Shown: one piece after another, positions 1-64,000 of the stretch
Position numbering within the stretch: position 1 is the stretch's first letter
Layout of the letters: each line of letters opens with the position of its first letter
Origin: an uncultured Desulfobacteraceae bacterium
Lineage (GTDB): Bacteria; Desulfobacterota; Desulfobacteria; Desulfobacterales; SKZT01
Length of the DNA: 64,000 nt
Assembly: GCA_964478625.1 (NCBI GenBank)
Contig: CAYZJH010000001.1
Span: forward strand, 140,588-204,587
Direction of reading: 5' to 3'
The notes under the pieces: model-generated
Database searches by the model: none
What the model saw: only the letters and a program-made list of their open reading frames with translations
Told to the model about the DNA's origin: nothing
Translations under genes and position numbers: made by a program

Positions 1-48
1 TTTTATAAAAACTGAAACATTCTTTCGTTTAAGCTTCAAGTTAAATTT

Positions 49-69
49 GTATCTTAAACTTTAAGATAC
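49..69. repeat. Perfect 10-bp inverted repeat GTATCTTAAA-c-TTTAAGATAC. It could be an operator-like palindrome or the terminator stem of an upstream gene.
   Basis: Read directly: 49-58 is the reverse complement of 60-69. It is followed by ATCTTTTC and lies about 190 nt upstream of the CDS starting at 260. Confidence 0.5.
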
Positions 70-259
70 ATCTTTTCAACCCTGATCATTGATATGGGTT
101 ACTTATTCATCTTTCATTTGACATAAACCAGCAGGACTGATAATCATACTACAATTATTACATCTACAGTTAGCAACCCTCTTCGGTTATGCCTTTTTAA
201 AAATTTAAATACATTCTAATGGTGAAATGTTTATCTTATCCATATGTTAAGGAGAGGTT

Positions 260-814
260 ATGTTGGAAGATTATCCCAAAGAGGTAACTTTACAAGATGG
301 GTTAAAATTTACGCTAAGGCCGATGACCAAATATGATTTTGACGGGCTTTATCGGTTCTTCGTTTCCCTGGCAGAATATGACAGAAAGTATTTGAGAAAT
401 GACACACAAAGTCGTGTTCTCATTGAAAAATGGTGCCGCGAGCTTGATCATGACAAGGTTTTACCTATCTTGGCTGAAATTGACGGTAAAATTATCGCCA
501 ATGCGACACTTCACCGGGAAACGCATGGTTGGTCAAAACATATTGGGGAAATTCGGATGACCATTTCGCCAAGGTATCAGCAGAAAGGTTTAGGGTCTCT
601 TCTGGTTAATGAAATTGTGAAATTAGCAGAAAAAGCCGGATTGGAAAAAATAATGGCTTGGGTGGTAACATCACGGGACTATGTCATCAAGCTTTTCACC
701 CAAAACGACTTTGTGCCTGTTTCAACCCTAAAAAATTATGTAAAAACCATTCATGATGGCAGTTACCAGGATGTTGTTATTTTGGTAAAAGATTTAAAAC
801 CTCTATCGGCATAA
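260..814 (+). CDS. GNAT-family acetyltransferase, resembling the stand-alone GNAT domain of Pat-type protein acetyltransferases
   Basis: 184-aa ORF with AAGGAGAGG RBS. N-terminus YPKEVTLQDGLKFTLRPMTKYDFDGLYRFF. Acetyl-CoA P-loop-like QQKGLGSLLVNEIVKLAEKAG. Paralogous to the ORF at 2064. Confidence 0.75.
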   Translation: MLEDYPKEVTLQDGLKFTLRPMTKYDFDGLYRFFVSLAEYDRKYLRNDTQSRVLIEKWCRELDHDKVLPILAEIDGKIIANATLHRETHGWSKHIGEIRMTISPRYQQKGLGSLLVNEIVKLAEKAGLEKIMAWVVTSRDYVIKLFTQNDFVPVSTLKNYVKTIHDGSYQDVVILVKDLKPLSA

Positions 815-837
815 TCAGCATTTTGAGGAGATAAGAC

Positions 838-2031
838 ATGAGGGAAGTAGTGATTGCAGGTGCTGTGCGTACGCCCATTGGCGTCTTTGGAGGGTCATTG
901 AGGGATACGACCGCAGTTGAACTCGGCGGTCTGGTCATAAATGAAGTATTAAAACGAGTTAAAATCAGGCCTGAGAAAGTGGACGAAGTCATCATGGGGA
1001 ATGTGCTTCAAGCAGGATTGGGCCAGAATCCGGCCAGACAAGCTGCAATTCGTGCAGGAATCAGCCAGCATATCCCATCTTTTACAATCAATAAAGTTTG
1101 CGGTTCCGGGATGAAAGCAGTCACTTTGGCGGCTCAGGCGATAAAGGCCGGTGATGCCGATATCATTGTTGCAGGGGGTATGGAAAACATGAGTGAGGCC
1201 CCATACGTGCTGCCTCATTCTCGTTGGGGACACCGAATGGGCCATGACCAGTTGATCGATGTTGTGATTCAAGATGGCCTCTGGTGCTCTTTCGGCCACA
1301 CACACATGGGAATCACTGCTGAAAACATTGCTGACAAATTTGGTTTCAGTCGCCAGGATCAGGATGAATTTGCTGCAAAAAGCCAGCAAAAAGCAGAAGC
1401 CGCAATCAAATCAGGGCGGTTCAAAGATGAAATTGTTCCCGTAATCATTCCTCAGCGAAGAGGAGAACCGATTCTGTTTGATACGGACGAATTTCCCAGA
1501 TTCGGTACGACTGTTGAAAAATTGAGCAAACTGAAACCGGCTTTCAGAGAAGACGGAACCATTACAGCAGGAAACAGTAGCGGCATTAACGATGGCGGTG
1601 CCGCACTGCTGTTGATGAGTGCCGAAAAAGCATACAAAATGGGTATAAGGCCCTTGGCAAAGATTGTGGCTTATGATTACCAGGGATGTGAACCTGAACT
1701 GATGGGGACAGGGCCTATTTACGCTGTTCGCAGTGCCATCAATAAAGTTCGGGAAAAACTGAAAAAAGATATTGATCTGGTGGAACTTAACGAAGCCTTT
1801 GCGGCTCAAGCGATGGCCTGTCTGCTTGATCTTAATCTTGACCCATCAATTGTAAACGTAAATGGAGGAGCTATTGCCCTTGGCCATCCTATCGGTTGCA
1901 GCGGTGCAAGAATACTCACCACTCTAGTGCATGAAATGGTAAAAAGAGATGCCAAAGTAGGCCTCGCGGGACTTTGTATCGGAGGGGGTCAGGGGATCGC
2001 AACCATCGTTGAAAGATCCTGGTATTATTAG
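838..2031 (+). CDS. Acetyl-CoA C-acetyltransferase (thiolase II)
   Basis: 397 aa with GAGGAG RBS. Thiolase signatures [10 protein letters not shown] (active-site Cys), [39 protein letters not shown] and GLCIGGGQG. Confidence 0.9.
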
Positions 2032-2063
2032 GACTCAATTCAGCATTCATGCGGAGCTATAAA

Positions 2064-2612
2064 ATGAATCCTAACGAATATCCCAAACATGTCCGCTTAA
2101 AAGATGGAACCGAACTATTAATGAGACCATTGAGAAAAGAGGATGAAAAGGAGCTTCATAATTATTTTTTAAGGCTTCCACACAAAGAAGTCGCCAGATT
2201 AAAACATGATGTTACCGATGCTGAACTCGTCAGCAAATGGATTTATGACCTTGATTACGACATTGTTTTCCCTTTGCTGGCCATGGATAATGATCGTATC
2301 GTTGCCAACGGCACCTTGAAATTTAATTTGGTCGGATGGAGAAAACACCAAGGAGAAATCCGGACAACAGTAGATCCTGAATATAGAGGAAAGGGACTTT
2401 CAACTGTATTGATAGAAAATATGATTGAAATAGCCAAAGCCATGGGGATAGAACAGCTAACCGCGGAACTGGCCCCTACTCTGGATGAAGCTTACTTTTT
2501 ATTCGAAAAGATAGGGTTTAAGGAAGTTGCAGTGCTTAGAAATTTCATCAAAGACCAAGAGGGCAAATACGAAGACCTGGTAGTGATGATTCTTGATTTA
2601 GCCGATGCTTGA
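2064..2612 (+). CDS. GNAT-family acetyltransferase, second Pat-like paralog
   Basis: ORF track starts at 2049. The ATG at 2064 has a GGAG about 9 nt upstream and aligns with the first GNAT N-terminus (YPKHVRLKDGTELLMRPLRKEDEKELHNYF). Contains RGKGLSTVLIENMIEIAKAMG. Confidence 0.75.
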   Translation: MNPNEYPKHVRLKDGTELLMRPLRKEDEKELHNYFLRLPHKEVARLKHDVTDAELVSKWIYDLDYDIVFPLLAMDNDRIVANGTLKFNLVGWRKHQGEIRTTVDPEYRGKGLSTVLIENMIEIAKAMGIEQLTAELAPTLDEAYFLFEKIGFKEVAVLRNFIKDQEGKYEDLVVMILDLADA

Positions 2613-2787
2613 TAATAAATTTCTGTAACAGCTTCAATTATATTATTATTTTTACTTTCTCTCCACTGATTTGACCCCGATATTGCATTGGAATTGACTC
2701 AAAACAATTGGTTTACCGAATCCATCTCCCCATGACCACACCCAGAGGGAATACTTTTTAATCATGCATTTGATCTGCTTCTTCGAA

Positions 2788-2815
2788 TTGACGGCGCTTA
2801 CAAATGGCCCCCTTG
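2788..2815 (+). promoter_or_regulatory. Possible sigma-32-type heat-shock promoter for hsp20-lon
   Basis: TTGACG (2788-2793), 14-nt spacer, CCCCCTTG (2808-2815). Compare the E. coli sigma-32 consensus CTTGAAA-N13-15-CCCCATNT. The downstream genes are hsp20 and lon. Confidence 0.25.
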
Positions 2816-2936
2816 GCATCACAGCCTTTTCATATCTTTTCTTTACAAACCCATGCCAGAATGGTAAATTTTTAAAATTACAGTAGTGAACTAAGAAATA
2901 GTATTCCCTAAAATTTTTAAAACAGGAGCCAGGAAG

Positions 2937-3383
2937 ATGGAATACATCAAAATACGATTTGGGGATGAATTTGATAAAATTGGTTCTAGATTCGAAGAGA
3001 CTCTAGAGGATATGTTTCGTTCGATGGGCCCCATTTTCAGCCTTGCGGACCGCACCTGGAGACCTTCCATGGACATTTATGAATCCGAAGATGACATCAT
3101 TGTCCTTGCGGAAGTAGCAGGTGTCAGCAAGGACTGTCTTGATATTGAAGTTAACAGCAAAGCGATCAAAATATCCGGAAATCGAATTGAAGTTCCTAAA
3201 AGGGACAGCTGTAAATACCGTCTGGCAGAAATTCAGTATGGATTTTTTGAACGAATCCTGATCCTGCCTGCCTATATTGATCCGGATAATGTGGATGCTT
3301 CTTTCCAAGATGGCTTTTTAAAAATTCGATTAATCAAAAAGCCAATTGAAAGAACAATCCAGATCCCCATTGCGGATGAATAA
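2937..3383 (+). CDS. Small heat-shock protein, Hsp20/alpha-crystallin family
   Basis: 148 aa with AGGAG RBS. Alpha-crystallin-domain pattern: RPSMDIYESEDDIIVLAEVAGVSKDCLDIEV ... YGFFERILILP ... DASFQDGFLKIRL. Confidence 0.85.
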   Translation: MEYIKIRFGDEFDKIGSRFEETLEDMFRSMGPIFSLADRTWRPSMDIYESEDDIIVLAEVAGVSKDCLDIEVNSKAIKISGNRIEVPKRDSCKYRLAEIQYGFFERILILPAYIDPDNVDASFQDGFLKIRLIKKPIERTIQIPIADE

Positions 3384-3445
3384 AATTGCCCACTCTCTTC
3401 AATCGGCCTTTTACGCTTACATCAAAATTCATTATGGAGGTTTGA

Positions 3446-5797
3446 ATGACTGACAAAGAAGCTCCTGAAAGTGAAATTCATAAGACAGACATGTCTGAAA
3501 TACTATCTATATTGCCACTTTTTGATGCTACCCTTTTTCCTAAAATGGTGTTACCGCTAGTTGTGATGCAGGGTGAATCCATTCAACTCATTGATGAAGC
3601 CATGAGCAAAAATCGACTTATCGGTCTTCTTGTTTCTAAAGAAAAAGAAATGAAATCGAGTTATACCCGTGAAGACCTTTATGATGTGGGCACCAGCGCT
3701 TTAATCCTAAAAATGGCCAAAACAGACGATAATAAAGCCCAATTGCTTGTGCAAGGATTGAGCCGGTTCAGAGTTAAGGAAATTATAGAAGAGCAGCCTT
3801 ATTTAAAAGTTCGGGTGGAACTTATTAAGGAAAAGGAAGAAAAAGATAAAGAAATTGAAGCTCTTATGAGCAATTTGGTAGGACTTTTTGCAAGGGTGGT
3901 AGAACTTTCACCCGGGCTTCAACCTGAAATCGCAGGCATGGCAAGATCCATCAAGGAAGCAGGTACCTTGGCGGATATGATAACTTCTTCAATCAATTCC
4001 ACTTCGGAAGAAAAGCAGAAAATTCTTGAAACTATCGACATAAAAGAACGTCTTAAAGAAGTTACCCGGTTAACCAATTACCAACTGGAAATACTTGAAC
4101 TCGGCAGCAAAATTCAGACCCAGGTCAAAGGTGATATGGACAAAAAGCAACGGGAGTATTACCTGCGACAGCAGCTGAAAGCAATCCAGGAAGAATTGGG
4201 AGAAAAAGAAGAAGGAACCATAGAAGTTGACGAATACCGCGCCAAAATCGAGGAGAGAAACCTTCCCGAAGAAGCTAAAAAAGAAGCCGAACGTGAACTG
4301 GACAGACTATCAAAAATGCATCCTTCATCGGCCGAATACACCGTTGTTTCCACCTACCTGGACTGGATCACCAGCCTACCCTGGAATGAAACTACCCAGG
4401 ATAACCTCGATATTAAAAAAGCCGAAAAAATTCTTGATGAAGATCACTTTGGTCTTGAAAAACCCAAAAAACGAATCATTGAATATCTTGCAGTAAAAAA
4501 ACTAAAACCTGAATCAAAGGGACCCATATTATGCTTTGTGGGGCCTCCTGGAACCGGAAAAACATCTCTCGGACAATCCATCGCCAGGGCCCTTGGTCGT
4601 AAATTTGTGCGCATTTCCCTGGGTGGTGTCAGAGATGAGGCCGAAATTAGGGGGCACCGAAGAACCTATGTGGGAGCCTTGCCAGGTCGAATCATCCAGA
4701 GTTTGCGCCGTGCCGAGTCTAAAAATCCAATTTTTATGCTCGATGAAATCGATAAGGTTGGAAGTGATTTTCGTGGTGACCCGTCATCCGCGCTTTTAGA
4801 GGTACTCGATCCCGAACAGAATTACTCCTTTCAGGATCATTATCTGGATGTCCCTTTTGATTTGTCCAATGTGATGTTTATTACTACAGCCAATATCCTG
4901 GATACGATCCCGCCAGCTTTAAGGGACAGGATGGAAGTACTTCAGCTTCTTGGATATACCGAGGATGAAAAAATAAAAATCGCTCAACGCTATCTTATTC
5001 CAAGACAGCGGGAAGCACACGGTTTGAAGGCCGGGCAAATCAAATTTACGAAAGGTGCCGTGAAAAGAATTATTAGTGGATACACCCGAGAAGCAGGGCT
5101 GAGAAATCTGGAAAGAGAAATTGCCACCATATGCAGAGGTGTTGCCGCAAAAATTGCTTCGGGAGATGCTGAATCTGTTGAAATCAAAGTTGTCAATGTC
5201 TCCAAATATTTAGGTTCGATCAAAATCACTTCCGAGGCCAAAGCCAGAACCATGACGCCCGGTGTCACCATGGGCCTTGCATGGACACCTACAGGAGGGG
5301 ATCTCCTTTTTGTTGAAGCTACCTCTATGAAAGGTAAAAAAGGACTGACATTGACCGGTCAGCTGGGCGATGTCATGAAAGAGTCTGCTACGGCTGCTCT
5401 CAGTTTTATCAGAGCGAATGTATCCTCCCTGGGAATTGATGAAGACTATTTTGAAACCCACGATATTCATATCCATGTTCCAGCAGGTGCAATTCCCAAG
5501 GATGGTCCATCAGCCGGTGTAACCATGCTCACGGCTCTGGCATCGTTATTAACGAATAAACCTGTTAAAAAAGATTTGGCAATGACCGGCGAAATTACGC
5601 TTCGCGGCCAGGTGCTCCCGGTTGGCGGAATCAAGGAAAAGGTCCTGGCTGCGCACCGAGCCGGTATCAAGACACTGATTCTTCCAAAGTTCAACGCAAA
5701 AGACTTGGAAGATATTCCCAAAAAAGTTCAAAAAGATATTGAATTCCATTTTGTGGACAAAATGCGGGATGTTTTAAAATTGGCTCTGGAAAAGTAG
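3446..5797 (+). CDS. lon: ATP-dependent Lon protease (LonA type)
   Basis: 783 aa with GGAGG RBS. N-terminal LON domain, Walker [10 protein letters not shown], Walker B FMLDEIDK, and the protease serine motif [11 protein letters not shown] with downstream Lys ([10 protein letters not shown]). Confidence 0.95.
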
Positions 5798-5848
5798 TCA
5801 ATGATGTTAAACATTTTCGCCGATATTTTAGGGTAAAACTATTTTTTT

Positions 5849-6622
5849 ATGATCATTATGAAAATATTATACACAAACCGCATCATTGCTGTTCTAATTT
5901 TTGTTATTTTCCTTAGTCTTTCCTTAAATGGATGTTCTTCTAAAAATTCCGTAGGTCCTGTGCCTTTTCCCGAAGGAACCCCAAAACCATACCGGGTAGG
6001 CCAGGAATGGTATCAACCCCTTGCCAGTGTCAGGGAATTTAAGGAACAAGGGGTGGCTTCCTGGTATGGAGAAGATTTTCATGGCAAAAAGACATCGTCT
6101 GGTGAAATTTATGACATGTATGCCATGACTGCCGCTCATAAGATTCTTCCATTGGGAACCTATGTTCGGGTTAAGAATCTGGAAAACAATCGGACGATCG
6201 ATGTGCGTATCAATGACCGGGGACCTTTTGTCCGCGGTCGTATTATCGATCTTTCCTATACCGCCGCAAAAAAACTTGAAATTGTCGGACCTGGAACCGC
6301 AAAGGTAGAAGTTGTTGCACTAGGAACACGTAATGATTCAAAATTCAAAACCTCTGAGCAAATTGTATATAGTCCAATTGATTTTTTTTCAGGAACTTTC
6401 AGTGTTCAGGTGGGTGCTTTTCAGGATCGAAATAATGCGGAACGGCTCAGAAACAATTTGTCATCGATTTACAAGGATACATACATTAGTCCATTTTACA
6501 ACGGAAATGATACGTTTTACCGCGTAAGGGTAGGTCGATTCAGTTCAGTGGATCAGGTTATGAATACTGAAAGGATCTTGGTTGAAAATGGATATTCAGG
6601 AGCTTTTAGTGTTGCAGACTAG
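5849..6622 (+). CDS. rlpA: Septal ring lytic transglycosylase RlpA-like lipoprotein with a C-terminal SPOR domain
   Basis: Lipoprotein signal (LSLNGC). DPBB/RlpA core ASWYGEDFHGKKTSSGEIYDMYAMTAAHKILPLGTYVRVKNLENNRTIDVRINDRGPF. C-terminal SPOR-like FSVQVGAFQDRNNAERL...YRVRVGRF. Confidence 0.85.
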   Translation: MIIMKILYTNRIIAVLIFVIFLSLSLNGCSSKNSVGPVPFPEGTPKPYRVGQEWYQPLASVREFKEQGVASWYGEDFHGKKTSSGEIYDMYAMTAAHKILPLGTYVRVKNLENNRTIDVRINDRGPFVRGRIIDLSYTAAKKLEIVGPGTAKVEVVALGTRNDSKFKTSEQIVYSPIDFFSGTFSVQVGAFQDRNNAERLRNNLSSIYKDTYISPFYNGNDTFYRVRVGRFSSVDQVMNTERILVENGYSGAFSVAD

Positions 6623-6661
6623 CCTTTTCCAATAAAATTTCTCCAATTCCGGAAATTAAAC

Positions 6662-7246
6662 TTGCTTAAAAAAGTCGTTTTTATAGATCGGGATGGGGTA
6701 ATCAATTATGACTCATCAAACTACATCAAAAGTCTTGATGAATTTATTCTGATTCCCGGAAGTCTCTCGGCAATTTCCAAACTATCTCAATATGGATATA
6801 CAGTATTTGTCATAACCAATCAATCTGCTATTGCCAGAAAATTTGCAGATATTAACACTATCAACACCATGCACCAATATTTGAGGGAGTCCGTTCATAA
6901 TGCCGGTGGCCATATTCACAAAATCTATTTTTGCCCTCATCATCCCAATGAAAATTGCCGGTGCCGAAAGCCCCAAACAGGCATGATTGATCAAGCTAAA
7001 GCGGAAAACGATATCGATATAAGCTCTTCGGTCATGATTGGGGATAAACCCAGTGATATAGAATGTGCCAAAAGAGCGGGATGCAAAGGGTCTTATCTTG
7101 TCATGACCGGTCTTAAGAACCCATTGAAAGATGATAAAATGAACCTGTTTCATGGTTTTTATCAAATAGCTAAAACCCTTTTTCATGCGGTAGATTTACT
7201 AATCTATGAGGACAAAACAAAAAACAAATATCCTTACTGTTCTTGA
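6662..7246 (+). CDS. gmhB: D,D-heptose 1,7-bisphosphate phosphatase-like HAD hydrolase
   Basis: TTG start. HAD motif I FIDRDGVIN. GmhB zinc-binding signature CPHHPNENCRCRKPQTGM. Motif MIGDKPSDIECA. Confidence 0.75.
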   Translation: MLKKVVFIDRDGVINYDSSNYIKSLDEFILIPGSLSAISKLSQYGYTVFVITNQSAIARKFADINTINTMHQYLRESVHNAGGHIHKIYFCPHHPNENCRCRKPQTGMIDQAKAENDIDISSSVMIGDKPSDIECAKRAGCKGSYLVMTGLKNPLKDDKMNLFHGFYQIAKTLFHAVDLLIYEDKTKNKYPYCS

Positions 7247-9461
7247 GGGGGAACTTGAGAAAATCACATATCATAACCAACAAACCCATTACACTATTGC
7301 ACGCGTGAAAACACCTGCAGTTGCCCGACCCGTGACAATAGTTGGCTTTTTGGGTGGTATACAACCTGGAGAGACTTTGAAAATCACGGGTGTTTGGGAG
7401 ACACACCCAAAATATGGACAACAGCTTCGGGTCAAATCCTACGAAGTAAAATTACCCGCAACCATTCAGGGAATTAGAAAATATTTTAAATCCGGTATAA
7501 TTAAGGGGGTAGGCCCTCAGCTGGCCGACCGTCTGGTCGATCATTTCGGTGACAAAACCCTTCAAATTATAGAGCATGATTCCCATAGACTAATGGAAAT
7601 CGATGGAATTGGAAAGCGCAAGGCTGCTTTTATAATAGACGCATGGAACAAACACCATATCATGAGAGGGCTCATGCGTTTTTTGCAGGATATGGGTATA
7701 AAAACAGCTCACGGCGCAAAAATTTTTCATACCTACGGGGATCTTTCCCTTAAAATACTTCAGGAAAATCCATATCGACTTGCCGACGACATTCCTGACA
7801 TTGGTTTCCAAATTGCCGATACCATTGCCCGAAAAATGGGAACTGCGGATGATGACCCAGTGCGTGTCAAAGCCTGTATACTGCATGGTCTTGATAAATA
7901 TGCCGATGAGGGTCACACGTTTGCTTTTAAACACCATCTAACAATTCGTTGCGAGCATCTGTTTAAACTATATCAGGACGCGATAAAAGATGGAATCCAA
8001 AGTCTTTCGGAAACCGGTGAGCTTGTCCTGGATAAAATCGTTCCGGAAAAGGAAGATATTCGACATTGCGAAGGAATTGATGATACTGCCGTTTACAAGA
8101 ATTTTATTTACAAGGCCGAATCCGGTATTGCAACAAGAATTGCAGCACTTCTGTCTGCTCCCATTGATTCAAAAGAGGTAGAGATTGACTTTATTCAAAC
8201 TCAAATTCACAATCAACTATCCATTAATTTATCCCCGGAACAACTGGAAATTTTAAATGATTTGTTTTCTCAAAAGGTTGCGATTATAACCGGTGGTCCC
8301 GGAACCGGAAAAACCACTTTGATACGTTCGATAGCAGCAATATTTAAGGCCATGAACAAAATTGTCCGCTTGGGGGCACCTACTGGAAGAGCCGCCAAAA
8401 AACTTGCAGAAGTCACCCATGAAAAAGCAGCCACCATTCACAGACTTTTAGGCTATACTTTATCTAATGCAAAGCCTGAACAATCCTTTGTGGGAAGAGA
8501 TCGAGACAATCCGCTTGAAGCCGATGTCATTATTATTGATGAAGCGTCCATGATTGATACCCTACTGATGTATCATCTTTTAAATGCGATTTCACCTTCC
8601 TCACAGTTGGTTCTAGTGGGTGATGTTTTTCAGCTTCCTTCAGTTGGACCCGGTACCGTATTATCAGATATGATTCGGTCTCAGGCAATCCGGGTTTATT
8701 ATCTTAATACAATTTTCCGGCAGTCCCAAAAAAGTCAGATTGTCGTCAATGCCCACAAGGTGCGCAATGGGGAGTCTTTTCAACTGACTCCTTTTGATGA
8801 AAATGAACCCATCACCGACTTTTATTTTCTTGAGAAAGAAACACCCAAAAGTATCGCTGAATCCATTGTATCCTTATGTACTCAAATTCTGCCTTCTCGT
8901 TTTTCTCTCAATCCGGTTTCAGACATTCAGGTACTCACACCGATGCATAAAGGAGATGCCGGTACCATCAATCTAAATTTAATGCTTCAGGAAAAAATTA
9001 ATCAATCATCCATTCAGATGGAAACATTGGGAAATACTTTCAAACTTGGTGACAAAGTAATGCACCTCAAAAATAATTACCAAAAAGAAGTTTTTAACGG
9101 AGATATAGGAACTATTCATTCAATGGATTTGGACAGAAAAAGACTTTCAGTGGACTATGACGAACGAATCGTAGAATATGAATATGCCGAAACAGATGAG
9201 CTGTCTCTGGCATACGCCATATCTATTCATAAATCGCAAGGATCCGAATATCCCGCTGTAATCTTACCGCTGATGACTCAGCACTATATGCTTTTGCAGC
9301 GAAATGTTCTTTATACAGCAATAACAAGGGCTATAAACCTAGTAATTATAGTCGGAACTCAAAAAGCATTGCATATCGCTCTCAGCAATGATAACCCGCA
9401 GAAAAGACTCTCTGGTCTATCTTTTCGAATTAGTCAAAATGTGAAATGTTTATTGTCATAA
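7206..9461 (+). CDS. recD2: RecD2-type (RecD-like) SF1B ATP-dependent DNA helicase
   Basis: 751 aa. HhH region (GIGKRKAAFII), Walker A GGPGTGKTT, Walker B IIIDEASM, LVGDVFQLPSVGPG, and C-terminal AISIHKSQGSEY...LYTAITRA. Overlaps the gmhB 3' end by 41 nt. Confidence 0.85.
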   Translation: MRTKQKTNILTVLEGELEKITYHNQQTHYTIARVKTPAVARPVTIVGFLGGIQPGETLKITGVWETHPKYGQQLRVKSYEVKLPATIQGIRKYFKSGIIKGVGPQLADRLVDHFGDKTLQIIEHDSHRLMEIDGIGKRKAAFIIDAWNKHHIMRGLMRFLQDMGIKTAHGAKIFHTYGDLSLKILQENPYRLADDIPDIGFQIADTIARKMGTADDDPVRVKACILHGLDKYADEGHTFAFKHHLTIRCEHLFKLYQDAIKDGIQSLSETGELVLDKIVPEKEDIRHCEGIDDTAVYKNFIYKAESGIATRIAALLSAPIDSKEVEIDFIQTQIHNQLSINLSPEQLEILNDLFSQKVAIITGGPGTGKTTLIRSIAAIFKAMNKIVRLGAPTGRAAKKLAEVTHEKAATIHRLLGYTLSNAKPEQSFVGRDRDNPLEADVIIIDEASMIDTLLMYHLLNAISPSSQLVLVGDVFQLPSVGPGTVLSDMIRSQAIRVYYLNTIFRQSQKSQIVVNAHKVRNGESFQLTPFDENEPITDFYFLEKETPKSIAESIVSLCTQILPSRFSLNPVSDIQVLTPMHKGDAGTINLNLMLQEKINQSSIQMETLGNTFKLGDKVMHLKNNYQKEVFNGDIGTIHSMDLDRKRLSVDYDERIVEYEYAETDELSLAYAISIHKSQGSEYPAVILPLMTQHYMLLQRNVLYTAITRAINLVIIVGTQKALHIALSNDNPQKRLSGLSFRISQNVKCLLS

Positions 9462-9473
9462 AAGGATTCAGTT

Positions 9474-10535
9474 ATGCCTAACTCAATTATCACTGCCACC
9501 GGCAGTTATATTCCACCACGAAAAATAAGCAACGACTATTTCCTAAAGCACGATTTTTACGGTGACGATGGAAATAAACTTGAAAGAACCAACACGGAGA
9601 TCATAAAAAAACTTCTCGAAATAACCGGAATTAAAGAACGGCGCTATGTTACCGATGATCAGACTACATCGGATATTGCAAGCCTTGCCGCGGAGAAGGC
9701 ATTGGAAAGTTATGACAGGGAAAGCCTTGATTACATTATTGTCGCACAAAATTTGGGAGAAGTTAGAGCCGAAAATAATCGGGTGGACATTGTCCCCACC
9801 ATTGCATCCAGAGTTAAACATAAACTTGGAATCAAAAATCCCTATACCGTATGCTTTGATCTTCCGTTCGGATGCCCCGGATGGCTCCAGGGAGCAATTG
9901 TGGCCGATTATTTCATCAAATCAGGTGATGCAAAAAGGATCCTTGTCATAGGGGCAGAAGTTCTATCGAGAGTTTCAGACCCTCACGATATTGACAGCAT
10001 GATATTTGCTGATGGTGCCGGCGCAACTCTAATTGAAGCCACCGATGATCCATCAGGAATCATGTGCCATGTCACACGCTCTGATACCTCTAAAGAAGCC
10101 TACCTGTTGCGAATGGGATCCTCATATAACCCAGATCGCAACGGGAATGATCTTTTCATAAAAATGGATGGCCATCTCATATACAAATATGCTGTTCGCA
10201 CAGTACCCATTGTTATCAAAAAAAGCCTGGATAAAGCAGGAATTGATCTGAAAGATGTTAATAAGTTTTTAATTCACCAGGCAAACGAGAAAATGGATTT
10301 GGCTATTGTTAAAAGACTTTTCAAATTATACGACATAGAAGAAATAGATCCAGATATTATGCCCATGATTATATGCTGGTCAGGAAACAGTTCAGTGGCG
10401 ACACTTCCTACCCTTTTAGATTTAATTCAAAGAGGAAAGCTTAAAAATCACAGGTTAAATTCAGGAGATATTATTGTTTTTGCATCGGTGGGTGCAGGGA
10501 TGAATGTTAATTCGATGATTTATCGTGTTCCCTGA
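9474..10535 (+). CDS. 3-oxoacyl-ACP synthase III (FabH-like KAS III family)
   Basis: 353 aa. N-terminus ITATGSYIPPRKISND. Catalytic Cys context FGCPGWLQG, His in FLIHQAN, Asn in SGNSSVATLP. Confidence 0.8.
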   Translation: MPNSIITATGSYIPPRKISNDYFLKHDFYGDDGNKLERTNTEIIKKLLEITGIKERRYVTDDQTTSDIASLAAEKALESYDRESLDYIIVAQNLGEVRAENNRVDIVPTIASRVKHKLGIKNPYTVCFDLPFGCPGWLQGAIVADYFIKSGDAKRILVIGAEVLSRVSDPHDIDSMIFADGAGATLIEATDDPSGIMCHVTRSDTSKEAYLLRMGSSYNPDRNGNDLFIKMDGHLIYKYAVRTVPIVIKKSLDKAGIDLKDVNKFLIHQANEKMDLAIVKRLFKLYDIEEIDPDIMPMIICWSGNSSVATLPTLLDLIQRGKLKNHRLNSGDIIVFASVGAGMNVNSMIYRVP

Positions 10536-10622
10536 TCTTTTTAAGTATATGAGCGGTGTTGTCTTAAACCGTGGCGACCAGAAATTACCTATTTGATTGG
10601 AATTCCTTTGATTTTAAAAGCC

Positions 10623-10677
10623 AAAAAGGCTTTGTTGCCATTTTAGTTTTAGTAAATCCGGCAAGCAAAGCCTTTTT
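10623..10677. terminator. Bidirectional rho-independent terminator between the convergent fabH-like gene and the rnf operon
   Basis: AAAAAGGCTTTGTTGCC, about 20 nt loop, GGCAAGCAAAGCCTTTTT. This is a 12-bp stem with one bulge, flanked by an A5 run on one side and a T5 run on the other. Confidence 0.6.
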
Positions 10678-10695
10678 AACAAATGTTTCTATACC

Positions 10696-12786
10696 CTACG
10701 CAGCTGCATCCTTGTTATAACAAATCCTGCAACAGGCCAGACATCGTTGAGCTTCCCGCAAAGCGTCATCTTCCTGAAGTACCAAATCGGCCTCATCAAA
10801 AGTTTTTATCCGTTCATAAACTGGTAACTCAGGCATTTCTGCGCGTTTCTTCTTTTCAACACCAGGAACTTTTTCAAACAGAGATTCCTGGATATGCTTT
10901 TTGAAAAGTGCAGTTTCAGGCGCTTTAACCTCTTCGCCCGATAAATACTGATGTATCGACCTGGCGGCTCTTCGCCCTCCCCCAATAGCTTCAACTACAA
11001 GGGAGGCACCGGTAGCAGCATCTCCTGCAGTGAAAATATAGGGAATGTTTGTCTGAAGTGTGATCGGATCAACCGCATCAATCGTACTCCAGCGGGTAAT
11101 GGAAAGTTCCTGAATTCTTTTTGTGTCAGCATTAATGAAAGAGACATCCGGACCTTGTCCGATGGCTGTTATCAGCATATCGCATTCCATAAGGGTTTCA
11201 GAGCCTTCCACAGGTACAGGTCGCCTTCTGCCGCTGGCATCTGGTTCTCCCAGTTCCATTTTTAAATATTCGAGGTGGGTCACATGCCCGTTTTCATCTC
11301 CGATAACTCTGGTGGGGGCTGCAAGAAATGTAAATTTTACGCCTTCATGTTCTGCTGCCACAATTTCAACCTCATTGGCAGGCATTTCTTTCCGGGTACG
11401 GCGGTAGACTATATTGACTTCTTCTGCTCCCAATCTTACCAGAGTTCTGACACAGTCGATGGCTGTATTTCCGCCCCCGATAACAATGCATTTTTTTCCA
11501 ATGGGAATTTGCTCATGGCTTTTTCCCTGCTGGGCCGTAGCAAATCGGGTCAGAAAATTAATGCCAGTATAGCATCCTTTGAGATCTTCACCCTCAACTT
11601 TCAAATTATAGTCTTTCCAGGCACCCACTCCGAGAAATATGGCATCATAGCCGGCAGCCACCAGAGACCCTATGGTAAAATCTTTTCCAAGTTTAACGTT
11701 GGTTTTGGAATTGATACCCAAATTGAGTATACCATCAATTTCCCATTTCAACACCTTTTTGGGCAAACGATATTCGGGTATTCCGTAACGGATCATACCT
11801 CCCAATTCAGGGTTGTCGTCAAAAATGGTCACCGAATGACCAAGCCTTCGAAGGAAAAACGCACACGTCAGACCCGCAGGGCCACCTCCAATAACAGCCA
11901 CTTTTTTTCCGGTATCCGGAGCAACCGATATGTGCAGTCTCTTTCCCGTATTCATTTCATAATCAGCAACAAAGCGTTTCAGCTGATTAATTGAAACTGC
12001 TTCATCCTCAATACCCCTCCGACAAAAGTCTTCACAGGGATGCGGGCATACTCTTCCACAGGATAAAAGCAAAGGATTTCTTTCTCTGATGGTGTGTACA
12101 GCCCCTTCGTAATCTCCTTCTCTGATCTGTGAAATATACCTTGGGATATCAATTTCGGCAGGGCAGGTCTGTTGGCACGGGCCAAGGGCATCCCCTTCCT
12201 TGTTGAGTTCAAGGAGCCGTTCCGACATGGTTCTGATTTTAATGATGCTTTTTGGGCATACTTTCTGGCATGCTCCACATCCGACACACTTTTCCTCAAT
12301 GACAACAGGGAATCCCTCCGCCCCCATTTCAATGGCATCAAAAGCACAAGCCCTAATACAGTCGCCCATTCCCAAACAACCAATGGAACAGACCCTTTTC
12401 CCATCGTATAAGGCTGCCATTGCACTGCAGCTTTTAACACCCATGTAGTAGAACTTGTCATCAGCCCTAAAGCCACCCGTACAAGTATTCATAGACCGAA
12501 GCGGCTCTGCAGTTCCGGGATCAAGTCCCATAACCGCTGCGACATTGGCGGCACCTTCGGGTCCTGCAACAATGCATACGCTCGGGGGAGCCTCACCTTT
12601 GACAACGGCAGCGGCAGCCTGTGAACACCCGGCATAGCCGCACCCACCACAATTTGCTCCGGCCATTTTGTCTTCAACTTCGGCAATTCTGGGATCTTCA
12701 TACACATAGAATGCCTTGCTGGCGGCGCTAAGAACGCTACCGCAAGATACCCCCAATCCCAACATAAATAGAACGGCTTCTATCAC
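10696..12786 (-). CDS. rnfB: RnfB (membrane anchor, Fe-S and 2x[4Fe-4S] ferredoxin domains) fused to a GltD/NfnB-type NAD(P)H-dependent FAD oxidoreductase module
   Basis: GTG start with AAGGAGG RBS, 696 aa. Residues about 1-190 are RnfB-like: TM helix, FYVYEDPRIAEVEDKMAGANCGGCGYAGC, CSIGCLGMGDCIRAC, CVGCGACQKVCP. Residues about 200-620 are GltD-like: CQQTCPAEIDIP...SCGRVCPHPCEDFC, KKVAVIGGGPAGL, GIPEYRLPK, KKCIVIGGGNTAIDC, IFTAGDA. The C-terminal tail carries RCLACCRIC. Confidence 0.85.
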   Translation of the reverse strand: MIEAVLFMLGLGVSCGSVLSAASKAFYVYEDPRIAEVEDKMAGANCGGCGYAGCSQAAAAVVKGEAPPSVCIVAGPEGAANVAAVMGLDPGTAEPLRSMNTCTGGFRADDKFYYMGVKSCSAMAALYDGKRVCSIGCLGMGDCIRACAFDAIEMGAEGFPVVIEEKCVGCGACQKVCPKSIIKIRTMSERLLELNKEGDALGPCQQTCPAEIDIPRYISQIREGDYEGAVHTIRERNPLLLSCGRVCPHPCEDFCRRGIEDEAVSINQLKRFVADYEMNTGKRLHISVAPDTGKKVAVIGGGPAGLTCAFFLRRLGHSVTIFDDNPELGGMIRYGIPEYRLPKKVLKWEIDGILNLGINSKTNVKLGKDFTIGSLVAAGYDAIFLGVGAWKDYNLKVEGEDLKGCYTGINFLTRFATAQQGKSHEQIPIGKKCIVIGGGNTAIDCVRTLVRLGAEEVNIVYRRTRKEMPANEVEIVAAEHEGVKFTFLAAPTRVIGDENGHVTHLEYLKMELGEPDASGRRRPVPVEGSETLMECDMLITAIGQGPDVSFINADTKRIQELSITRWSTIDAVDPITLQTNIPYIFTAGDAATGASLVVEAIGGGRRAARSIHQYLSGEEVKAPETALFKKHIQESLFEKVPGVEKKKRAEMPELPVYERIKTFDEADLVLQEDDALREAQRCLACCRICYNKDAAA

Positions 12787-12803
12787 AACGACCTCCTTAA
12801 AAA

Positions 12804-13379
12804 TTAAGCCATGCCTTTAAATGCGAAAAATGTCAGGGATAGTACACCCGCGGTCACAAGACCTATGGATGTGTCCTGAAGCGGTTTTGGAACTCTTCCA
12901 AGTATAACACGTTCCCGGACTCCTGCAAAGAGAATCAGTGCAAAGCCAAAACCTGTTGCATAGGACATTGCGGAAATCAGAGCCTGAATAAACCCGTATT
13001 CTTCATTGATATTGATCAGGCATACACCCAGTACCGCACAGTTGGTCGTGATTAGAGGGAGAAAAATTCCCAGACCTGCATACAATGCAGGGATGCTCTT
13101 TTTAAGAAACATTTCTACAAACTGGACCAGAGAGGCAATAACCAGAATAAACGCTATGGTTCTCAAATATTGCAAGCCGAATTTGGTCAAGAAGAAAGTA
13201 TTAACAACCCAGGTAATCATCCCGGCCATCGTCAAAACGAATACAACAGCAAATGCCATACCTATGGCAGTTTCCATTTTTTTGGTCGTTCCGAGGAAAG
13301 GACATGCACCTAAATATTGTCCCAGAATAATGTTGTTGATAAAGATACAGCTGATGATAAGGACAATGTAATCGCCCAT
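12804..13379 (-). CDS. rnfA: Rnf complex subunit A
   Basis: 191-aa polytopic membrane protein with typical RnfA/NqrE sequence (NNIILGQYLGACPFLG, LPLITTNCAVLG). Sits between rnfE and rnfB. Confidence 0.9.
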   Translation of the reverse strand: MGDYIVLIISCIFINNIILGQYLGACPFLGTTKKMETAIGMAFAVVFVLTMAGMITWVVNTFFLTKFGLQYLRTIAFILVIASLVQFVEMFLKKSIPALYAGLGIFLPLITTNCAVLGVCLININEEYGFIQALISAMSYATGFGFALILFAGVRERVILGRVPKPLQDTSIGLVTAGVLSLTFFAFKGMA

Positions 13380-13388
13380 GATACTCTC

Positions 13389-13982
13389 CTATTTTTTCCC
13401 AATGAAATTCATAACACAGAGCATAAGGCCAAGTCCGATAAATGCTCCGGGAGCTTCAACCATAAACGTAAACGGTTCGAAGGAAGGTCCGGTAACATCG
13501 ATTCCCAGTATCGTACCGTTGCCCAACAACTCTCTTACTGCGCCCAATGAACCCAGGGCTAACGTAAAACCGATACCAATACCAAGACCATCGGCTATTG
13601 AGGGTACGACACTTCTCTTAAATGCGAAAGCTTCGCTCCTCCCGAGCACGATACAGTTAACCACGATAAGCGGTATGAAAATACCCAGCGCGAGAAACAG
13701 CGGATAGGCAAATGCCTGCATCAGCAATTCCACTACTGTAACAAATGTAGCAATGATGACAATAAAACAGGCAATTCTGACTTTAGCAGGTATGATATTT
13801 CTCATCAAAGACACCAGGGTATTGGCGCAAACCAGCACGAAGGTGGTGGCAATACCCATACCGAGCCCATTTTCAACCGATTTGGTTACAGCAAGAGTGG
13901 GGCACAGACCCAGAACGAGCCTGAACGGTGGTATCTCTTCCCACAACCCTTTAACAAATTCCTGAGTTAATGTTTTAGCCAT
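13389..13982 (-). CDS. rnfE: Rnf complex subunit E
   Basis: 197 aa with RnfE/NqrD-like sequence (NPPFRLVLGLCPTLAVT-type motif PPFRLVLGLCPTLAVTKS, IPLIVVNCIVLGR). Confidence 0.9.
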   Translation of the reverse strand: MAKTLTQEFVKGLWEEIPPFRLVLGLCPTLAVTKSVENGLGMGIATTFVLVCANTLVSLMRNIIPAKVRIACFIVIIATFVTVVELLMQAFAYPLFLALGIFIPLIVVNCIVLGRSEAFAFKRSVVPSIADGLGIGIGFTLALGSLGAVRELLGNGTILGIDVTGPSFEPFTFMVEAPGAFIGLGLMLCVMNFIGKK

Positions 13983-14010
13983 ATTTCTCTCCCTGGAATA
14001 GTTATCGCCT

Positions 14011-14598
14011 TTAGAAGGTTTTTATTTTATCTAAAATCTGGTCCTTATTATCCATATATATTTTGGCGGCCTCATTTGCGGCATTGCACACAGCCCGAGA
14101 GGTAATCGTCGATCCGCTGATGGTGTTGATCGACCCGCCATCATTTGTGACCTTTATCGGACTGTCAATACTCTTGCCCTTAAACTGTGAAACAAAAGAG
14201 GGATCTTCTTTGGCTTTGGCTCCCATTCCGGGAGTTTCCGCGTGGGTGGTGACCGAAACACCATAGATCGTATCATTTTCCACATTAATCGCCACCATCA
14301 CCCCGACATCACCACCATACCCTTTTCCAAACCCTTCCAAAGCTACCGTTTTGGCCGTGCCATCGAACTTACCGATAAAAAAATCCATTTCGGTTTCACC
14401 AATGGCCATTTTAAATCGGTCGGCCACAGGGTCATTGGAAGTACCCACCAGAATTTCTTTAATGGCCGGACCTTTTACAAAATTAAGCTGTGCTACTTCT
14501 ATTCTCTCTTTGGTCCCGTTTCGGATTGCAGCCAGAAGACCACCGGAAAATGAAGCCAGCACTGTCAAGACAATAACCATTTTCATCATGTCACGCAT
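14011..14598 (-). CDS. rnfG: Rnf complex subunit G (FMN-binding)
   Basis: ORF track starts at 14640. The ATG at 14598 directly follows the rnfD stop and precedes the single TM helix (MKMVIVLTVLASF). FMN_bind-type domain with flavinylation-type motif ISGSTITS. Confidence 0.85.
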   Translation of the reverse strand: MRDMMKMVIVLTVLASFSGGLLAAIRNGTKERIEVAQLNFVKGPAIKEILVGTSNDPVADRFKMAIGETEMDFFIGKFDGTAKTVALEGFGKGYGGDVGVMVAINVENDTIYGVSVTTHAETPGMGAKAKEDPSFVSQFKGKSIDSPIKVTNDGGSINTISGSTITSRAVCNAANEAAKIYMDNKDQILDKIKTF

Positions 14599-14599
14599 A

Positions 14600-15559
14600 T
14601 CAATCCACCTTTCCAAGTGCTTTGGGTCTAATTCTTTCAAAAATCGGGCCCAGCAAATTTATGAGCAGAATCGCAAACAAAACACCATCCACATACGCTC
14701 CGATGTTTCGGATCAATACGGTCATAAATCCTCCTACCAGACCGTAAATCAGCATGGGAATAAAGTTGACAGGCGAAGACGAATCCTCAGGGGCCAAGAA
14801 AAAAGCACCAATGAGTGTGTATCCGGTAAGCAGATGGATCATGGGCCCGGCATATTGCTCAGGAGCAACAATATTGAAAATCAATGCGGTGATAAAAATA
14901 CCGGCGAGGAAAGACACAGAAATTTCCCATCTGATAATGCCTCTGATGATCAGGTAGATTCCACCGACAATAAGTCCGAACCCGAAGGTTGACCCTATGC
15001 CGCCGGTTTGTTTTGCCATGAGCAGATCACCCGGGGTAAATCCCTGGACACCTGAGACACCGAATGATTTCAGTGCGGTCAGCGGATAAATGGCATCAAA
15101 TCCAAAATCATAATTGACCAACGCGACATTAAAATCAAAATAATCTCTCCAACCGACGAAAAGAACCAGTGCACCAAGAACAACAGGATTAAAGGGATTG
15201 CTTCCGATGCCGCCGAATATTTGTTGTCCCACAATCACGGCAAAAAATGTACCAGTAATGACAAACCACCATGGAACAGTCGCCGGAAGTAGCATGGCAA
15301 AAATCAAACCAATAACGGCCGCGTTTCCATCTCCGATGGTTTTTTCACTTTTCCGAAGAACATTAATTGCCAGTTCCCACAAAATGGCTGACGACACTGA
15401 CAGGGCTACCACACCGACCGCCGGAATTCCATACTGGTAAAGCCCCATGAGCACAGCCGGCAATGCTGCCAGCAAAATGTTATAATTTCGACTGGGAACC
15501 CGACTGCCGTCATGAATAAATGGAGCATGTGAGACGATAAGTTTTTTCTGACTATACAT
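14600..15559 (-). CDS. rnfD: Rnf complex subunit D-like, apparently lacking the flavinylated Thr
   Basis: 319-aa polytopic protein. RnfD/NqrB hallmarks HAPFIH, GGIGSNPFNP, IRWEI, FFLAPE(D), YVDGVLFAILL. The expected [ST]xAT-PL site reads DAIYPLTALK. Confidence 0.85.
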   Translation of the reverse strand: MYSQKKLIVSHAPFIHDGSRVPSRNYNILLAALPAVLMGLYQYGIPAVGVVALSVSSAILWELAINVLRKSEKTIGDGNAAVIGLIFAMLLPATVPWWFVITGTFFAVIVGQQIFGGIGSNPFNPVVLGALVLFVGWRDYFDFNVALVNYDFGFDAIYPLTALKSFGVSGVQGFTPGDLLMAKQTGGIGSTFGFGLIVGGIYLIIRGIIRWEISVSFLAGIFITALIFNIVAPEQYAGPMIHLLTGYTLIGAFFLAPEDSSSPVNFIPMLIYGLVGGFMTVLIRNIGAYVDGVLFAILLINLLGPIFERIRPKALGKVD

Positions 15560-16826
15560 ACTCTGCCTCCGCTAATCTTATCCGATCGAGTTCATATTTC
15601 GCCAATCTAATATATTGAAAGATCGGAATCCTGGCTACACAAACAAAACTGCAAAGACCACAATCGATGCAGGAATTTAAATCATAATTGCTTTCCGCCT
15701 CTTCATAGTGACCTGGTTCCAAAAGCCGAACAAGCATGTTGACCTGCATTTTTGCCGGACAGATCCTGACACATTCTCCACAGTTAACACAGGGATAATC
15801 GGATACAAATGGAACATTGTCCTTGTCCTGAACCATGATCGCATTGGTCTCGGGAAGAATCGGATGATCTTCGGAATAAATCGCCGACCCGGTCAATGGT
15901 CCTCCAAAAATCACCTGATCCTGATCGTTAATCGTGATATCGCATGCTTTAAATACCTCAGCAACAGGCGTTCCGATTTTAACTGATATCAAAGCAGTGC
16001 TTCCATCTTTTTTAATCAGCGTCAGGATTTTATCCGCGGGAATTTTACCCGTGCTGATTGCAGTTCCGATTGAAGCTACCGCTTCTGCAGATATAAAACA
16101 GTATCCCAAATTCTCGGTTTTTTTGCCGGCCGGGACTACATTTCCAAACAAATTTTTAAGAATCATTTTAGGATTTGCAGCAGGATAACTGCTGCCGACT
16201 GTTTTTACCTCAATACCGGCTGCAGCGGCGACCGCCGCAAGCCTTTCGGGTGCCACCAATACGATCGAATTAATACCTGTAAACTTGCCAATAGCCGCAA
16301 TACCTGATTTGAGCGCCTTCAATCGAGATTGTACAACATACTGGTTTGTCGTAATCCATATATCTTCATCCATGCCGTTAACAACGATTGTGTGGATGTC
16401 GAATTCGGGGTTTTTGAAATTTTTAAGCGGGGGGCAACCCGGCACACATGACAGGTACTTGATCGCATTTTCCAGCGAGATTTCCTTGGCAATTTCGGAA
16501 AACTCCTCATCGAGCTCTTCCTCCTTTGCCGTATCCATCGTAATCGCGGTGTAGTTTCGGCCAAAATCCCCTGCCCAACCGGACAAGTCGGAGACTGTGC
16601 CGGTTACCGGGGAGGCTGCATATACATCTTTAGCGGTAGAAACCAATTGCCCGGTTTTTATCTGATCCCCCTTTTTCAGTTCGTCAATGCCTTTCTGCCC
16701 GGGGCTTGCCAGCAGCAATTTCACCCGGCTGGGCTTGGAAACTTCTACCAGGGCTGGATCTAAATCTGTAAGGACAGTATAATCAATCCGGGGCTTAACC
16801 AGACCAATGAAAGATTTTTTAATCAT
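15552..16826 (-). CDS. rnfC: RnfC-like subunit, with divergent NADH/FMN-site motifs and both 4Fe-4S motifs retained
   Basis: 424 aa. RnfC N-terminal barrel (SPVTGTVSDL), SLBB-like region, CVNCGECVRICP and CIDCGLCSFVCV. The positions of canonical GGAGFP and ECEPY read SCVPGCPPL and NGMDEDIW. Confidence 0.8.
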   Translation of the reverse strand: MIKKSFIGLVKPRIDYTVLTDLDPALVEVSKPSRVKLLLASPGQKGIDELKKGDQIKTGQLVSTAKDVYAASPVTGTVSDLSGWAGDFGRNYTAITMDTAKEEELDEEFSEIAKEISLENAIKYLSCVPGCPPLKNFKNPEFDIHTIVVNGMDEDIWITTNQYVVQSRLKALKSGIAAIGKFTGINSIVLVAPERLAAVAAAAGIEVKTVGSSYPAANPKMILKNLFGNVVPAGKKTENLGYCFISAEAVASIGTAISTGKIPADKILTLIKKDGSTALISVKIGTPVAEVFKACDITINDQDQVIFGGPLTGSAIYSEDHPILPETNAIMVQDKDNVPFVSDYPCVNCGECVRICPAKMQVNMLVRLLEPGHYEEAESNYDLNSCIDCGLCSFVCVARIPIFQYIRLAKYELDRIRLAEAEYV

Positions 16827-16889
16827 AGCCTAACCTTTTTGTTGTTTCGCCGAATCAGGTTAAAAGTCTTAAAATCTGAAGTCCAAAGA

Positions 16890-17384
16890 TTATTTCAGAT
16901 GGCATCCACTACAATCCTGAGGACCGGCTTCGTTTTCCGTATGGCATCCGATGCACTGTCCATGAAACGCATCTGTCTGCATCATTGCCGACATTTCATC
17001 CACGTTATCGTGACAATCGTGGCAACTCTCTGCTGCATAATAGCGTATGCCATTTTTAGTCTCGACTTCGAGCCCTTCATGATCTTCATACTCGTGACAG
17101 CTCAAGCAGGATTCTGCAAATCCTCCTTCCACATTGATGTGACATTCTGCACAAGATGATGTTTCTCCACCATGATGGTGGCAACTATAGCAATCTATGC
17201 TGTAACCGGCTTCTGACATGTGGGTTTTGTGCGTAAACAAAACATTTCCCGCCACACCTTCATACGCAATCCTCAAGGGTTCATCAGGTGCCTTGGCGGA
17301 AAAAGCCGTATAGCTTATCACACCCACAAGGAACAGAATGATTGCCACACCATAGGCCATCTGTAGTTCTTTTTTTGAAGTCAT
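16890..17384 (-). CDS. Small membrane-anchored or secreted hexaheme cytochrome c, first gene of the rnf operon
   Basis: 164 aa. N-terminal hydrophobic signal or anchor (AIILFLVGVISYTAFSAKA). Six CxxCH motifs: CYSCH, CAECH, CLSCH, CHDCH, CIGCH, CSGCH. Confidence 0.85.
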   Translation of the reverse strand: MTSKKELQMAYGVAIILFLVGVISYTAFSAKAPDEPLRIAYEGVAGNVLFTHKTHMSEAGYSIDCYSCHHHGGETSSCAECHINVEGGFAESCLSCHEYEDHEGLEVETKNGIRYYAAESCHDCHDNVDEMSAMMQTDAFHGQCIGCHTENEAGPQDCSGCHLK

Positions 17385-17615
17385 TTTTAACGAATTCCTT
17401 TCAGTAGACGATCATTAAAAAAGTGGGCGCTCCAAAAATTAAAGGAGTGACTTAGCATAATGGTTTATTGCTTGCAAGTTTTTTTTTCAGGATTGTTTTG
17501 GGAGCTCTTTTGGAATAGGGGTCTGGAAGTTGCCCTTTTTATCAAGGGCAAAGGCTTTTTGTTCTTAACCGAAAATCGGATTTATCCGGCTCTTCACGTA
17601 GACCATTCGGCGATG

Positions 17616-19220
17616 TTATCTCTGATCACAGACTCCGCACATGGAACAGGACCCATGATTCGGGCAAGGTGGCGACGTTTTTTCATTCAATGCCCGACGA
17701 TATTCTTTTAGAAGAAAAGATTTATCAATTCCATGATCAATAAAATCCCAGGGGAATAGTTCATCATCATACCGTTTTCTGAGCGTATAGAAATCGGGAT
17801 TTAAAGATGATTCCTTGAAGGTTTTCGGCCAATTTCCGTCATTTTCCACGGCTTGGGCAATCAATACGGATATTTTGCGGTCTCCTCTGGAAAATAATCC
17901 CTGTATAAATGCCCATCGTGGTATGTCGGAATGTATCTTAATATTTGAAACCTTCCTTAGCCCATTTTTAACGATTCTAATTTTTTTCTTTAAGGTCGCA
18001 ACAGTGTCCATGGCGACCCATTGAAATGGTGTTGCCGGTTTAGGAACAAATGAATTCAAGCTGACCGTGATCTCTCCGATACGCTTTTTGGGCCTGCTGA
18101 ATTTTAAAAAAATATGCTTAATTTTTTTGCACATATTTACAATGGCTTCTACATCCTCCATGGTTTCATTCGGAAGTCCTACCATGAAATACAGTTTTAA
18201 ATTGGGGATTCCCGCAGCCACAAGAGTTTCAACAGAAGAATAGATTTGGTCTGAAGAGATCCCTTTGTTAATAATATTGAGCATTCTTTCTGAACCTGCG
18301 TCTGGGGCGATGGTCGCCGTTTTTATACGGCTTTTTCTCAAAAATCGAATAAGTCCGTCAGAGAGTGAATCCACCCTGAGCGAACTAAATGACAATTGCA
18401 AATTTTTCTCACCGGCAAGAGCACAAAGTTTTTCAATGTCAGGATGGTCGGAGATCGCAGCTCCCATAAGCCCAACTTGTTTGGAAACACAAGCGCCGGT
18501 TGCCATATCTTCAGCCAAAAGATTAAAAGGCCTAAACCGCGGGGGTCTGTATAAAAATCCTGCGCTACAAAACCGGCAACCGCGGGCACATCCTCTGGAC
18601 ACTTCTATTAAAAAGGATTCCGCGAAAGTCGTATCACGGGTCAATAATGTGGTGGTTGTCGAAAATTCAGAAAGATCATTAATGCGGATCTTTGGTACTT
18701 TTTTGGGAACATCTTCTATCGGATAAAATTCGGAAAGCGTTCCATTGTCATGATAGCCGACTTTGTAAAAGGCCGGAACATAGATTCCCGGAACATATCG
18801 ACCTATTTTAATCATGCACTCATGCCGACTTTCTGCCGGATCATAGAATTTAAAAAATTCATCCAGCATTCCTTCGGATTCGCCCAGGAAAAAAAGGTCG
18901 AAAAAGGGGGCGATCGGCTCAGGATTTGAAAAACATGCTACACCGCCCCCGACAATGAGAGGATGGTTATCGGACCTGTGGTCCGATAACCAGGGAATCC
19001 CGCTAGAACGAAGAATAGTTAAAATATTTGGAAAATCATTTTCAAAAGATATGGAAAAGGCAACAATATCAAAGTCTTTGAAAATTCTTCCCGACTCCGC
19101 CGACACTGGTTTTCTGGGTCTTAAGGAATGTTCGGGTAAAAAACCTCTTTCACATACCACATGGTCCATCCGGTTAAGTTGCGCATAAACCGTCTGAAAA
19201 CCCAGATTACTCATTCCCAA
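17616..19220 (-). CDS. B12-binding-domain-like radical SAM protein (TIGR03960-like family as I recall it). The true 5' end is probably upstream of 19220.
   Basis: 534 aa from a TTG. Motifs GMSNLGFQTVY and the radical SAM cluster motif VSRGCARGCRFCSAG. C-terminal Cys cluster CPNHGSCSMCGVC. The reading frame stays open upstream to 19331. Confidence 0.8.
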   Translation of the reverse strand: MGMSNLGFQTVYAQLNRMDHVVCERGFLPEHSLRPRKPVSAESGRIFKDFDIVAFSISFENDFPNILTILRSSGIPWLSDHRSDNHPLIVGGGVACFSNPEPIAPFFDLFFLGESEGMLDEFFKFYDPAESRHECMIKIGRYVPGIYVPAFYKVGYHDNGTLSEFYPIEDVPKKVPKIRINDLSEFSTTTTLLTRDTTFAESFLIEVSRGCARGCRFCSAGFLYRPPRFRPFNLLAEDMATGACVSKQVGLMGAAISDHPDIEKLCALAGEKNLQLSFSSLRVDSLSDGLIRFLRKSRIKTATIAPDAGSERMLNIINKGISSDQIYSSVETLVAAGIPNLKLYFMVGLPNETMEDVEAIVNMCKKIKHIFLKFSRPKKRIGEITVSLNSFVPKPATPFQWVAMDTVATLKKKIRIVKNGLRKVSNIKIHSDIPRWAFIQGLFSRGDRKISVLIAQAVENDGNWPKTFKESSLNPDFYTLRKRYDDELFPWDFIDHGIDKSFLLKEYRRALNEKTSPPCPNHGSCSMCGVCDQR

Positions 19221-19314
19221 ATGATATGAGTTGGGATAAACAAGGCAGACCGAGATCCGATTTGTCCAGGCCTTCCTGATTGCGCCGGTTTCGGAAGAAT
19301 TATGATTTCGAATC

Positions 19315-20550
19315 TTAGTCAGCTCTTCTTCTCAAAAACGTCGGAATGTCCAGGTCGTTATTGTCGATGACAAGACCTTTGTAATTTTTATATGGTGAAC
19401 CTTCTGAACCCTCCGCACCCCTTTGATTGCGGACAAATGTCGGTACATCATAATTAACCGCCCTTTCCAGGTCTGCAGGTGTAAGGTCACGAACTTTACC
19501 TCTAATTTTTCTGTCTCTGAATCTTTCGGGCATGGCTGAATCCGCATCCGTTCCAATACCCGTGGCAATAACCGTCACACGAATTTCATCACCCATGGAA
19601 TCATCCACAGCCGTACCCCATATGATATCCGCATCCTCACCCACTTCCCGGTAAATGCGGTCGGATGCCTGGGTCATCTCTTCCATTGTCAGTGAACTTG
19701 ACGAAGTAATATTCATCAGAACGCCTTTGGCTCCGGCAACAGAAATGTCTTCAAGAAGCGGATGTGAAATCGCACGTTCAGCCGCCTCAATAGCCCTGTT
19801 TTCTCCAGTAGCCACACCGATCCCCATCAAAGCGAGCCCTGCTTTCGACATGGTCTCTTTGACATCGGCAAAATCCAGATTAATTTGTCCGGGGAGCATT
19901 ATTAAGTCAGTGATCCCCTTAACCGAGTGAAGCAAAATTTCATCGGCTTTCTTAAACATGGCCAACATAGTGGAATCTTTTTCAGAAATTCCGCGAAGCC
20001 GGTCATTTGGAATGGTAATTACGGTATCAGCCACTTCCTTGAGAGCATAAATTCCATCCTCAGCCTGGCGCGACCTTTTTTTGCCCTCAAACGTAAAGGG
20101 TTTGGTCACTACCGCCACTGTGAGGATTTTTAATTCTCTGCAAATTTCAGCAATAACAGGCGCAGCACCCGTACCAGTACCCCCACCAAAACCTGCTGCG
20201 ATGAAAACCATATGGCTCCCTGACAGAGCATTTCTTATGGCTTCTTCATTTTCCAAAGCTGACTCACGACCTTTAGCAGGATTATTTCCAGCCCCCAAGC
20301 CCTCGGTCAGCCTCTCCCCCAACTGTATCTTCATTGGAGCTCTTGACTTTTGCAGCGCTTGCGCATCGGTATTTGCGGCGATAAAGTCAACACCTCTTAG
20401 GTCACTGTCAATCATATTGTCGATTGCGTTTCCACCACCTCCGCCGACCCCGATAACCTTGATTCGGGCTTGGACATCCCTTTGCCGTGTATGAGCACCA
20501 ACATACGTAAAAGATGACATATCCCCCCCTCCATTGTCGTTAATTGTCAT
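19315..20550 (-). CDS. ftsZ: Cell division GTPase FtsZ
   Basis: IKVIGVGGGGGNAIDNM and GGGTGTGAAPVIA tubulin signature. C-terminal DLDIPTFLRR peptide. I prefer the ATG at 20550, preceded by AAGGAGGAGGG. The ORF-track start at 20589 is the alternative. Confidence 0.95.
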   Translation of the reverse strand: MTINDNGGGDMSSFTYVGAHTRQRDVQARIKVIGVGGGGGNAIDNMIDSDLRGVDFIAANTDAQALQKSRAPMKIQLGERLTEGLGAGNNPAKGRESALENEEAIRNALSGSHMVFIAAGFGGGTGTGAAPVIAEICRELKILTVAVVTKPFTFEGKKRSRQAEDGIYALKEVADTVITIPNDRLRGISEKDSTMLAMFKKADEILLHSVKGITDLIMLPGQINLDFADVKETMSKAGLALMGIGVATGENRAIEAAERAISHPLLEDISVAGAKGVLMNITSSSSLTMEEMTQASDRIYREVGEDADIIWGTAVDDSMGDEIRVTVIATGIGTDADSAMPERFRDRKIRGKVRDLTPADLERAVNYDVPTFVRNQRGAEGSEGSPYKNYKGLVIDNNDLDIPTFLRRRAD

Positions 20551-20605
20551 AGTTCCCTCCTCCTTGGTTTGTTGCATCCCATTGTTCATTCTATTTTAAT
20601 AGGGT

Positions 20606-21832
20606 TTAAATAATTTCCCTGAACCATTTTTTCATTCTCGCCACCAACCTCGAAAAAATGTTTGCATCCCTGATTCTGAATTTCTGGGGATTATGATTTT
20701 TAGCCCCATACAAAAGTAACCCGACACCCGTTGCATACATGGGGTTATTCACCACATCCACTAGTCCGTTAATTCCCCGTGGCTGCCCCAGCCTTGCCGG
20801 TAAGTGAAAAACCGATTCCGCAACATCGGTAATTCCGTCTAACAGTGCAGAACCGCCCGTGATCACAACACCCGATGGAATCAGGTTTTCAACCCCCGCC
20901 CGATATATCTCTCTTCTTATCAGAGAAAATATCTCTTCGACTCTGGGTTCCATTATTTCTCCTAGAATTTGTCTAGGCAGCTTCCGGGGAGGTCTTCCAC
21001 CCATACCTGGGACCTCGATGTTTTCATCGCCTTTTATCTTCGATGCAAGGGCAGTACCATATTCCTTTTTGATCTTTTCAGCCTCTGCAATGGGTGCACG
21101 AAGTCCGATTGCAATATCATTGGTTAAATTATGCCCCCCCAAAGATAATACAAATGTATGATGGATATTTTTCCCTGAGAATATGGCCAGATCACTGGTG
21201 CCTCCACCCACATCAATCAGGGCCGTACCTAATTCTTTTTCTTCTTCCGTAAGAACCGCATCACCTGATGCCAGGGACTCTAGCACAATGTCACAGACAT
21301 CAAGTCCGGCACGGTTGGCACATTTTACAATATTATGGGCCGATGTTACCGCCCCTGTTACGATATGAATTTTGGCTTCCAGCCGCACTCCGGCCATCCC
21401 GATTGGATTGTTGATGCCGGCTTGATCATCCACTATGAATTCCTGGGGCAACACATGAATCAATTCACGATCCATTGGAATCGCAACAGCACGCGCGGCT
21501 TCAATGACACGGTCAACATCCTGCTGGGTCACTTCACGCCCTTTGATAGCGATAATACCGTGGCTGTTAAAACCTGTGATATGTCCGCCGGCAATTCCGG
21601 CATAAACCGATGATATTTCACATCCGGCCATCAATTCGGCTTCTTCAACGGCCTTCTTGATAGAATCTACTGTTGCTTCAATATTGACCACTACCCCTTT
21701 TCTCAATCCTATGGATGGATGAGTTCCAATGCCGATAATGTTGATATCACTTGGACTGACTTCACCCACAACCGCACAGATTTTTGTGGTACCTATATCA
21801 AGGCCGACGATGATATTTTCTTGTCCCTTCAA
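20606..21832 (-). CDS. ftsA: Cell division protein FtsA
   Basis: 408 aa. Actin-fold motifs VGLDIGTTKICAVVGE and IDVGGGTSDLAIF. Sits between ftsQ and ftsZ. Confidence 0.95.
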   Translation of the reverse strand: MKGQENIIVGLDIGTTKICAVVGEVSPSDINIIGIGTHPSIGLRKGVVVNIEATVDSIKKAVEEAELMAGCEISSVYAGIAGGHITGFNSHGIIAIKGREVTQQDVDRVIEAARAVAIPMDRELIHVLPQEFIVDDQAGINNPIGMAGVRLEAKIHIVTGAVTSAHNIVKCANRAGLDVCDIVLESLASGDAVLTEEEKELGTALIDVGGGTSDLAIFSGKNIHHTFVLSLGGHNLTNDIAIGLRAPIAEAEKIKKEYGTALASKIKGDENIEVPGMGGRPPRKLPRQILGEIMEPRVEEIFSLIRREIYRAGVENLIPSGVVITGGSALLDGITDVAESVFHLPARLGQPRGINGLVDVVNNPMYATGVGLLLYGAKNHNPQKFRIRDANIFSRLVARMKKWFREII

Positions 21833-21834
21833 CT

Positions 21835-22692
21835 TTACGCCTCCCCCTTTTGATTGGCTTCAAGCTCGTTCTTAACCGGGTAAACCACGATGCGATCGGG
21901 GTTTATTAAGTCGATATAATTAAAATCATAGAAACTATACTGCTCTTTTAGTTGAGCAATCACTTTTTTCAGCTGTACATATTTTGCGGAATAATTTTCA
22001 AATCCAAGTTTGATCAATTTTTCCTGATCTGAAGTGTGTAATGAAATTCCTATTTGACGATCTACAGCTATGCGTCTTATCTCCTGATTGGGAACCACGC
22101 TTTCAGGTTCCTCTCCCAGTCTGAGCACCTCCATTACCGAATTAAATCTGACACTTCCGGCATTCTGTTTCGTCCTGACGTCCGCATATGAAAGACCTGA
22201 TACCACCGGAATATTTTGATGATCATCAGGTTCCAGTCTTTTAAAAATTATTCCTTCGGTATTCAAGATAAATTTATCTCCCAAATCCAGAATCGCCAGC
22301 GGCTTATGTTCGGTTATTCTAACCGTGATGGTATCGGGAAATACAAGTCCGACCCTGGCTTCTTGAATCCATGGATTCGCCAAAAGTTTTTTCCTTGCAG
22401 TAAAGATATTAAAAGACAGTATATTCATTTTGTCCCGGATCTCCGCCTGATCCCGGACTTGCTGAGCTGAAAGCGTCTCTGCTCCCTCAATAATAACCTG
22501 TTTACATTCAAAATAGCCTGACTGGGTCATCAGGTCATGCCCGAAAATAAAAACCGCGCTCATTGCAGGCACAGAAACAATGCAAAAAATTATTTTAGAA
22601 AACAGAATGAAACGGCGTATCCTTCTGGCCCTAATGACCTCAGGGCTTTCTTTCCGCTGGTTTTTTCTGAACCTTTTGTTTCGCAACCTCAA
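21835..22692 (-). CDS. ftsQ: Cell division protein FtsQ (POTRA domain)
   Basis: 285 aa. Basic N-terminus, one TM helix, then a POTRA/FtsQ-type region (ANPWIQEARVGLVFPDTITVRITEHKPLA). Position in the dcw cluster supports the call. Confidence 0.8.
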   Translation of the reverse strand: MRLRNKRFRKNQRKESPEVIRARRIRRFILFSKIIFCIVSVPAMSAVFIFGHDLMTQSGYFECKQVIIEGAETLSAQQVRDQAEIRDKMNILSFNIFTARKKLLANPWIQEARVGLVFPDTITVRITEHKPLAILDLGDKFILNTEGIIFKRLEPDDHQNIPVVSGLSYADVRTKQNAGSVRFNSVMEVLRLGEEPESVVPNQEIRRIAVDRQIGISLHTSDQEKLIKLGFENYSAKYVQLKKVIAQLKEQYSFYDFNYIDLINPDRIVVYPVKNELEANQKGEA

Positions 22693-23633
22693 TCTCCGAT
22701 TATCCTGACTTCAGGCTCTAAAAGGATACCAAATTTTTTCCAAATGACTTCCTGAATCATTTTCATCAAATCTAAAATGTCGGCAGCGGAAGCATTTTCC
22801 CGATTGATAATAAAATTGCCGTGCTTGGTAGATATTTGCGCACCTCCAAAGGTTTTGCCTTTTAATCCGGCAATATCGATCAACTCTCCGGCTGTTTTTC
22901 CTGAAACCGGATTTTTAAAAAAACATCCCGCACTTGGATACCATGTCGGTTGACGCTGTTTTCGTCCTAATATAATTTTTCGTGCTTCTTTCCTGATTTT
23001 TGATGGATCATCAGGTACTAAAGTAAAGGAGCCGCTCACGATAACTGGATCAGAAGCTTTAATACCCACTGGGTTATCTACCCATGCCAGTTGCCGGTAT
23101 GAAAACCGCAATTTTTCTTTTAAAATATTTCTGATCTGACCATCGGGGAAAATGACCGTAACTTTTCTTAAAATATTTCCCATATCCCCAAGAAAAGTGC
23201 CTGCGTTGGTCACAATCCCTCCACCGGCAGTTCCGGGAATGCCAAGAGCAAAGTTCATTCCCGAAAGACCATTTTTTATTGCGAAACGGCACAGCCGGCT
23301 CAACGGGGTTCCGGCCATGGCCCGGACAATTCCATCGTTTGAATACTCTATAATGTGGTTGAGTTCCCCTTTTAGCACAATTATTACTCCACGAAAACCA
23401 AAATCTTTCACTAATAAATTGGTACCGTGGCCAATGATCAAAAATTTCAATCCTCGTTGCCCGAGCCCCTGAATCAATCCAACCAGTTCATTAAGGTTCC
23501 GGGAAACTACAAAAGCATCAGCAGGACCTCCCACACGAAATGATGTATGACGCGACATGGGTTCATTAAAACGGACGGAATCCTTTAAAAAACTTTGAAG
23601 CCATTTCTTTGCATCTTCATCAATTCCGGTCAA
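22689..23633 (-). CDS. murB: UDP-N-acetylenolpyruvoylglucosamine reductase
   Basis: 314 aa. FAD-binding region FRVGGPAD...IIGHGTNLLV. C-terminal AGCFFKNP and GGAQISTKHGNFIIN. Confidence 0.9.
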   Translation of the reverse strand: MTGIDEDAKKWLQSFLKDSVRFNEPMSRHTSFRVGGPADAFVVSRNLNELVGLIQGLGQRGLKFLIIGHGTNLLVKDFGFRGVIIVLKGELNHIIEYSNDGIVRAMAGTPLSRLCRFAIKNGLSGMNFALGIPGTAGGGIVTNAGTFLGDMGNILRKVTVIFPDGQIRNILKEKLRFSYRQLAWVDNPVGIKASDPVIVSGSFTLVPDDPSKIRKEARKIILGRKQRQPTWYPSAGCFFKNPVSGKTAGELIDIAGLKGKTFGGAQISTKHGNFIINRENASAADILDLMKMIQEVIWKKFGILLEPEVRIIGD

Positions 23634-24996
23634 GGGTTTTTAACACCTCCGTTCCCAACAAATGAACATCGCCTGCTCCCAGAGTCAGAATCAGATCCCC
23701 GTTTCGCAGATTGGCCTGCAAATATTGCACTGCGCTGTTAAAATCCTCCTTATAAACAACCTCACGATGGCCATGAGCCAAAATGGATTCATAAAGCCTG
23801 TAACTGTCTATATTCTCAATTTTTTTCTCGCCTGCAGCATAGATAGGCAGCACCATCACGACATCCGATTCATAAAAAGATCGTGTGAACTCTTCAAAAA
23901 GCGCCTTAGTGCGTGTATAGCGATGAGGCTGAAAAATCACGATTAACCGTTTTTCAGGCCAACACTTTTTGGCCGCCACCAGAGTTGCCTTAATTTCAGT
24001 TGGATGATGCCCATAATCATCAACAACAGTAATGCCGTTTTTCTCTCCTTTGATTTCTAACCGACGTTGAACCCCCTGATGATTTTCCAATGCATCCTTA
24101 ATTACATCAAATGATATACCCAGTTCCAACCCTACAGCCACCGCAGCCAGTGAATTCGAAACATTGTGCATACCCGGCAGATTCAGCAGGACTTTCCCCA
24201 GCATCTTGCCCATGTGGAACACCGAAAAAGTGCTTTGAAGTCCCTTAAAATCGATATTTCTTGCCTGGAAATCAGCCTGGCTGCTCATTCCATATGTTGT
24301 AAACCTTTTGCCTATTTCGGGAATAAGGGATTGCACGTGCTCGTTGTCCAGACACAATACGGCGAGTCCATAAAATGGTATCCGATGAATGAACCTTAAA
24401 AAAACATTGCGGATATCTGTTAATCCTTCATAATAATCCAAATGTTCCCGGTCAATATTAGTCACTACTGCAATGGTCGGTGACATTTTTAAAAAAGAAC
24501 CATCGCTTTCATCGGCTTCGGCCACAATATAGTCTCCTTTTCCCAATACCGCATTGGAGCCGATGCTTTTCAATTTGCCTCCGATAACTACGGTCGGATC
24601 AAGACCGCCTTTTTCAAGCACTGAAGCCACAATAGAAGTTGTGGAAGTTTTTCCATGGGCACCGGCAATAGCAACGCTATATTTGAGCCGCATCAACTCA
24701 GCGAGCATCTCGGCACGAGGAATAACAGGAACCGATGATCTCCGTGCCGCATACACCTCGGGATTTTCAACCTCTATTGCGGATGATACGACAACGACAT
24801 CGGCACCTTCAACATGCTTTTCATCATGCCCTATCTCAATCTTTCCTCCGAGTTTCTTCAACCGATCGGTTATATCCGAAGCCTTAATGTCAGAACCGGA
24901 GACCTGATACCCTAAGTTCAGGAGCAGTTCTGCAATACCGCTCATTCCGATTCCCCCTATCCCGACAAAGTGAATATGATATTTTTTAAAATACAT
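23620..24996 (-). CDS. murC: UDP-N-acetylmuramate--L-alanine ligase
   Basis: 458 aa. HFVGIGGIGMSGIAE, P-loop GAHGKTSTTS, DDYGHHPTE. Confidence 0.9.
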   Translation of the reverse strand: MYFKKYHIHFVGIGGIGMSGIAELLLNLGYQVSGSDIKASDITDRLKKLGGKIEIGHDEKHVEGADVVVVSSAIEVENPEVYAARRSSVPVIPRAEMLAELMRLKYSVAIAGAHGKTSTTSIVASVLEKGGLDPTVVIGGKLKSIGSNAVLGKGDYIVAEADESDGSFLKMSPTIAVVTNIDREHLDYYEGLTDIRNVFLRFIHRIPFYGLAVLCLDNEHVQSLIPEIGKRFTTYGMSSQADFQARNIDFKGLQSTFSVFHMGKMLGKVLLNLPGMHNVSNSLAAVAVGLELGISFDVIKDALENHQGVQRRLEIKGEKNGITVVDDYGHHPTEIKATLVAAKKCWPEKRLIVIFQPHRYTRTKALFEEFTRSFYESDVVMVLPIYAAGEKKIENIDSYRLYESILAHGHREVVYKEDFNSAVQYLQANLRNGDLILTLGAGDVHLLGTEVLKTLDRN

Positions 24997-25004
24997 CGCC
25001 CCGT

Positions 25005-26171
25005 TTAATTATCCTTTTTGATCAATCGATTCCGAAAAATCAGGTTGGTTACCCACTGTTTTATTTGCTGATATATCCCTTTTTTATTTTTGACCACCTC
25101 ACAACATTCATTGACAATGTTCCAGGCGGCATTCGGATGGCCAAGAGAGGCTGAAATCAAGGCCATCTTTTCGAGCTGTCCTCGATTTGTTGCCAGGTTC
25201 AATATTTTTTCTGACAAAATTTCACCCGTTAAATCTTTTTCAGGTATCAATTCCGCAGCTCCGGCATTGAAAAGACTCCGGGCATTTAAAACCTGATGAT
25301 TATCGGCAGCATGAGGAAACGGAATAAAAATGGCCGGTTTTCCCAATGCAGAGACTTCGGCAACAGTGGTGGCGCCAGCCCTGCAAACCACCAAATCGGC
25401 TTGTGCATAAATTTTGGCCATATCTCTAAAAAAGGCTTTGACTTGGCTGGGTATTCGGTTTTTTAAATATGCAGTCCTTACCATATCTTCGTCAGGTTCA
25501 CCGGTTTGATGAATGAAAAAAATGTTTTTGACTTCTCTTAACAATTCAAGAGCGTCCATAACAGCCAAATTGATTCCATGGGCCCCTTGACTTCCACCCA
25601 AAATCAAAACAGTGAAAAATCCATCCGGATCCTTTTTGTCAGCATCCAATATATCTTTGCGAACCGGATTTCCGGTAAATCTGATTTTTGATTTGGGCAG
25701 ATTTCCTAACGTATCTTTAAAGGATACACACACCCGATCAGCAATTCTGGATAAAAGTCGATTGGCGATTCCCGGTAAAACGTTCTGTTCACAAAGCACC
25801 ACCGGGATCCACCTCAACCATGCAGCCAGAACCACCGGTGCAGAAGAGTAACTTCCCATTCCTACCACCAGGTCGGGTTTTTCCAATTTCAAAATTCCCA
25901 TTGACTGGATAATCCCTCGAAACATTACCAGAATGGCTCGGATCTGCCGAAAAAGGCCCCGCCCTTTGAAACCTTCTGCGAATATCTTTTCTGAAACAAA
26001 CCCATATTCGGACAAAACCGAAACCTCTAAAGGCTTGCCGGTACCAACAAAAACAATCCGACTTGCGGAATTACGGTTCATGAATTCCTGGGCAACGGCA
26101 ATAGCCGGAAAAAGATGACCACCGGTTCCACCCGCCGCAAAAACGATTTTCAACGGGGTTTCCTCCGTCAT
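25005..26171 (-). CDS. murG: Undecaprenyldiphospho-muramoylpentapeptide beta-N-acetylglucosaminyltransferase
   Basis: The start is moved to the ATG at 26171 (MTEETPLKIVFAAGGTGGHLFPA), which forms an ATGA overlap with the ftsW stop. The ORF-track extension to 26309 lies inside ftsW. Confidence 0.9.
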   Translation of the reverse strand: MTEETPLKIVFAAGGTGGHLFPAIAVAQEFMNRNSASRIVFVGTGKPLEVSVLSEYGFVSEKIFAEGFKGRGLFRQIRAILVMFRGIIQSMGILKLEKPDLVVGMGSYSSAPVVLAAWLRWIPVVLCEQNVLPGIANRLLSRIADRVCVSFKDTLGNLPKSKIRFTGNPVRKDILDADKKDPDGFFTVLILGGSQGAHGINLAVMDALELLREVKNIFFIHQTGEPDEDMVRTAYLKNRIPSQVKAFFRDMAKIYAQADLVVCRAGATTVAEVSALGKPAIFIPFPHAADNHQVLNARSLFNAGAAELIPEKDLTGEILSEKILNLATNRGQLEKMALISASLGHPNAAWNIVNECCEVVKNKKGIYQQIKQWVTNLIFRNRLIKKDN

Positions 26172-27316
26172 TTTTTTGAGCCTCCGATATTCATTAAGAT
26201 ACCAATGGCAGCCATATTGAGCAAAAGTGATGTCCCCCCGTAACTTAAAAAAGGAAGAGTCAAGCCTTTTGTCGGCAACAGGCCTAATGCCACTCCCATA
26301 TTGATGCATACCTGGAGTGCAAAAGATGTCGTGATCCCGGCTGCAACCAGAGATCCGAAATAATTCTCAGCATTTCTGGCAATCATCAGCCCTCGCCAAA
26401 TAATTAAACCGTACATGACAATGATAACGACCACGCCTAGTAACCCAATTTCTTCTCCAATGACTGAAAATATAAAATCCGTGTGGGCTTCCGGAAGGTA
26501 AAACAATTTTTGATACCCCTGACCGATTCCGGCACCAAAAAGCCCCCCGGAACCAAATGCCATCAAAGAATGGATCACCTGATATCCTCCTTCCTGGGGG
26601 TACTGCCAGGGATCCCAAAAGGTCATAAGCCTGTCAAGCCGATAGGATGCCTTGATCATAATATAGCCCAGCAGTGGTACGACAAAAATTAGTGGCGTAG
26701 CCAGATGCAGCAGCTTTACCCCACCTATAAACATCATGATCCATGCAATCACCGAAAAAATAAGTATGGTTCCAAAATCAGGCTGAAAATGAAATAGAAT
26801 GCCAAATATCCCCAATACCAGTATATGAGGAACAAAACCGATATAAAAATCACGGATTTTTTCTTGCTTTTTGCACAAGGAATAGGCCATGAAAAAAATC
26901 AAAGCAAGCCTTGCGAATTCAGAAGGCTGAAAGGTGAAAGTTCCGATCCGAATCCAACGGCTGGCTCCTCCAGCCTTATAGCCTATACCGGGAATATGGA
27001 CCACAACCAGCAAAATCATGGACAAAATCAGAATAGGATAGGTTAAATGCCAATAAAGCTTAAAGGGGATGTACCGAAAAACGACTAGTGCAAAAATTCC
27101 GGCCACTGCAAATAAAGCCTGCTTACGAAGGAAAAAAAAATCACTTCCGAACTTATTCAAAGCCACAGCCGAGCTTGCACTGTAAACCATTACCATCCCG
27201 ATTCCCACTAAAAAAAGGACCGGAAACAAAAGGTGCCTGTTATCCCTAAAATCACCCGAACCGCAATGGCATGGATCTTGTAATGCAATTTTCGAAATCC
27301 TGATTCCCTTTCTCAT
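26168..27316 (-). CDS. ftsW: Peptidoglycan glycosyltransferase / lipid II flippase FtsW (SEDS family)
   Basis: 382-aa polytopic protein with SEDS-type motifs (QPSEFARL, LPEAHTDFIFSVIGEE, PTKGLTLPFLSYGGTS). Confidence 0.9.
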   Translation of the reverse strand: MRKGIRISKIALQDPCHCGSGDFRDNRHLLFPVLFLVGIGMVMVYSASSAVALNKFGSDFFFLRKQALFAVAGIFALVVFRYIPFKLYWHLTYPILILSMILLVVVHIPGIGYKAGGASRWIRIGTFTFQPSEFARLALIFFMAYSLCKKQEKIRDFYIGFVPHILVLGIFGILFHFQPDFGTILIFSVIAWIMMFIGGVKLLHLATPLIFVVPLLGYIMIKASYRLDRLMTFWDPWQYPQEGGYQVIHSLMAFGSGGLFGAGIGQGYQKLFYLPEAHTDFIFSVIGEEIGLLGVVVIIVMYGLIIWRGLMIARNAENYFGSLVAAGITTSFALQVCINMGVALGLLPTKGLTLPFLSYGGTSLLLNMAAIGILMNIGGSKK

Positions 27317-28710
27317 GGCAATCTCCGAGATTCAATCAGTTTCACCGCTCCACAAAAATCCTCACCTCTTTCCTTATAGTTTTTGTACATGTCAAAACTG
27401 GCACATCCGGGAACCAAAAGAACCACATCTCCCGGAACTGACACCTCAAAAGCTTTGAATACCGCATCTTTCATTGAAATGGCAAATTCAGTGTTCACAA
27501 TATCCGACACAACGTCCCGGATTTTTTCGGCAGTTTCACCCAGCAAAATCATATGTTTGACGTGCCGGCGTACAGCAGGCCTCAGTCTCTGAAAATCAGT
27601 GTCCTTATCGCTCCCTCCCATAATAACAATCTGAGGCTGTTCAAATGTTTCCATCGCTTTTACAGCAGCATCGGTATTGGTTGCTTTGGAATCATTTATA
27701 AAGTCAACTCCGTTAATGGTAGCAACTTTTTCAAGTCGGTGCGCAAGACCTTGGAAGCTATTAAGTGCCAAATTAATCCCTTCTGGTGTACCACCTGCTG
27801 CCAAAGCGGCCAAAATAGCGGCAGAAGCATTTTCAAGATTATGCACGCCCGCCGGTTTGAATGCGGTAAGATCCGGAGCCCAATCCCCCAGTTTACCCGT
27901 GTGAACCGATATTTTAGGTTTGGACAAGGCAGTCCCTTTCTCGATTACCGCATAATCCTTAGACCTGACCAAAACCTTTTCCTGTTGAGCGAAAAAGACT
28001 TTTTGAGCCTTTATTTGGGATGATATGGTTTCAATAGCAGGGTCGACACCATTTAATACGGCGATGTCCTTAGAAGTTTGATTCTCAAAAATCCGGGCTT
28101 TGGAATCCACATAGGATTTGAAATCGGGATACCGGTCCATGTGGTCATCCGTGATATTCAACAGTACCGCCACATCAGGTCTAAAATGTTCGATGGTGTC
28201 GAGTTGAAAACTGCTCAGTTCAACCACAAGGCAATCTGCTTTTTGATTTGAATCCACATAACCGATTAAAGGATTGCCGATATTTCCGCCCACAAAGACT
28301 TTCTTTCCTGATTTAGCCAGCATTTCTCCCAAAAGAGTTGTTGTCGTGGTCTTGCCATTGGTGCCCGTAACGGCAATAATCGGTTCTGAAATAAACCGGC
28401 AGGCCAATTCGATTTCACCCAGTACCGGGATTCCTCTGTAACGGGCTTCATTAAAATGGGGCAACGTGTGGGGCACTCCAGGGCTTATCACGATTAAATC
28501 GGTATCATAAAAAAGTCTGGGGTTGTGTTCCTCGAGTTTGACCACAGCCCCCATGGTTTTAAGTTTTTCGGCCGCTTTTTTAACCTCTTCTCCGAAACCA
28601 CTGTCCGTAACAGTCACAATGGCTCCTCTATTGATCAAAAAACGAGCAACAGACTGTCCGGTTATTCCAAGTCCGACCACCGTGATGCTTTTTTTTAAAT
28701 CCATGTCCAC
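27313..28710 (-). CDS. murD: UDP-N-acetylmuramoylalanine--D-glutamate ligase
   Basis: 465 aa. VVGLGITGQS, P-loop VTGTNGKTTTT, NDSKATN. Confidence 0.9.
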   Translation of the reverse strand: MDMDLKKSITVVGLGITGQSVARFLINRGAIVTVTDSGFGEEVKKAAEKLKTMGAVVKLEEHNPRLFYDTDLIVISPGVPHTLPHFNEARYRGIPVLGEIELACRFISEPIIAVTGTNGKTTTTTLLGEMLAKSGKKVFVGGNIGNPLIGYVDSNQKADCLVVELSSFQLDTIEHFRPDVAVLLNITDDHMDRYPDFKSYVDSKARIFENQTSKDIAVLNGVDPAIETISSQIKAQKVFFAQQEKVLVRSKDYAVIEKGTALSKPKISVHTGKLGDWAPDLTAFKPAGVHNLENASAAILAALAAGGTPEGINLALNSFQGLAHRLEKVATINGVDFINDSKATNTDAAVKAMETFEQPQIVIMGGSDKDTDFQRLRPAVRRHVKHMILLGETAEKIRDVVSDIVNTEFAISMKDAVFKAFEVSVPGDVVLLVPGCASFDMYKNYKERGEDFCGAVKLIESRRLP

Positions 28711-28724
28711 CGTTTCTGTGATAA

Positions 28725-29804
28725 TTACCTAAGCTTTAATGTACTCAATGAAATCAGGGCCAGTGTTATTGAAATAATCCAGAACCGTACACAAACCTTC
28801 GGCTCCTCCCAGCCTTTGAGTTCGAAATGGTGATGAAGAGGGGCCATTCTAAAAATACGCCTTCCATGAGTCATCTTGAAAAACCCAACCTGAAAAATAA
28901 CCGACAAAGCCTCAATGACAAAAAGACCGCCCACGATCACCAGAAGAATTTCCTGTTTTGTGATCACTGCAACAGCTCCCAGCGCAGCTCCTAAAGAAAG
29001 GGACCCCGTATCACCCATAAACATTTGAGCCGGGTATGAATTAAACCATAGAAAACCCAAACCGGCACCGGCCAGCGTGGCGCAGAAAACAGTGATCTCC
29101 CCGGAGCCTGGGACATATTGGACCTGAAGATATTCAGCAATTTTGATATGGCCAGCCACATAAGCAAACAGCATATATGTGCCCGCCGCCACTATCACGG
29201 GACCAATCGCCAGGCCGTCCAGGCCGTCGGTCAAATTGACCGCATTTGAAGTGCCTACAATCACCAACATGGCAAAAGGGATATAGGCCAGTCCCAGGTC
29301 CGGTTGAATGTTTTTAAAAAACGGTATGGTAACATGTGTGGAAAAGTCTGGAATCATATAGACAAAAACTGCTGTCAGCAATGCCACTAGAATTTGAAAT
29401 GTGAATTTGCTTCGAACACCGAATCCCAGATTACGCTTCTTGACCTGTTTTAAATAATCGTCAATAAAACCGATCACACAAAACCCCAGCGTGCAAAAAA
29501 GAACGATCCACACATACGGATTTGTCAATTGGGTCCATAGAAGCGTGGAAACCATTACGGAAAAAATAACCAAAGAACCACCCATGGTCGGCGTTCCTGC
29601 CTTTTTGTGATGATTTGCCGGACCGTCCTCGCGAATGTATTGACCCACTTGCATTTCCTGGAGTTTTCTAATCACCCATGGTCCTAAAAAAAAACAGATC
29701 AAAAGGGCCGTTAAACCAGCATAGATGGTTCTGAAAGTAATATACCGAAAGACATTAAACGCTGTAAAAGTTGCAGCAAGAGGATAGAAAATATGATAAA
29801 TCAT
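28725..29804 (-). CDS. mraY: Phospho-N-acetylmuramoyl-pentapeptide transferase
   Basis: 359 aa. [41 protein letters not shown]. Confidence 0.95.
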
Positions 29805-31231
29805 AACCTGCCTTCACTTTGCTTGAGGCCTTTAACAATCTGTTCCATTCCCATTCCTCTGGAACCTTTGATCAGCACCCAGTCACCTGCCTTTAACCAA
29901 TTCTTGAGGTCAGATAGGATTTCTTCTTTCGTGCCCAAAAAGATATCTCGTCTGGACATACCGCCATCCGCCGCTCCTTCAACTATTCTTCCGGCATGGG
30001 ATCCAACGGCATAAACCCTTGAAACTTTTATGTCCGCAGCAATTCTGCCGATTTTTTCATGAAAGACCGCTGCGTGTTCTCCTAATTCAAGCATGTCTCC
30101 GGCAACAAAAACACTTCGCTGATTTTTTCTCAATGACTTTAATGTTTTCAGGGCCACTTCCATGGAACCTGGGTTGGCATTATAAGTGTCGTCAATAATA
30201 TGTATGCCGGTTTGGGTGTGCACGATATTCATTCTCCCATGTTCCGGCTCAAAATCATTTTCCAGAGCCGATTTGATTTCATCTGCATTAAGCCCGATTT
30301 TATATCCTACAGAGGCTGCTGCCAGAGCGTTCAGCACCATGAAGGACCCAGGTATTTTGATGTGTATGGTGATGTTTTCATCAGGCAATTCCAGAGTAAA
30401 TGAAGTACCTGATTTATTTTCCAGAATTTTTGATCCCCTTATGTGTGCATTTTTCGAAGTTCCATAAAATAAAACCTCCCCCGGAGCCCTGCTTGCCATC
30501 GAGGCCACTCGTTTATCATCTGCGTTTAAAACAGCCACCCCAGTTAAAGGCATGTGATCCAGAAGTTCTCCTTTGGCAGAGGCGACTCCGTCTAGAGATC
30601 CAAACCCTTCCAGATGAGCAGGACCCACATTGGTAATGAGTCCAATATCAGGACAACAAATACCTGCCAAGTATGCAATTTCTCCGGGATTATTGGCCCC
30701 TAACTCCAAGACAGCCCAGCGATGACCGGGATTTAAATTTAAAAGGGTTAGCGGAAGACCGATATGGTTATTAAAATTACCAAGACTTGTCAAGGTGTAA
30801 AAACGGCGACTAACTACAGCTGAAGTCATTTTTCGCGTAGTTGTTTTTCCGTTGGAGCCGGTAATCGCCGTGACCAAAATTCCCGATCTTTTACGGTTAT
30901 ATGAAGCCATATCTCCGAGAGCCCTGGTTGTGTTCTCAACCTCGATAAAAACAAGTTTCTGAAATTCTTTATGGCCTGATATCAAAGCCATCGCTTCTGC
31001 TTTCGAAACAACAAAAGCTTTACCACCTTTTTGTACAACATCCTTAATAAAGTTGTGACCATCATGCCTTTCCCCCTTGATTGCCACAAAGATTTCGGTT
31101 TCGGATATCCTTCGAGAGTCAATGGAAACTCCCTCGAATTTTTCATTCCTGTTGCCAACCATAAGAGTTCCACCAGTAGCATCTAAAATTTCAGAAACTG
31201 TCCAAGGTATGGTTGCGGCCATAAGAGTCAC
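29801..31231 (-). CDS. murF: UDP-N-acetylmuramoyl-tripeptide--D-alanyl-D-alanine ligase
   Basis: 476 aa. P-loop [18 protein letters not shown]. Position between murE and mraY supports the call. Confidence 0.9.
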
Positions 31232-31259
31232 ACCATTTCTTTATTGAGGTTATTCAAAA

Positions 31260-32834
31260 TTACAAAGCCAGCGCTATTTTGGCCTCAAGGCGATCATCGA
31301 ACGGGACGGTTTTTTTTCCGATGATTTGATACGATTCGTGTCCTTTACCTGCGATCAGAATGGTGTCTCCGGGAGAAGATGCACGCACGGCGGTCTGTAT
31401 GGCGTGTTTGCGGTCGGAAACAACAATATAACCTTTTTTGACAACTCCATCATGAAGTTCTGATGCAGAGTAAACAGGAATACCAGTTTCACGTACTCCA
31501 ACCAGGATTTCTTCAATAATTTCTAAAGGAGGTTCAGAACGGGGATTATCCGATGTAATAATGGACAAATCAGACAATTCCGCTGAAATTTTTCCCATCA
31601 GAGGTCTTTTTTCACGGTCACGGTCTCCTCCGCAACCAAAAACACATATGAGCCTGTTGGGAGTTAAAGATTTTAACGTTTTAAGGACATTTTCAAGAGC
31701 ATCCGGCGTATGGGCATAATCCACATAAACGAACCTGCCTAAATCATTGGGTACTCTTTCCAGCCTGCCGGGTACATTTTTTAAATTTTCCAATCCCCTT
31801 TTTATCAAATCTCTTGACAAATTCAAAGCAACCCCGACGCCTGTCGCGGATAAAATATTTTCCAGATTATACTCACCCACCAAAGAGGACCGGATCTGTA
31901 ACCCCCCATAAGGAGTTGATAAATCGCAGTGGATTCCATCCAAACCCAATTCCGTTTTTTCCGGATAAATCATATTCATGGGGGATTTACCAACGGAGAT
32001 GCCGCTGACCGGAAATTCCTTTAATAATAACTTTCCTCTTTCATCATCACAATTAATAACCGCCTTAGCCTTATCTTTTTTGGGACCGGAAACCAAATAA
32101 TCAGTAAATAGCCGTTTTTTACAAGCCCAGTATTCATCCATTGAACCATGGTAATCCAGGTGATCCTGGGTGAGGTTTGTAAAGACTGCAACATCTATCC
32201 AGCAATTTTCGATTCGGCCGAGATCGATGGCATGGGATGACACCTCCATGACTACATGAGTAACTCCTTCTGATTTCATCTCATAGAGTGTCCTCTGCAA
32301 ATCTAGAGACTCAGGAGTGGTTACCGGATTGGTGAATACTTTTTTGGCGAACCGACAGTTTATGGTTCCGATTACACCAGTCTTCAACCCGGCCATGTTA
32401 AGAATACTTTCAACAAGATAAGAGGTGGTAGTTTTGCCGTTGGTACCGGTAATTCCAATGATCAGAAGCTGTTCCGACGGGTTTCCATAAAAACGGGAGG
32501 ATAAATGCGCCAGGGCTGTTCTCGAATTCTCTACAATAAGATTAACGGCTTTTTTCGTATGTATAGGTCTTTGGGATACAATTACCGAAGCACCTTTTTC
32601 TATCGCCAGATCGATAAAATCGTGGCCATCGGCTTTCAATCCTTTTACAGCTACAAAAACCCCTCCGCAGGTAACGTCCTGAGCTCGATAATGAACAGAT
32701 GAAATCTCCATATCTGCTATGAATTTTTGGTGTGGAGAACTTGTGATATTTTGTTGAGGAAAGAATTTTAAATTGAGTTCAGGTTCTGAAATGTTTAAAA
32801 TGGAAAGCCCTTGAATGAGCGCGCCAAGTTTCAT
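31260..32834 (-). CDS. murE: UDP-N-acetylmuramoyl-L-alanyl-D-glutamate--2,6-diaminopimelate ligase
   Basis: 524 aa. GITGTNGKTTT, VDYAHTPDAL, and the DAP-specificity-type DNPR motif (TSDNPRSE). Confidence 0.9.
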   Translation of the reverse strand: MKLGALIQGLSILNISEPELNLKFFPQQNITSSPHQKFIADMEISSVHYRAQDVTCGGVFVAVKGLKADGHDFIDLAIEKGASVIVSQRPIHTKKAVNLIVENSRTALAHLSSRFYGNPSEQLLIIGITGTNGKTTTSYLVESILNMAGLKTGVIGTINCRFAKKVFTNPVTTPESLDLQRTLYEMKSEGVTHVVMEVSSHAIDLGRIENCWIDVAVFTNLTQDHLDYHGSMDEYWACKKRLFTDYLVSGPKKDKAKAVINCDDERGKLLLKEFPVSGISVGKSPMNMIYPEKTELGLDGIHCDLSTPYGGLQIRSSLVGEYNLENILSATGVGVALNLSRDLIKRGLENLKNVPGRLERVPNDLGRFVYVDYAHTPDALENVLKTLKSLTPNRLICVFGCGGDRDREKRPLMGKISAELSDLSIITSDNPRSEPPLEIIEEILVGVRETGIPVYSASELHDGVVKKGYIVVSDRKHAIQTAVRASSPGDTILIAGKGHESYQIIGKKTVPFDDRLEAKIALAL

Positions 32835-34567
32835 CCCTTAACTTCTCCCTGCCTGTCAGCGGTCAAATGCTCCGGTTTGCTATCAGGGGGTATATTCATA
32901 TAATTTAAAGTCTGAAGAGCAATTTTTTTGAATACAGGGGCAGCAACAATCCCACCGTAATGGGCTTTTTGGGGTTCATCGATCATCACCAGTATGGTTG
33001 CCGCTGGATTATTCGCAGGAACAAATCCCACAAAAGAAGCCACATATTTACCTCTAGCATATGTGCCGTTTTCATCGATTTTTTGTGCAGTGCCGGTTTT
33101 TCCGGCAACTTTAAATCCTTCAAGTGCAGCCCGTGTACCGGTGCCTCCTTCTTCGGTAACTTTCACCATCATTTTTGCAATGGCCTCCGCAGTTTCCGGA
33201 GATACGGCCCTGCGAACAGGAATCGGTTCAAATTTTTGGATCGGATCACCATTTTTGTCCGTAATCGATTGAACTACATAAGGTTTCATTAAAATCCCTT
33301 CATTGGCAATAGCGCTGACGGCCCTTGCCAGTTGGATTGCAGAAACGGATATGCCCTGTCCAAATGCAATGGCAGCATTGTCAATCTTTGTCCAACGCTG
33401 ATAGGGTGAAAGCATTCCGGGTGTTTCGCCCGGACAATCGATTCCGGTTTTCTCACCAAATCCGAAATTTCGCAAAGTATCATAAAGATTCTTGGTACCG
33501 ATATTTTCGCTCAATTTAACCGTCCCAATATTACTTGAAACCTGTATGATTTGCTCTAATGAGAGATATTTATATGGACGTGTATCATGTATCACATTTC
33601 TACCGATCCGATAAGCCCCGTTTTCACAATAGAATATGGAATGAGGTCCTGAAACTCCCGATTCAAGGGCGGCTGCAGCACTGAAAATTTTCAGGGTCGA
33701 TCCTGGTTCATAAGGATCCGTTATGGCACGATTTCTCCATTTATCCTTGGCAAACAGATTGTAATTATTCGGATTGATCGATGGATAATGTGCCATAGCC
33801 AGGACAGCGCCTGTCTTGGGTGACATCACCACAGCGATGCCGTTTTTTGCTCCATTTTGAACCACTGCCTCCGCAAGAGCGGTCTCAGCGATGTATTGTA
33901 TTCTTCGATCAATGGTAAGAACAAGATTTTTACCACTTCTATCGGTTTCTTCATCAATTTCCAAACCCAGTCTGCGGCCCAATGCATCCCGGATTACCCT
34001 GAATTGGGCCTGTTGACCCTCCAGAACATGATCATAAAAAAATTCAACGCCTTCAAGCCCGCGACCATCCACGCCAGAAAAACCGACAATCTGTGCGGCC
34101 ATTGACTTATACGGATAAAAACGGCTTCGCTCGGATTTAAAAACGATACCCTCTAAATTCAAGGCTTGAACCATCTCAACCTTTTTGGGCGTAACATGTC
34201 TTTCAATCCAAACAAAAGGTGTATTTGAAGCCAATTTGTTAGCCAGGTCACTTCGGTTCATCCCTAAAGCTTTTGCCAAATCCCTGGCTGTGGCGGCTAC
34301 ATCTTTAATTTGTTTGGGATGAGCTCCAATTGAAGTCACATCAATGCTCAGGGCCATCTTTCCCATGTTGGCATCAAAAATGATTCCTCGTTCTCCCAAG
34401 GCTTTCACCGGTCGCTTGACCTGGCCATCGGCTTTCTGCGATAACCATGGTCCTTTAAAAAGATGTAAATCCACGGCTCTCGCAACAATCGCCGAAAAAC
34501 AGATACCAAATGCAATTCCTACCAGAAGGACTCGTATTTTTATTCTATTGGGCTCTTTTGCTATCAT
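32831..34567 (-). CDS. ftsI: Class B penicillin-binding protein / peptidoglycan D,D-transpeptidase FtsI
   Basis: 578 aa. N-terminal TM helix, then SxxK (GSTLKIF), SxN (VSSNIG) and KTG (GKTGTAQ). Confidence 0.9.
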   Translation of the reverse strand: MIAKEPNRIKIRVLLVGIAFGICFSAIVARAVDLHLFKGPWLSQKADGQVKRPVKALGERGIIFDANMGKMALSIDVTSIGAHPKQIKDVAATARDLAKALGMNRSDLANKLASNTPFVWIERHVTPKKVEMVQALNLEGIVFKSERSRFYPYKSMAAQIVGFSGVDGRGLEGVEFFYDHVLEGQQAQFRVIRDALGRRLGLEIDEETDRSGKNLVLTIDRRIQYIAETALAEAVVQNGAKNGIAVVMSPKTGAVLAMAHYPSINPNNYNLFAKDKWRNRAITDPYEPGSTLKIFSAAAALESGVSGPHSIFYCENGAYRIGRNVIHDTRPYKYLSLEQIIQVSSNIGTVKLSENIGTKNLYDTLRNFGFGEKTGIDCPGETPGMLSPYQRWTKIDNAAIAFGQGISVSAIQLARAVSAIANEGILMKPYVVQSITDKNGDPIQKFEPIPVRRAVSPETAEAIAKMMVKVTEEGGTGTRAALEGFKVAGKTGTAQKIDENGTYARGKYVASFVGFVPANNPAATILVMIDEPQKAHYGGIVAAPVFKKIALQTLNYMNIPPDSKPEHLTADRQGEVKG

Positions 34568-34857
34568 TGCAGCACGATGACCTGTTCAGAGTTTGGGGGT
34601 TGAAGGCCTATTTTATCCCGAGCGATTTTGGCAATCCTTTCGGGGGATTTCAGACGTTCCGTTTCGATTTTCAGCCGGCTTTGAAGCATCAGCAGCTCTT
34701 TTTGCTGATCGAGTTCATGGCTGATTTTGTATCCAGTGCTAATGCACTGCACCCTGCACCATGTGTAAAAGAATAGTTCCATGATAAACAAAAATAGAAG
34801 CACCATGGAAAGTCCCGTACGCATTCTGAATTTTTTGTTTGTTGGCTCCTTTTTCAT
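34564..34857 (-). CDS. ftsL: Cell division protein FtsL-like, a small bitopic protein
   Basis: 97 aa with one TM helix followed by a coiled-coil-like segment. Canonical position between rsmH and ftsI. The sequence itself is not diagnostic. Confidence 0.6.
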   Translation of the reverse strand: MKKEPTNKKFRMRTGLSMVLLFLFIMELFFYTWCRVQCISTGYKISHELDQQKELLMLQSRLKIETERLKSPERIAKIARDKIGLQPPNSEQVIVLQ

Positions 34858-34900
34858 AACGGACTATCTTTCCATTTCCGAAACAATCAAAAATACAGGA

Positions 34901-35842
34901 TCAAAGTTTCTCTGCAGCTCTCAAACGAGTGCTTCTAGCCATCGGATTTGATGCAATCTCCTGCTCAGTCGGTCGAACCGGCTTTTTAGTTAACAAACTC
35001 ATTTTTTTTTCAAAACCGCAAATACAATAGGGAAAAGTGGGCGGGCAGCTACACCCATCCTCATACGACTTCATCTTCTGCTTTACGATCCGATCCTCAA
35101 GAGAATGAAACGATAAAATGCACAATCTTCCTTTCGGGTTTAAGATATCCGCTGACATGTCCAAGAACGAATCCAATCTTTCGAGTTCGCGATTTACAAC
35201 AATTCTCAGGGCCATAAACACTCGTGTTGCAGGGTGTATCCTTTGCGGCTTGGAAATAAACTTTTTAGGAATTGATTCCATTATGATTTTCACAAGTTCG
35301 AAACTGGTTTTAATCTCTCCGACTTTTCTGGCCTTAACGATATTTGAAGCTATCCGTCTCGACCATCTTTCCTCCCCGTATTTTGAAAAAATCATAGCCA
35401 GCTCTTGTTCACTTGAATCGTTGACAATATCTTTTGCAGTTAAAACCGAGGTTCCATCCATTCGCATATCCAACGGCTCATCTTTCTGAAAAGTAAAACC
35501 CCGGCCACTTTGAGCTAGTTGATGAAATGAAATTCCCAAATCAGCAAAGATGCCATCCACTTTATGGATATTAAGCTGAGCAAGAGCAGACTTGATATTG
35601 ATAAAATTATCATGAAATAGAGCAATCTGTGGTGCATAGGCGTTTAAAACCTTTTTCGCATTGTCAATGGAATCCTTATCCTGATCAATACCTACCAAAA
35701 AACCGCCCGGCATCATCCTTTCAATAATGGCTCTGCTGTGTCCCGCTCCCCCTAGTGTACAATCCACATATGTTTTTCCGGGTCTGACATTCAGATATTG
35801 AACCACCTCACGCACCATTACCGGGATATGCTGGTATGCCAT
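34901..35842 (-). CDS. rsmH: 16S rRNA (cytosine1402-N4)-methyltransferase
   Basis: 313 aa. HIPVM, DCTLGGAGHS, DLGISFHQL, SFHSLEDRIVK. Confidence 0.95.
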   Translation of the reverse strand: MAYQHIPVMVREVVQYLNVRPGKTYVDCTLGGAGHSRAIIERMMPGGFLVGIDQDKDSIDNAKKVLNAYAPQIALFHDNFINIKSALAQLNIHKVDGIFADLGISFHQLAQSGRGFTFQKDEPLDMRMDGTSVLTAKDIVNDSSEQELAMIFSKYGEERWSRRIASNIVKARKVGEIKTSFELVKIIMESIPKKFISKPQRIHPATRVFMALRIVVNRELERLDSFLDMSADILNPKGRLCILSFHSLEDRIVKQKMKSYEDGCSCPPTFPYCICGFEKKMSLLTKKPVRPTEQEIASNPMARSTRLRAAEKL

Positions 35843-35848
35843 CAGGCA

Positions 35849-36295
35849 TCAAAGTCCGAGTTTTGCGATCTCGTTTCTGACATTTTCCTCCTGCATGTCT
35901 TTATCGAGATCGAGGTTTTCCTTTTCCCAGTTTTCACGAGACCATATTTCGAAATGATCCAAGACACCAACAATCACTATTTCTTTTTCAAGATTGGCAT
36001 ATTGCCTTAAAGCAGGGGGGATTAGGATACGATCCTGTTTATCTCCGATACATTCATGGGCGCCGCCGATAAAAACTCTCCGGAATCGCCGCATGCTCTG
36101 ACTCTTTTCCGCAAGAGATAGAATTCTTTTTTCAATCTTACCCCATTCATCAAGGGTGTAGCCTACGAGACAATTATCCATACGCGAAATCATCACTCCG
36201 TTTTGACCACTAGTTTTGATTTGGTCTCGGAACCTTGCCGGAATAATGATTCGTCCCTTGTCATCAATGGTATGAAAGGAGCTACCCCTAAACAT
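35849..36295 (-). CDS. mraZ: Transcriptional regulator MraZ
   Basis: 148 aa with two SpoVT/AbrB-like repeats carrying DxxxR motifs (DDKGRIIIPARFR and DKQDRILIPPALR). First gene of the dcw cluster. Confidence 0.9.
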   Translation of the reverse strand: MFRGSSFHTIDDKGRIIIPARFRDQIKTSGQNGVMISRMDNCLVGYTLDEWGKIEKRILSLAEKSQSMRRFRRVFIGGAHECIGDKQDRILIPPALRQYANLEKEIVIVGVLDHFEIWSRENWEKENLDLDKDMQEENVRNEIAKLGL

Positions 36296-36570
36296 CCATT
36301 ATCCTCCACTTTACCCCACCTTTTGTGCAATAATCTATCATTCACCTCTTTATGTCAAGAAAAATTAATTTTTTTATCAAAAAATTTTCAATAAATCACA
36401 AATGTTAAGTTAAATGTAACATCGTGTCATCAAGTGGAGTCTATCTTTCCAAAATTCCTTCCTATCTCCATGGATATAAAATCAATTAATAAAGACTTGA
36501 ACATGCAACTAGGGTGTTGTAATTAGTTTTTTTGCTGATTTTAATCTCACAAAAACATCAAGGAGGTTTC

Positions 36571-37887
36571 ATGAAATATATCATCATCGGAAATGGCATC
36601 GCCGGAATTCAGGCAGCTGAAACCATACGCCGGATGGATAGCGAGAGCAGCATTACGATAATCGGAGATGAAACCTACTCGCCTTACTGTCGTCCCATGA
36701 TAAGCCTTGTTCTAGAAGGTATTATTCCTCCTGAAAAACTGGCGATACGAAGTGAGGATTTTTATGAAAAACTTCGTATTGAACCCGTGTTGGGACGTCG
36801 CGTTACGGATATCGATGTTGCCCAAAAAAAAGTGATCATTGATGAAACCACAAAGGGGGGAAGCAAAGCCACTTTTCCTTTTGATAAACTCCTGATAGCT
36901 TCCGGAGCAGATGCTCGTCCAATAAAGGCTCAAGGACGTAATCTGAAAAATATTTTTTACATGCGGGGTCAAAAGGATGTACTGACAATGATGGAGGCTT
37001 TGGTTACAGCCAAAACTGCCTTGGTTTTAGGCGGTGGCCTCGTGGGATTCAAAGCCGCTTATGGCCTGATGAAACGTGGGCTTAAGGTCACCATGCTCAT
37101 TAAATCCGAATATCCCTTATCCATGCAGGTAGATGAAGCCGCCGGTAATTTGATTTTAAACGAACTGGTTAAACATGGTCTTAAGGTTCGTGTGGGCGTG
37201 GATGTCAGTTTCTTTGAAGGCGACCGCCAGGTTGCCGGGGCCTGTCTTTCAGATGGTTCCACGGTTCAATGTGACCTGGTGGTCATCGGAAAGGGCGTTT
37301 TACCCTCTTTGTCGTTTGTACCACAGGACCAAATCAAAGTGGATCTTGGAATCATGGTGGATGAACACCTCGAGACCAGTTCACCGGGAATCTATGCTGC
37401 GGGTGATGTAGCCGAGTACGTGGATATCGCAAGAAAAACGCGATGGGTCAACGCAATCTGGCCTGAGGCTGTCAATCAGGGAAGACTTGCTGGAATGAAC
37501 ATGGCTGGTCGACCCGTGGCATACAAAGGGAGTTTGAGCAGAAATGTGATTCGCATCTTTGACCTGGACGTAATGACTTGCGGTATAGTCAACCCTCCTA
37601 TGTCTCCCGATTATGAAATGATCAGTCAAGTTAATCCTCATAAAAAGCTGATCAGGTGTTTATCCGGGGTCAGCGAGAATGATTATGAAGTCATCAGTCA
37701 AATACACCCCCGCAAGAGCCTTTACCGGAAACTGGTTTTTAAACACGATATTCTGGTGGGCATGGTGTTGATCAATCAAATCGATCAGGGAGGACTTTTT
37801 GCATCGCTAATCCAAAATGAAACTCCCATTCGCATAGCCAAATCGGCCATGTTGAATCCAGGTTTTAATTATAAACAACTACTTTAA
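36571..37887 (+). CDS. FAD/NAD(P)-dependent pyridine nucleotide-disulfide-family oxidoreductase associated with CODH
   Basis: ATG at 36571 preceded by AAGGAGG. FAD fold IIIGNGIAGIQAAE, NAD fold ALVLGGGLVGFKAA, AAGDVAE. Directly upstream of cooF-cooS. Confidence 0.8.
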   Translation: MKYIIIGNGIAGIQAAETIRRMDSESSITIIGDETYSPYCRPMISLVLEGIIPPEKLAIRSEDFYEKLRIEPVLGRRVTDIDVAQKKVIIDETTKGGSKATFPFDKLLIASGADARPIKAQGRNLKNIFYMRGQKDVLTMMEALVTAKTALVLGGGLVGFKAAYGLMKRGLKVTMLIKSEYPLSMQVDEAAGNLILNELVKHGLKVRVGVDVSFFEGDRQVAGACLSDGSTVQCDLVVIGKGVLPSLSFVPQDQIKVDLGIMVDEHLETSSPGIYAAGDVAEYVDIARKTRWVNAIWPEAVNQGRLAGMNMAGRPVAYKGSLSRNVIRIFDLDVMTCGIVNPPMSPDYEMISQVNPHKKLIRCLSGVSENDYEVISQIHPRKSLYRKLVFKHDILVGMVLINQIDQGGLFASLIQNETPIRIAKSAMLNPGFNYKQLL

Positions 37888-37945
37888 ATCTATTCCTGAT
37901 TGCCAGGCTGAAACTATAACCCAAAAACGAATGAAGGAGGCCTTT

Positions 37946-38545
37946 ATGAAAAAGGTAATTGTGCACCCGGAGCGCTGTGTTGGCTGTATGCAATGCATGG
38001 TAGCATGTGCAACAGCCCATTCCAGGTCCGGAGAACTGTTTTCAGCCATCTGTGAAATTCCTCTTCCCAAACCGAGGATTCATGTCGGAGTTGGGCTTTA
38101 TGGCGAAGGTTTTCCCAACAGGTGCAGGCATTGCGACCCGGCACCATGCCTGCTCGCCTGCCTTCCGGGCGCTATTGATCGAAATACTGAATTCGATACC
38201 GTCATGATCGACCCGGACAAGTGTATCAATTGTGCATCCTGTGCTATGGCATGCCCCTTTGGTGTAATCAGATATCATGAAGATTTCCAAGCACCAGCGA
38301 AAAAGGTGGTAGCGGTCAAGTGCGATAATTGCATTAGCCGTCAGGCAAAAGGACTTGTTCCAGCATGCGTGGAAGTCTGTAAATCCAATGCCCTGACATT
38401 CGAAACATCGGCCGAGGCCTTGAAACGTAAAACCAACGAGGTTTCCAGGACAGTATCGGCCGAGGCAAAAGTCTCCGCCACCGCGCCGGGATTTAACCTG
38501 CTTAATGCCATCAAAAAGTCTCAGACCGAATTGAAAGCCAATTGA
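37946..38545 (+). CDS. cooF: CooF-like 4Fe-4S ferredoxin-type electron-transfer protein
   Basis: ATG at 37946 preceded by GAAGGAGG. Cys clusters CVGCMQCMVAC, CRHCDPAPC, CINCASCAMACP and CDNC...CVEVC. Confidence 0.8.
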   Translation: MKKVIVHPERCVGCMQCMVACATAHSRSGELFSAICEIPLPKPRIHVGVGLYGEGFPNRCRHCDPAPCLLACLPGAIDRNTEFDTVMIDPDKCINCASCAMACPFGVIRYHEDFQAPAKKVVAVKCDNCISRQAKGLVPACVEVCKSNALTFETSAEALKRKTNEVSRTVSAEAKVSATAPGFNLLNAIKKSQTELKAN

Positions 38546-38562
38546 TCAAGGAGGGGAAACCG

Positions 38563-40446
38563 ATGAATAAACATTATACTGAAAAAACGATTACCACCGA
38601 TGGTCAGCTGATGCTCAAAAAAGCGGAGGCGGACCAGCTTGAAACTGTTTGGGAACGCTATGAAGCACAGCTTCCTCAATGTGGTTACTGTGAAATGGGC
38701 TTAAGCTGCCGGATATGCAATATGGGACCTTGCCGTATCGATCCTTTTGGAGAGGGACCTCAAAAAGGAGTTTGCGGAGCAGATGCCGATATTATTGTTG
38801 CCAGAAACCTGGGGCGTATGGTCGCATCCGGAGCTGCTTCGCACTCAGATCACGGGCGGGACCTGGTGGAGGTCCTGGAAGCTGTGGCTGAGGGAAAAGC
38901 ACCGGGATATCAAATCAAGGATGAAGAAAAATTGAAGCGGGTCGCCGGTGAATACGGTATCGACATACAGGGAAAAGACATTCTAAAAATTGCAGGTGAG
39001 GTGGCCTATGCCATGCAGGAAGATTTCGGTACCCGAAAGAAAAGCTTAACGCTTGTGCAAAGGGCTCCGGAGGCACGCCGAAAAGTATGGGAAAAAGCCG
39101 GGGTGACACCCAGGGGTATAGACCGGGAAACATCCGAAATGATGCATCGCACCCACATGGGTGTTGATAATGGTTGGGTGAGCCTGTTGCTGCAGGCAGT
39201 CCGTAATGCTTTGTCCGATGGCTGGGGTGGCTCCATGATAGCCACAGATGTTTCCGATATTTTATACGGCACTCCCAAACCGGTCCAAACGGCTGCCAAT
39301 ATGGGAGTTTTAAAAGCCGATCATGTAAATATCATTGTTCATGGGCATAACCCTGTGGTATCTGAAATGATTCTGCTTGCCACCCAAGATCCCGAAATAC
39401 TGGCTTTTGCCAAATTAAAAGGCGCCGCAGGAATAAATCTGGCCGGCCTTTGCTGTACGGGAAATGAACTTTTGATGAGACATGGCGTAGCCATGGCGGG
39501 AAACCATTTGATGACCGAACTGGTGATCGCCACAGGTGCGGTAGAAATGCTGTTTGCCGATTACCAATGTATTATGCCCTCATTGGGGAGTATTGGTGAT
39601 TGCTACCACACAAAAATGATCAGCACCAGTGACAAGGCCAGGTTTCCGAACATGGAACACCACGAATTCCACGCTCATAATGCCGCAGACCTTGCTAAAA
39701 CACTCGTTCGAAAAGCAGTAGAAAATTTCGAAAACCGCGGTGAAGTTTATATCCCCGTAGAACCTGTTCCGGCAGTGGGAGGGTTTTCGGTTGAAGCCAT
39801 CGTCGGTGCTTTGGGTGGAAGTCCAGAGCCGTTGATCAATGCCATAAAATCAGGCAAGATCCGGGGAGCCGTCGGAGTTGTAGGTTGTAACAACCCAAAA
39901 ATAAAACACGACTTTGGACATATAAAACTAATTAAAGAACTTATTAAAAATGACATTCTTGTAGTGGATACAGGGTGTGCGGCCGTGGCTACGGCCAAGG
40001 CCGGATTTAAAAACTCCGAATCGCTTCGATTGGCTGGCCCTGGCCTTAAAGAAATTTGCGGGGCACTGGGCGTACCACCTGTCCTTCATATGGGAAGTTG
40101 CGTAGATAACGTGCGTATTCTTGTTCTCGCTTCAGCCCTTGCCGATGCACTTGGAACCGATATTAGCGCCCTTCCCCTGGCAGGCGCCGCGCCGGAATGG
40201 TATTCGGAAAAAGCCATCTCAATAGGAGTCTACGCTGTAGCCTCCGGTATTTACACTGTTTTAGGTCCCATGCCTCCAATCACCGGAAGCATGAATATCG
40301 TAAAACTATTAACCGAAGGCCTAAATGATGTTCTGGGAGCCACTTTTGCCGTCGAGCCCAACCCTGAAAAAGCTGCACTCCTGATCCGTAAACACATCGA
40401 GAAAAAGCGAGCAGGTTTAGGCCTGGATAGCCGCGACGTTAAATGA
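38563..40446 (+). CDS. cooS: Anaerobic Ni-Fe carbon monoxide dehydrogenase catalytic subunit
   Basis: ATG at 38563 preceded by AAGGAGGGG. N-terminal cluster motifs CGYCEMGLSCRIC-NMGPCRI. Also HGHNP, CCTGNE, GCNNP and GSCVDN, which are typical of CooS/HCP-family C-cluster ligands. Confidence 0.9.
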   Translation: MNKHYTEKTITTDGQLMLKKAEADQLETVWERYEAQLPQCGYCEMGLSCRICNMGPCRIDPFGEGPQKGVCGADADIIVARNLGRMVASGAASHSDHGRDLVEVLEAVAEGKAPGYQIKDEEKLKRVAGEYGIDIQGKDILKIAGEVAYAMQEDFGTRKKSLTLVQRAPEARRKVWEKAGVTPRGIDRETSEMMHRTHMGVDNGWVSLLLQAVRNALSDGWGGSMIATDVSDILYGTPKPVQTAANMGVLKADHVNIIVHGHNPVVSEMILLATQDPEILAFAKLKGAAGINLAGLCCTGNELLMRHGVAMAGNHLMTELVIATGAVEMLFADYQCIMPSLGSIGDCYHTKMISTSDKARFPNMEHHEFHAHNAADLAKTLVRKAVENFENRGEVYIPVEPVPAVGGFSVEAIVGALGGSPEPLINAIKSGKIRGAVGVVGCNNPKIKHDFGHIKLIKELIKNDILVVDTGCAAVATAKAGFKNSESLRLAGPGLKEICGALGVPPVLHMGSCVDNVRILVLASALADALGTDISALPLAGAAPEWYSEKAISIGVYAVASGIYTVLGPMPPITGSMNIVKLLTEGLNDVLGATFAVEPNPEKAALLIRKHIEKKRAGLGLDSRDVK

Positions 40447-40467
40447 TCCATCCATGTGATTTTTCTC

Positions 40468-40500
40468 AACAGGCAGGGGTAAGATCATACCCTGCCTGTT
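40468..40500. terminator. Rho-independent terminator between convergent cooS and plsY
   Basis: AACAGGCAGGGG-taagatcat-ACCCTGCCTGTT, an 11-12 bp GC-rich stem, followed on the plus strand by TCATTTTAATCTTTTTTTTT. Confidence 0.65.
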
Positions 40501-40505
40501 TCATT

Positions 40506-41135
40506 TTAATCTTTTTTTTTCCATAATACGGGCTCGGTCCCTGCCATGATCCTGCGGATATTATCTTTATGACGTAAAAAAATCATGAGTGTAAAAATCC
40601 CTGCACAAACAGAAAGCAGGAGAAGACCGGTATCTGCAAAAACAGCCAACGGAAGCAGCGCCGAAGAACCCAAAGATCCTATTGAAACGCGGTTGCCAAT
40701 AAAGACTAAGACCATAAACGTTAAAAGAGACACCAGGCAAGCCCAGGGGGATATGATGATAAAACATCCGAAAGTTGTGGCAACCCCTTTCCCGCCGTTT
40801 TTAAACTTGAGATACACCGGAAACAGATGTCCTCCGAAAGATGACAGAGCCACCATACAGACAGACACTTGAGCGCCGAAATCTTCAAAGCCCAGCATAT
40901 TTACGGCAAGAAATACCGGAACCAGGCCTTTTAGGACATCACCGATAAGTGTCATCAATCCGAAATGCCACCCCGCCACCCTTTTAACGTTCGTCGCTCC
41001 TATATTTCCACTCCCCTGCTCCAGTATGTTGACCGAAGTAAAATACTTTGTCAGCAGCAAGCCGCAGGGAATTGAACCAAGAAAATAGGCAAATATCATC
41101 AGCCCGATAACTTTAAATATAATAGAAAACTCCAT
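40506..41135 (-). CDS. plsY: Glycerol-3-phosphate acyltransferase PlsY
   Basis: 209-aa membrane protein. LGSIPCGLL, GSGNIGATNV, GHLFPVYLKFKGGKGVAT-type motif. Confidence 0.9.
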   Translation of the reverse strand: MEFSIIFKVIGLMIFAYFLGSIPCGLLLTKYFTSVNILEQGSGNIGATNVKRVAGWHFGLMTLIGDVLKGLVPVFLAVNMLGFEDFGAQVSVCMVALSSFGGHLFPVYLKFKNGGKGVATTFGCFIIISPWACLVSLLTFMVLVFIGNRVSIGSLGSSALLPLAVFADTGLLLLSVCAGIFTLMIFLRHKDNIRRIMAGTEPVLWKKKD

Positions 41136-41368
41136 TGAATTCTATTTCCTATTTATTATAAATAAGTGTCTTCTTGAACCATAACTCATGGTTTTGTATG
41201 CTTCTTGGATTATTTATATTTTATTTGTTGTAATCCTGAATTTCATATGTATAATAATTTTTTTGAATAGGCATGAAAAAATATCTTCTATTCATCATTT
41301 GAAGATATGATATCCAATACTGAATAAGAATCAAGACACTTTTAAAGGTAACCATCAAGAACGGATCA

Positions 41369-41662
41369 ATGAAAGCGGTTAAAATCCCTATCGAAGATGT
41401 ATTAGACCTTCATCATTTCAGGGCTCAGGAGGTTTCAGCACTTTTGACCGATTACCTGACTGAGTGTATCAAAGCCCGCATTTATTCCGTCCGGATAATC
41501 CACGGCAAAGGACATGGCATTCTAAAAAATATAGTCAGGCAAAATTTGAGAAACAATTCGCTTGTATATTCATTTCGGGATGCACCCTATGATGCAGGTG
41601 GTTGGGGTGCTACTTTAGTGGAGTTAAAGGATAACAATAAATCTGAAACCATAATCCGATAA
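41369..41662 (+). CDS. Smr-domain protein
   Basis: 97 aa. LDLHHF ... VRIIHGKGHGILK ... GGWGATLVEL matches the Smr/MutS2 C-terminal domain pattern. Confidence 0.7.
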   Translation: MKAVKIPIEDVLDLHHFRAQEVSALLTDYLTECIKARIYSVRIIHGKGHGILKNIVRQNLRNNSLVYSFRDAPYDAGGWGATLVELKDNNKSETIIR

Positions 41663-41673
41663 GATAAAAAATC

Positions 41674-42138
41674 ATGCAATCTGTTTTTGTCAACAGGGAA
41701 AATAAAGCTATTTTGACATGCCCCAAATGCACTAAAGCCAAAACCGTGGATGTCGCCAGCATGGTTATGGACAAAAAAAAATTAAATATCAGAGTGAAAT
41801 GCTCTTGCGGAAATATTTTCCCGGTCGTCCTCGAGCGAAGGAAATTTTACCGAAAAAAAACCAAATTGTCTGGCATTTTCATGTTGGAACAAGATCATGA
41901 AGATAATATCATGATTGTTACAAATCTGTCTCGGTTCGGACTTGAATTTAAAAGTTCCGACACCGACAAGTTGCGTGTTGGAGATCGCATTGGGGTCGAA
42001 TTCAGGCTCGATGATAAATCCAGATCATTGATCAAAAAAAAGGCGATTATCCGAAGAATTGATGGAAGCTATGTTGGAGTTGAATTCTGCTTTCAGGATG
42101 AATTTGATAAAGTTTTGGGGTTTTATCTTTTTCAATAA
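41674..42138 (+). CDS. PilZ-domain protein with an N-terminal Cys4 zinc-ribbon
   Basis: 154 aa. CPKC...CSCG ribbon, then PilZ c-di-GMP motifs RRKFYR (RxxxR) and NLSRFG ((D/N)xSxxG). Confidence 0.65.
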   Translation: MQSVFVNRENKAILTCPKCTKAKTVDVASMVMDKKKLNIRVKCSCGNIFPVVLERRKFYRKKTKLSGIFMLEQDHEDNIMIVTNLSRFGLEFKSSDTDKLRVGDRIGVEFRLDDKSRSLIKKKAIIRRIDGSYVGVEFCFQDEFDKVLGFYLFQ

Positions 42139-42176
42139 AATCTGTAACCATTGATTTCATTTTAAAATTCAGCCAT

Positions 42177-43337
42177 ATGATAAAACCTGTCTACCTTGAC
42201 TTTAATGCAACCACGCCTTTAGACTCCAAAGTTATTGAAGCGATGATCCCCTTTCTGGAAAGAGATTTCGGCAATCCGTCCAGCACCCATTGGTATGGAA
42301 TTGCTCCCAAAAAGGCTATTGAAAAGGCCAGGGGCCAGGTGGCGCAAATTTTAGGGGCTGACCCTTTGGAAATCATTTTTACCAGCGGAGGAACCGAATC
42401 AAATAACCATGCAATCATCGGCACGGCCCATAGCCTCAGAAACAAGGGAAATCACATTATCACCACCCAGATAGAACATCCTGCCGTATTGAATGTATGC
42501 AGTTACTTGGAATCTCAAGGATTTTTAATTACTCGTGTTGAAGTGGATGAATACGGTCTGGTGGATCCTCTTGATATTCAAAAAGCCATCACTCCTCAAA
42601 CGATACTGATCACAGTCATGCATGCGAATAATGAGATCGGAACAATCGAGCCCATTGAAGAAATCGCCCGGATCATCAAAAACAAAGGAATTGTTCTCCA
42701 TACAGATGCTGCTCAAACTGTCGGTAAAATTGAGACATGTGTTAATTCATTAGGAGTTGACATGCTGTCGATAGCCGGACACAAGCTTTATGCTCCCAAG
42801 GGTGTCGGTGCGTTATTTATTCGAAAAGGCATTAGTCCCAATATTTTTATGCACGGTGCCGGCCAGGAGATGGGCAAAAGAGCCGGGACTGAAAATGTTT
42901 CAGGTATTGTAGGCCTTGGCATGGCCTGTGAAATAGCCTTGAACAATCTGGACAGCAATTCGATTCGAATGAAAAAAACCCGTGATGATTTGTTCAAAGG
43001 TTTACAAAAATCGTGGAGTAATTTGAAACGAAACGGTCACCCCGAAAAGGTTTTACCCAATACCCTGAGTGTTTCTTTTAAAGGCTTCGAAGCCAATCGT
43101 ATTCTGGAAGAAATCGGTTTGGAAATAGCGGCGTCGGCAGGCGCAGCCTGCCATTCAGACCTTGTCGAAATTTCACATGTTTTGTCGGCAATAAGGCTGC
43201 CTGAAATCTGGGCAAAAGGCACAATACGATTCAGCACAGGAAAAACCACCCGTGATGGCGATATTGAATCAGCCGTAAGAGTCACCTTGGAAGCATTGGA
43301 GACTTTGGCTGGTCAAAAAGAAAACTCCCATCGTTGA
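42177..43337 (+). CDS. Cysteine desulfurase (NifS/IscS-like, class I)
   Basis: 386 aa. YLDFNATTP, TSGGTESNN, PLP lysine in SIAGHKLYAPKGVGALF, active-site loop SAGAACHS. Confidence 0.85.
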   Translation: MIKPVYLDFNATTPLDSKVIEAMIPFLERDFGNPSSTHWYGIAPKKAIEKARGQVAQILGADPLEIIFTSGGTESNNHAIIGTAHSLRNKGNHIITTQIEHPAVLNVCSYLESQGFLITRVEVDEYGLVDPLDIQKAITPQTILITVMHANNEIGTIEPIEEIARIIKNKGIVLHTDAAQTVGKIETCVNSLGVDMLSIAGHKLYAPKGVGALFIRKGISPNIFMHGAGQEMGKRAGTENVSGIVGLGMACEIALNNLDSNSIRMKKTRDDLFKGLQKSWSNLKRNGHPEKVLPNTLSVSFKGFEANRILEEIGLEIAASAGAACHSDLVEISHVLSAIRLPEIWAKGTIRFSTGKTTRDGDIESAVRVTLEALETLAGQKENSHR

Positions 43338-43344
43338 TATGGTA

Positions 43345-43713
43345 TTAACCATAGGCAAGTTCAAAAGCATTTTTTACAACCTCAACCGCTCCTGATTTTT
43401 TAGCAGAATCAATTGCCACAACATCAAATCTGGCTCTGGCATTGGTTTGCCCTGTTGTTTTCAAATAATATAAAGCCACCATGGAAATTTTTCGTTTCTT
43501 GCTTCTTGTAATAGCCTCTTTTGGATTGTAAGCCCTGGACTTTCGCGCTTTAACCTCTACAAAAACAAGTGTATCCCCATCTTTTGCGATAATATCGATC
43601 TCACCGAATTTCGACCGATAATTGCGTTGGATGATTTTATAGCCACATTTTTCCAGGTATGTTGCGGCCATGGTCTCACTATCCGTTCCGAATATTTGTT
43701 CCTGGGTTTGCAT
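43345..43713 (-). CDS. yraN: YraN-family (UPF0102) endonuclease-like protein
   Basis: 122 aa. GEIDIIAKDGDTLVFVEVKARK core. Conserved position downstream of rnhB. Confidence 0.8.
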   Translation of the reverse strand: MQTQEQIFGTDSETMAATYLEKCGYKIIQRNYRSKFGEIDIIAKDGDTLVFVEVKARKSRAYNPKEAITRSKKRKISMVALYYLKTTGQTNARARFDVVAIDSAKKSGAVEVVKNAFELAYG

Positions 43714-43716
43714 ATT

Positions 43717-44325
43717 TTACAGGTACTCTCTGACTCCCTTGAAGGTTTTACGGTGAATTGGGCAGCACCCATGAAATTTTATGGCTTTCCGGTGATCTTT
43801 TGTGGGATATCCCTTATGCTTGTCAAAACCATAGACAGGATATATCGCATGATATTTTTCCATAATCCGATCGCGGGTCACTTTGGCAATAATTGAAGCT
43901 GATGCAATGGATATGCTTAGCGCATCTCCTTTGATGACGGCCGCCTGAGGATGTTTGGTTTCGATATTAAATTTGCCGTCAATCAGCAGAAAATCGGGCT
44001 GCGGCTGAAGTTTATCCACGGCCATGGCCATGGAAAGTAAGGAGGCCCGGAGAATATTGATTCGATCGATTTCGCCAACATCAACAATCCCTATTCCTAT
44101 TGCCTCAGCTCCTCTGTTGATTTTTTCATAAAGTTCTTCACGCTTCTTGGGGGTCAACTTTTTTGAATCATTAAGCCCCGGTGCACAAAAACTGGAAGGT
44201 AGTATAACCGATGCAGAAACCACCGGCCCTGCCAATGGTCCTCTGCCGGCTTCATCCACCCCGGCTATCAGGGAGAATCCTTTTTCTTTTAATCTGTTTT
44301 CATAGGCCCAAAGGTCCGGTCCCAT
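43717..44325 (-). CDS. rnhB: Ribonuclease HII
   Basis: 202 aa. GVDEAGRGPLAGPVV, DSKKL, ASIIAKVTRD, GYP. Confidence 0.9.
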   Translation of the reverse strand: MGPDLWAYENRLKEKGFSLIAGVDEAGRGPLAGPVVSASVILPSSFCAPGLNDSKKLTPKKREELYEKINRGAEAIGIGIVDVGEIDRINILRASLLSMAMAVDKLQPQPDFLLIDGKFNIETKHPQAAVIKGDALSISIASASIIAKVTRDRIMEKYHAIYPVYGFDKHKGYPTKDHRKAIKFHGCCPIHRKTFKGVREYL

Positions 44326-44354
44326 ACATCCCCGTTTATGCTGAAAACCTTAAA

Positions 44355-44383
44355 GGGCGGGGCTCCTTAAACCGCACCCGCCC
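44355..44383 (-). terminator. Hairpin, a likely attenuating terminator downstream of rplS
   Basis: GGGCGGG(G)-loop-CCCGCCC. On the minus strand the stem is followed by TTTAAGGTTTTC. Lies in the 110-nt gap between rplS and rnhB. Confidence 0.5.
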
Positions 44384-44435
44384 AAAACACCTTTTTCCTT
44401 ATCATCAATAAGAATCAAGGGATTTTTCTCGAATC

Positions 44436-44783
44436 CTAGCTGAGCCGTTTTTCCTTGATTCTTGCAGCCTTACCGCGAAGTTTGCGCAGATAGTAAATTT
44501 TTGCACGACGTACCCTTCCCTTGGTGACCACCTCAATTTGGTCTATAAAAGGAGAATGTGCCGGAAAAACTCTTTCCACCCCGACTCCATATGAAATTTT
44601 ACGCACTGTAAATGTGGATTGGGCACCGTTATTTCTTTTGCCGATCACCACACCCTGAAAGACCTGAATTCGTTCTTTTTCACCTTCTCTGATTTTTACA
44701 TGAACTTTTACGGTATCTCCGGGTGAAAAACTCGGAAGATCCATTCGAATCATTTCTTTTTCTAAATTTTTAATAAGCTCCAT
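44436..44783 (-). CDS. rplS: 50S ribosomal protein L19
   Basis: 115 aa. [29 protein letters not shown] ... RRAKIYYLR. Confidence 0.95.
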
Positions 44784-44840
44784 GGGTTATCTCCATATGG
44801 TTCGGTTTTGCGCATGAACGGTTATCAGCGTTCTTTGCGT

Positions 44841-45419
44841 TTAGTCATTTCTTCCCAATAACCGGTCTAAAATCACCGCAGAGGCAGACCGGACTGAAAG
44901 ATGGTTATAGTCGGATATTCCTGAAATGGGTTCAAGAACATAATCAGCCTGTGAAATCAGCTCTTCTGAGAGGCCCCAGGCCGTGCCAAACAAAAGTAGA
45001 TACGATTCATGATTATAAAGCAAGCTTTTCAACCGATCGTATCCGATACTTCCTGAAACTTTTTTAGCACTAGTCCCCACCACCTTTGGTTGTTTTTTCC
45101 GTCTTTGCCGGATATGATCCAAAACATCCTTAACAGAGCCCATAACCCTGATCAGTTTAACGGCTTCTTTTCTGTTTGGATTATAGTGTCCTCCAAAGCC
45201 GTCCAGCCAATGGTCTATAATTTTATGAGCCAAAACCTGCTGGTCCTTCAAAGGTGTGATCACATAAAATGTATTGACCCCGTAAGTTTTTGAAGACCGC
45301 GCAATATCGTGAAGATCCAAATTGGTCAGGGCTGATGCGATTGTATCAGCATGTTTGTTAAGAACGGGATGATGCACCAGAGCGACTGATAGATCGACTT
45401 TGAATGATTTATCCTCCAA
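44841..45419 (-). CDS. Putative SPOUT-fold RNA methyltransferase (resembles the family I recall as Pfam Methyltrn_RNA_4)
   Basis: 192 aa. VALVHHPVLNKHADTIASALTNLDLHDIARSSKTYGV ... LLFGTAWGL ... NHLSVRSASAVILDRL. Inserted between trmD and rplS. Confidence 0.55.
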   Translation of the reverse strand: MEDKSFKVDLSVALVHHPVLNKHADTIASALTNLDLHDIARSSKTYGVNTFYVITPLKDQQVLAHKIIDHWLDGFGGHYNPNRKEAVKLIRVMGSVKDVLDHIRQRRKKQPKVVGTSAKKVSGSIGYDRLKSLLYNHESYLLLFGTAWGLSEELISQADYVLEPISGISDYNHLSVRSASAVILDRLLGRND

Positions 45420-45559
45420 TACTTTTGTCCCAATTAACCGACAGGGTTTCGGGTTTCAGTGTTTTTTCGAATTTTTTTCCTGAATTCAGGATGAGTTCAA
45501 AAGAGAGGCTTTTGAATCAATTACCCAAGGATCTCATTTGAACGCATGCTTTTCGGGGG

Positions 45560-46345
45560 TTATCCCCTTTTTACTGTATGGTGTTCCTTTTGATGAAAAT
45601 CGATGATCGTTTGAATTTCCTTTTGCCAACCTTTCAGGATGTCTAATTCATCTCCGGTCAGACATTTTTCAAGTAAAAGATCTTTTCTTTTTAAAAAGGT
45701 TCGCATCAAAGAAGACTTCAGTCGCCAGCTCTCTATCCGCCCATGATCCCCCGATAGCAGAACCTCCGGCACAGACTCGTTCTCAAATTCGTACGGGCGG
45801 GTGTAATGGGCATGTTCCAGCAAACGGTTCGAAAAAGAATCATTTTCAGAAGAATCAGCACAGCCTAAAACACCCGGAATAAATCGGCTCACAGCATCAA
45901 TGATTACCATGGCAGCGAGTTCTCCACCGGTCAGGATATAATCTCCAATTGAAACTTCTTCATCGATAAAGTTTTGACATATCCTTTCATCAATACCTTC
46001 ATATCTGCCGCACAGCAAAATCAGTTCTTTTTCCCCGGCCAATTGTCGGGCCATCTCATGGGAAAAGGGTTTTCCCTGCGGAGTTAAATGAATCCTCAAA
46101 GCATCCGGTACCAGCTTCATGGCCTCTCGCATGGCTCCGGCAACCGGTTCAGGTTTCATAACCATACCAGGCCCCCCACCATATGGCCTGTCATCGGTAA
46201 CCTGATGCCTGCTTTCGGCATAATTCCTGATTTGAATCGTTTGTACCGATATTTTCTGAAGCTCAACTCCCCGACGAATCATCCCGTGGTTTCGGAACGT
46301 ATCGAACAAATCCGGAAACAGGGTTAACACCACGAAACGCATCAC
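45560..46345 (-). CDS. trmD: tRNA (guanine37-N1)-methyltransferase
   Basis: 261 aa. LTLFPDLF, DDRPYGGGPGMVM, LLCGRYEGIDERI, SIGDYILTGGE. Confidence 0.95.
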   Translation of the reverse strand: MMRFVVLTLFPDLFDTFRNHGMIRRGVELQKISVQTIQIRNYAESRHQVTDDRPYGGGPGMVMKPEPVAGAMREAMKLVPDALRIHLTPQGKPFSHEMARQLAGEKELILLCGRYEGIDERICQNFIDEEVSIGDYILTGGELAAMVIIDAVSRFIPGVLGCADSSENDSFSNRLLEHAHYTRPYEFENESVPEVLLSGDHGRIESWRLKSSLMRTFLKRKDLLLEKCLTGDELDILKGWQKEIQTIIDFHQKEHHTVKRG

Positions 46346-46869
46346 AACCCCTCAGGAAGTTGGACAGTCATGGTTTTCCCGATTAAATCGATTTTTTTCA
46401 CTACCGATTCCAGAGCTGGAATCAGCTTCTCTGTGTTTCCATTTTTTACCACAAATACATCATTGCTGCCGGTGGGAAAAATAAATTCCAGTGTTCCAAG
46501 AAAAAAACCGTCCATGGTAAACACCGAAAGGCCAATCAGATCTACCCAATAGTAGTCGCCTTCTTCCGTTTCCGGCATTTTGCTGCGCTCAACAAGCAAC
46601 TCTGAATCGACCAATCCCCGACATTCATCAAAAGAACAAACTTCTTTAAATAAAAGAAGAAACCCCTTTTTGTGGGGTTTGATCCAATCTACAGTTAAGT
46701 AAGAAAATTCACCAACACTGTTTCGAACACAGATTCGGGTTTCAGGTTTGAAAAACTCCATTGATTCAACATAAGGTTGAAATTTTAATGCACCTTTGAA
46801 TCCATGGGAACCTGTAATTTTTCCAATGGAGATCAATCGATCTTTCTCCATGGTGTGGTGCTCACTCAA
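46342..46869 (-). CDS. rimM: 16S rRNA processing protein RimM
   Basis: 175 aa. [16 protein letters not shown]-terminal barrel and a PRC-barrel C-terminus. Position between the KH gene and trmD supports the call. Confidence 0.85.
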
Positions 46870-47092
46870 TAATTTCCAAAACAGTTCTTTTTTTAACTTT
46901 GGCAGAGGCTGCGCTTAAAATGGTTCGCATTGCTCGTGCTGTTCGCCCCTGTTTACCAATGATTTTCCCCAGATCTTCTTTAGCGACCTTCAATTCGAGC
47001 ACCGACGTCTGGTTTCCCGAAATCTCCTCCACGAATACCTCTTCCGGCTTATCCACTAGTGCCTGTGCGATGTACTTGATCAGATCTTTCAT
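46862..47092 (-). CDS. KH-domain RNA-binding protein (YlqC/UPF0109-like)
   Basis: Start chosen at [19 protein letters not shown]. Contains [22 protein letters not shown] (GxxG KH motif). The ORF-track start at 47134 adds 14 unsupported residues. Confidence 0.8.
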
Positions 47093-47139
47093 ATCTATGA
47101 CCTCTCCTTTGCTGGCCGTTGAGAAATGGGGCACAAATA

Positions 47140-47394
47140 TTACAGAACAGTCTCGGATGCCTTTTCCTTTTTGATAATGTTTCTGACCGTATCCGTAGGT
47201 TTAGCTCCCTGTCCCAACCAATAGTCAATTCGATCATTTTTCAGCGTAATATCCGCTGGTTCCTTTAACGGATTATAGGTGCCGACTATCTCAATAAAAC
47301 GCCCGTCCCGGCGACTTTCCTGGTCAGCCACAACAATTCTGTAAAAAGGTCTTTTTTTGGCGCCGTGTCTGGCCAATCTGATTTTTACTGCCAT
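47140..47394 (-). CDS. rpsP: 30S ribosomal protein S16
   Basis: 84 aa. [35 protein letters not shown]. Confidence 0.95.
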
Positions 47395-47422
47395 ACTTTT
47401 TCTTTCTCCTTGTTTGCACTCC

Positions 47423-48760
47423 CTAAAATGGTAATTTCATGCGGCCTAAACCGCGCATGCCGTCTTTGTTTAACTTTTTCATCATTTTCATGACTTGAGC
47501 ATAATTTTTTATCAACTTGTTGACATCCTGAACCGTCGTTCCGCTTCCCTTTGCAATTCTTTTCCGACGGCCACCGTTGATGATCGTATACTGACTCCGT
47601 TCCTGAGGGGTCATCGAATTAATAATGGCCTCTATTTTCACCAACTCCCGATCATCCACCTGAGCATTTTTAAGTTGTTTGATTTTGTTAATCCCTGGAA
47701 TCATGCCAATGAGCTCCGATAATGATCCCATTTTTCGAATCTGAACCATCTGATCTCGAAAATCTTCAAGGGTAAACCGGCTTTTTCTCAGCTTTTTTTC
47801 AAGTTCCGCAGCCTTTTTTTCATCCATCACAGCTTGGGCTTTTTCAATGATAGTCAACGCATCGCCCATGCCCAGGATTCTGGATGACATTCGGTCCGGG
47901 TGGAACGCTTCCAACTGGCTGAGCTTTTCTCCGGTTCCGATCAACTTGATGGGTTTACCCGTAATTGCCTTGATTGAAAGTGCCGCCCCCCCTCTGGCAT
48001 CGCCATCCATTTTGGTAAGAACAACACCACCGATATCAAGACGGCTGTTAAAAGACTGTGCAATATTGACCGCATCCTGACCGGTCATGGCATCAGCGAC
48101 CAACAAAATATCCGATGGGCTGATCGCCTCCTTGATTTTCGCAAGCTCATCCATCAGTGCTTCATCAATATGAAGGCGGCCTGCCGTATCTAAAATCATG
48201 GTGTCGCAACCCGCTTTTGAGGCCTCAACCCGGGCCTGCCGACATATTTGAACCGGGTCCATCTGCACTGCTGAATCAAAAACCGGCAAGGAAAGCTGTT
48301 CGCCCAGCTTTTTGAGCTGATCAATAGCCGCAGGTCGATAAACATCCGCAGGAACGAGATAAGGCTTTTTTCCAATTTTTCTTAAAAAAACTGCGATTTT
48401 CCCCGCAGTTGTGGTTTTCCCCGACCCCTGCAATCCCACCAACATTACTGAGGCTGGTTTGGAACCCGATAGGTTGATCCCTTCGTGGCTAGACCCCATC
48501 AACTCGGTAAGTTCTTCATTGACAATCTTAATCACCTGCTGGCCGGGTGTCAGACTTGCCATCACTTCCTGTCCCAAAGACCGCGCTTTGATTTGGGAAA
48601 TAAAGTCCTTAACCACCTTGTAATGAACATCAGCTTCAAGAAGTGCTAGACGGACCTCTTTTAAGCCATCTTGAATATTTTTTTCGGATAACTTTCCGTG
48701 TCCTTTCAGCTTCTTAAATGTGGCCTCAAGTCTTTCAGCCAAACCGTCAAACATGGTCAA
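47423..48760 (-). CDS. ffh: Signal recognition particle protein Ffh
   Basis: 445 aa. NG domain [28 protein letters not shown]. Met-rich M domain at the C-terminus. Confidence 0.95.
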
Positions 48761-48881
48761 CCCCGATTCTTTTATTAACTAAAACCTTGAAAATATATTG
48801 GTATTAATGTTATGTCAAGTAAATAATCGACACGATAGGATTTCAATCATTCTTATTTTTTCATATACCATCGGAAAAACA

Positions 48882-49928
48882 ATGTCACGTTTAAAAGATA
48901 TTAAAGAGTTATCGGAAACAGATTTGATTCAATGGCTGAGCCGGCATAATATCAAACCTTATCGGGCCACTCAGATTCAACAATGGATCTATATGCGACA
49001 AACAGATCACTTTTCGGACATGACGAATCTCGGAAACAGTCTAAGGCAACTTCTTGCCGAACATTTTACAATCGACCGCCTCAAGGTCAAAAAAATAGAA
49101 ACCTCCGCCGATGGCTCCCGTAAGTATCTCTTCGAACTTCAGGATTTAAATCTTATTGAAAGCGTTTTAATTCCGGAAAAAAATCACTATACACTATGTG
49201 TTTCGAGCCAGGTGGGGTGCGCCCAGGGATGCCGCTTTTGCTCTACTTCCCAAAACGGACTGATCCGAAATCTTTCAAGGGGTGAACTAATCGCCCAAGT
49301 AAGGGATTTAATTCGGTTGGTTGACCTCGATCATCAGGATTCCAGGCGCTTGTCCAATATTGTCTTTATGGGGATGGGAGAACCTCTTTTAAATTATAAA
49401 AATCTTGTCAGTGCCTTACAAACAATAATCTGCAATAAGTCCGGATTGAAGGTATCCGCACGCCGTATTACCGTATCCACCGCGGGCGTTGTACCAAAAC
49501 TGATGGCGCTAGGTCATGATACGCCCGTAAACCCGGCGATTTCTTTAAACGCAACGGACAACGATACCAGAAGTTTCCTGATGCCCATCAACCGAAAATA
49601 CCCCTTAGAAAAAGTTCTGGAAGCCTGCCACAGCTATCCTTTAAGGCACCACGGAATGATGACTGTCGAATATATTCTCATCAAGGGAATCAATGATTCC
49701 AGGGATGACGCCAACCGGCTATCCAAACTCCTAAAACCGATTCGGGCAAAAATAAACTTGATCCCGTTCAATGAATTTGATGGATGCGAATTAAGACGTC
49801 CGGATGAATCGGTCATTTTAAAGTTTCAGAAAATTCTCATGGATCAAAACTATACCACTATCATTCGCCAAAGTAAGGGATCAGACATTTCCGCTGCCTG
49901 CGGCCAGCTTAGAGCACGAGCCGTATAA
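48882..49928 (+). CDS. rlmN: 23S rRNA/tRNA (adenine-C2)-methyltransferase RlmN (radical SAM)
   Basis: Start chosen at ATG 48882 (MSRLKDIKELS). KPYRATQIQQWIY, cluster motif GCAQGCRFC, GMGEPLLN, C-terminal ISAACGQL. Confidence 0.9.
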   Translation: MSRLKDIKELSETDLIQWLSRHNIKPYRATQIQQWIYMRQTDHFSDMTNLGNSLRQLLAEHFTIDRLKVKKIETSADGSRKYLFELQDLNLIESVLIPEKNHYTLCVSSQVGCAQGCRFCSTSQNGLIRNLSRGELIAQVRDLIRLVDLDHQDSRRLSNIVFMGMGEPLLNYKNLVSALQTIICNKSGLKVSARRITVSTAGVVPKLMALGHDTPVNPAISLNATDNDTRSFLMPINRKYPLEKVLEACHSYPLRHHGMMTVEYILIKGINDSRDDANRLSKLLKPIRAKINLIPFNEFDGCELRRPDESVILKFQKILMDQNYTTIIRQSKGSDISAACGQLRARAV

Positions 49929-49930
49929 CC

Positions 49931-50926
49931 TTACACCAGCATATGTTTGACGTCCGACGGTTGTATCGGAAGAACACGAATCTTTTTGCATTCTCTTTCG
50001 TTTTCAACCGTAACTTCAACAGGACCCTTTTCAGAAAGTTTACTGTATCCCGCACACATTCCTGCTGCCAGATAGAGTTCACCGTCACTTGGATATCCGC
50101 AAACCAGAACTACAGGACCGGCGTAATTGCTTAGCCTAATTTTAGTATCATTTTGAGGGTTAAGGTAAGCTAAAATGCTCTCATTATCTTCTTGAGTACG
50201 ACCCACAACAATCTTTGTTCCCGAAGGTGTTCGAAAATGACGTCCGAACTTAAGCAAAATTAATTCGTTGTTCGTCACATTTTCTTTGCGGCTTAACAGG
50301 TCTTCAAGCCGATGACAAAATCCCTTATCGGTTAACAGACATCCACCTGCCGGGGCAGGATAATCTTCAACACCGAATTCCCTGGCAAGCTGAATCTGCC
50401 GTTTGCGCCCTCTTCCCGCAATATCCAATAATTTTTCTCTGGCTACCCATCCCTTTTTTTCAGGAATGGTTTCATCCAGCTTTCGGGCACTCAACGGGCG
50501 CAAAATATAACCACCCATTCCTGAGTGTTTTTCAACATATTTCAGTGAGGGCCTTGTCTGGGACATGGGACGTTGCCCCAATACTTCTCCGCTGAAAAGA
50601 AAATGAAACCCTTTTTCAGTCATAATTTCACCGGCCAACTTAAACATCAAAGCATGACAATCCATACAGGGGTTCATATTTTTTCCATAACCACCCTTTG
50701 GATTTCTGAGCATTTTCATGTAACTTTCAGTAATATTTTTAACCATGAGAGGGATTCGGGAATTATCCGCAGCTTTTCTTGCCTTGTCTGAAGAAAAAAA
50801 AGGGGTCTCAAAACTTATCCATTCAACATGGATTCCTTGTTTTTGAATAACCATTGCCGAAAGAATGCTGTCCAATCCTCCGGAACATAACCCCAAGGCT
50901 CTGATCTTTTCTTGATTTACACTCAT
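49931..50926 (-). CDS. PP-loop ATP pyrophosphatase family protein (MnmA/ThiI-like, presumably tRNA thiolation)
   Basis: 331 aa. PP-loop CSGGLDS near the N-terminus and NPCMDCH motif. The C-terminal roughly 140 aa are not recognised. Confidence 0.6.
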   Translation of the reverse strand: MSVNQEKIRALGLCSGGLDSILSAMVIQKQGIHVEWISFETPFFSSDKARKAADNSRIPLMVKNITESYMKMLRNPKGGYGKNMNPCMDCHALMFKLAGEIMTEKGFHFLFSGEVLGQRPMSQTRPSLKYVEKHSGMGGYILRPLSARKLDETIPEKKGWVAREKLLDIAGRGRKRQIQLAREFGVEDYPAPAGGCLLTDKGFCHRLEDLLSRKENVTNNELILLKFGRHFRTPSGTKIVVGRTQEDNESILAYLNPQNDTKIRLSNYAGPVVLVCGYPSDGELYLAAGMCAGYSKLSEKGPVEVTVENERECKKIRVLPIQPSDVKHMLV

Positions 50927-51062
50927 ATGGTTTTATATTTATCGGGCATGGTCATCAAAACCTGCCTATTGGCCCTTGGAGGACCATTATTTTAATCAGC
51001 GAACTTATTGAAAAGAGATTCCTTATTCAATCGGCAACTTAATTTCAGTGTGGGATCGGAAT

Positions 51063-51698
51063 ATGAAACCAGATAATCGAGTGAAAAAGATAATCGAAAT
51101 TTTAAATAACACCTATCCGGATGTCAAGACCCAGCTCAATTATGAAACCCCGTTTCAGTTGCTGACCGCCACTATTTTGTCTGCCCAATGCACAGACAAG
51201 CAGGTCAATAAAGTCACTGAAACACTTTTTAAGACCCTTAAAAAGCCTGAGGACTTTGTGAAAATAGACCTGTCTATTTTGGAAAATTTTATCCGTACCA
51301 CCGGCTACTATAAAAACAAGGCTAAAAATCTTAAAAATTGTGCCGAGGCGTTACTTGAAAAATATGGTGGGGTTGTACCCGACAATCTTGAAGATCTTGT
51401 CAAGCTTCCTGGAGTGGGAAGGAAAACCGCAAATGTTGTTCTGGGAAGTGCTTTCGGTATTCCATCGATTGTCGTTGACACCCATGTTGCAAGAATTTCA
51501 CAACGTTTGGAACTTACCAGCAACAAAGATCCGGTTAAGATTGAATTTGACCTGATGAAAATAATTCCCAGAAAAGAGTGGGATGGTTTTTCTCTTCGAC
51601 TCATTTATTTCGGGCGTGAATACTGCAGAGCCAGAAACCCGCTTTGTGCCAAGTGTCCCATTTATGATCTTTGTGAATACCCAGGCAAAACCGCCTGA
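51063..51698 (+). CDS. nth: Endonuclease III
   Basis: HhH-GPD LPGVGRKTANVVL, catalytic VDTHV, and [4Fe-4S] loop CRARNPLCAKCPIYDLC. GTG at 51048 is an alternative start. Confidence 0.9.
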   Translation: MKPDNRVKKIIEILNNTYPDVKTQLNYETPFQLLTATILSAQCTDKQVNKVTETLFKTLKKPEDFVKIDLSILENFIRTTGYYKNKAKNLKNCAEALLEKYGGVVPDNLEDLVKLPGVGRKTANVVLGSAFGIPSIVVDTHVARISQRLELTSNKDPVKIEFDLMKIIPRKEWDGFSLRLIYFGREYCRARNPLCAKCPIYDLCEYPGKTA

Positions 51699-51707
51699 GA
51701 GAAATCC

Positions 51708-52571
51708 ATGAAAAATCATGACAAAAGAAAATGGTTTCTCGGAGCCCATCTTTCCATAGCCAAAGGTTTTGATCAAGCTGTTTATCAAGCTCATGCCCTT
51801 GGCTGCAATACCCTTCAGATTTTTACAAAAAATGCCACTACCTGGAAAGAGCGGGATATTTCCGAGACTGAAATTAAGCGCTTTCAACAGGCCAAAAAAG
51901 ATACCGGCATCCAAATCATTTCCTCGCATACGTCTTACCTTATTAATTTAGCCTCAGATGAACCTGAAATAAGAAATAAGTCCATCCGGGCACTCAAAAA
52001 TGAATTGATCCGTGCCACTAAACTCGGGCTTTGTTATGTGGTGCTTCACCCCGGAGCGCACAAGGGAACCGGGGTCAAACAAGGGCTCGACAGAATTGCA
52101 GAAAGTCTTAATACTGTTTTGGATCCTTCTGTCATCCATACTCCATTATTGCTTCTTGAAACCACCGCCGGACAGGGAAGCAGTCTCGGAAGTTGTTTCG
52201 GCCATTTATCCACAATAATGGAGAAAATTGCCAATCCCAAAAGCCTGGGCATCTGTATGGATACATCCCATATATTTGCTGCAGGATATGACATTCGCAC
52301 CGATAGTACCTACCACCAGACCATGAAAGCTTTTGACTCATGCATTGGTTTTCAGCATCTTCATCTTTTTCATCTCAATGATTCAAAAAAAGACATCGGT
52401 TCGGGAGTCGACAGGCATGAACACATCGGGCGGGGATTTATCGGAATGGCAGCTTTCAGAAAAATCATGAACGATTCCAGGTTCATGCATATCCCTAAAA
52501 TTATCGAAACCCCAAAAGAAAATAACATGGACCATGTTAACTTGGAGCGATTAAAGATGATGGTCGATTAG
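51708..52571 (+). CDS. nfo: Endonuclease IV (deoxyribonuclease IV)
   Basis: 287 aa. GAHLSIAKG, VLHPGA, LLETTAGQGS, DTSHIFAAGYD, HLNDSK, DRHEHIG. Confidence 0.9.
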   Translation: MKNHDKRKWFLGAHLSIAKGFDQAVYQAHALGCNTLQIFTKNATTWKERDISETEIKRFQQAKKDTGIQIISSHTSYLINLASDEPEIRNKSIRALKNELIRATKLGLCYVVLHPGAHKGTGVKQGLDRIAESLNTVLDPSVIHTPLLLLETTAGQGSSLGSCFGHLSTIMEKIANPKSLGICMDTSHIFAAGYDIRTDSTYHQTMKAFDSCIGFQHLHLFHLNDSKKDIGSGVDRHEHIGRGFIGMAAFRKIMNDSRFMHIPKIIETPKENNMDHVNLERLKMMVD

Positions 52572-52716
52572 CAATTTTAAACTTGGAAAAATCCGGGAAT
52601 TATGCCCTCTTTTTTCTTCTTTTTTCTATTGACATCGAATAGGTATAATTATTAAATATTCACTGGATTTCAAAATAATAGGATAATCAATTCAGAAACA
52701 AGCTAAGGGGGACTTT

Positions 52717-53460
52717 ATGAAGCGAACGACGATTATTGCCACCATATTGGTACTGGTTTTTTCTACAACAGTAATTGCAGCCGATGGAGATGTCTCTCGG
52801 CTTGTACCCACCGAGAAGGTTACCGCATACAAAGATGGACAAAAAATTGCGGAATACACCCAGGAAATGCCGGTTCCGGAAAATGTCTTATTGTCCTGCA
52901 AAGGAAAGTGTGGCATCATTACGGAAGACCTTTCACTGGTGGGTGAAGATCAGAGCCGGTTTTTGATCGATTCGGAGCAAAATAGCAGATATTTAGGTGT
53001 GGAGGAAGGTACGGTCTATTTTGGTATTTCCACAATGCCCCGTAAAATAATATTTATGACCCCAAAAGGGGCGGTTTCTGTAAACCAGGTATTTATTGAC
53101 GCGTCCTCAAATGCCAAAATGTTGGAAGGTTATATCAAGGTCACCGAAGAATTCAGTGAAATCGGGGTGCTCGAAGGCGGATCTTTGCAGCTTTTGACCG
53201 ATGAAGGCCAAAAGGTCATTAAACCGGGACAACGATTTGTATTGGCCCAGGCTGATATGGGCGGAGAAACTTCAGGGACTTCTGGCAGCGGCAGTACTGG
53301 TTTTCATAACCAGGGTGGATTTCTCGCAAATCTTACCAGCGGGCAGATCGAATTTATAACGACCGTTGCCATCGCCGGTGGGGTATCATCACTTGGTGCT
53401 GCTTTACACGATAAAGACAAAACCAGAGATGCAAGTCCATCTCAACCTGTAGAGGAGTAA
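52717..53460 (+). CDS. Hypothetical secreted beta-rich protein with a Gly/Ser/Thr linker and a C-terminal hydrophobic segment
   Basis: 247 aa with AAGGGGG RBS. Signal peptide MKRTTIIATILVLVFSTTVIAADG. Linker GGETSGTSGSGSTG, then ITTVAIAGGVSSLGAAL. No family recognised, though a FecR-like fold is possible. Confidence 0.5.
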   Translation: MKRTTIIATILVLVFSTTVIAADGDVSRLVPTEKVTAYKDGQKIAEYTQEMPVPENVLLSCKGKCGIITEDLSLVGEDQSRFLIDSEQNSRYLGVEEGTVYFGISTMPRKIIFMTPKGAVSVNQVFIDASSNAKMLEGYIKVTEEFSEIGVLEGGSLQLLTDEGQKVIKPGQRFVLAQADMGGETSGTSGSGSTGFHNQGGFLANLTSGQIEFITTVAIAGGVSSLGAALHDKDKTRDASPSQPVEE

Positions 53461-53493
53461 AAACAGGATCGTTTTGAAGAAAAACATATTCAA

Positions 53494-53531
53494 CGGCGGC
53501 ACACGAATTTGGTGATGCCGCTGTTTTTATT
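53494..53531 (+). terminator. Rho-independent terminator after the 52717 gene
   Basis: CGGCGGCA-cacgaatttggtga-TGCCGCTG, with one G-U pair, followed by TTTTTATTT. Confidence 0.6.
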
Positions 53532-53629
53532 TGTGTTTGCTGGGTAAAAAAAGATTCTTTTAATTCCTTTAGGCTTTCGACTTTCAAAAAAGACATAATC
53601 ATTAATACGCTGAACAAAGACAAGAAGAA

Positions 53630-54652
53630 ATGAAATCAAAAAACCTGGCCATTATGGTGTTGATTAGCTCAACGTTAATCTTTGGTATGACCGGATGCGC
53701 CCCAAAAGCAAGTCCGAGGGAAAATTTCAATACCCAAAGCTTTATTGACAAACCGGAACAAATTACAGAACTTAATCAAAAATTGTTTGCCGATGCCAAC
53801 ATATCACCCGACCGAAGTGATTATCTATTAGGGCCGGGTGATCTGATTGAAGTCAAAGTATTTGAATCCGATAAACTCAATACGACCGTTCGCATCAGTT
53901 CCCGCGGCTATGTGTCTCTACCCCTGATCGGCGAGGTAAATTTAAAAGGAAAAACCGCCCATGAGGCTGAAACACTTATCGAAAACAAATATAAAGCCAG
54001 TTACATCAAAAATCCCCATGTCAGTATTTTTGTAAGGGAACACCACAGCCAAAGAGTGACAATTGTGGGAGAGGTTGAAAAACCGGGCACCTATGATTAT
54101 CCATCCAGGCAGCGTTTAGTCGATGCCCTGGCCATCGCTGGCGGCCTCACTGAAAAAGCAGGGCAGATGGTTCATATCAGAAGATTCACCGCCACTAGTG
54201 ACGAATCGGAAGGTGAACCACAAAGTTTTCTGATTAACCTGGATGAACTGATTAATCAGGGGAAATCCGAGTTAAACATCATTATCAACGGAGGCGACGT
54301 CATTTTCATTCCTGAAGCCGGTTTGTTCTACATCGATGGTGCTGTAAGACGTCCGGGACAATACCATATAAAAGAAAATCTCTCCGTAAGAAAAGCAATC
54401 ATGAGTGCAGGCGGTTTGGCTACTTACGCAAATTCAAAAGATTTGGTTCTTATGCGGAAAAATGAAAACGGAAACCGGGAAGAAATCAAATTGAATCTGC
54501 AAAAAGACATGGACCTCGCAGAAGAAACAATTGTCCAGGATGGAGATATAATATTTGTAAATTCCAGCTTCTGGGGAAAACTGCTCTATGGAGGAGGAGT
54601 CAATATCGGAATCCCAGGATTTGGTTTCAATTATCGTGATCCCGAGCGATAA
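53630..54652 (+). CDS. Polysaccharide export outer-membrane lipoprotein (Wza/Poly_export + SLBB family)
   Basis: 340 aa. Lipobox FGMTGC. YLLGPGDLIEVKVFE ... VRISSRGYVSLPLIGEVNLKGKTAHEAE. SLBB-like GEVEKPGTYDY and DGAVRRPGQYHI. Confidence 0.85.
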   Translation: MKSKNLAIMVLISSTLIFGMTGCAPKASPRENFNTQSFIDKPEQITELNQKLFADANISPDRSDYLLGPGDLIEVKVFESDKLNTTVRISSRGYVSLPLIGEVNLKGKTAHEAETLIENKYKASYIKNPHVSIFVREHHSQRVTIVGEVEKPGTYDYPSRQRLVDALAIAGGLTEKAGQMVHIRRFTATSDESEGEPQSFLINLDELINQGKSELNIIINGGDVIFIPEAGLFYIDGAVRRPGQYHIKENLSVRKAIMSAGGLATYANSKDLVLMRKNENGNREEIKLNLQKDMDLAEETIVQDGDIIFVNSSFWGKLLYGGGVNIGIPGFGFNYRDPER

Positions 54653-54673
54653 TTTTTTTTCATCACATAATGG

Positions 54674-56344
54674 TCAGTTCATGAATCGATAACTTAATTC
54701 ATTGATTTTGAATGACTCATCAATAAAAGATTCATCCTTGGATATCAAATTTAGGTGAATATCGCCATTGTAACGGTGCCAATAATTCTCATGTTTTTTA
54801 CGCCATTGTAAAAAAAACACGCCTTTGATGTCAATCGTGCTGCCATTCGGTTCCAAAGTATAATTCACCATACTGATCCGGTAGGTAATCGATGCAAGAT
54901 TCTGAAAATTTTTACGGTATTTGGGCAAAAGCCGGTTAATTGGAATCCCATTTTCAATGGCATTTTTTGAAAAAAAGGTCATCAGCGTATTGAGGTCCAT
55001 CCTTTCATAGGCATCACAATAACGGGAGAGAAATTGCTCCAACTCAGCATTAATTTGCAACGGAACATTCGAAACCAGGGTTTCCGAAATGATTTCATCG
55101 ATTTTACCAAGGGTTTCCAGTTTTGGAAATCCCGAATGATCAGGCTTTGATAAACCGGAAATATCATCGGTGTTGTTGATCTCATTGGCCGGATTCAAGG
55201 GTTTCGGTCCGGGCAGTTCAGCCACTTTAAAGTTTTTGGAACTTGATTTTTCGATGATCAGGTTTTGAGAATCAGATAAATCATTTTTCTTTTGCGCTTG
55301 ATAACTCTTTTTGAGCGGATCATCAGTTGCCATATCTTTGGAGTCTGGTCCATCCCCATGATCCGTTACCTGCCATCCGGTATTTTTATTTTCAACAAGC
55401 TTGGGACGGTTTGGGTCCGCTTCAAAAGGGGTTTTTTCCCGTTTTTTTGTGGGGATTTCCCGTTCAATATCAGGTGACCGGGTGTATTCAGCGGTTTCCT
55501 GGGTCACTTCACCGGCCAGATGATTTTCCAAACTATTATCCTGCGTTTCAGGATGTTCCATCCCTTTTATTTCCAATAGATTATGTTCATCATGATATTT
55601 TGAATTCTGATCACGATTTTGATTTTCCGGCAATGTTTTTTTTACCGCACTCATTTTGTGTACATCATCCAGGACGGATCGCTGAGTAATCACAAAATCA
55701 GCGATCCATGCAGTACCTACAAGCAATAAAACAATAAAAATAAAACGAACTCCGTAAATCCTGAGTAATGACCTATTCAAAGTCTCATCAGCCTCTTTCA
55801 CGGAAGTTTCCGACCACTGCCGGTGACTGTTTTGCATTCGGATCCTATTATAATGGCGACGAAGGAATGGGTCCGACAATATTCTATATGCCTCACGAAC
55901 AGAGAAAAATTCATCATTTTTCCCGGAGGATAAATCAGGGTGGGTCAAGCGGGCTTTAGCTCGAAAAGCTTTTTTTATGGTATCGTTGCTCGCATTTTCA
56001 GATACTCCCAGAATTTGATAATGGTCAATTTGACTTGATTTGGGAATTTGAGTATGTAAACCGATTGCATCAGCAATGGTGGCCAGTTTACTCCTTAATT
56101 TTTCAAAAGAAAAACCTTGCCGGAAAGCCTCTTGCTTTAGCTCACGGTACCATCTTAACTGCTCCGGATTAGTATTTTTTTCTGCTTTTATCGTAGCAGA
56201 ACAGTATAATATAAACTGTTTATACTCGGCGATATGCCGAATAAGGGTAGGAGTGTCATTAATGGTTATAACAAGCCGTACAAAGGTTCGTATCAGTTTT
56301 TTATGATCAGATCGTTTTGGTTTTTGCTTCCAAAAAGTCAACAT
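54674..56344 (-). CDS. Membrane-spanning J-domain (DnaJ-like) protein with an uncharacterised N-terminal region and a C-terminal NTF2/SnoaL-like domain
   Basis: 556 aa. J domain DHYQILGVSENASNDTIKKAFRAKARLTHPDL with the HPD tripeptide. One TM helix (FIFIVLLLVGTAWIADFVI), a polar low-complexity linker and a roughly 130-aa C-terminal domain. Last gene of the phosphatase-Wzc operon. Confidence 0.7.
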   Translation of the reverse strand: MLTFWKQKPKRSDHKKLIRTFVRLVITINDTPTLIRHIAEYKQFILYCSATIKAEKNTNPEQLRWYRELKQEAFRQGFSFEKLRSKLATIADAIGLHTQIPKSSQIDHYQILGVSENASNDTIKKAFRAKARLTHPDLSSGKNDEFFSVREAYRILSDPFLRRHYNRIRMQNSHRQWSETSVKEADETLNRSLLRIYGVRFIFIVLLLVGTAWIADFVITQRSVLDDVHKMSAVKKTLPENQNRDQNSKYHDEHNLLEIKGMEHPETQDNSLENHLAGEVTQETAEYTRSPDIEREIPTKKREKTPFEADPNRPKLVENKNTGWQVTDHGDGPDSKDMATDDPLKKSYQAQKKNDLSDSQNLIIEKSSSKNFKVAELPGPKPLNPANEINNTDDISGLSKPDHSGFPKLETLGKIDEIISETLVSNVPLQINAELEQFLSRYCDAYERMDLNTLMTFFSKNAIENGIPINRLLPKYRKNFQNLASITYRISMVNYTLEPNGSTIDIKGVFFLQWRKKHENYWHRYNGDIHLNLISKDESFIDESFKINELSYRFMN

Positions 56345-56367
56345 AATGAAAATCTGAACCCTTTTGA

Positions 56368-58677
56368 CTATACACTTAACTCTTCAGGTTGGTTTTCAGA
56401 ACCTTTCTTTTTCTGCCCATAATCATAATGATAAGCCCTGTAATATTTGTAATAAGATCTATACCCATACCGCTGGGTCAGGTTGATCTTATTGACGATA
56501 CATCCCAAAATCGTTCCCTGAACATTATTCATGGATTTTTTAAAATGGCGAAGACCATCACGGGTGGTTTCTCCAATGCTGCTGACCAGAATCATGCCAC
56601 CGACCTTCCTTGACAGGACCAAAACATCCGCAAAACCAAGATGCGGTGGTCCGTCGACAATGATACGGTCAAACATCGCAGACGACTTTTTAAGCAATTT
56701 TGAGAACCGGTCGGAGGCAAGCAATTCCACTGGGTTTGGAGGAATCGGTCCGGATGGAATCAGATACAGATTGTCAATATTTGTTTTGGTGATAAATCCC
56801 TTGTGAATTACTCCGGCCAGGAAACTTGACAAGCCGTTTCCATTATTGGTCGTCAGGTTATAAATCTTGTGCAAACGCGGTTTTCGCAAATCAGCATCAA
56901 TGAGTAAAACCTTTTCTCCGGCACCGGCAAATGTCTGGGCCAAATTGGAAGCCGTCGTGGTTTTACCTTCACCCTGGGTTGTGCTGGTTATACCGATACA
57001 ACGAGCATTGGAACCTGAACCGGATAATTGTATGGAAACTCTCGATGTCCGAAATGCCTCGGATATAGGAGACCTGGGGTCACTGATAAAAATCTGCTCC
57101 ACCGGATTTTCCTTTGCGGCGGTTTCCAGTGGAAGCACCCCCAGAATCGGAATTTGAAACCTCTCCATAATCTGGTCGGGGTTGGTTATTGTGTCTGAAA
57201 AATATTCTACCAGAAAAGCCAATCCAATACCAGCCATTAACCCTACCACAATAGCCAGAAGTAAATTGCGTTTCACATTGGGTTTGGCAGGGAAAATCGG
57301 AAGTGATGCCTTATCGACGACCTGGATATTGGAGGGAGAAATTCCTGTCATGGACTCAATTTCCTTGGCTCGTTCCAGAAGACTTTGGTAAATGGCTTTG
57401 TTGGTTTCTACCTCCCGTGACATAATCGTGTACTGGGTGGCTCGCTCATTGAGTTCAAGGGCCTGCTGCTTTTTTTCTTCCATATTTTTCTGGAGCGCTT
57501 CAAAGCGGCTCTTGGCAGAAAGGTATTCATGCTTGATCGAATTGAATATCTTTTCAGACTCACTGGTGATACGATTTTCTATACTGCTCATGCGGCTCAT
57601 AATGGCTTTTACGTCCGGATAATCTTCATGGAAAATTTCGATCAGATTTTCATATTCCGAGTGTAGTTTCGCATGCTCTTTTTTCAGTTCATTGATCATC
57701 TGACTGCTCAACACTTGCGGGAGACCTTCAGGACCGTCTTTTACTGCCTGCTCATACAAAGTCTCTTTCGCGATAAGGTCGGCTTCGGCTTGACCCAATG
57801 CAGCATTGATATCTTCAAGTTGCCTGAAAACATTGTTCAGGCGAGAATCCATGGATACGATTCCCGCCTGTCTGGCAAACTGGTGTTGCTTTTCCTCCGC
57901 TTCCTCCAGATTGATCCTAGCCCGGTCGATTTGTTTCATCAGATATTGACGAGCTTTACCGGAAGAGTCCATCCGCTGATCCATTTTCCATGCGACAAAC
58001 TCCTCCATTAATTCATTTACCGCGTCCCTGGATAGTTGGCGATCTGGCGAAATAAAAGAGACATTGATAATCATGGAATTACGATTGGGTGTAACCTCCA
58101 GATTTCTTTGGAAAAAATCCATTATCTTTTTATCTTCAATAGTTTCGCTTATTAACTGATTTCCCGTCGCGGTTTCGCTGTCTTTTGGAGAAATCGAACG
58201 GATTGATGATATAATGAATGCTTTTATCCCATCTAAACTAAAAGAGCCATTCTGATCATCATCGCCTGTAAATACCGGATGATTCTTCAGGTTGATCGAC
58301 TCGATAACACGTTCTGCTACGGCATTGCTTTTAAGCAGGGAAACCTGTGTGGCGATAAATTCTTGTGATCTCAATCCTTCGCTGACCACATCCTCAAACT
58401 TGGTTACTTTCTGGGATTCCGTGCTCACTTCGATGGTGCCGGTAGCCCGGTATAGCTTTTTGGCTGATAGGCTGAAAATCAATGTCGACATAAAAATAAA
58501 GAAGAGTACTCCCAAAACCATCCATTTACGCCTCAGGATGACTTCGATATAATCCCGAAGGTCGATTTCTTCTTCCAAATTATTCGGGATGCTATCTCTG
58601 AAATCAGTTGATGGAAGATGACTTCCCGAATTGACCTGGTCAATCTTTACAGGAACATTGTTGCTGTCTTTCGCCAT
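56368..58677 (-). CDS. Polysaccharide co-polymerase / BY-kinase, a fused Wzc/GumC-type tyrosine autokinase
   Basis: 769 aa. Wzz-like N-terminus with 2 TM helices and a long coiled coil. Walker A TQGEGKTTTASN, A' VLLIDADLRKP, B FDRIIVDGPP. C-terminal Tyr cluster YGYRSYYKYYRAYHYDY. Confidence 0.85.
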   Translation of the reverse strand: MAKDSNNVPVKIDQVNSGSHLPSTDFRDSIPNNLEEEIDLRDYIEVILRRKWMVLGVLFFIFMSTLIFSLSAKKLYRATGTIEVSTESQKVTKFEDVVSEGLRSQEFIATQVSLLKSNAVAERVIESINLKNHPVFTGDDDQNGSFSLDGIKAFIISSIRSISPKDSETATGNQLISETIEDKKIMDFFQRNLEVTPNRNSMIINVSFISPDRQLSRDAVNELMEEFVAWKMDQRMDSSGKARQYLMKQIDRARINLEEAEEKQHQFARQAGIVSMDSRLNNVFRQLEDINAALGQAEADLIAKETLYEQAVKDGPEGLPQVLSSQMINELKKEHAKLHSEYENLIEIFHEDYPDVKAIMSRMSSIENRITSESEKIFNSIKHEYLSAKSRFEALQKNMEEKKQQALELNERATQYTIMSREVETNKAIYQSLLERAKEIESMTGISPSNIQVVDKASLPIFPAKPNVKRNLLLAIVVGLMAGIGLAFLVEYFSDTITNPDQIMERFQIPILGVLPLETAAKENPVEQIFISDPRSPISEAFRTSRVSIQLSGSGSNARCIGITSTTQGEGKTTTASNLAQTFAGAGEKVLLIDADLRKPRLHKIYNLTTNNGNGLSSFLAGVIHKGFITKTNIDNLYLIPSGPIPPNPVELLASDRFSKLLKKSSAMFDRIIVDGPPHLGFADVLVLSRKVGGMILVSSIGETTRDGLRHFKKSMNNVQGTILGCIVNKINLTQRYGYRSYYKYYRAYHYDYGQKKKGSENQPEELSV

Positions 58678-58686
58678 AAAAACTCC

Positions 58687-59916
58687 TTAGTTATCACTCA
58701 CCATGGGAAGGTAATCCACGATTTTTATTTGAAAATGATCCAGCCACAATCTCCCCTGAATCTTGCTATCAAACCTATGGCTTGGATTTCTTCGTAGATT
58801 CACTGCCACTGCATAACATGATTCCGGAATGGAAAAAAGAATTATTTCCTGTTTCCAATCCGTGTTCATCGGCACCATATCACTTTTCCAATAGCTGTTG
58901 GTGCAATCCATACCCCGGATTTCAATAAAAGGCCGTTGATCTGTTGTCAGATCTTTGCTTTGCCACCAAAAGGAGATATGATAAGTTTTTTCAGGCAATA
59001 CCGGCACAATTTGGCTCAGATGCTGAAAATTGATGTTTTCTTCTCCCCGGAAAACCACTTGAAGTGCATAACGACCCTCAATTGCGTCAGATCCGACCCT
59101 CTGGATATCCCAGTGAGATCCTGATCGGCTGCGCCACCCAAACCCACTGTTCGACAATGGTAATTCGAATCCGGAATTGGTCATACCATTATTGCTACCA
59201 TATTTTTCATGAATTTCAGTTGCCCGCCGGAACTCTTTTTGAGAAATGAGGAAATTGATATACCGATCATATAAAACATCATCTGCAATTTGTTTTTCCT
59301 CTATGGCACTCCATACCCTGAAGGTGTCTTCAGTCCTTTTCCATTTCATCAACCACTGAAGATAATATGAAAGGTTACCTTTTTCCAAAAAATTTAAAAC
59401 TGCGGTGGTATCGCCGTCCAGATGCATGTCTGAAAGGTAAAGAGCTTCATTTTGAAATGGTCCATGAGGAACAACAAAATTAATACATTCCCAAAAAATT
59501 TCTTCTAGTTTTAATTCACGTGCAAGCAAAATTTGCGCCCACTTCCATTGCACGATATTCCGGGTCAAGTCGTCTGTAAATTTCAGAATTTCTTCAGCCG
59601 CTTTCGTGTTTCTGCGCGCTGATTCAACTTGCGCCAGCTTGAGCCATGCATCGATAAACAATAACCTTCTGGACAAGGCCTTACGAAAATAATCGGATGC
59701 TGAATTCAAATCATTTTCATACAACGCTTTTAAACCTGATTGATAGACGGGCTCCACAAAATCAGATGCAGCGAACTTTTCAGGTCTGCTATGGGCATAG
59801 CGTTGATTTTGAGCTGTCCGCCAACTTATCCCATAATGAATTGCCCATACAGCCAAAAAAAACATCATCAAAGTCAAAAATGACTTTTTTAAAACCACCA
59901 CCATCGTTTCCTGCAC
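58687..59916 (-). CDS. Hypothetical membrane-anchored protein with a TPR-like helical region and a C-terminal jelly-roll (CBM4_9-like) domain
   Basis: 409 aa. N-terminal TM helix (LTLMMFFLAVWAI). Helical repeats (ALYENDLNSASDYFRKAL...). The C-terminal roughly 150 aa begin GFELPLSNSGFGW and have a beta-rich pattern. The assignment is tentative. Confidence 0.5.
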   Translation of the reverse strand: MQETMVVVLKKSFLTLMMFFLAVWAIHYGISWRTAQNQRYAHSRPEKFAASDFVEPVYQSGLKALYENDLNSASDYFRKALSRRLLFIDAWLKLAQVESARRNTKAAEEILKFTDDLTRNIVQWKWAQILLARELKLEEIFWECINFVVPHGPFQNEALYLSDMHLDGDTTAVLNFLEKGNLSYYLQWLMKWKRTEDTFRVWSAIEEKQIADDVLYDRYINFLISQKEFRRATEIHEKYGSNNGMTNSGFELPLSNSGFGWRSRSGSHWDIQRVGSDAIEGRYALQVVFRGEENINFQHLSQIVPVLPEKTYHISFWWQSKDLTTDQRPFIEIRGMDCTNSYWKSDMVPMNTDWKQEIILFSIPESCYAVAVNLRRNPSHRFDSKIQGRLWLDHFQIKIVDYLPMVSDN

Positions 59917-60668
59917 CTAGGTAAAACATCTACCGACCCTGTTGTTTCCAGTGGAAAGCCTTGAATCACCTTTTCAGGGTTTATCCTGGTCAGAATGTCA
60001 ATTGACCTGGCATCAACCGCTCTTTCCAAAACCCTTAAAGCTTTCCGGGCGCTGACCGGGTGACGATTCAAAGAGTCATGACTATCTGTTGCCAAGATGT
60101 GAATATATCCTTTTTTGAGAAGATACGATGCCGTCTCGCATACTTTTTTACCATAGTTTCCCAAAAAAGAGTCATAATTTACCTGAAAGAAAACCCCTGC
60201 TTTGATGATATCATCATAAAGTTCAGGGGAAGAAAATAATTGATGACATCGTTCCGGATGGGCCAGGATAATTCGATACCCTTTTGCCATGATTGCAAAA
60301 AACATTTGATCCCAACCTAACGGCATCCGTTGAAAAGGAGATTCGATAAGCAGGTAAGGGCTGCCGGCAAGTGTGAGCAAACGCTTGCCTCCCAACAATT
60401 CATCAAGATTGGTATCCATAGCAATTTCCATGCCGGAATAAACCTGGATATCAATCAGTTTTTGTTTAAAAGCATTCTGAAGCAACTCAATGCTCTGATT
60501 AATCTGATTTATGGAAGCCGTCCAGACTGTCCCCTGCACCCAATGAGGCGTGGCAACCACTTTTGTAAACCCGGCTTGCCGGTACAAAACCGCCAACGCT
60601 AAACTCTCTTCCAGCGTTGCGGGCCCATCATCAATACCCGGAAGTATATGGCTATGAAGATCGATCAT
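59889..60668 (-). CDS. PHP-family (CpsB/CapC-type) manganese-dependent protein-tyrosine phosphatase
   Basis: MIDLHSHILPGIDDGP is the typical family N-terminus, so I prefer the ATG at 60668 over 60704. Also ATPH, LAHPER and TDSH metal-ligand motifs. Confidence 0.8.
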   Translation of the reverse strand: MIDLHSHILPGIDDGPATLEESLALAVLYRQAGFTKVVATPHWVQGTVWTASINQINQSIELLQNAFKQKLIDIQVYSGMEIAMDTNLDELLGGKRLLTLAGSPYLLIESPFQRMPLGWDQMFFAIMAKGYRIILAHPERCHQLFSSPELYDDIIKAGVFFQVNYDSFLGNYGKKVCETASYLLKKGYIHILATDSHDSLNRHPVSARKALRVLERAVDARSIDILTRINPEKVIQGFPLETTGSVDVLPRCRKRWWWF

Positions 60669-61287
60669 AAATTGAGTGTTCGGATTTCCTGATGTTTTCA
60701 CCATCTTAGAAGCAAACCGCTAAACCGCTACAACAGTAATACATCTTTGCTGTTAGTAAGGCCCGGTCGATGTTATTGACCCCAAAAAATCAGCGGACCG
60801 GAGGCCGCAATGATGTCATCCGAATAAAAATAGACAATGCTTTCTATGACAGACCCTAAGCCTTTTACCAGCACCAAAATGAATAATTCCTGCTATGGAT
60901 TGTTTTTGGGATTCTTGCTGTATTGCGATATGCAGCTGTTCTGATTCAGCCATTACCACTATAGTAAAACCTATAATAAAGATTTTTACACTATAAGTCG
61001 CAAAAAATTTTGGTACCATTTCATTAAAATTTTGACAAGTTAAAAATTTATTCTAATCAATTAATCACATCATTATTGTTTTGTGACGCAGTAATACAAG
61101 TTCGCATTATTCAAAAAGAATCCTTTCAAAACATTCAGGCAGATAATCTTTACAATTTCCATTTTTATTCCAATATTAAGCTTTAATTAAGTCAGTCAAT
61201 TAAAAGTCTACCTTTCATCGGGACTGGATTTCTAAAAGTGTTATGCCGGTCTTGTTACCAAATCCAAATCATTCGGGAGGTTCGATC

Positions 61288-61914
61288 ATGCGCAAGTTAT
61301 GGATTGCTACCTGCCTTATGACTCTCCTTTTGGTGAGCTGTAATATTGCGGCTGACGCTGATATTGAACAGAAGGCTGAAGCTGCAAAAAGTAAGGCAGA
61401 AGTATTAGAACAAAAAGCATCAGCAGAGGGGAACAACACGATCCCTTCACCATTCCAAATGATCAGAAAGCCCGAAATACAGGCTGTAGATCCGGACGGC
61501 CAAGAGCCTCTGGAAGATGCGATCACTTGTCTGGCACGCAATATCTACTGGGAAGCCAAGGGTGAGGGAGCAATCGGCATGGAAGCCATTGCCAATGTTG
61601 TTATGAATCGGCTAGGCCATGAAGGTTTTCCTAACAGGGTTTGTGAAATCGTCAAACAAGGCGGTGAATTCGCTGTCTGCCAATTCTCATGGTGGTGCGA
61701 TGGCCGTCCTGACAGCATAAAGGAAGATAAACCTTATTCAATTGCCAAGGAAATCGCACGAAAAGCCCTTAATCGACAGCTAAAAGACCGAACCGGTGGC
61801 GCAATGTATTTTCATCATCGAAATGTAACCCCTTCCTGGTCTTCGGAATACATTCTGACCGCTAAAATCGGCGAGCATCTTTTTTACAAACCAGGTGGTG
61901 ATAAAGCAAAATAG
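61288..61914 (+). CDS. Cell wall hydrolase, SleB-like (Hydrolase_2 family), secreted
   Basis: ATG at 61288 preceded by GGGAGG. Signal or lipoprotein-like N-terminus (LLLVSCN). NIYWEAKGEG..GMEAIANVVMNRL ... QFSWWCDG ... YFHH. Confidence 0.75.
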   Translation: MRKLWIATCLMTLLLVSCNIAADADIEQKAEAAKSKAEVLEQKASAEGNNTIPSPFQMIRKPEIQAVDPDGQEPLEDAITCLARNIYWEAKGEGAIGMEAIANVVMNRLGHEGFPNRVCEIVKQGGEFAVCQFSWWCDGRPDSIKEDKPYSIAKEIARKALNRQLKDRTGGAMYFHHRNVTPSWSSEYILTAKIGEHLFYKPGGDKAK

Positions 61915-61952
61915 CTGCATTTAACATTACAAATCGCTTTCGCAAGATATGT

Positions 61953-61981
61953 TGATCCATTCAAGGTGGGATCCGTTTTTT
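61953..61981 (+). terminator. Weak rho-independent terminator after the SleB-like gene
   Basis: GATCCA-ttcaagg-TGGGATC, a 6-bp stem with one bulge, followed by CGTTTTTTT. Confidence 0.4.
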
Positions 61982-62005
61982 TCGAACCCATGACCTTTGC
62001 CGACA

Positions 62006-62034
62006 CTTGACAAATGAAAAGTCGCCCGGTATTT
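62006..62034 (+). promoter_or_regulatory. Possible sigma-70-type promoter for the CarS-like fusion gene
   Basis: TTGACA (62006-62011), 17-nt spacer, TATTTA (62029-62034). This would leave a leader of about 145 nt. Confidence 0.25.
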
Positions 62035-62178
62035 ATCCGATGTCAAAATCAGGGTTCTGGTGTGGCGAGATAGGCCGAAAATCCAACTGACACCGTAAGA
62101 CGGGCGTCACAAAGCCTTCCTTAACCTATAATAGATAAGCTTCTCGGACAAGCCGATCTTTTGGCACTGCTGATTTAA

Positions 62179-63600
62179 ATGGGATATCCCGGATCGTTTA
62201 TTTGCATGGCCGTCTTACTAGACCTAAAATTATTATTTCTGCTTTGGCTGATAAATTTTACTCCACCGCTACTCTCTTTACTGGTTGACAAAAAATTCAA
62301 CCTTCCCATTGATCTGAATAAATCGCTCATAGATCAGAAACCATTTTTGGGTCCTCATAAAACATGGCGAGGATTTCTCGGAGCCCTTTTTTGTGGATCA
62401 ACGTTGGCATTTTTATTGGGTTTACCGGTTTGGATTGGCTTTTGGACCGCCTTTTTGAGCATGCTGGGCGATCTGTTTTCCAGCTTTGTCAAAAGACGCA
62501 TGGACACACCCAGCGGACAGAATTTTCCGGGCCTGGATCAGTTTTTTGAAGGGGCTCTACCTTTTCTGGTACTCAGCCCATATTTCGGACTGGGTTTTTT
62601 CAGAACCGGTTTGATAGTGACCATTTTTTGTATCGGAACTTATACCGGCTCGGTTTTTTTCAAGAACATTTTGTTGAAAGAACCTTTTCCCTGGTATCCC
62701 AGAGCACTTAAACCCTGGACCCGTTTCAAGGAAATGAGTTCCTGCTCTTTGAGTCTAAGGCCTTTTCACCCCTTTTTTCATTTTGAAGAAGCAATATATT
62801 ATCACTGGATCATCAAATATGTTTTCAAATTTGCAGGAATGTTTGATCAGGGAAAACAAAACGCCCTTGATATATCCCTGGTTTCGAAAAAAATCTCCGT
62901 GCCGCGACTTCCTGACCCCTTTCTGGACCTCAAAATTCTTTATTTTTCGGATTTGCATCTCGATGGACTTGAAGGGCTTGATTATCGAATGATCCGACTT
63001 CTGGATGGACTTGAGGCGGATATCTGCATTTTCGGAGGCGACCTGAGAATGTCCACCTATGGGGATTTTAATCCATGCTTGGAATTATTTTCCGGGGTTA
63101 TGACCAAAGTCACCACCAGATATGGAAAATTTGCAGTGCTGGGCAATCATGACTGCCTGGAAATGATTCCGGCCATGGAAAAAATGGGCATAAAAGTGTT
63201 GCTCAATGATTCTTACAGGATCGAAAAAGACGGTCAGGAAATATACATTGTCGGGGTTGACGATCCCCATTTTTATAAATGTGCCGATATCGGCGTGGCA
63301 TTGAAGGGAGTGCCTGAGAACGCATTCAAGATTTTTCTCAGCCATTCTCCCGAAATGTTCCAAGAAGCTTCAGTTCATCATGTGGATCTCTATCTTTGCG
63401 GTCACACCCACGCCGGTCAGGTGCAACTGCCTTTCATCGGCCCTGTTTTCACCCATTCCCGCTCCCCCAGGTTCATGGCCCAGGGCTTTTGGAAAGCTGG
63501 ATCTATGCAGGGATACACCAGTTCAGGAGTTGGAGTTTCAGGAGTTCCTGTCCGTTTTCTAACCCGGGGCGAGGTGGTGATGTTGACCTTGGTCCATTAG
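62179..63600 (+). CDS. Fusion protein: a CarS-like (CDP-archaeol synthase/DUF46-type) membrane cytidylyltransferase domain plus a calcineurin-like metallophosphoesterase (YkuE/YaeI, COG1408-like)
   Basis: 473 aa. The N-terminal half has GPHKTWRGFLGALFCG ... GDLFSSFVKRR ... FPGLDQ. The C-terminal half has ILYFSDLHLDG, GGDL, GNHD, SHSP and CGHTHAGQ. Confidence 0.7.
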   Translation: MGYPGSFICMAVLLDLKLLFLLWLINFTPPLLSLLVDKKFNLPIDLNKSLIDQKPFLGPHKTWRGFLGALFCGSTLAFLLGLPVWIGFWTAFLSMLGDLFSSFVKRRMDTPSGQNFPGLDQFFEGALPFLVLSPYFGLGFFRTGLIVTIFCIGTYTGSVFFKNILLKEPFPWYPRALKPWTRFKEMSSCSLSLRPFHPFFHFEEAIYYHWIIKYVFKFAGMFDQGKQNALDISLVSKKISVPRLPDPFLDLKILYFSDLHLDGLEGLDYRMIRLLDGLEADICIFGGDLRMSTYGDFNPCLELFSGVMTKVTTRYGKFAVLGNHDCLEMIPAMEKMGIKVLLNDSYRIEKDGQEIYIVGVDDPHFYKCADIGVALKGVPENAFKIFLSHSPEMFQEASVHHVDLYLCGHTHAGQVQLPFIGPVFTHSRSPRFMAQGFWKAGSMQGYTSSGVGVSGVPVRFLTRGEVVMLTLVH

Positions 63601-63751
63601 TTTCAGTCTCTGAACATTTTCACAAAAAGATTTTGCACCCGCCGATTTTTCTGCAAAAATTGCGATACCTCTTCGGCACAGCCCATTGCACATTTCTGAT
63701 GATATGTACGCTGAACTCATTGATATCTTTGCGCTTTTTTGCTAACAAACC

Positions 63752-64000
63752 CTACTTTTCCGCCATTGTGGCGAAAGCGGCTTTTGCCCCCTCCTGGATT
63801 TCCTCCGGTGTAAGGTCCCTTGTATGGGTGGCGAGGTTCCAGGTGTAGCCGAACGGGTCTTGCACGGTTCCCATTCGATCTCCCCAAAACATGTCATCGA
63901 CAGGCATTTTGACCTCAGCACCTGCGTCTACGGCGACCTTAAACATCTTATCAACGTTTTCACAATAAACATAAAAGCTGACAGGAGACCCGCCCATGGT
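63752..64000 (-). CDS. VOC/glyoxalase-family protein (PhnB-like), C-terminal part only. The gene continues beyond the window end.
   Basis: The translation ends ...MFWGDRMGTVQDPFGYTWNLATH..., typical of the VOC C-terminal module. The ORF remains open at position 64000. Confidence 0.6.
   Translation of the reverse strand, partial: TMGGSPVSFYVYCENVDKMFKVAVDAGAEVKMPVDDMFWGDRMGTVQDPFGYTWNLATHTRDLTPEEIQEGAKAAFATMAEK

Follow-up and report, generated by a model that had tools for sequence, protein, structure and literature searches.

The seven-gene operon at positions 10,696 to 17,384 of the window (the whole 64,000-nucleotide stretch analysed, from an uncultured Desulfobacteraceae bacterium) is recognisable from its sequence as the Desulfobacteraceae 'Rnf2', or Desulfobacula toluolica Tol2-type, complex, a real and well conserved one. 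[quoted passage not shown] The 'Tol2-type'/'Rnf2' architecture was published in 2016 and 2025 (PMC5109826; PMC11887813 supplement) and, in Desulfovibrionaceae, in 2024 (PMC11434368), and the authors of these papers already proposed essentially the same route, with electrons passing to the cytochrome; the composition, for which a first-pass annotation of this DNA could name no characterised Rnf, is thus already on record. Our analysis adds the likeness of the RnfB module to StnC and NfnA (Bfu), as well as the loss of the RnfD threonine and its co-variation with RnfC degeneration.

The operon comprises a cytochrome c gene, rnfC-D-G-E-A and an rnfB fusion, all on the minus strand, with content and coordinates as annotated earlier:

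16890..17384, minus strand: hexaheme cytochrome c, 164 aa, six CxxCH, the operon's first gene
15552..16826, minus strand: RnfC-like subunit, 424 aa, degenerate NADH/FMN site, two [4Fe-4S] motifs kept
16344..16454, minus strand: RnfC region where GxGGAxFPT and ECEPY are expected, reading LSCVPGCPPLKNFK...VVNGMDEDIWITTN
15624..15791, minus strand: the two RnfC CxxCxxCxxxC(P) [4Fe-4S] motifs, from motif conservation
14600..15559, minus strand: RnfD, membrane subunit (PF03116, 2e-84), lacking the FMN-attachment threonine
15086..15088, minus strand: RnfD Tyr158 codon, aligned with C. tetanomorphum Thr153
14011..14640, minus strand: RnfG, periplasmic FMN-binding subunit (NCBIfam RnfG_DVU2794, Pfam FMN_bind)
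14107..14118, minus strand: RnfG SGST flavinylation motif
13389..13982, minus strand: RnfE, half of the [2Fe-2S]-bearing ion-translocating core
12804..13379, minus strand: RnfA, the other half of that core
10696..12786, minus strand: RnfB fusion, 696 aa
12202..12786, minus strand: RnfB proper within the fusion, aa 1-195, comprising a TM anchor, an Fe-S domain (PF04060) and a ferredoxin domain with 2x[4Fe-4S]
10696..12192, minus strand: GltD/NfnB/StnC-type module, aa 199-696, from Pfam, PRK12771 and PDB matches

The genes are tightly packed (spacings in gene order of 63, -8, overlap, 28, 9 and 17 nt), and RnfG probably starts at Met15 (14598), where the family model begins. No reading frame is broken, and the seven assignments are all backed by Pfam and NCBIfam profiles, with PDB homologues for RnfC, D, E, A and B among the six homologous subunits encoded together (RnfC, D, G, E, A and B). 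The order rnfC-D-G-E-A-B behind a hexaheme cytochrome c gene, as originally described, is thus upheld by coordinates, the six CxxCH motifs and profiles alike. No same-strand gene lies downstream of rnfB, where the next gene is a convergent FabH-like one (9474-10535).

RnfB is a composite of two alignable parts. The first, residues 1-191, matches C. tetanomorphum RnfB (7zc6_B residues 7-195, E 7e-46), and the second, residues ~180-690, aligns with GltD/NfnB-type modules at E-values of 1e-98 to 4e-128, bearing out the FAD/NAD(P)H module of about 500 aa seen at first pass. PDB matches of the module are 9n5u_A (4e-128), 9bov_A (2e-124), 8oh5_C (StnC; 8e-113), 5jca_L (5e-103) and 4ylf_B (4e-98); Pfam finds Fer4_20, Pyr_redox_2 and NAD_binding domains, and PRK12771 scores 507 bits. 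The module contains Fer4_20 (2x[4Fe-4S]), an FAD fold (GGGPAG) and an NAD(P)H fold (GGGNTA, with VYRRT), and its C-terminal extension ends in an invariant CxxCCxxC. The three fold motifs and the Fer4_20 cysteines are invariant or near-invariant among family RnfB sequences, and each of the 14 cysteines C46-C177 is present in 81/81. A longer signature, VYRR(T/S)xxEMPA, is common to the module, NfnA (Bfu) and StnC and is near-invariant in the family. By these comparisons the closest counterparts of the module are the NADPH-input modules of StnC and NfnA (Bfu), which do not bifurcate and in which electrons run linearly from NADPH through FAD to two [4Fe-4S] clusters; by homology we infer NADPH rather than NADH as its donor.

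RnfC and RnfD, by contrast with classical Rnf, do not retain their cofactor sites when aligned to solved Rnf and Nqr structures, in agreement with the first-pass annotation. In alignments of RnfC to 8ahx_C, 7zc6_C and 9eri_C, VPGCPPL stands in place of GMGGATFPT and NGMDEDIW in place of NAAECEPY, and GxGGAxFPT and ECEPY are both missing in 61/61 family members. The protein scores 176 bits against TIGR01945 rnfC, under the cut-off of 246, and weak traces of a NuoF-like fold remain (Complex1_51K 37 bits, NQRA_2nd 30 bits); on this showing the NADH/FMN site is degenerate and the domain not deleted. Both CxxCxxCxxxCP motifs are kept in 61/61 family members and at further loci (L081, L083-L087), and the presence of both [4Fe-4S] sites in every operon, in an RnfC without its flavin site, argues for a redox role outside our main model. 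In RnfD, alignments to PDB chains (including NqrB) place Tyr158 opposite C. tetanomorphum Thr153, which carries FMN (PMC9588780). This column reads Y53 F5 D3 H2 Q1 in family RnfD, the motif state of the window occurs in at least 61/64, and none of the family RnfD sequences has the canonical FMN-threonine motif. The FMN contacts N90, R130, E185 and S284 (the roles of Arg130, Glu185 and Ser284 in C. tetanomorphum likewise from PMC9588780) have given way to hydrophobic or small residues; D248, the riboflavin/Na+ position, is kept as E/D and N124 as N/H. The loss of the pyridine-nucleotide site from RnfC and of the flavin relay from RnfD is thus supported, though RnfD could hold flavin non-covalently, given its acidic residue at the riboflavin/Na+ position. 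We found no literature report of the loss of the RnfD threonine and its neighbouring contacts; the Rnf2 papers call the subunits other than those altered 'very similar' to classical Rnf.

The remaining membrane machinery is closely conserved. RnfE aligns gap-free with A. woodii RnfE at 52% identity, its R69, L105, V108, N109, C110 and E117 corresponding to R67, L103, V106, N107, C108 and E115, while RnfA is 54% identical to its A. woodii counterpart and conserves C26, E89, P108, T111, T112 and C114. Relative to the Na+-pathway residues listed in PMC11889175, RnfA differs only at Y105 (F106) and D64 (T), and the A. woodii residues tested by mutagenesis (RnfE R67, L103, V106 and E115; RnfA T110) are conserved; the same study argued against a part for RnfD in Na+ transport (PMC11889175). 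RnfG scores 243 bits against RnfG_DVU2794, over the cut-off of 205, and keeps SGST, as noted at first pass, a motif found as [SG]G[AS]T in 64/64 family members. Together these data support an intact RnfA/E core and RnfG flavin site. The cytochrome, with six CxxCH, an N-terminal hydrophobic anchor or signal and matches to Pfam Cytochrom_CIII (3e-09) and to TmcA/c7-like NCBIfam profiles, is proposed to be a small membrane-anchored or periplasmic hexaheme protein of the c3/c7 family and the putative acceptor of RnfG-FMN electrons. Its homologues upstream of rnfC in ~60 related loci have 3 to 7 hemes, most commonly 5.

The arrangement recurs widely. The RnfB fusion has >120 full-length homologues at 73-94% identity, some on megabase contigs, and 254 relatives in a one-genome-per-species set, of which 80 loci were fetched and ~60 had flanks long enough to read the operon. 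The order cyt-C-D-G-E-A-B, with the same motif states, is repeated in ~60 Desulfobacterales species genomes, and the multiheme cytochrome gene is always co-encoded there, as the first gene; the closest loci belong to Desulfobacteraceae/Desulfobacterales MAGs (68-92% identity; best genome match 92%, a Desulfobacteraceae MAG). Published proteomics has detected Rnf2 subunits, and Rnf2 is constitutive and abundant in six Desulfobacteraceae strains and part of the family core genome. We therefore virtually discount an artefact of assembly or an operon in decay: frames are intact, cofactor cysteines invariant and full-length homologues number in the hundreds, Rnf2 subunits occur in proteomes, and nothing speaks in its favour.

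The fusion, the degenerate RnfC and the Thr-less RnfD, which the first-pass annotation had presented as a co-occurring set, do occur together in this operon and its family, but the RnfC and RnfD traits are also found with an ordinary small RnfB (L084, L085, L087), which places them before the fusion and makes them independent of it. They occur without an adjacent cytochrome as well (L081, L083, L087), and two of these loci (L081, L083) carry the fusion, so that at gene-cluster level the cytochrome link is not obligatory. In each operon examined that has a Thr-less RnfD (the window, the loci of the Desulfobacterales family, L081 and L083-L087), RnfC is degenerate, while the two examined that have the threonine (L088, L089) show canonical GxGGAxFPT and ECEPY/F. 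Judged from these loci, loss of the RnfD threonine and degeneration of RnfC go together across a wide clade of Desulfobacterota Rnf, and the fusion was added later, in a clade where the C/D arm had degenerated before. L087 has a true NqrF architecture (Fer2, FAD_binding_6, NAD_binding_1).

With the C and D sites lost, the RnfB module complete, RnfA/E and RnfG intact and a cytochrome co-encoded, the simplest reading is a route NAD(P)H -> FAD -> RnfB -> RnfA/E -> RnfG -> cytochrome c. The earlier suggestion that the pyridine-nucleotide site had moved from the C to the B side stands as far as its absence from RnfC and the completeness of the RnfB module go, and the route drawn from it remains a prediction. 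In our model NADPH would reduce the FAD of the module, and the RnfB Fe-S chain would hand single electrons to the membrane [2Fe-2S] of RnfA/E, whose reduction would drive Na+ export after the A. woodii model. Electrons would continue to the periplasmic RnfG FMN and exit at cytochrome c, which may supply the periplasmic cytochrome/Qrc/menaquinone network serving sulfate reduction, with RnfC and RnfD acting mainly as scaffold. The identity of RnfA/E with A. woodii (52-54%), with cysteines and mutagenesis-tested residues kept, argues that the pump is retained; the RnfG motif in 64/64 supports exit at RnfG, and the Rnf of M. acetivorans is a precedent for an Rnf that reduces a co-transcribed multiheme cytochrome c. 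Besides the kept RnfC clusters, the acidic RnfD residue and the fusions without an adjacent cytochrome, two points count against the model. NADPH has little driving force towards c3-type hemes unless heme potentials are relatively high, and in D. alaskensis, whose Rnf is considered here by fitness data only, the cluster cytochrome dhcA has no fitness phenotype while the rnf genes have one. We found no biochemical test of Rnf2 in the literature, and we infer donor, acceptor, ion and direction of electron flow in Rnf2 alike.

The reaction is probably reversible, as Rnf complexes are, and the same machine might work physiologically in reverse, with hydrogenase, formate dehydrogenase or Qrc supplying electrons to a periplasmic cytochrome c that reduces RnfG, and the Na+/H+ gradient driving electrons inward to NADPH or reduced ferredoxin. 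D. alaskensis requires its rnf genes on H2 or formate plus sulfate, conditions that release electrons on the periplasmic side, as this direction would predict; we nevertheless consider it unlikely, since Rnf2 is constitutive on organic substrates, Desulfobacteraceae often lack or barely form hydrogenases, and complete oxidisers must move cytoplasmic reducing equivalents out of the cell interior. Rather unlikely, too, is a ferredoxin:NAD(P)+ oxidoreductase with its ends swapped, in which ferredoxin, as low-potential donor, would dock at the RnfC [4Fe-4S] pair and electrons pass via RnfD, RnfG and RnfA/E to the RnfB FAD and NADP+, leaving the cytochrome as a side branch. The invariant RnfC Fe-S motifs, the acidic residue retained at the RnfD riboflavin site, the fusion without adjacent cytochrome (L081, L083) and the silent dhcA mutant would all fit such a path, but loss of the FMN threonine and four further FMN contacts in RnfD removes the RnfG-FMN/riboflavin relay it would need (PMC9588780), and the cytochrome is always the first gene in the Desulfobacterales family.

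The confurcating or transhydrogenase-like input offered at first pass is disfavoured, and we keep it as a very improbable option. Here FAD would split the NADPH pair, one electron going downhill through RnfB, RnfA/E and RnfG to cytochrome c and the other uphill to ferredoxin, possibly over the orphan RnfC clusters or the C-terminal CxxCCxxC as a second Fe-S branch; the reverse confurcation is equally conceivable. Such a scheme would give a reason both for the kept RnfC clusters and for the additional Cys4 motif, which is invariant, and NfnB/NfnL, with a homologous bifurcating FAD, is a close relative (5jca_L, 4ylf_B). The operon, however, encodes no NfnA/NfnS-like [2Fe-2S]/FAD partner, and the closest solved relatives, StnC and NfnA (Bfu), are NADPH-specific, non-bifurcating inputs, so a plain NADPH input is favoured.

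Among known systems, the closest is the published Rnf2, from which we find no architectural difference apart from adding the loss of the RnfD threonine. Its large RnfB with a pyridine-nucleotide oxidoreductase domain (~700 aa; 696 aa here), its RnfC without a recognisable NADH:ubiquinone-oxidoreductase/FMN site (here a weak remaining Complex1_51K similarity, 37 bits) and its c3-type cluster cytochrome underlie our identification, and the order cyt-CDGEAB and the Desulfobacteraceae/Desulfobacterales origin are likewise shared. The module aligns end to end with StnC, NfnA (Bfu-type NfnABC), NfnB and NfnL, the alignment running through the C-terminal extension as far as the 'RCLxC' motif, and conserves their FAD fold, NADPH fold and both [4Fe-4S] sites. 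Those modules are joined to NuoG/FdhF-like domains or paired with NfnA/NfnS as soluble transhydrogenases, whereas here the module sits on a membrane-anchored RnfB.

Classical Rnf (A. woodii, C. tetanomorphum, A. vinelandii) shares the six homologous subunits, the RnfA/E core, the RnfG flavin site and the RnfB anchor with its proximal clusters. Its NAD+-side arm runs RnfD-FMN -> riboflavin -> RnfC Fe-S -> RnfC-FMN -> NAD+, and it is the RnfC NADH/FMN and RnfD covalent FMN sites that are missing here, while an FAD/NADPH module replaces the distal RnfB ferredoxin domains and a cytochrome c is added. The logic of pyridine-nucleotide input through a flavoprotein on the RnfB/NqrF side resembles that of Na+-NQR (NqrA-F), where the RnfC homologue NqrA also lacks a nucleotide site and the NqrD/E (RnfE/A) [2Fe-2S] core and NqrC/RnfG FMN are kept. 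In contrast, the input module of Na+-NQR is an FNR-type NqrF rather than GltD/NfnB-type, NqrB has the covalent FMN threonine where RnfD has Tyr158, NqrA lacks the Fe-S clusters whose motifs RnfC keeps, and the acceptor is quinone rather than the cytochrome c predicted here. The Na+-translocating ferredoxin:cytochrome c/methanophenazine Rnf of M. acetivorans (MmcA-Rnf) also has a multiheme cytochrome c gene heading rnfCDGEAB, the two cytochromes being likened by operon position. It uses no NAD(P), at RnfC or elsewhere, and reduces its co-transcribed cytochrome, for which RnfG-FMN is the proposed donor. It differs in being archaeal, in an extra membrane protein after rnfB (MA0665) that is absent here, and in a plain poly-ferredoxin RnfB fed by ferredoxin and lacking the FAD module; the NAD(P)H module of the window's operon argues for a different donor.

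The rnf operon under study (10696–17384, minus strand) consists of seven closely spaced genes, with successive gaps of 63 and −8 nt, an overlap, and then 28, 9 and 17 nt. All seven assignments are supported by Pfam and NCBIfam.

Genes of the rnf operon
16890–17384, minus strand: cytochrome c, 164 aa
15552–16826, minus strand: RnfC-like protein, 424 aa
14600–15559, minus strand: RnfD, 319 aa
14011–14640, minus strand: RnfG, 209 aa
13389–13982, minus strand: RnfE, 197 aa
12804–13379, minus strand: RnfA, 191 aa
10696–12786, minus strand: RnfB fusion, 696 aa

The cytochrome carries six CxxCH motifs, with a hydrophobic segment at its N-terminus. Since the RnfG family model starts at Met15, 14598 is the probable RnfG start. 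A convergent FabH-like gene borders the operon downstream; upstream lie a radical-SAM gene and, directly beyond it, a complete dcw cell-division and cell-wall cluster (FtsZ, FtsA ... RsmH; 19315–35842, minus strand), an ordinary chromosomal context. Promoter and terminator scans of the operon gave counts close to shuffle expectation and hence no usable signal. Elsewhere in the window, a trio of genes at 36532–40446 (plus strand) encodes a 451-aa pyridine-nucleotide-disulfide oxidoreductase, an ORF of 204 aa and a 634-aa member of the Prismane/CO-dehydrogenase family (613 bits). The trio resembles a CooS-type CO dehydrogenase or hybrid-cluster module that has an NAD(P)H-linked partner of its own. 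A 473-aa protein at 62179–63600 (plus strand) joins a CarS-like/CTP-transferase membrane domain to a calcineurin-like metallophosphoesterase domain.

The first-pass annotation had described three departures from canonical Rnf in this operon, and our alignments bear it out in every detail. The first is the fusion of RnfB to a GltD/NfnB-type FAD/NAD(P)H module. RnfB residues 1–191, spanning the transmembrane anchor, the PF04060 cluster domain and one 2x[4Fe-4S] domain, align with residues 7–195 of C. tetanomorphum RnfB (E 7e-46), and residues ~180–690 align with GltD/NfnB-type proteins. The added part comprises Fer4_20 and two nucleotide-binding folds, one for FAD (GGGPAG) and one for NAD(P)H (GGGNTA ... 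VYRRTRKEMPA).

Solved relatives of the RnfB module
9n5u_A: NfnA of Bfu-type NfnABC, E 4e-128
9bov_A: 'Molybdopterin oxidoreductase', E 2e-124
8oh5_C: StnC of the Sporomusa Stn transhydrogenase, E 8e-113
5jca_L and 4ylf_B: NfnL/NfnB, E 5e-103 and 4e-98
2vdc_G: GltD, E 5e-70

With 9n5u_A, 9bov_A and 8oh5_C the alignment includes the C-terminal extension as far as an 'RCLxC' motif, and a VYRR(T/S)xxEMPA segment is common to the module and its StnC/NfnA relatives. The StnC module binds NADPH and FAD, releases electrons singly via two [4Fe-4S] clusters and has 'lost the ability to bifurcate' (PMC10482914); NfnABC, too, has its bifurcation site outside this module (PMC11829005). Because these nearest solved relatives are non-bifurcating at this point, homology makes a plain NADPH:Fe-S input or output the most likely role of the fused module; use of NADH, or bifurcation, is conceivable. 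The Fe-S cysteines of RnfB are all invariant (81/81 sequences), including a CxxCCxxC at the extreme C-terminus (residues 677–696; 10696–10760). This motif aligns with the 'RCLxC' at which the following Fe-S domain of StnC and NfnA opens, and may be an additional metal site.

The other two departures concern flavin and nucleotide binding. Alignment of the RnfC-like subunit to solved RnfC shows that both NADH/FMN motifs are lost (VPGCPPL stands in place of GMGGATFPT, and NGMDEDIW in place of NAAECEPY) and that the two CxxCxxCxxxCP motifs are preserved. Traces of the fold can still be detected (Complex1_51K, 37 bits; NQRA_2nd, 30 bits): the nucleotide site has decayed in a domain that has not itself been deleted. 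In RnfD, Tyr158 aligns with C. tetanomorphum Thr153, the covalent FMN carrier (PMC9588780), and the residues placed around FMN in the same study (Asn90, Arg130, Glu185 and Ser284) are replaced by Leu, Ala, Ser and Leu; Asp248 in the riboflavin/Na+ region is conservatively changed to Glu, and Asn124 is unchanged. RnfG retains its flavinylation site (SGST), again as first described. A deposited V. cholerae NqrB sequence (PDB 9ud3_B) reads 'SGAY' at the FMN-threonine position, the same Thr-to-Tyr swap that is the natural state in the window-type RnfD family; presumably engineered to lack FMN, this variant might be used as a structural stand-in.

The architecture recurs widely. The RnfB fusion has more than 120 full-length homologues (73–94% identity); a one-genome-per-species collection holds 254 relatives, the best 80 of which were fetched and all come from Desulfobacterales-type MAGs. 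The order cytochrome-C-D-G-E-A-B is found in ~60 loci where the contig permits. Within this family the RnfC nucleotide motifs are absent and the [4Fe-4S] motifs present in 61/61 members, the former threonine column of RnfD holds Tyr in 53, Phe in five, Asp in three, His in two and Gln in one (three 'PSTTDP' sequences being ambiguous), and the RnfG flavinylation motif is present in 64/64. A cytochrome is always encoded, with three to seven hemes and most commonly five. The full-length homologues, the conserved loci and the cysteine invariance rule out an assembly artefact as the source of the fusion for all practical purposes. A classical rnf cluster, sought as an internal control in the 80 related loci, was present in none. 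Three loci (L045, L048 and L075) have the fusion gene without rnf neighbours in the fetched flank, and in another (L074, 10001–18567) it lies upstream of cyt-C-D-G-E-A, not at the end.

We also searched RnfD against 1.84 billion representative proteins. None of the ~38 representatives nearest the window RnfD has the canonical Dxx[ST]xA-T-PL motif, and it is present in almost all of those further away (Thr in 96/150). Seven loci with threonine-less RnfD differ in cytochrome and RnfB type.

Related loci with threonine-less RnfD
L081, bacterium ADurb.Bin236 MAG: no adjacent cytochrome; RnfB fused
L083, Deltaproteobacteria MAG: no adjacent cytochrome; RnfB fused
L084, Deltaproteobacteria MAG: tetraheme c3; RnfB small, 268 aa
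L085, metagenome contig: c3 (RnfD-RnfG fused); RnfB small
L086, Pseudodesulfovibrio: decaheme cytochrome; RnfB fused
L087, Desulfonatronovibrio hydrogenovorans: no cytochrome; RnfB small
L090, Pseudodesulfovibrio: cytochrome present (254 aa); RnfB fused

RnfC of L081 and L083–L087 (6/6 aligned) lacks GxGGAxFPT and ECEPY and has its Fe-S motifs; that of L090 (369 aa) has a weak Fer4_10 as its sole Pfam match. Two loci with threonine-bearing RnfD (L088 and L089) have canonical RnfC motifs. Across a broad clade of Desulfobacterota Rnf, loss of the RnfD flavin site thus co-varies with degeneration of RnfC, whatever the RnfB type, and this appears to go beyond published accounts. A single co-evolved package of all three traits was rejected, as the RnfC and RnfD losses also occur with small RnfB (L084, L085 and L087). 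Two homologue searches seeded with Desulfovibrionales-like RnfD returned Pseudodesulfovibrio, Desulfonatronovibrio and MAGs in the top 120, with D. vulgaris and D. alaskensis not among them. Among the 120 relatives listed for L084 the threonine column reads Pro 50, Thr 30, Ala 20, Ser 14 and Tyr 6, the Thr mostly in non-canonical contexts; for the Pseudodesulfovibrio type it reads Ala 89, Tyr 13, Ser 8, Asn 8 and Asp 2, with Thr in none of the 120 listed.

RnfG of the window and of the degenerate-RnfC/RnfD operons within L081–L090 finds its best model in the NCBIfam 'exception' RnfG_DVU2794 (186–302 bits, compared with 86–128 bits for RnfG of canonical operons). These proteins thus form a subfamily of their own, perhaps adapted to a cytochrome partner, and D. 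vulgaris-type Rnf, for which this family score is the sole link, probably belongs to the same clade. Vesicle attempts at ferredoxin:NAD+-coupled ion transport in D. alaskensis that 'have been unsuccessful' (PMC4841214) fit the picture of a wider degenerate clade.

Individual loci show further variation. In L085, RnfD and RnfG form one 507-aa fusion protein (8001–9524), and the operon includes a c3 cytochrome; its small rnfB is encoded divergently, and a pyruvate:ferredoxin oxidoreductase lies next to it. L087 carries a complete nqrB-F/apbE cluster (1–5398) directly upstream of its rnf operon. Pseudodesulfovibrio tunisiensis (CP094380.1, L090) has two threonine-less RnfD genes, P0501 and P0523, and a full cyt-CDGEA-fused-B operon (618–14951) flanked on one side by fumarase, malic enzyme and a dicarboxylate symporter and on the other by pta-ackA, neighbours that hint at a connection with C4-dicarboxylate (NADPH-yielding) metabolism. 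In L081 and L083 the RnfG flavinylation motif ends in Ser, not Thr (TGAS, SGTS).

The first-pass annotation knew of no characterised Rnf of this composition. The composition is in fact published: the operon is a member of the Rnf2 type, described in the D. multivorans genome paper as 'D. toluolica Tol2-type' Rnf whose mode of action 'awaits experimental verification' (PMC5109826). A 2025 study placed Rnf2 in the Desulfobacteraceae core genome and found it formed abundantly and constitutively (PMC11887813), and a 2024 survey reported a terminal 'FAD-dependent oxidoreductase' replacing rnfB in many Desulfovibrionaceae (PMC11434368). The interpretation attached to the finding, reasonable and supported by the sequence, is therefore not new, and the type is biochemically uncharacterised. 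No biochemical characterisation of a sulfate-reducer Rnf was found in the literature from 2022 on, and sulfate reducers are absent from the text of a 2025 RNF/NQR review. The three Rnf2 papers treat the remaining subunits as ordinary, and in the Rnf2 literature we came across no report that RnfD has lost its threonine. The specific likeness of the fused module to non-bifurcating NADPH-input modules also appears to go beyond the published Rnf2 accounts.

The pump core, as judged by comparison with A. woodii, is intact. RnfE shares 52% identity and RnfA 54% with their counterparts, ungapped; the RnfA/E [2Fe-2S] cysteines are conserved, as are R67, L103, V106, N107 and E115 of RnfE and E88, P107, T110 and T111 of RnfA, the only changes at the compared residues being Y105 to F and D64 to T in RnfA. 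In A. woodii, [2Fe-2S] reduction is proposed to drive Na+ translocation via RnfA/E alone, with RnfD argued to be 'only involved in electron transfer' (PMC11889175). Should this model hold, an electron chain cut after RnfG would leave the coupling step untouched.

From the cofactor sites present we infer, with a probability of roughly 0.55, an ion-translocating NADPH:cytochrome c oxidoreductase, along a route similar to that first proposed. Electrons would pass from NADPH through FAD and two [4Fe-4S] clusters to the RnfB clusters, then to the RnfA/E [2Fe-2S] in the ion-coupling step, and on through periplasmic RnfG FMN to the multiheme cytochrome c and the Qrc/menaquinone (and Dsr/Qmo) network, RnfC and RnfD being largely scaffold. 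Against this stand the invariant Fe-S clusters of the flavin-less RnfC, to which the route gives no explained role, fusion operons without an adjacent cytochrome, a D. alaskensis dhcA mutant without phenotype, and the small driving force from NADPH to c3-type hemes.

The same machine might run in reverse, which we consider unlikely. A trans-complex ferredoxin:NADP+ route would run through the RnfC clusters, a reading that we hold to be rather improbable. The same orphan [4Fe-4S] pair, or the C-terminal CxxCCxxC, would take the uphill electron to ferredoxin if the NfnB-like FAD on RnfB split the NADPH electron pair, the other electron going downhill via RnfA/E and RnfG to periplasmic cytochrome c with Na+ pumped. 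Such a bifurcating or confurcating Rnf would be a membrane-bound, ion-coupled bifurcating enzyme of an undescribed kind; the module's nearest solved relatives, non-bifurcating at this point, make it very doubtful.

Desulfobacteraceae carry out a large share of organic carbon oxidation in marine sediments. To our knowledge, the route from cytoplasmic NAD(P)H to the periplasmic cytochrome/menaquinone network feeding sulfate reduction is a long-standing gap, and we know of no measurement of Rnf2 activity by anyone. An ion-pumping NADPH:cytochrome c oxidoreductase would close that gap. In the examined Desulfobacterota clade both RnfC NADH/FMN motifs and the RnfD FMN threonine are missing from the aligned sequences and RnfG matches the RnfG_DVU2794 model, so that the label 'ferredoxin:NAD+ oxidoreductase', routine for sulfate-reducer Rnf, may be wrong for this clade. 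Co-loss in RnfD and RnfC, together with the NADPH-input likeness of the module, yields a sharper, testable hypothesis: that the Rnf complexes of sulfate reducers are something other than ferredoxin:NAD+ oxidoreductases. For current Na+ pumping models, such as that for A. woodii RnfA/E, the clade also provides a natural experiment.

In function, the closest precedent for the proposed mechanism is the M. acetivorans Rnf, which makes no use of NAD(P) and passes electrons to a multiheme cytochrome co-transcribed with it (PMC4023990). In its logic, the complex comes closest to Na+-NQR, where the RnfB/NqrF side is likewise the point of nucleotide entry and NqrA, homologous to RnfC, no longer has a nucleotide site.

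Follow-up and report, generated by a model that had tools for sequence, protein, structure and literature searches.

Much of the carbon mineralised in marine sediments is turned over by Desulfobacteraceae. In the stretch of DNA analysed here (the window, 64,000 nucleotides from an uncultured member of this family), the initial annotation had noted an open reading frame that joins RnfB to a GltD/NfnB-type NAD(P)H:FAD oxidoreductase. We asked whether this fusion is a genuine gene and where electrons would enter and leave an Rnf complex with a flavin module on its RnfB.

The fusion gene and its cluster

Positions 10696..12786 of the reverse strand form one unbroken ORF of 696 aa, with a GTG start and its stop codon at 10696-10698, and the RnfB part and the GltD/NfnB-like part stand in frame as first described. 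The motifs quoted at that time were all recovered, namely C46GGC49GYAGC54, PC204QQTC208P, GRVC247PHPC251EDFC255, VIGGGPAGL, VIGGGNTAIDC and, at the extreme C-terminus, RC682LAC685C686RIC689. The description of two CxxCxxCxxxCP motifs in the RnfB part held for one canonical motif (C167-C177) but not for the rest of the dicluster domain, where the cysteines are atypically spaced (C133-x3-C137-x5-C143-x3-C147). The Pfam families that had been suggested for this protein all matched: PF04060 FeS (residues 43-72, E 2e-10), the Fer4 dicluster (residues 136-183), Fer4_20 (residues 203-280, E 3.5e-24) and Pyr_redox_2 (residues 294-603, E 2e-31). NCBIfam RnfB models spanned residues 1-197 and GltD-type models residues 199-690. 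For the RnfB part, the subfamily model TIGR01944 was reached (77.5 vs 68.7) and equivalog models stayed below their curated scores (e.g. NF005503, 160 vs 252). The top GltD-type model, PRK12771, scored 507.2 bits, below its curated cut-off of 516, and its positions 1-44 and 522-566 had no counterpart in the 696-aa protein.

The initial annotation had also considered that a frameshift might have merged rnfB and a gltD-like gene through an assembly or sequencing error, and had proposed a search for homologues. The chance of such an artefact is practically nil, and we saw nothing in its favour. A single ORF of 680-712 aa with identical architecture recurred in 295 aligned proteins from independent assemblies, and relatives of it were encoded by 254 species-representative genomes, the top genome match being a Desulfobacteraceae MAG at 92% identity. 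The best 120 homologues were 685-712 aa long, covered 97-100% of the query and had identical Pfam architecture, and seven more clusters formed at the 50% level, the most distant of them 37% identical, shared the full-length arrangement. The fusion was near-full-length in 80 of 80 retrieved loci and full-length in about 60 with intact flanks. The domain junction was conserved and in frame in every homologue examined, and its DNA (12100-12300) held no long homopolymer run. Furthermore, the large RnfB has been detected by proteomics in cultured strains (PMC5109826). Because of these conservation data the frameshift artefact is refuted, and the 696-residue fusion gene is genuine.

The fused gene is already published: it encodes the large RnfB of a membrane redox complex of sulfate-reducing Desulfobacterales, known as the "Desulfobacula toluolica Tol2-type" or "Rnf2" complex (PMC5109826, PMC11887813); for the Tol2-type complex, PMC5109826 cites Woehlbrand et al. 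2013, which we give as cited there. In the descriptions of Rnf2, RnfB is about 700 aa long and includes a pyridine-nucleotide oxidoreductase domain, RnfC lacks the NADH/FMN domain, and the gene cluster contains a cytochrome c; the complex belongs to the Desulfobacteraceae core genome and is formed abundantly and constitutively (PMC5109826, PMC11887813). The three subunit and gene-cluster traits, in a Desulfobacteraceae host, were found at the window locus, whose parts, all on the reverse strand, are as follows.

16890..17384, reverse strand: multihaem cytochrome c, membrane-anchored or secreted, first gene of the cluster (164 aa, six CxxCH, hydrophobic N-terminus)
15552..16826, reverse strand: RnfC-like protein, both [4Fe-4S] motifs kept, FMN/NADH motifs lost (TIGR01945, motif comparison)
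14600..15559, reverse strand: RnfD without the covalent-FMN threonine; Tyr158, codon 15086-15088 (HMMER alignment)
14011..14640, reverse strand: RnfG, periplasmic FMN subunit, flavinylation motif S175-G-S-T178 intact (Pfam FMN_bind)
13389..13982, reverse strand: RnfE, two Cys expected as intramembrane [2Fe-2S] ligands (Pfam Rnf-Nqr, E 1e-65)
12804..13379, reverse strand: RnfA, two Cys expected as intramembrane [2Fe-2S] ligands (Pfam Rnf-Nqr, E 3e-52)
12217..12786, reverse strand: RnfB module of the fusion, aa 1-190 (TM anchor, FdI, C102/C120 pair, FdII)
11917..12216, reverse strand: linker and truncated Fer4_20, aa 191-290 (C204, C208, C243, C247, C251, C255, Lys270)
10927..11916, reverse strand: FAD and NAD(P)H Rossmann domains, aa 291-620 (Pyr_redox_2)
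10696..10926, reverse strand: C-terminal tail, aa 621-696 and stop (permuted N-terminal Fer4_20 segment, ends RC682-L-A-C685-C686-R-I-C689)

The order cyt c-rnfCDGEA-rnfB was found in about 60 of the 63 related loci with enough flank, and the cytochrome c gene lay directly upstream of rnfC in 60 of the 63 that hold rnfC. The cytochrome matched Pfam Cytochrom_CIII (E 3e-9) as well as the NCBIfam TmcA and c7-like models. The cysteines in 'LGLCPTLAV' and 'VVNCIVLGR' of the RnfE translation are inferred from the NQR/RNF literature to be [2Fe-2S] ligands (PMC12174285); the RnfA translation shows 'LGACPFLG' and 'TTNCAVLG'. The gene upstream of the fusion is rnfA, and no nfnA gene was present in the cluster. 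A promoter and terminator scan of 10400-17800 gave counts like those in shuffled sequence and no usable signal.

A permuted GltD-type module on an ordinary RnfB

By alignment, aa 1-190 is an ordinary clostridial-type RnfB with membrane anchor, mobile FdI and FdII. This module aligned with residues 7-195 of 7zc6_B (E 3.5e-48) and residues 12-191 of 9eri_B, and its alignment with three solved RnfB chains began at residue 1-4. The FdI [4Fe-4S] cysteines are C46, C49, C54 and C71, and the eight cysteines of the 2x[4Fe-4S] FdII span C133-C177. All of these, together with C102 and C120, were invariant among the 295 fusions. The anchor and the mobile FdI were invariant as well.

The C-terminal part had been assigned to the GltD/NfnB type, and both HMM and solved-structure matches support this. 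The best structural matches were 9n5u_A (432 bits), 9bov_A (420 bits) and StnC (8oh5_C, 382 bits), followed by the weaker NfnB (5jca_L, 349 bits) and GltD (2vdc_G, 240 bits). The earlier suspicion that the cluster ligands are permuted also proved right, as the C-terminal tail is homologous to the NfnB N-terminus. Tail residues 646-685 aligned to residues 6-45 of P. furiosus NfnI-B (E 9e-6) and to residues 3-43 of T. maritima NfnB. In native order, the Fer4_20 match covered only model positions 31-111, with 85-88 bits (87.9 bits in the comparison with the graft). Grafting the tail in front restored a full-length match (positions 1-111, 118.1 bits), whereas a control graft with a scrambled tail gave 87.7 bits. 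These comparisons of sequence show that the predicted distal-cluster ligands C682 and C685 come from the extreme C-terminus.

The same permutation was found in solved StnC-type structures. Homology to the StnC type began at about aa 180, in the linker ahead of the Fer4_20 part, and about 130 of the best 150 library representatives were proteins of 500-1500 aa (mostly at least 800 aa) that matched the query over about 180-686. In the alignments, a circularly permuted GltD module of StnC/FdhB type occupies the position at which other RnfB proteins have the distal ferredoxin module (FdIII). Its predicted cofactors are two [4Fe-4S] clusters, FAD and a dinucleotide site of the NADPH type.

A preference for NADH or NADPH had been left to prediction from the second Rossmann fold, and the arginine motifs predict NADPH as the substrate. 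GGGPAGL and GGGNTA motifs were both found in the Rossmann folds. In PfNfnI-B the counterparts of R463 and R520 are R325 and R382, which contact NADP(H), and the surroundings of R463 and R520 (Y461-R462-R463-T-R-K-E-M-P-A and G519-R520-R521-R522-P) follow the same pattern as in NADPH-binding NfnB and StnC. K270, at the position of StnC K170 and NfnB E126, was present in 294 of the 295 fusions. R340 corresponds to NfnB R201, and N471 stands at the NfnB R333 position; R340, R463, R520 and N471 were all invariant within the clade of the window. In a distant fusion clade the NADPH arginine pair and the GGGNTA motif were often degenerate, which suggests that the module may not have oxidised NADPH ancestrally and may not do so universally.

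We considered whether the module might bifurcate in the manner of NfnB, with NADPH oxidised at FAD, one electron passing along the Rnf chain to the cytochrome and the other going uphill to ferredoxin. The NfnB fold (the match to 5jca_L) and the conserved R340 fit such a mechanism, but the marks of NfnB are missing: Arg333 is Asn471, the Glu ligand is Lys270, and there is no upstream nfnA. StnC, the closest relative of known mechanism, has lost bifurcation (PMC10482914), and no second exit path from FAD was evident. With Arg333, the Glu ligand and NfnA all missing, we reject this mechanism as very unlikely. As Lys270 and Asn471 place the module in the StnC type, it is probably non-bifurcating.

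Alternatively, the protein might be a membrane-tethered ferredoxin:NADP+ oxidoreductase like the free-standing NfnB-like Fnor, with soluble ferredoxin docking on its Fe-S domains and the Rnf core being a side branch or unused. FdII, which accepts ferredoxin-derived electrons, is retained, and in two loci (L045 and L075) the fused gene lies apart from any rnf genes; both observations speak for this reading. Against it stand the strict gene order in about 60 of 63 loci and the invariant anchor and FdI, the only known job of FdI being delivery to RnfA/E. In addition, the module is nearer to the StnC type, which has no physiological ferredoxin reaction (PMC12221290). We regard a tethered oxidoreductase as unlikely.

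The cysteine pattern bears on how the flavin module would be wired to FdII. In C. tetanomorphum RnfB, the counterparts of C102 and C120 form a fifth cluster with two linker cysteines (PMC9588780), and the corresponding FdII-FdIII linker stretch of the fused RnfB contains no Cys. C682, C685 and C689 were invariant among the 295 fusions. The candidate that C686 and C689 form a universal pair was weakened, since C689 alone was universal and C686 alternated with a Cys at position 200. Altogether, 23 invariant or near-invariant cysteines and the one alternating Cys make 24 in the 295 fusions, a number that would fit six [4Fe-4S] clusters. A whole-protein AlphaFold2 model, built from a 51-sequence alignment of close homologues, had a mean pLDDT of 67, and its Fe-S regions and tail were below 50, too poor for judging tail packing. 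The alternation between C200 and C686 represents few evolutionary events.

RnfC, RnfD, RnfG and the electron path

We then compared the remaining subunits with solved structures and orthologues. RnfC scored 175.6 bits against TIGR01945 rnfC (cut-off 246) and gave a partial NqrA match. Relative to PDB RnfC chains and E. coli RsxC, it has 'VPGC--PPLKNF' instead of 'GLGGAGFPT' and 'NGMDEDIW' instead of 'NAAECEPY', and neither GxGGxxFP nor ECEP was found in any of the 61 RnfC orthologues. The two CxxCxxCxxxC motifs were kept in all 61, and the N-terminal half drifts.

In C. tetanomorphum RnfD, FMN is attached at Thr153 (PMC9588780). HMMER aligned 'AIYPL' of the window RnfD with '(T)TATPL' of the A. 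woodii and C. tetanomorphum proteins. None of the 63 orthologues had T or S at the FMN column (Y52, F5, D3, H2, Q1), nor did any have an [ST]xA[ST] motif anywhere in the loop. An ungapped MAFFT alignment with E. coli RsxD paired the flavinylated Thr with Thr161 of the window RnfD. This candidate was rejected, because position 161 is variable (A27, T10, S10, G9), the xGAT context is missing and the HMMER alignments to three RnfD structures follow the PL...K frame. Among NQR subunits, the window RnfD scored higher against the engineered T236Y chain 9ud3_B (81.5 bits) than against the wild-type 7xk3_B (78.2 bits); in NqrB-T236Y, FMN and electron flow are lost (PMC12901251). RnfD could still bind flavin non-covalently. 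All 64 RnfG orthologues retained Thr178, and all carried the [STG]G[AS]T motif. Loci L081 and L082, which represent a clade of other phyla at 37% identity, repeated four of these traits: the fused RnfB, the motif-less RnfC, the Thr-less RnfD and the cytochrome c gene upstream. Thus, of the features of a canonical ferredoxin:NAD+ Rnf, the locus has the RnfG threonine and lacks the RnfC FMN/NADH site and the RnfD threonine.

The loss of the FMN-attachment threonine from RnfD and of the FMN/NADH site from RnfC indicates that NAD+ reduction at RnfC is not the outlet. In our best reading of these sequence features, to which we give about even odds, NADPH enters at RnfB and electrons exit via RnfG-FMN, which passes them to the multihaem cytochrome c in the periplasm. 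On this path, the GltD-type module would act as a non-bifurcating converter of hydride to single electrons. NADPH would reduce FAD, from which electrons would pass to the Lys270-type proximal cluster, the distal cluster and then, probably, a sixth, bridging [4Fe-4S] cluster formed by C102, C120, C689 and C686. From there they would move through FdII and FdI to the RnfA/E [2Fe-2S] cluster and across the membrane to the covalent FMN of RnfG. The most likely outlet would be the multihaem cytochrome c at the head of the operon, which would pass electrons on to sulfate-respiration complexes that face the periplasm, Qrc for example.

The conserved clusters of RnfC could instead point to an Rnf of swapped polarity, in which NAD(P)H is handled at RnfB, the Fe-S-only RnfC docks ferredoxin or another cytoplasmic redox protein, and the full RnfB-AE-G-D-C loop is ion-coupled. 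Both [4Fe-4S] motifs persist in every RnfC orthologue as the N-terminal half drifts, and the RnfC of the Tol2-type complex is stated to need a partner other than NAD(H) (PMC5109826). However, the RnfD threonine is gone in every orthologue with no substitute motif, the equivalent T236Y exchange in NQR removes FMN and interrupts electron flow, and the canonical path depends on FMN-RnfD as the link between FMN-RnfG and riboflavin (PMC9588780). If NADPH is the donor, reducing ferredoxin at RnfC would moreover be uphill. Such a loop therefore seems improbable to us.

The outward path to cytochrome c can be extended to a model for the whole complex, which we put forward tentatively. Rnf2 may use Rnf parts to export electrons outward rather than work as a ferredoxin:NAD+ pump. 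In such an exporter, NADPH would be oxidised on RnfB, the tail CxxCCxxC and C102/C120 would wire the flavin module to the RnfB chain through a sixth cluster, RnfG-FMN would deliver to cytochrome c in the periplasm, and the RnfD/RnfC half, with no FMN on RnfD and no NADH binding at RnfC, would be an electron-transfer dead end. The strict retention of two [4Fe-4S] motifs in RnfC suggests electron transfer with some partner, which the outward path leaves unexplained. Outward electron transfer with no return path would dissipate membrane potential unless balanced, e.g. by Qrc or ion pumping.

If NADPH-to-cytochrome c transfer is true, it offers a route for cytoplasmic reducing equivalents to periplasm-facing respiratory complexes, and an Rnf core can work with the RnfB-AE-G half alone. 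If the exporter is true, Rnf has been converted to a nicotinamide-driven respiratory entry complex a second, independent time besides Na+-NQR, and the missing donor is named for the periplasmic cytochrome c/Qrc route of Desulfobacteraceae without periplasmic hydrogenases. NADPH specificity, a flavin-free RnfD and six RnfB clusters with tail ligands are testable predictions from the sequence.

Comparison with known systems

Nothing essential distinguishes the window complex from the published Rnf2. In their accessible parts, the Rnf2 papers name the extra domain NAD-binding and describe very similar other subunits; the permuted ligands, StnC kinship, NADPH signature and RnfD threonine loss are absent from those parts. 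Our literature search returned nothing relevant on an RnfB-GltD/NfnB fusion outside the Desulfobacteraceae genome papers and no further Rnf2 study, and in a 2025 review of RNF/NQR pumps the terms "Desulfobac", "sulfate" and "cytochrome c" were absent. The present analysis adds the predicted StnC-type module and NADPH signature, the RnfC/RnfD motif losses and the putative 24-Cys/six-cluster fit.

Canonical RnfB (C. tetanomorphum 7ZC6_B, A. woodii 9ERI_B) is alike over residues 1-191, with TM helix, FdI, C102/C120 segment and FdII. It differs in that more ferredoxin modules follow and there is no flavin (PMC9588780), and it supplies the two remaining fifth-cluster ligands from the FdII-FdIII linker, which is free of Cys in the fused RnfB.

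The closest solved relatives of the flavin module are StnC (Sporomusa ovata Stn transhydrogenase, PDB 8OH5), 9BOV_A and 9N5U_A (382-432 bits). StnC-type proteins share with the fused RnfB the RCxxC after the flavin domain, the Lys position, the NADPH Arg motifs and the linker homology. Their module is an insertion in a soluble NuoG/FdhA-like protein, which has HydBC-like bifurcating subunits as partners, whereas the fused RnfB is membrane-anchored. The 'GDC' Cys of StnC (chain residue 100) is Ala200 in the fused RnfB, and StnC C114 is Ile214. NfnB (the NfnAB large subunit, PDB 5JCA, 4YLF) has the same fold and cofactor set (two [4Fe-4S], FAD, NADPH), and its N-terminus including C42 and C45 aligns with the fused RnfB tail. 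However, NfnB is unpermuted, has the Glu126 ligand and Arg333, needs NfnA and bifurcates, and the fused RnfB lacks each of these features.

By analogy, the complex would resemble Na+-NQR in its logic, unlike the ferredoxin:NAD+ Rnf. Na+-NQR is a functional analogue here, not a relative. NqrF, a membrane-anchored nicotinamide-oxidising flavoprotein with a small mobile Fe-S domain, occupies the RnfB position (PMC12174285, PMC9588780), and the NADH site is gone from NqrA, the homologue of RnfC (PMC12174285, PMC9588780), as in the degenerate RnfC of the window. NqrF differs in being FNR-type with a [2Fe-2S] cluster, unrelated to GltD. Moreover, NqrA has no clusters, NqrB keeps its covalent FMN, and the NQR acceptor is quinone rather than cytochrome c.

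The fused gene and its genomic setting

The fused RnfB is encoded by a single ORF of 696 aa with a GTG start, and its translation contained every motif quoted for it in the initial annotation. Of the two CxxCxxCxxxCP-type motifs described there for the RnfB part, one was canonical (C167-C177), while the other had the unusual spacing C133-x3-C137-x5-C143-x3-C147. Pfam assigned PF04060 (FeS) to residues 43-72, a ferredoxin dicluster domain to residues 136-183, Fer4_20 to residues 203-280 (E 3.5e-24), and Pyr_redox_2 to residues 294-603 (E 2e-31). NCBIfam RnfB models covered residues 1-197 and GltD-type models residues 199-690, the top one being PRK12771 (507 bits; cut-off 516). What the initial annotation observed was correct, and so was its interpretation. 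The fused gene closes a cluster on the minus strand.

Genes of the rnf cluster, in order of transcription
16890-17384, minus strand, multihaem cytochrome c with six CxxCH motifs
15552-16826, minus strand, RnfC
14600-15559, minus strand, RnfD
14011-14640, minus strand, RnfG
13389-13982, minus strand, RnfE
12804-13379, minus strand, RnfA
10696-12786, minus strand, fused RnfB

A frameshift-made fusion had been considered initially, and conservation argues against it. The best 120 homologues in a large protein collection were 685-712 aa long and shared the same Pfam architecture, with 97-100% query cover and 73-94% identity. The search for the same fusion across genomes found relatives in 254 species-representative genomes, nearly all from Desulfobacterales, including Desulfosarcina, Desulfococcus, Desulfonema, Desulfatirhabdium, and Desulfosudaceae; the top match (92% identity) was from a Desulfobacteraceae MAG. 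Among 80 retrieved loci, the order cytochrome c-rnfC-D-G-E-A-rnfB was kept wherever the flank sufficed (cytochrome in 60, rnfC in 63), with three exceptions. Two of these, L045 (8001-10085) and L075 (7954-10047), had a fused rnfB whose 8 kb of upstream sequence contained no rnf genes; in the third, the rearranged L074 (8001-10112), fused rnfB precedes the cytochrome c-rnfCDGEA genes, with two small genes between. Furthermore, the DNA of the domain junction contained no homopolymer run. The fusion is not an assembly artefact.

Directly upstream of the cytochrome gene lies a gene for a radical SAM protein (17616-19220, minus strand; Radical_SAM_N2 and Radical_SAM), which occupies this position in 22 of the 80 loci and also occurs in L074. 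Beyond it, 19315-35842 holds FtsZ (its motifs seen directly) and a series of genes on the same strand, possibly the cell-division cluster. At 36532-40446 (plus strand), an FAD-dependent pyridine-nucleotide oxidoreductase of 451 aa, a 204-aa ORF, and a 634-aa Prismane/CO-dehydrogenase family protein (E 8e-184) together resemble a carbon monoxide dehydrogenase cluster of the cooS type. A 473-aa ORF at 62179-63600 (plus strand) joins a CarS-like (CDP-archaeol synthase family) or cytidylyltransferase-like N-terminal part to a calcineurin-like phosphoesterase domain, a pairing unusual for a bacterium.

The flavin module and its iron-sulfur clusters

Among solved structures, the GltD-like part scored highest against 9n5u_A (432 bits), 9bov_A (420), and StnC (8oh5_C, 382), followed by NfnB chains (349 and 333) and GltD (240). 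In a library of 1.8 billion proteins, ~130 of the best 150 representatives were 500-1500 aa long, mostly at least 800 aa, and matched query residues ~180-686, linker and tail included. Counting residues along the alignments, Lys270 (QLKRF) corresponds to StnC K170 and NfnB Glu126, Arg340 to NfnB Arg201, and Arg463 and Arg520 to NfnB Arg325 and Arg382, which contact NADP(H); Asn471 occupies the site of Arg333, which is conserved in bifurcating NfnB. In StnC, K170 is essential and the flavin works without bifurcation (PMC10482914). We therefore infer that this is an NADPH-specific entry module that does not bifurcate. On the question of NADH versus NADPH, the Arg463/Arg520 correspondence predicts NADPH; published descriptions of Rnf2 call the extra domain NAD-binding.

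The initial annotation had suggested that the cluster ligands are permuted, with the C-terminal tail supplying those normally found at the N-terminus, and this was borne out. In native order, Fer4_20 matched at model positions 31-111 only (87.9 bits). Grafting residues 641-685 before residue 200 extended the match to positions 1-111 (118.1 bits), whereas a scrambled tail as graft gave 87.7 bits; the tail alone matched positions 1-29. Tail residues 646-685 also aligned with the N-termini of solved NfnB structures, namely P. furiosus NfnI-B (residues 6-45; E 9e-6) and T. maritima NfnB (residues 3-43). These alignments end in RC-x2-C, whose cysteines, Cys42 and Cys45, are the first two ligands of the cluster in NfnB (JBC paper). 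As the tail also aligned with residues ~487-594 of 9bov_A, 9n5u_A, and StnC, the permutation is common to that group.

Across 295 aligned fusions, 22 cysteines were invariant (C46, 49, 54, 71, 102, 120, 133, 137, 143, 147, 167, 170, 173, 177, 204, 208, 247, 251, 255, 682, 685, and 689), and C243 was present in 291. Positions 200 and 686 (codons 12187-12189 and 10729-10731, minus strand) alternated: Cys at 200 went with Gly at 686 (95/95) and non-Cys at 200 with Cys at 686 (199/199), with one exception overall, a pattern that reflects few evolutionary events. The total of 24 conserved cysteines stayed constant through this alternation and could supply all ligands of six all-Cys [4Fe-4S] clusters. 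FdI would hold one of these, FdII and the GltD part two each, with a sixth left over. The RnfB of C. tetanomorphum has a fifth cluster to which segment 91-140 and the FdII-FdIII linker each contribute two cysteines (PMC9588780). Of these two pairs, the first is retained here (C102 and C120), but no cysteine lies in the linker of the window protein (residues 181-203). C689 and C686 (C200 in the other clade) may complete the C102/C120 cluster, through which the tail would staple the RnfB chain and the flavin module together.

Partner subunits and the divergent fusions

The partner subunits show a consistent remodelling. RnfC was alignable to solved RnfC chains and to E. coli RsxC, but had "VPGC--PPLKNF" in place of the GLGGAGFPT loop and "NGMDEDIW" in place of NAAECEPY. 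Neither motif type was found in any of 61 RnfC orthologues, all of which had two CxxCxxCxxxC motifs; the N-terminal half was weakly conserved. In RnfD, HMMER placed "AIYPL" opposite "TATPL" in RnfD of A. woodii and C. tetanomorphum; in the latter, FMN is covalently attached to the Thr that precedes PL, Thr153 (PMC9588780). The window residue is Tyr158 (codon 15086-15088), at the site of the FMN-binding threonine of canonical RnfD and NqrB. Across 63 RnfD orthologues, this column held Tyr (52), Phe (5), Asp (3), His (2), or Gln (1), with no Thr or Ser, and no [ST]xA[ST] motif occurred in the loop. The engineered NqrB-T236Y lost both FMN and electron flow (PMC12901251); window RnfD scored 81.5 bits against this mutant chain (9ud3_B) and 78.2 bits against the wild type. 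The RnfG flavinylation motif was present in 64/64 orthologues, and in both RnfA and RnfE the Cys pairs expected to ligate the intramembrane [2Fe-2S] centre were retained.

Seven clusters defined at 50% identity included full-length fusions, down to 37% identity, and a search with the most distant fusion found hundreds more, with source names including Kiritimatiellae, Candidatus Eisenbacteria, and Deltaproteobacteria. Two loci of this divergent clade, L081 and L082, from sources named Eisenbacteria and Kiritimatiellae, encode a 10-12-haem cytochrome c, RnfC without the motifs, RnfG with its motif, RnfE, RnfA, and fused RnfB. Their RnfD proteins have Tyr or Glu at the Thr position, and both lack Thr/Ser there as well as any xGAT-like motif. 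After the fused gene (L081, 11087-19173; L082, 11092-20076) comes a NuoG/FdhA-like protein (940-982 aa) with a fused NuoE-like domain and, further on, DRTGG/CBS/HATPase genes and a NuoF-like protein. These genes form a module of the StnAB/HydBC type, as though StnC had been divided over RnfB and another protein. Both the GGGNTA motif and the NADPH Arg pair were degenerate in many distant fusions. In alignment A2, exemplified by the distant fusion proteins P0124, P0133, P0145, and P0164, the second Rossmann motif (GGGNTA), the Arg pair of YRR, and the GEPDASGRRRP loop were degenerate or missing in several distant clades, which may no longer bind NAD(P)H.

Earlier descriptions of Rnf2 and the proposed electron route

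The fusion itself is already published, so its novelty is low. A different Rnf type was reported in Desulfobacula toluolica Tol2 (Woehlbrand et al. 2013, as cited by Doerries et al. 2016, PMC5109826); the latter describes RnfB of ~700 aa with NAD-binding sites and RnfC without NADH-binding and soluble-ligand-binding domains. Desulfococcus multivorans has the same "Tol2-type" cluster (Rnf2, cytochrome gene included), whose subunits were detected by proteomics (PMC5109826). Rnf2 belongs to the Desulfobacteraceae core genome and is abundant and constitutive (PMC11887813 and supplement, 2025). That study suggested that ferredoxin, and perhaps NADH as well, is oxidised and the associated cytochrome c3 reduced, which could feed Qrc; its supplement termed the remaining subunits very similar. 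Our literature searches found no biochemical study of Rnf2, and the terms "Desulfobac", "sulfate", and "cytochrome c" are absent from a 2025 RNF/NQR review (PMC12174285). In the accessible text of the Rnf2 papers (PMC5109826, PMC11887813 and supplement), no earlier report of the RnfD change was found. The remaining interest lies in the putative mechanism and in three new sequence-level predictions: a StnC-type NADPH module, a flavin-less RnfD, and a six-cluster RnfB.

In the canonical route, electrons pass from Fe(RnfAE) to FMN(RnfG), FMN(RnfD), riboflavin, the RnfC clusters, FMN(RnfC), and finally NAD+ (PMC9588780). In this Rnf2, the last four stations are absent or in doubt, while the first half is complete and has acquired a predicted flavin/NADPH entry. 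The best-supported reading is that NADPH would enter at RnfB and electrons would leave via RnfG-FMN, with the cytochrome c of the periplasm as their acceptor. The direction is the one proposed in PMC11887813, which this reading makes more specific. In its logic, such a route would resemble that of Na+-NQR.
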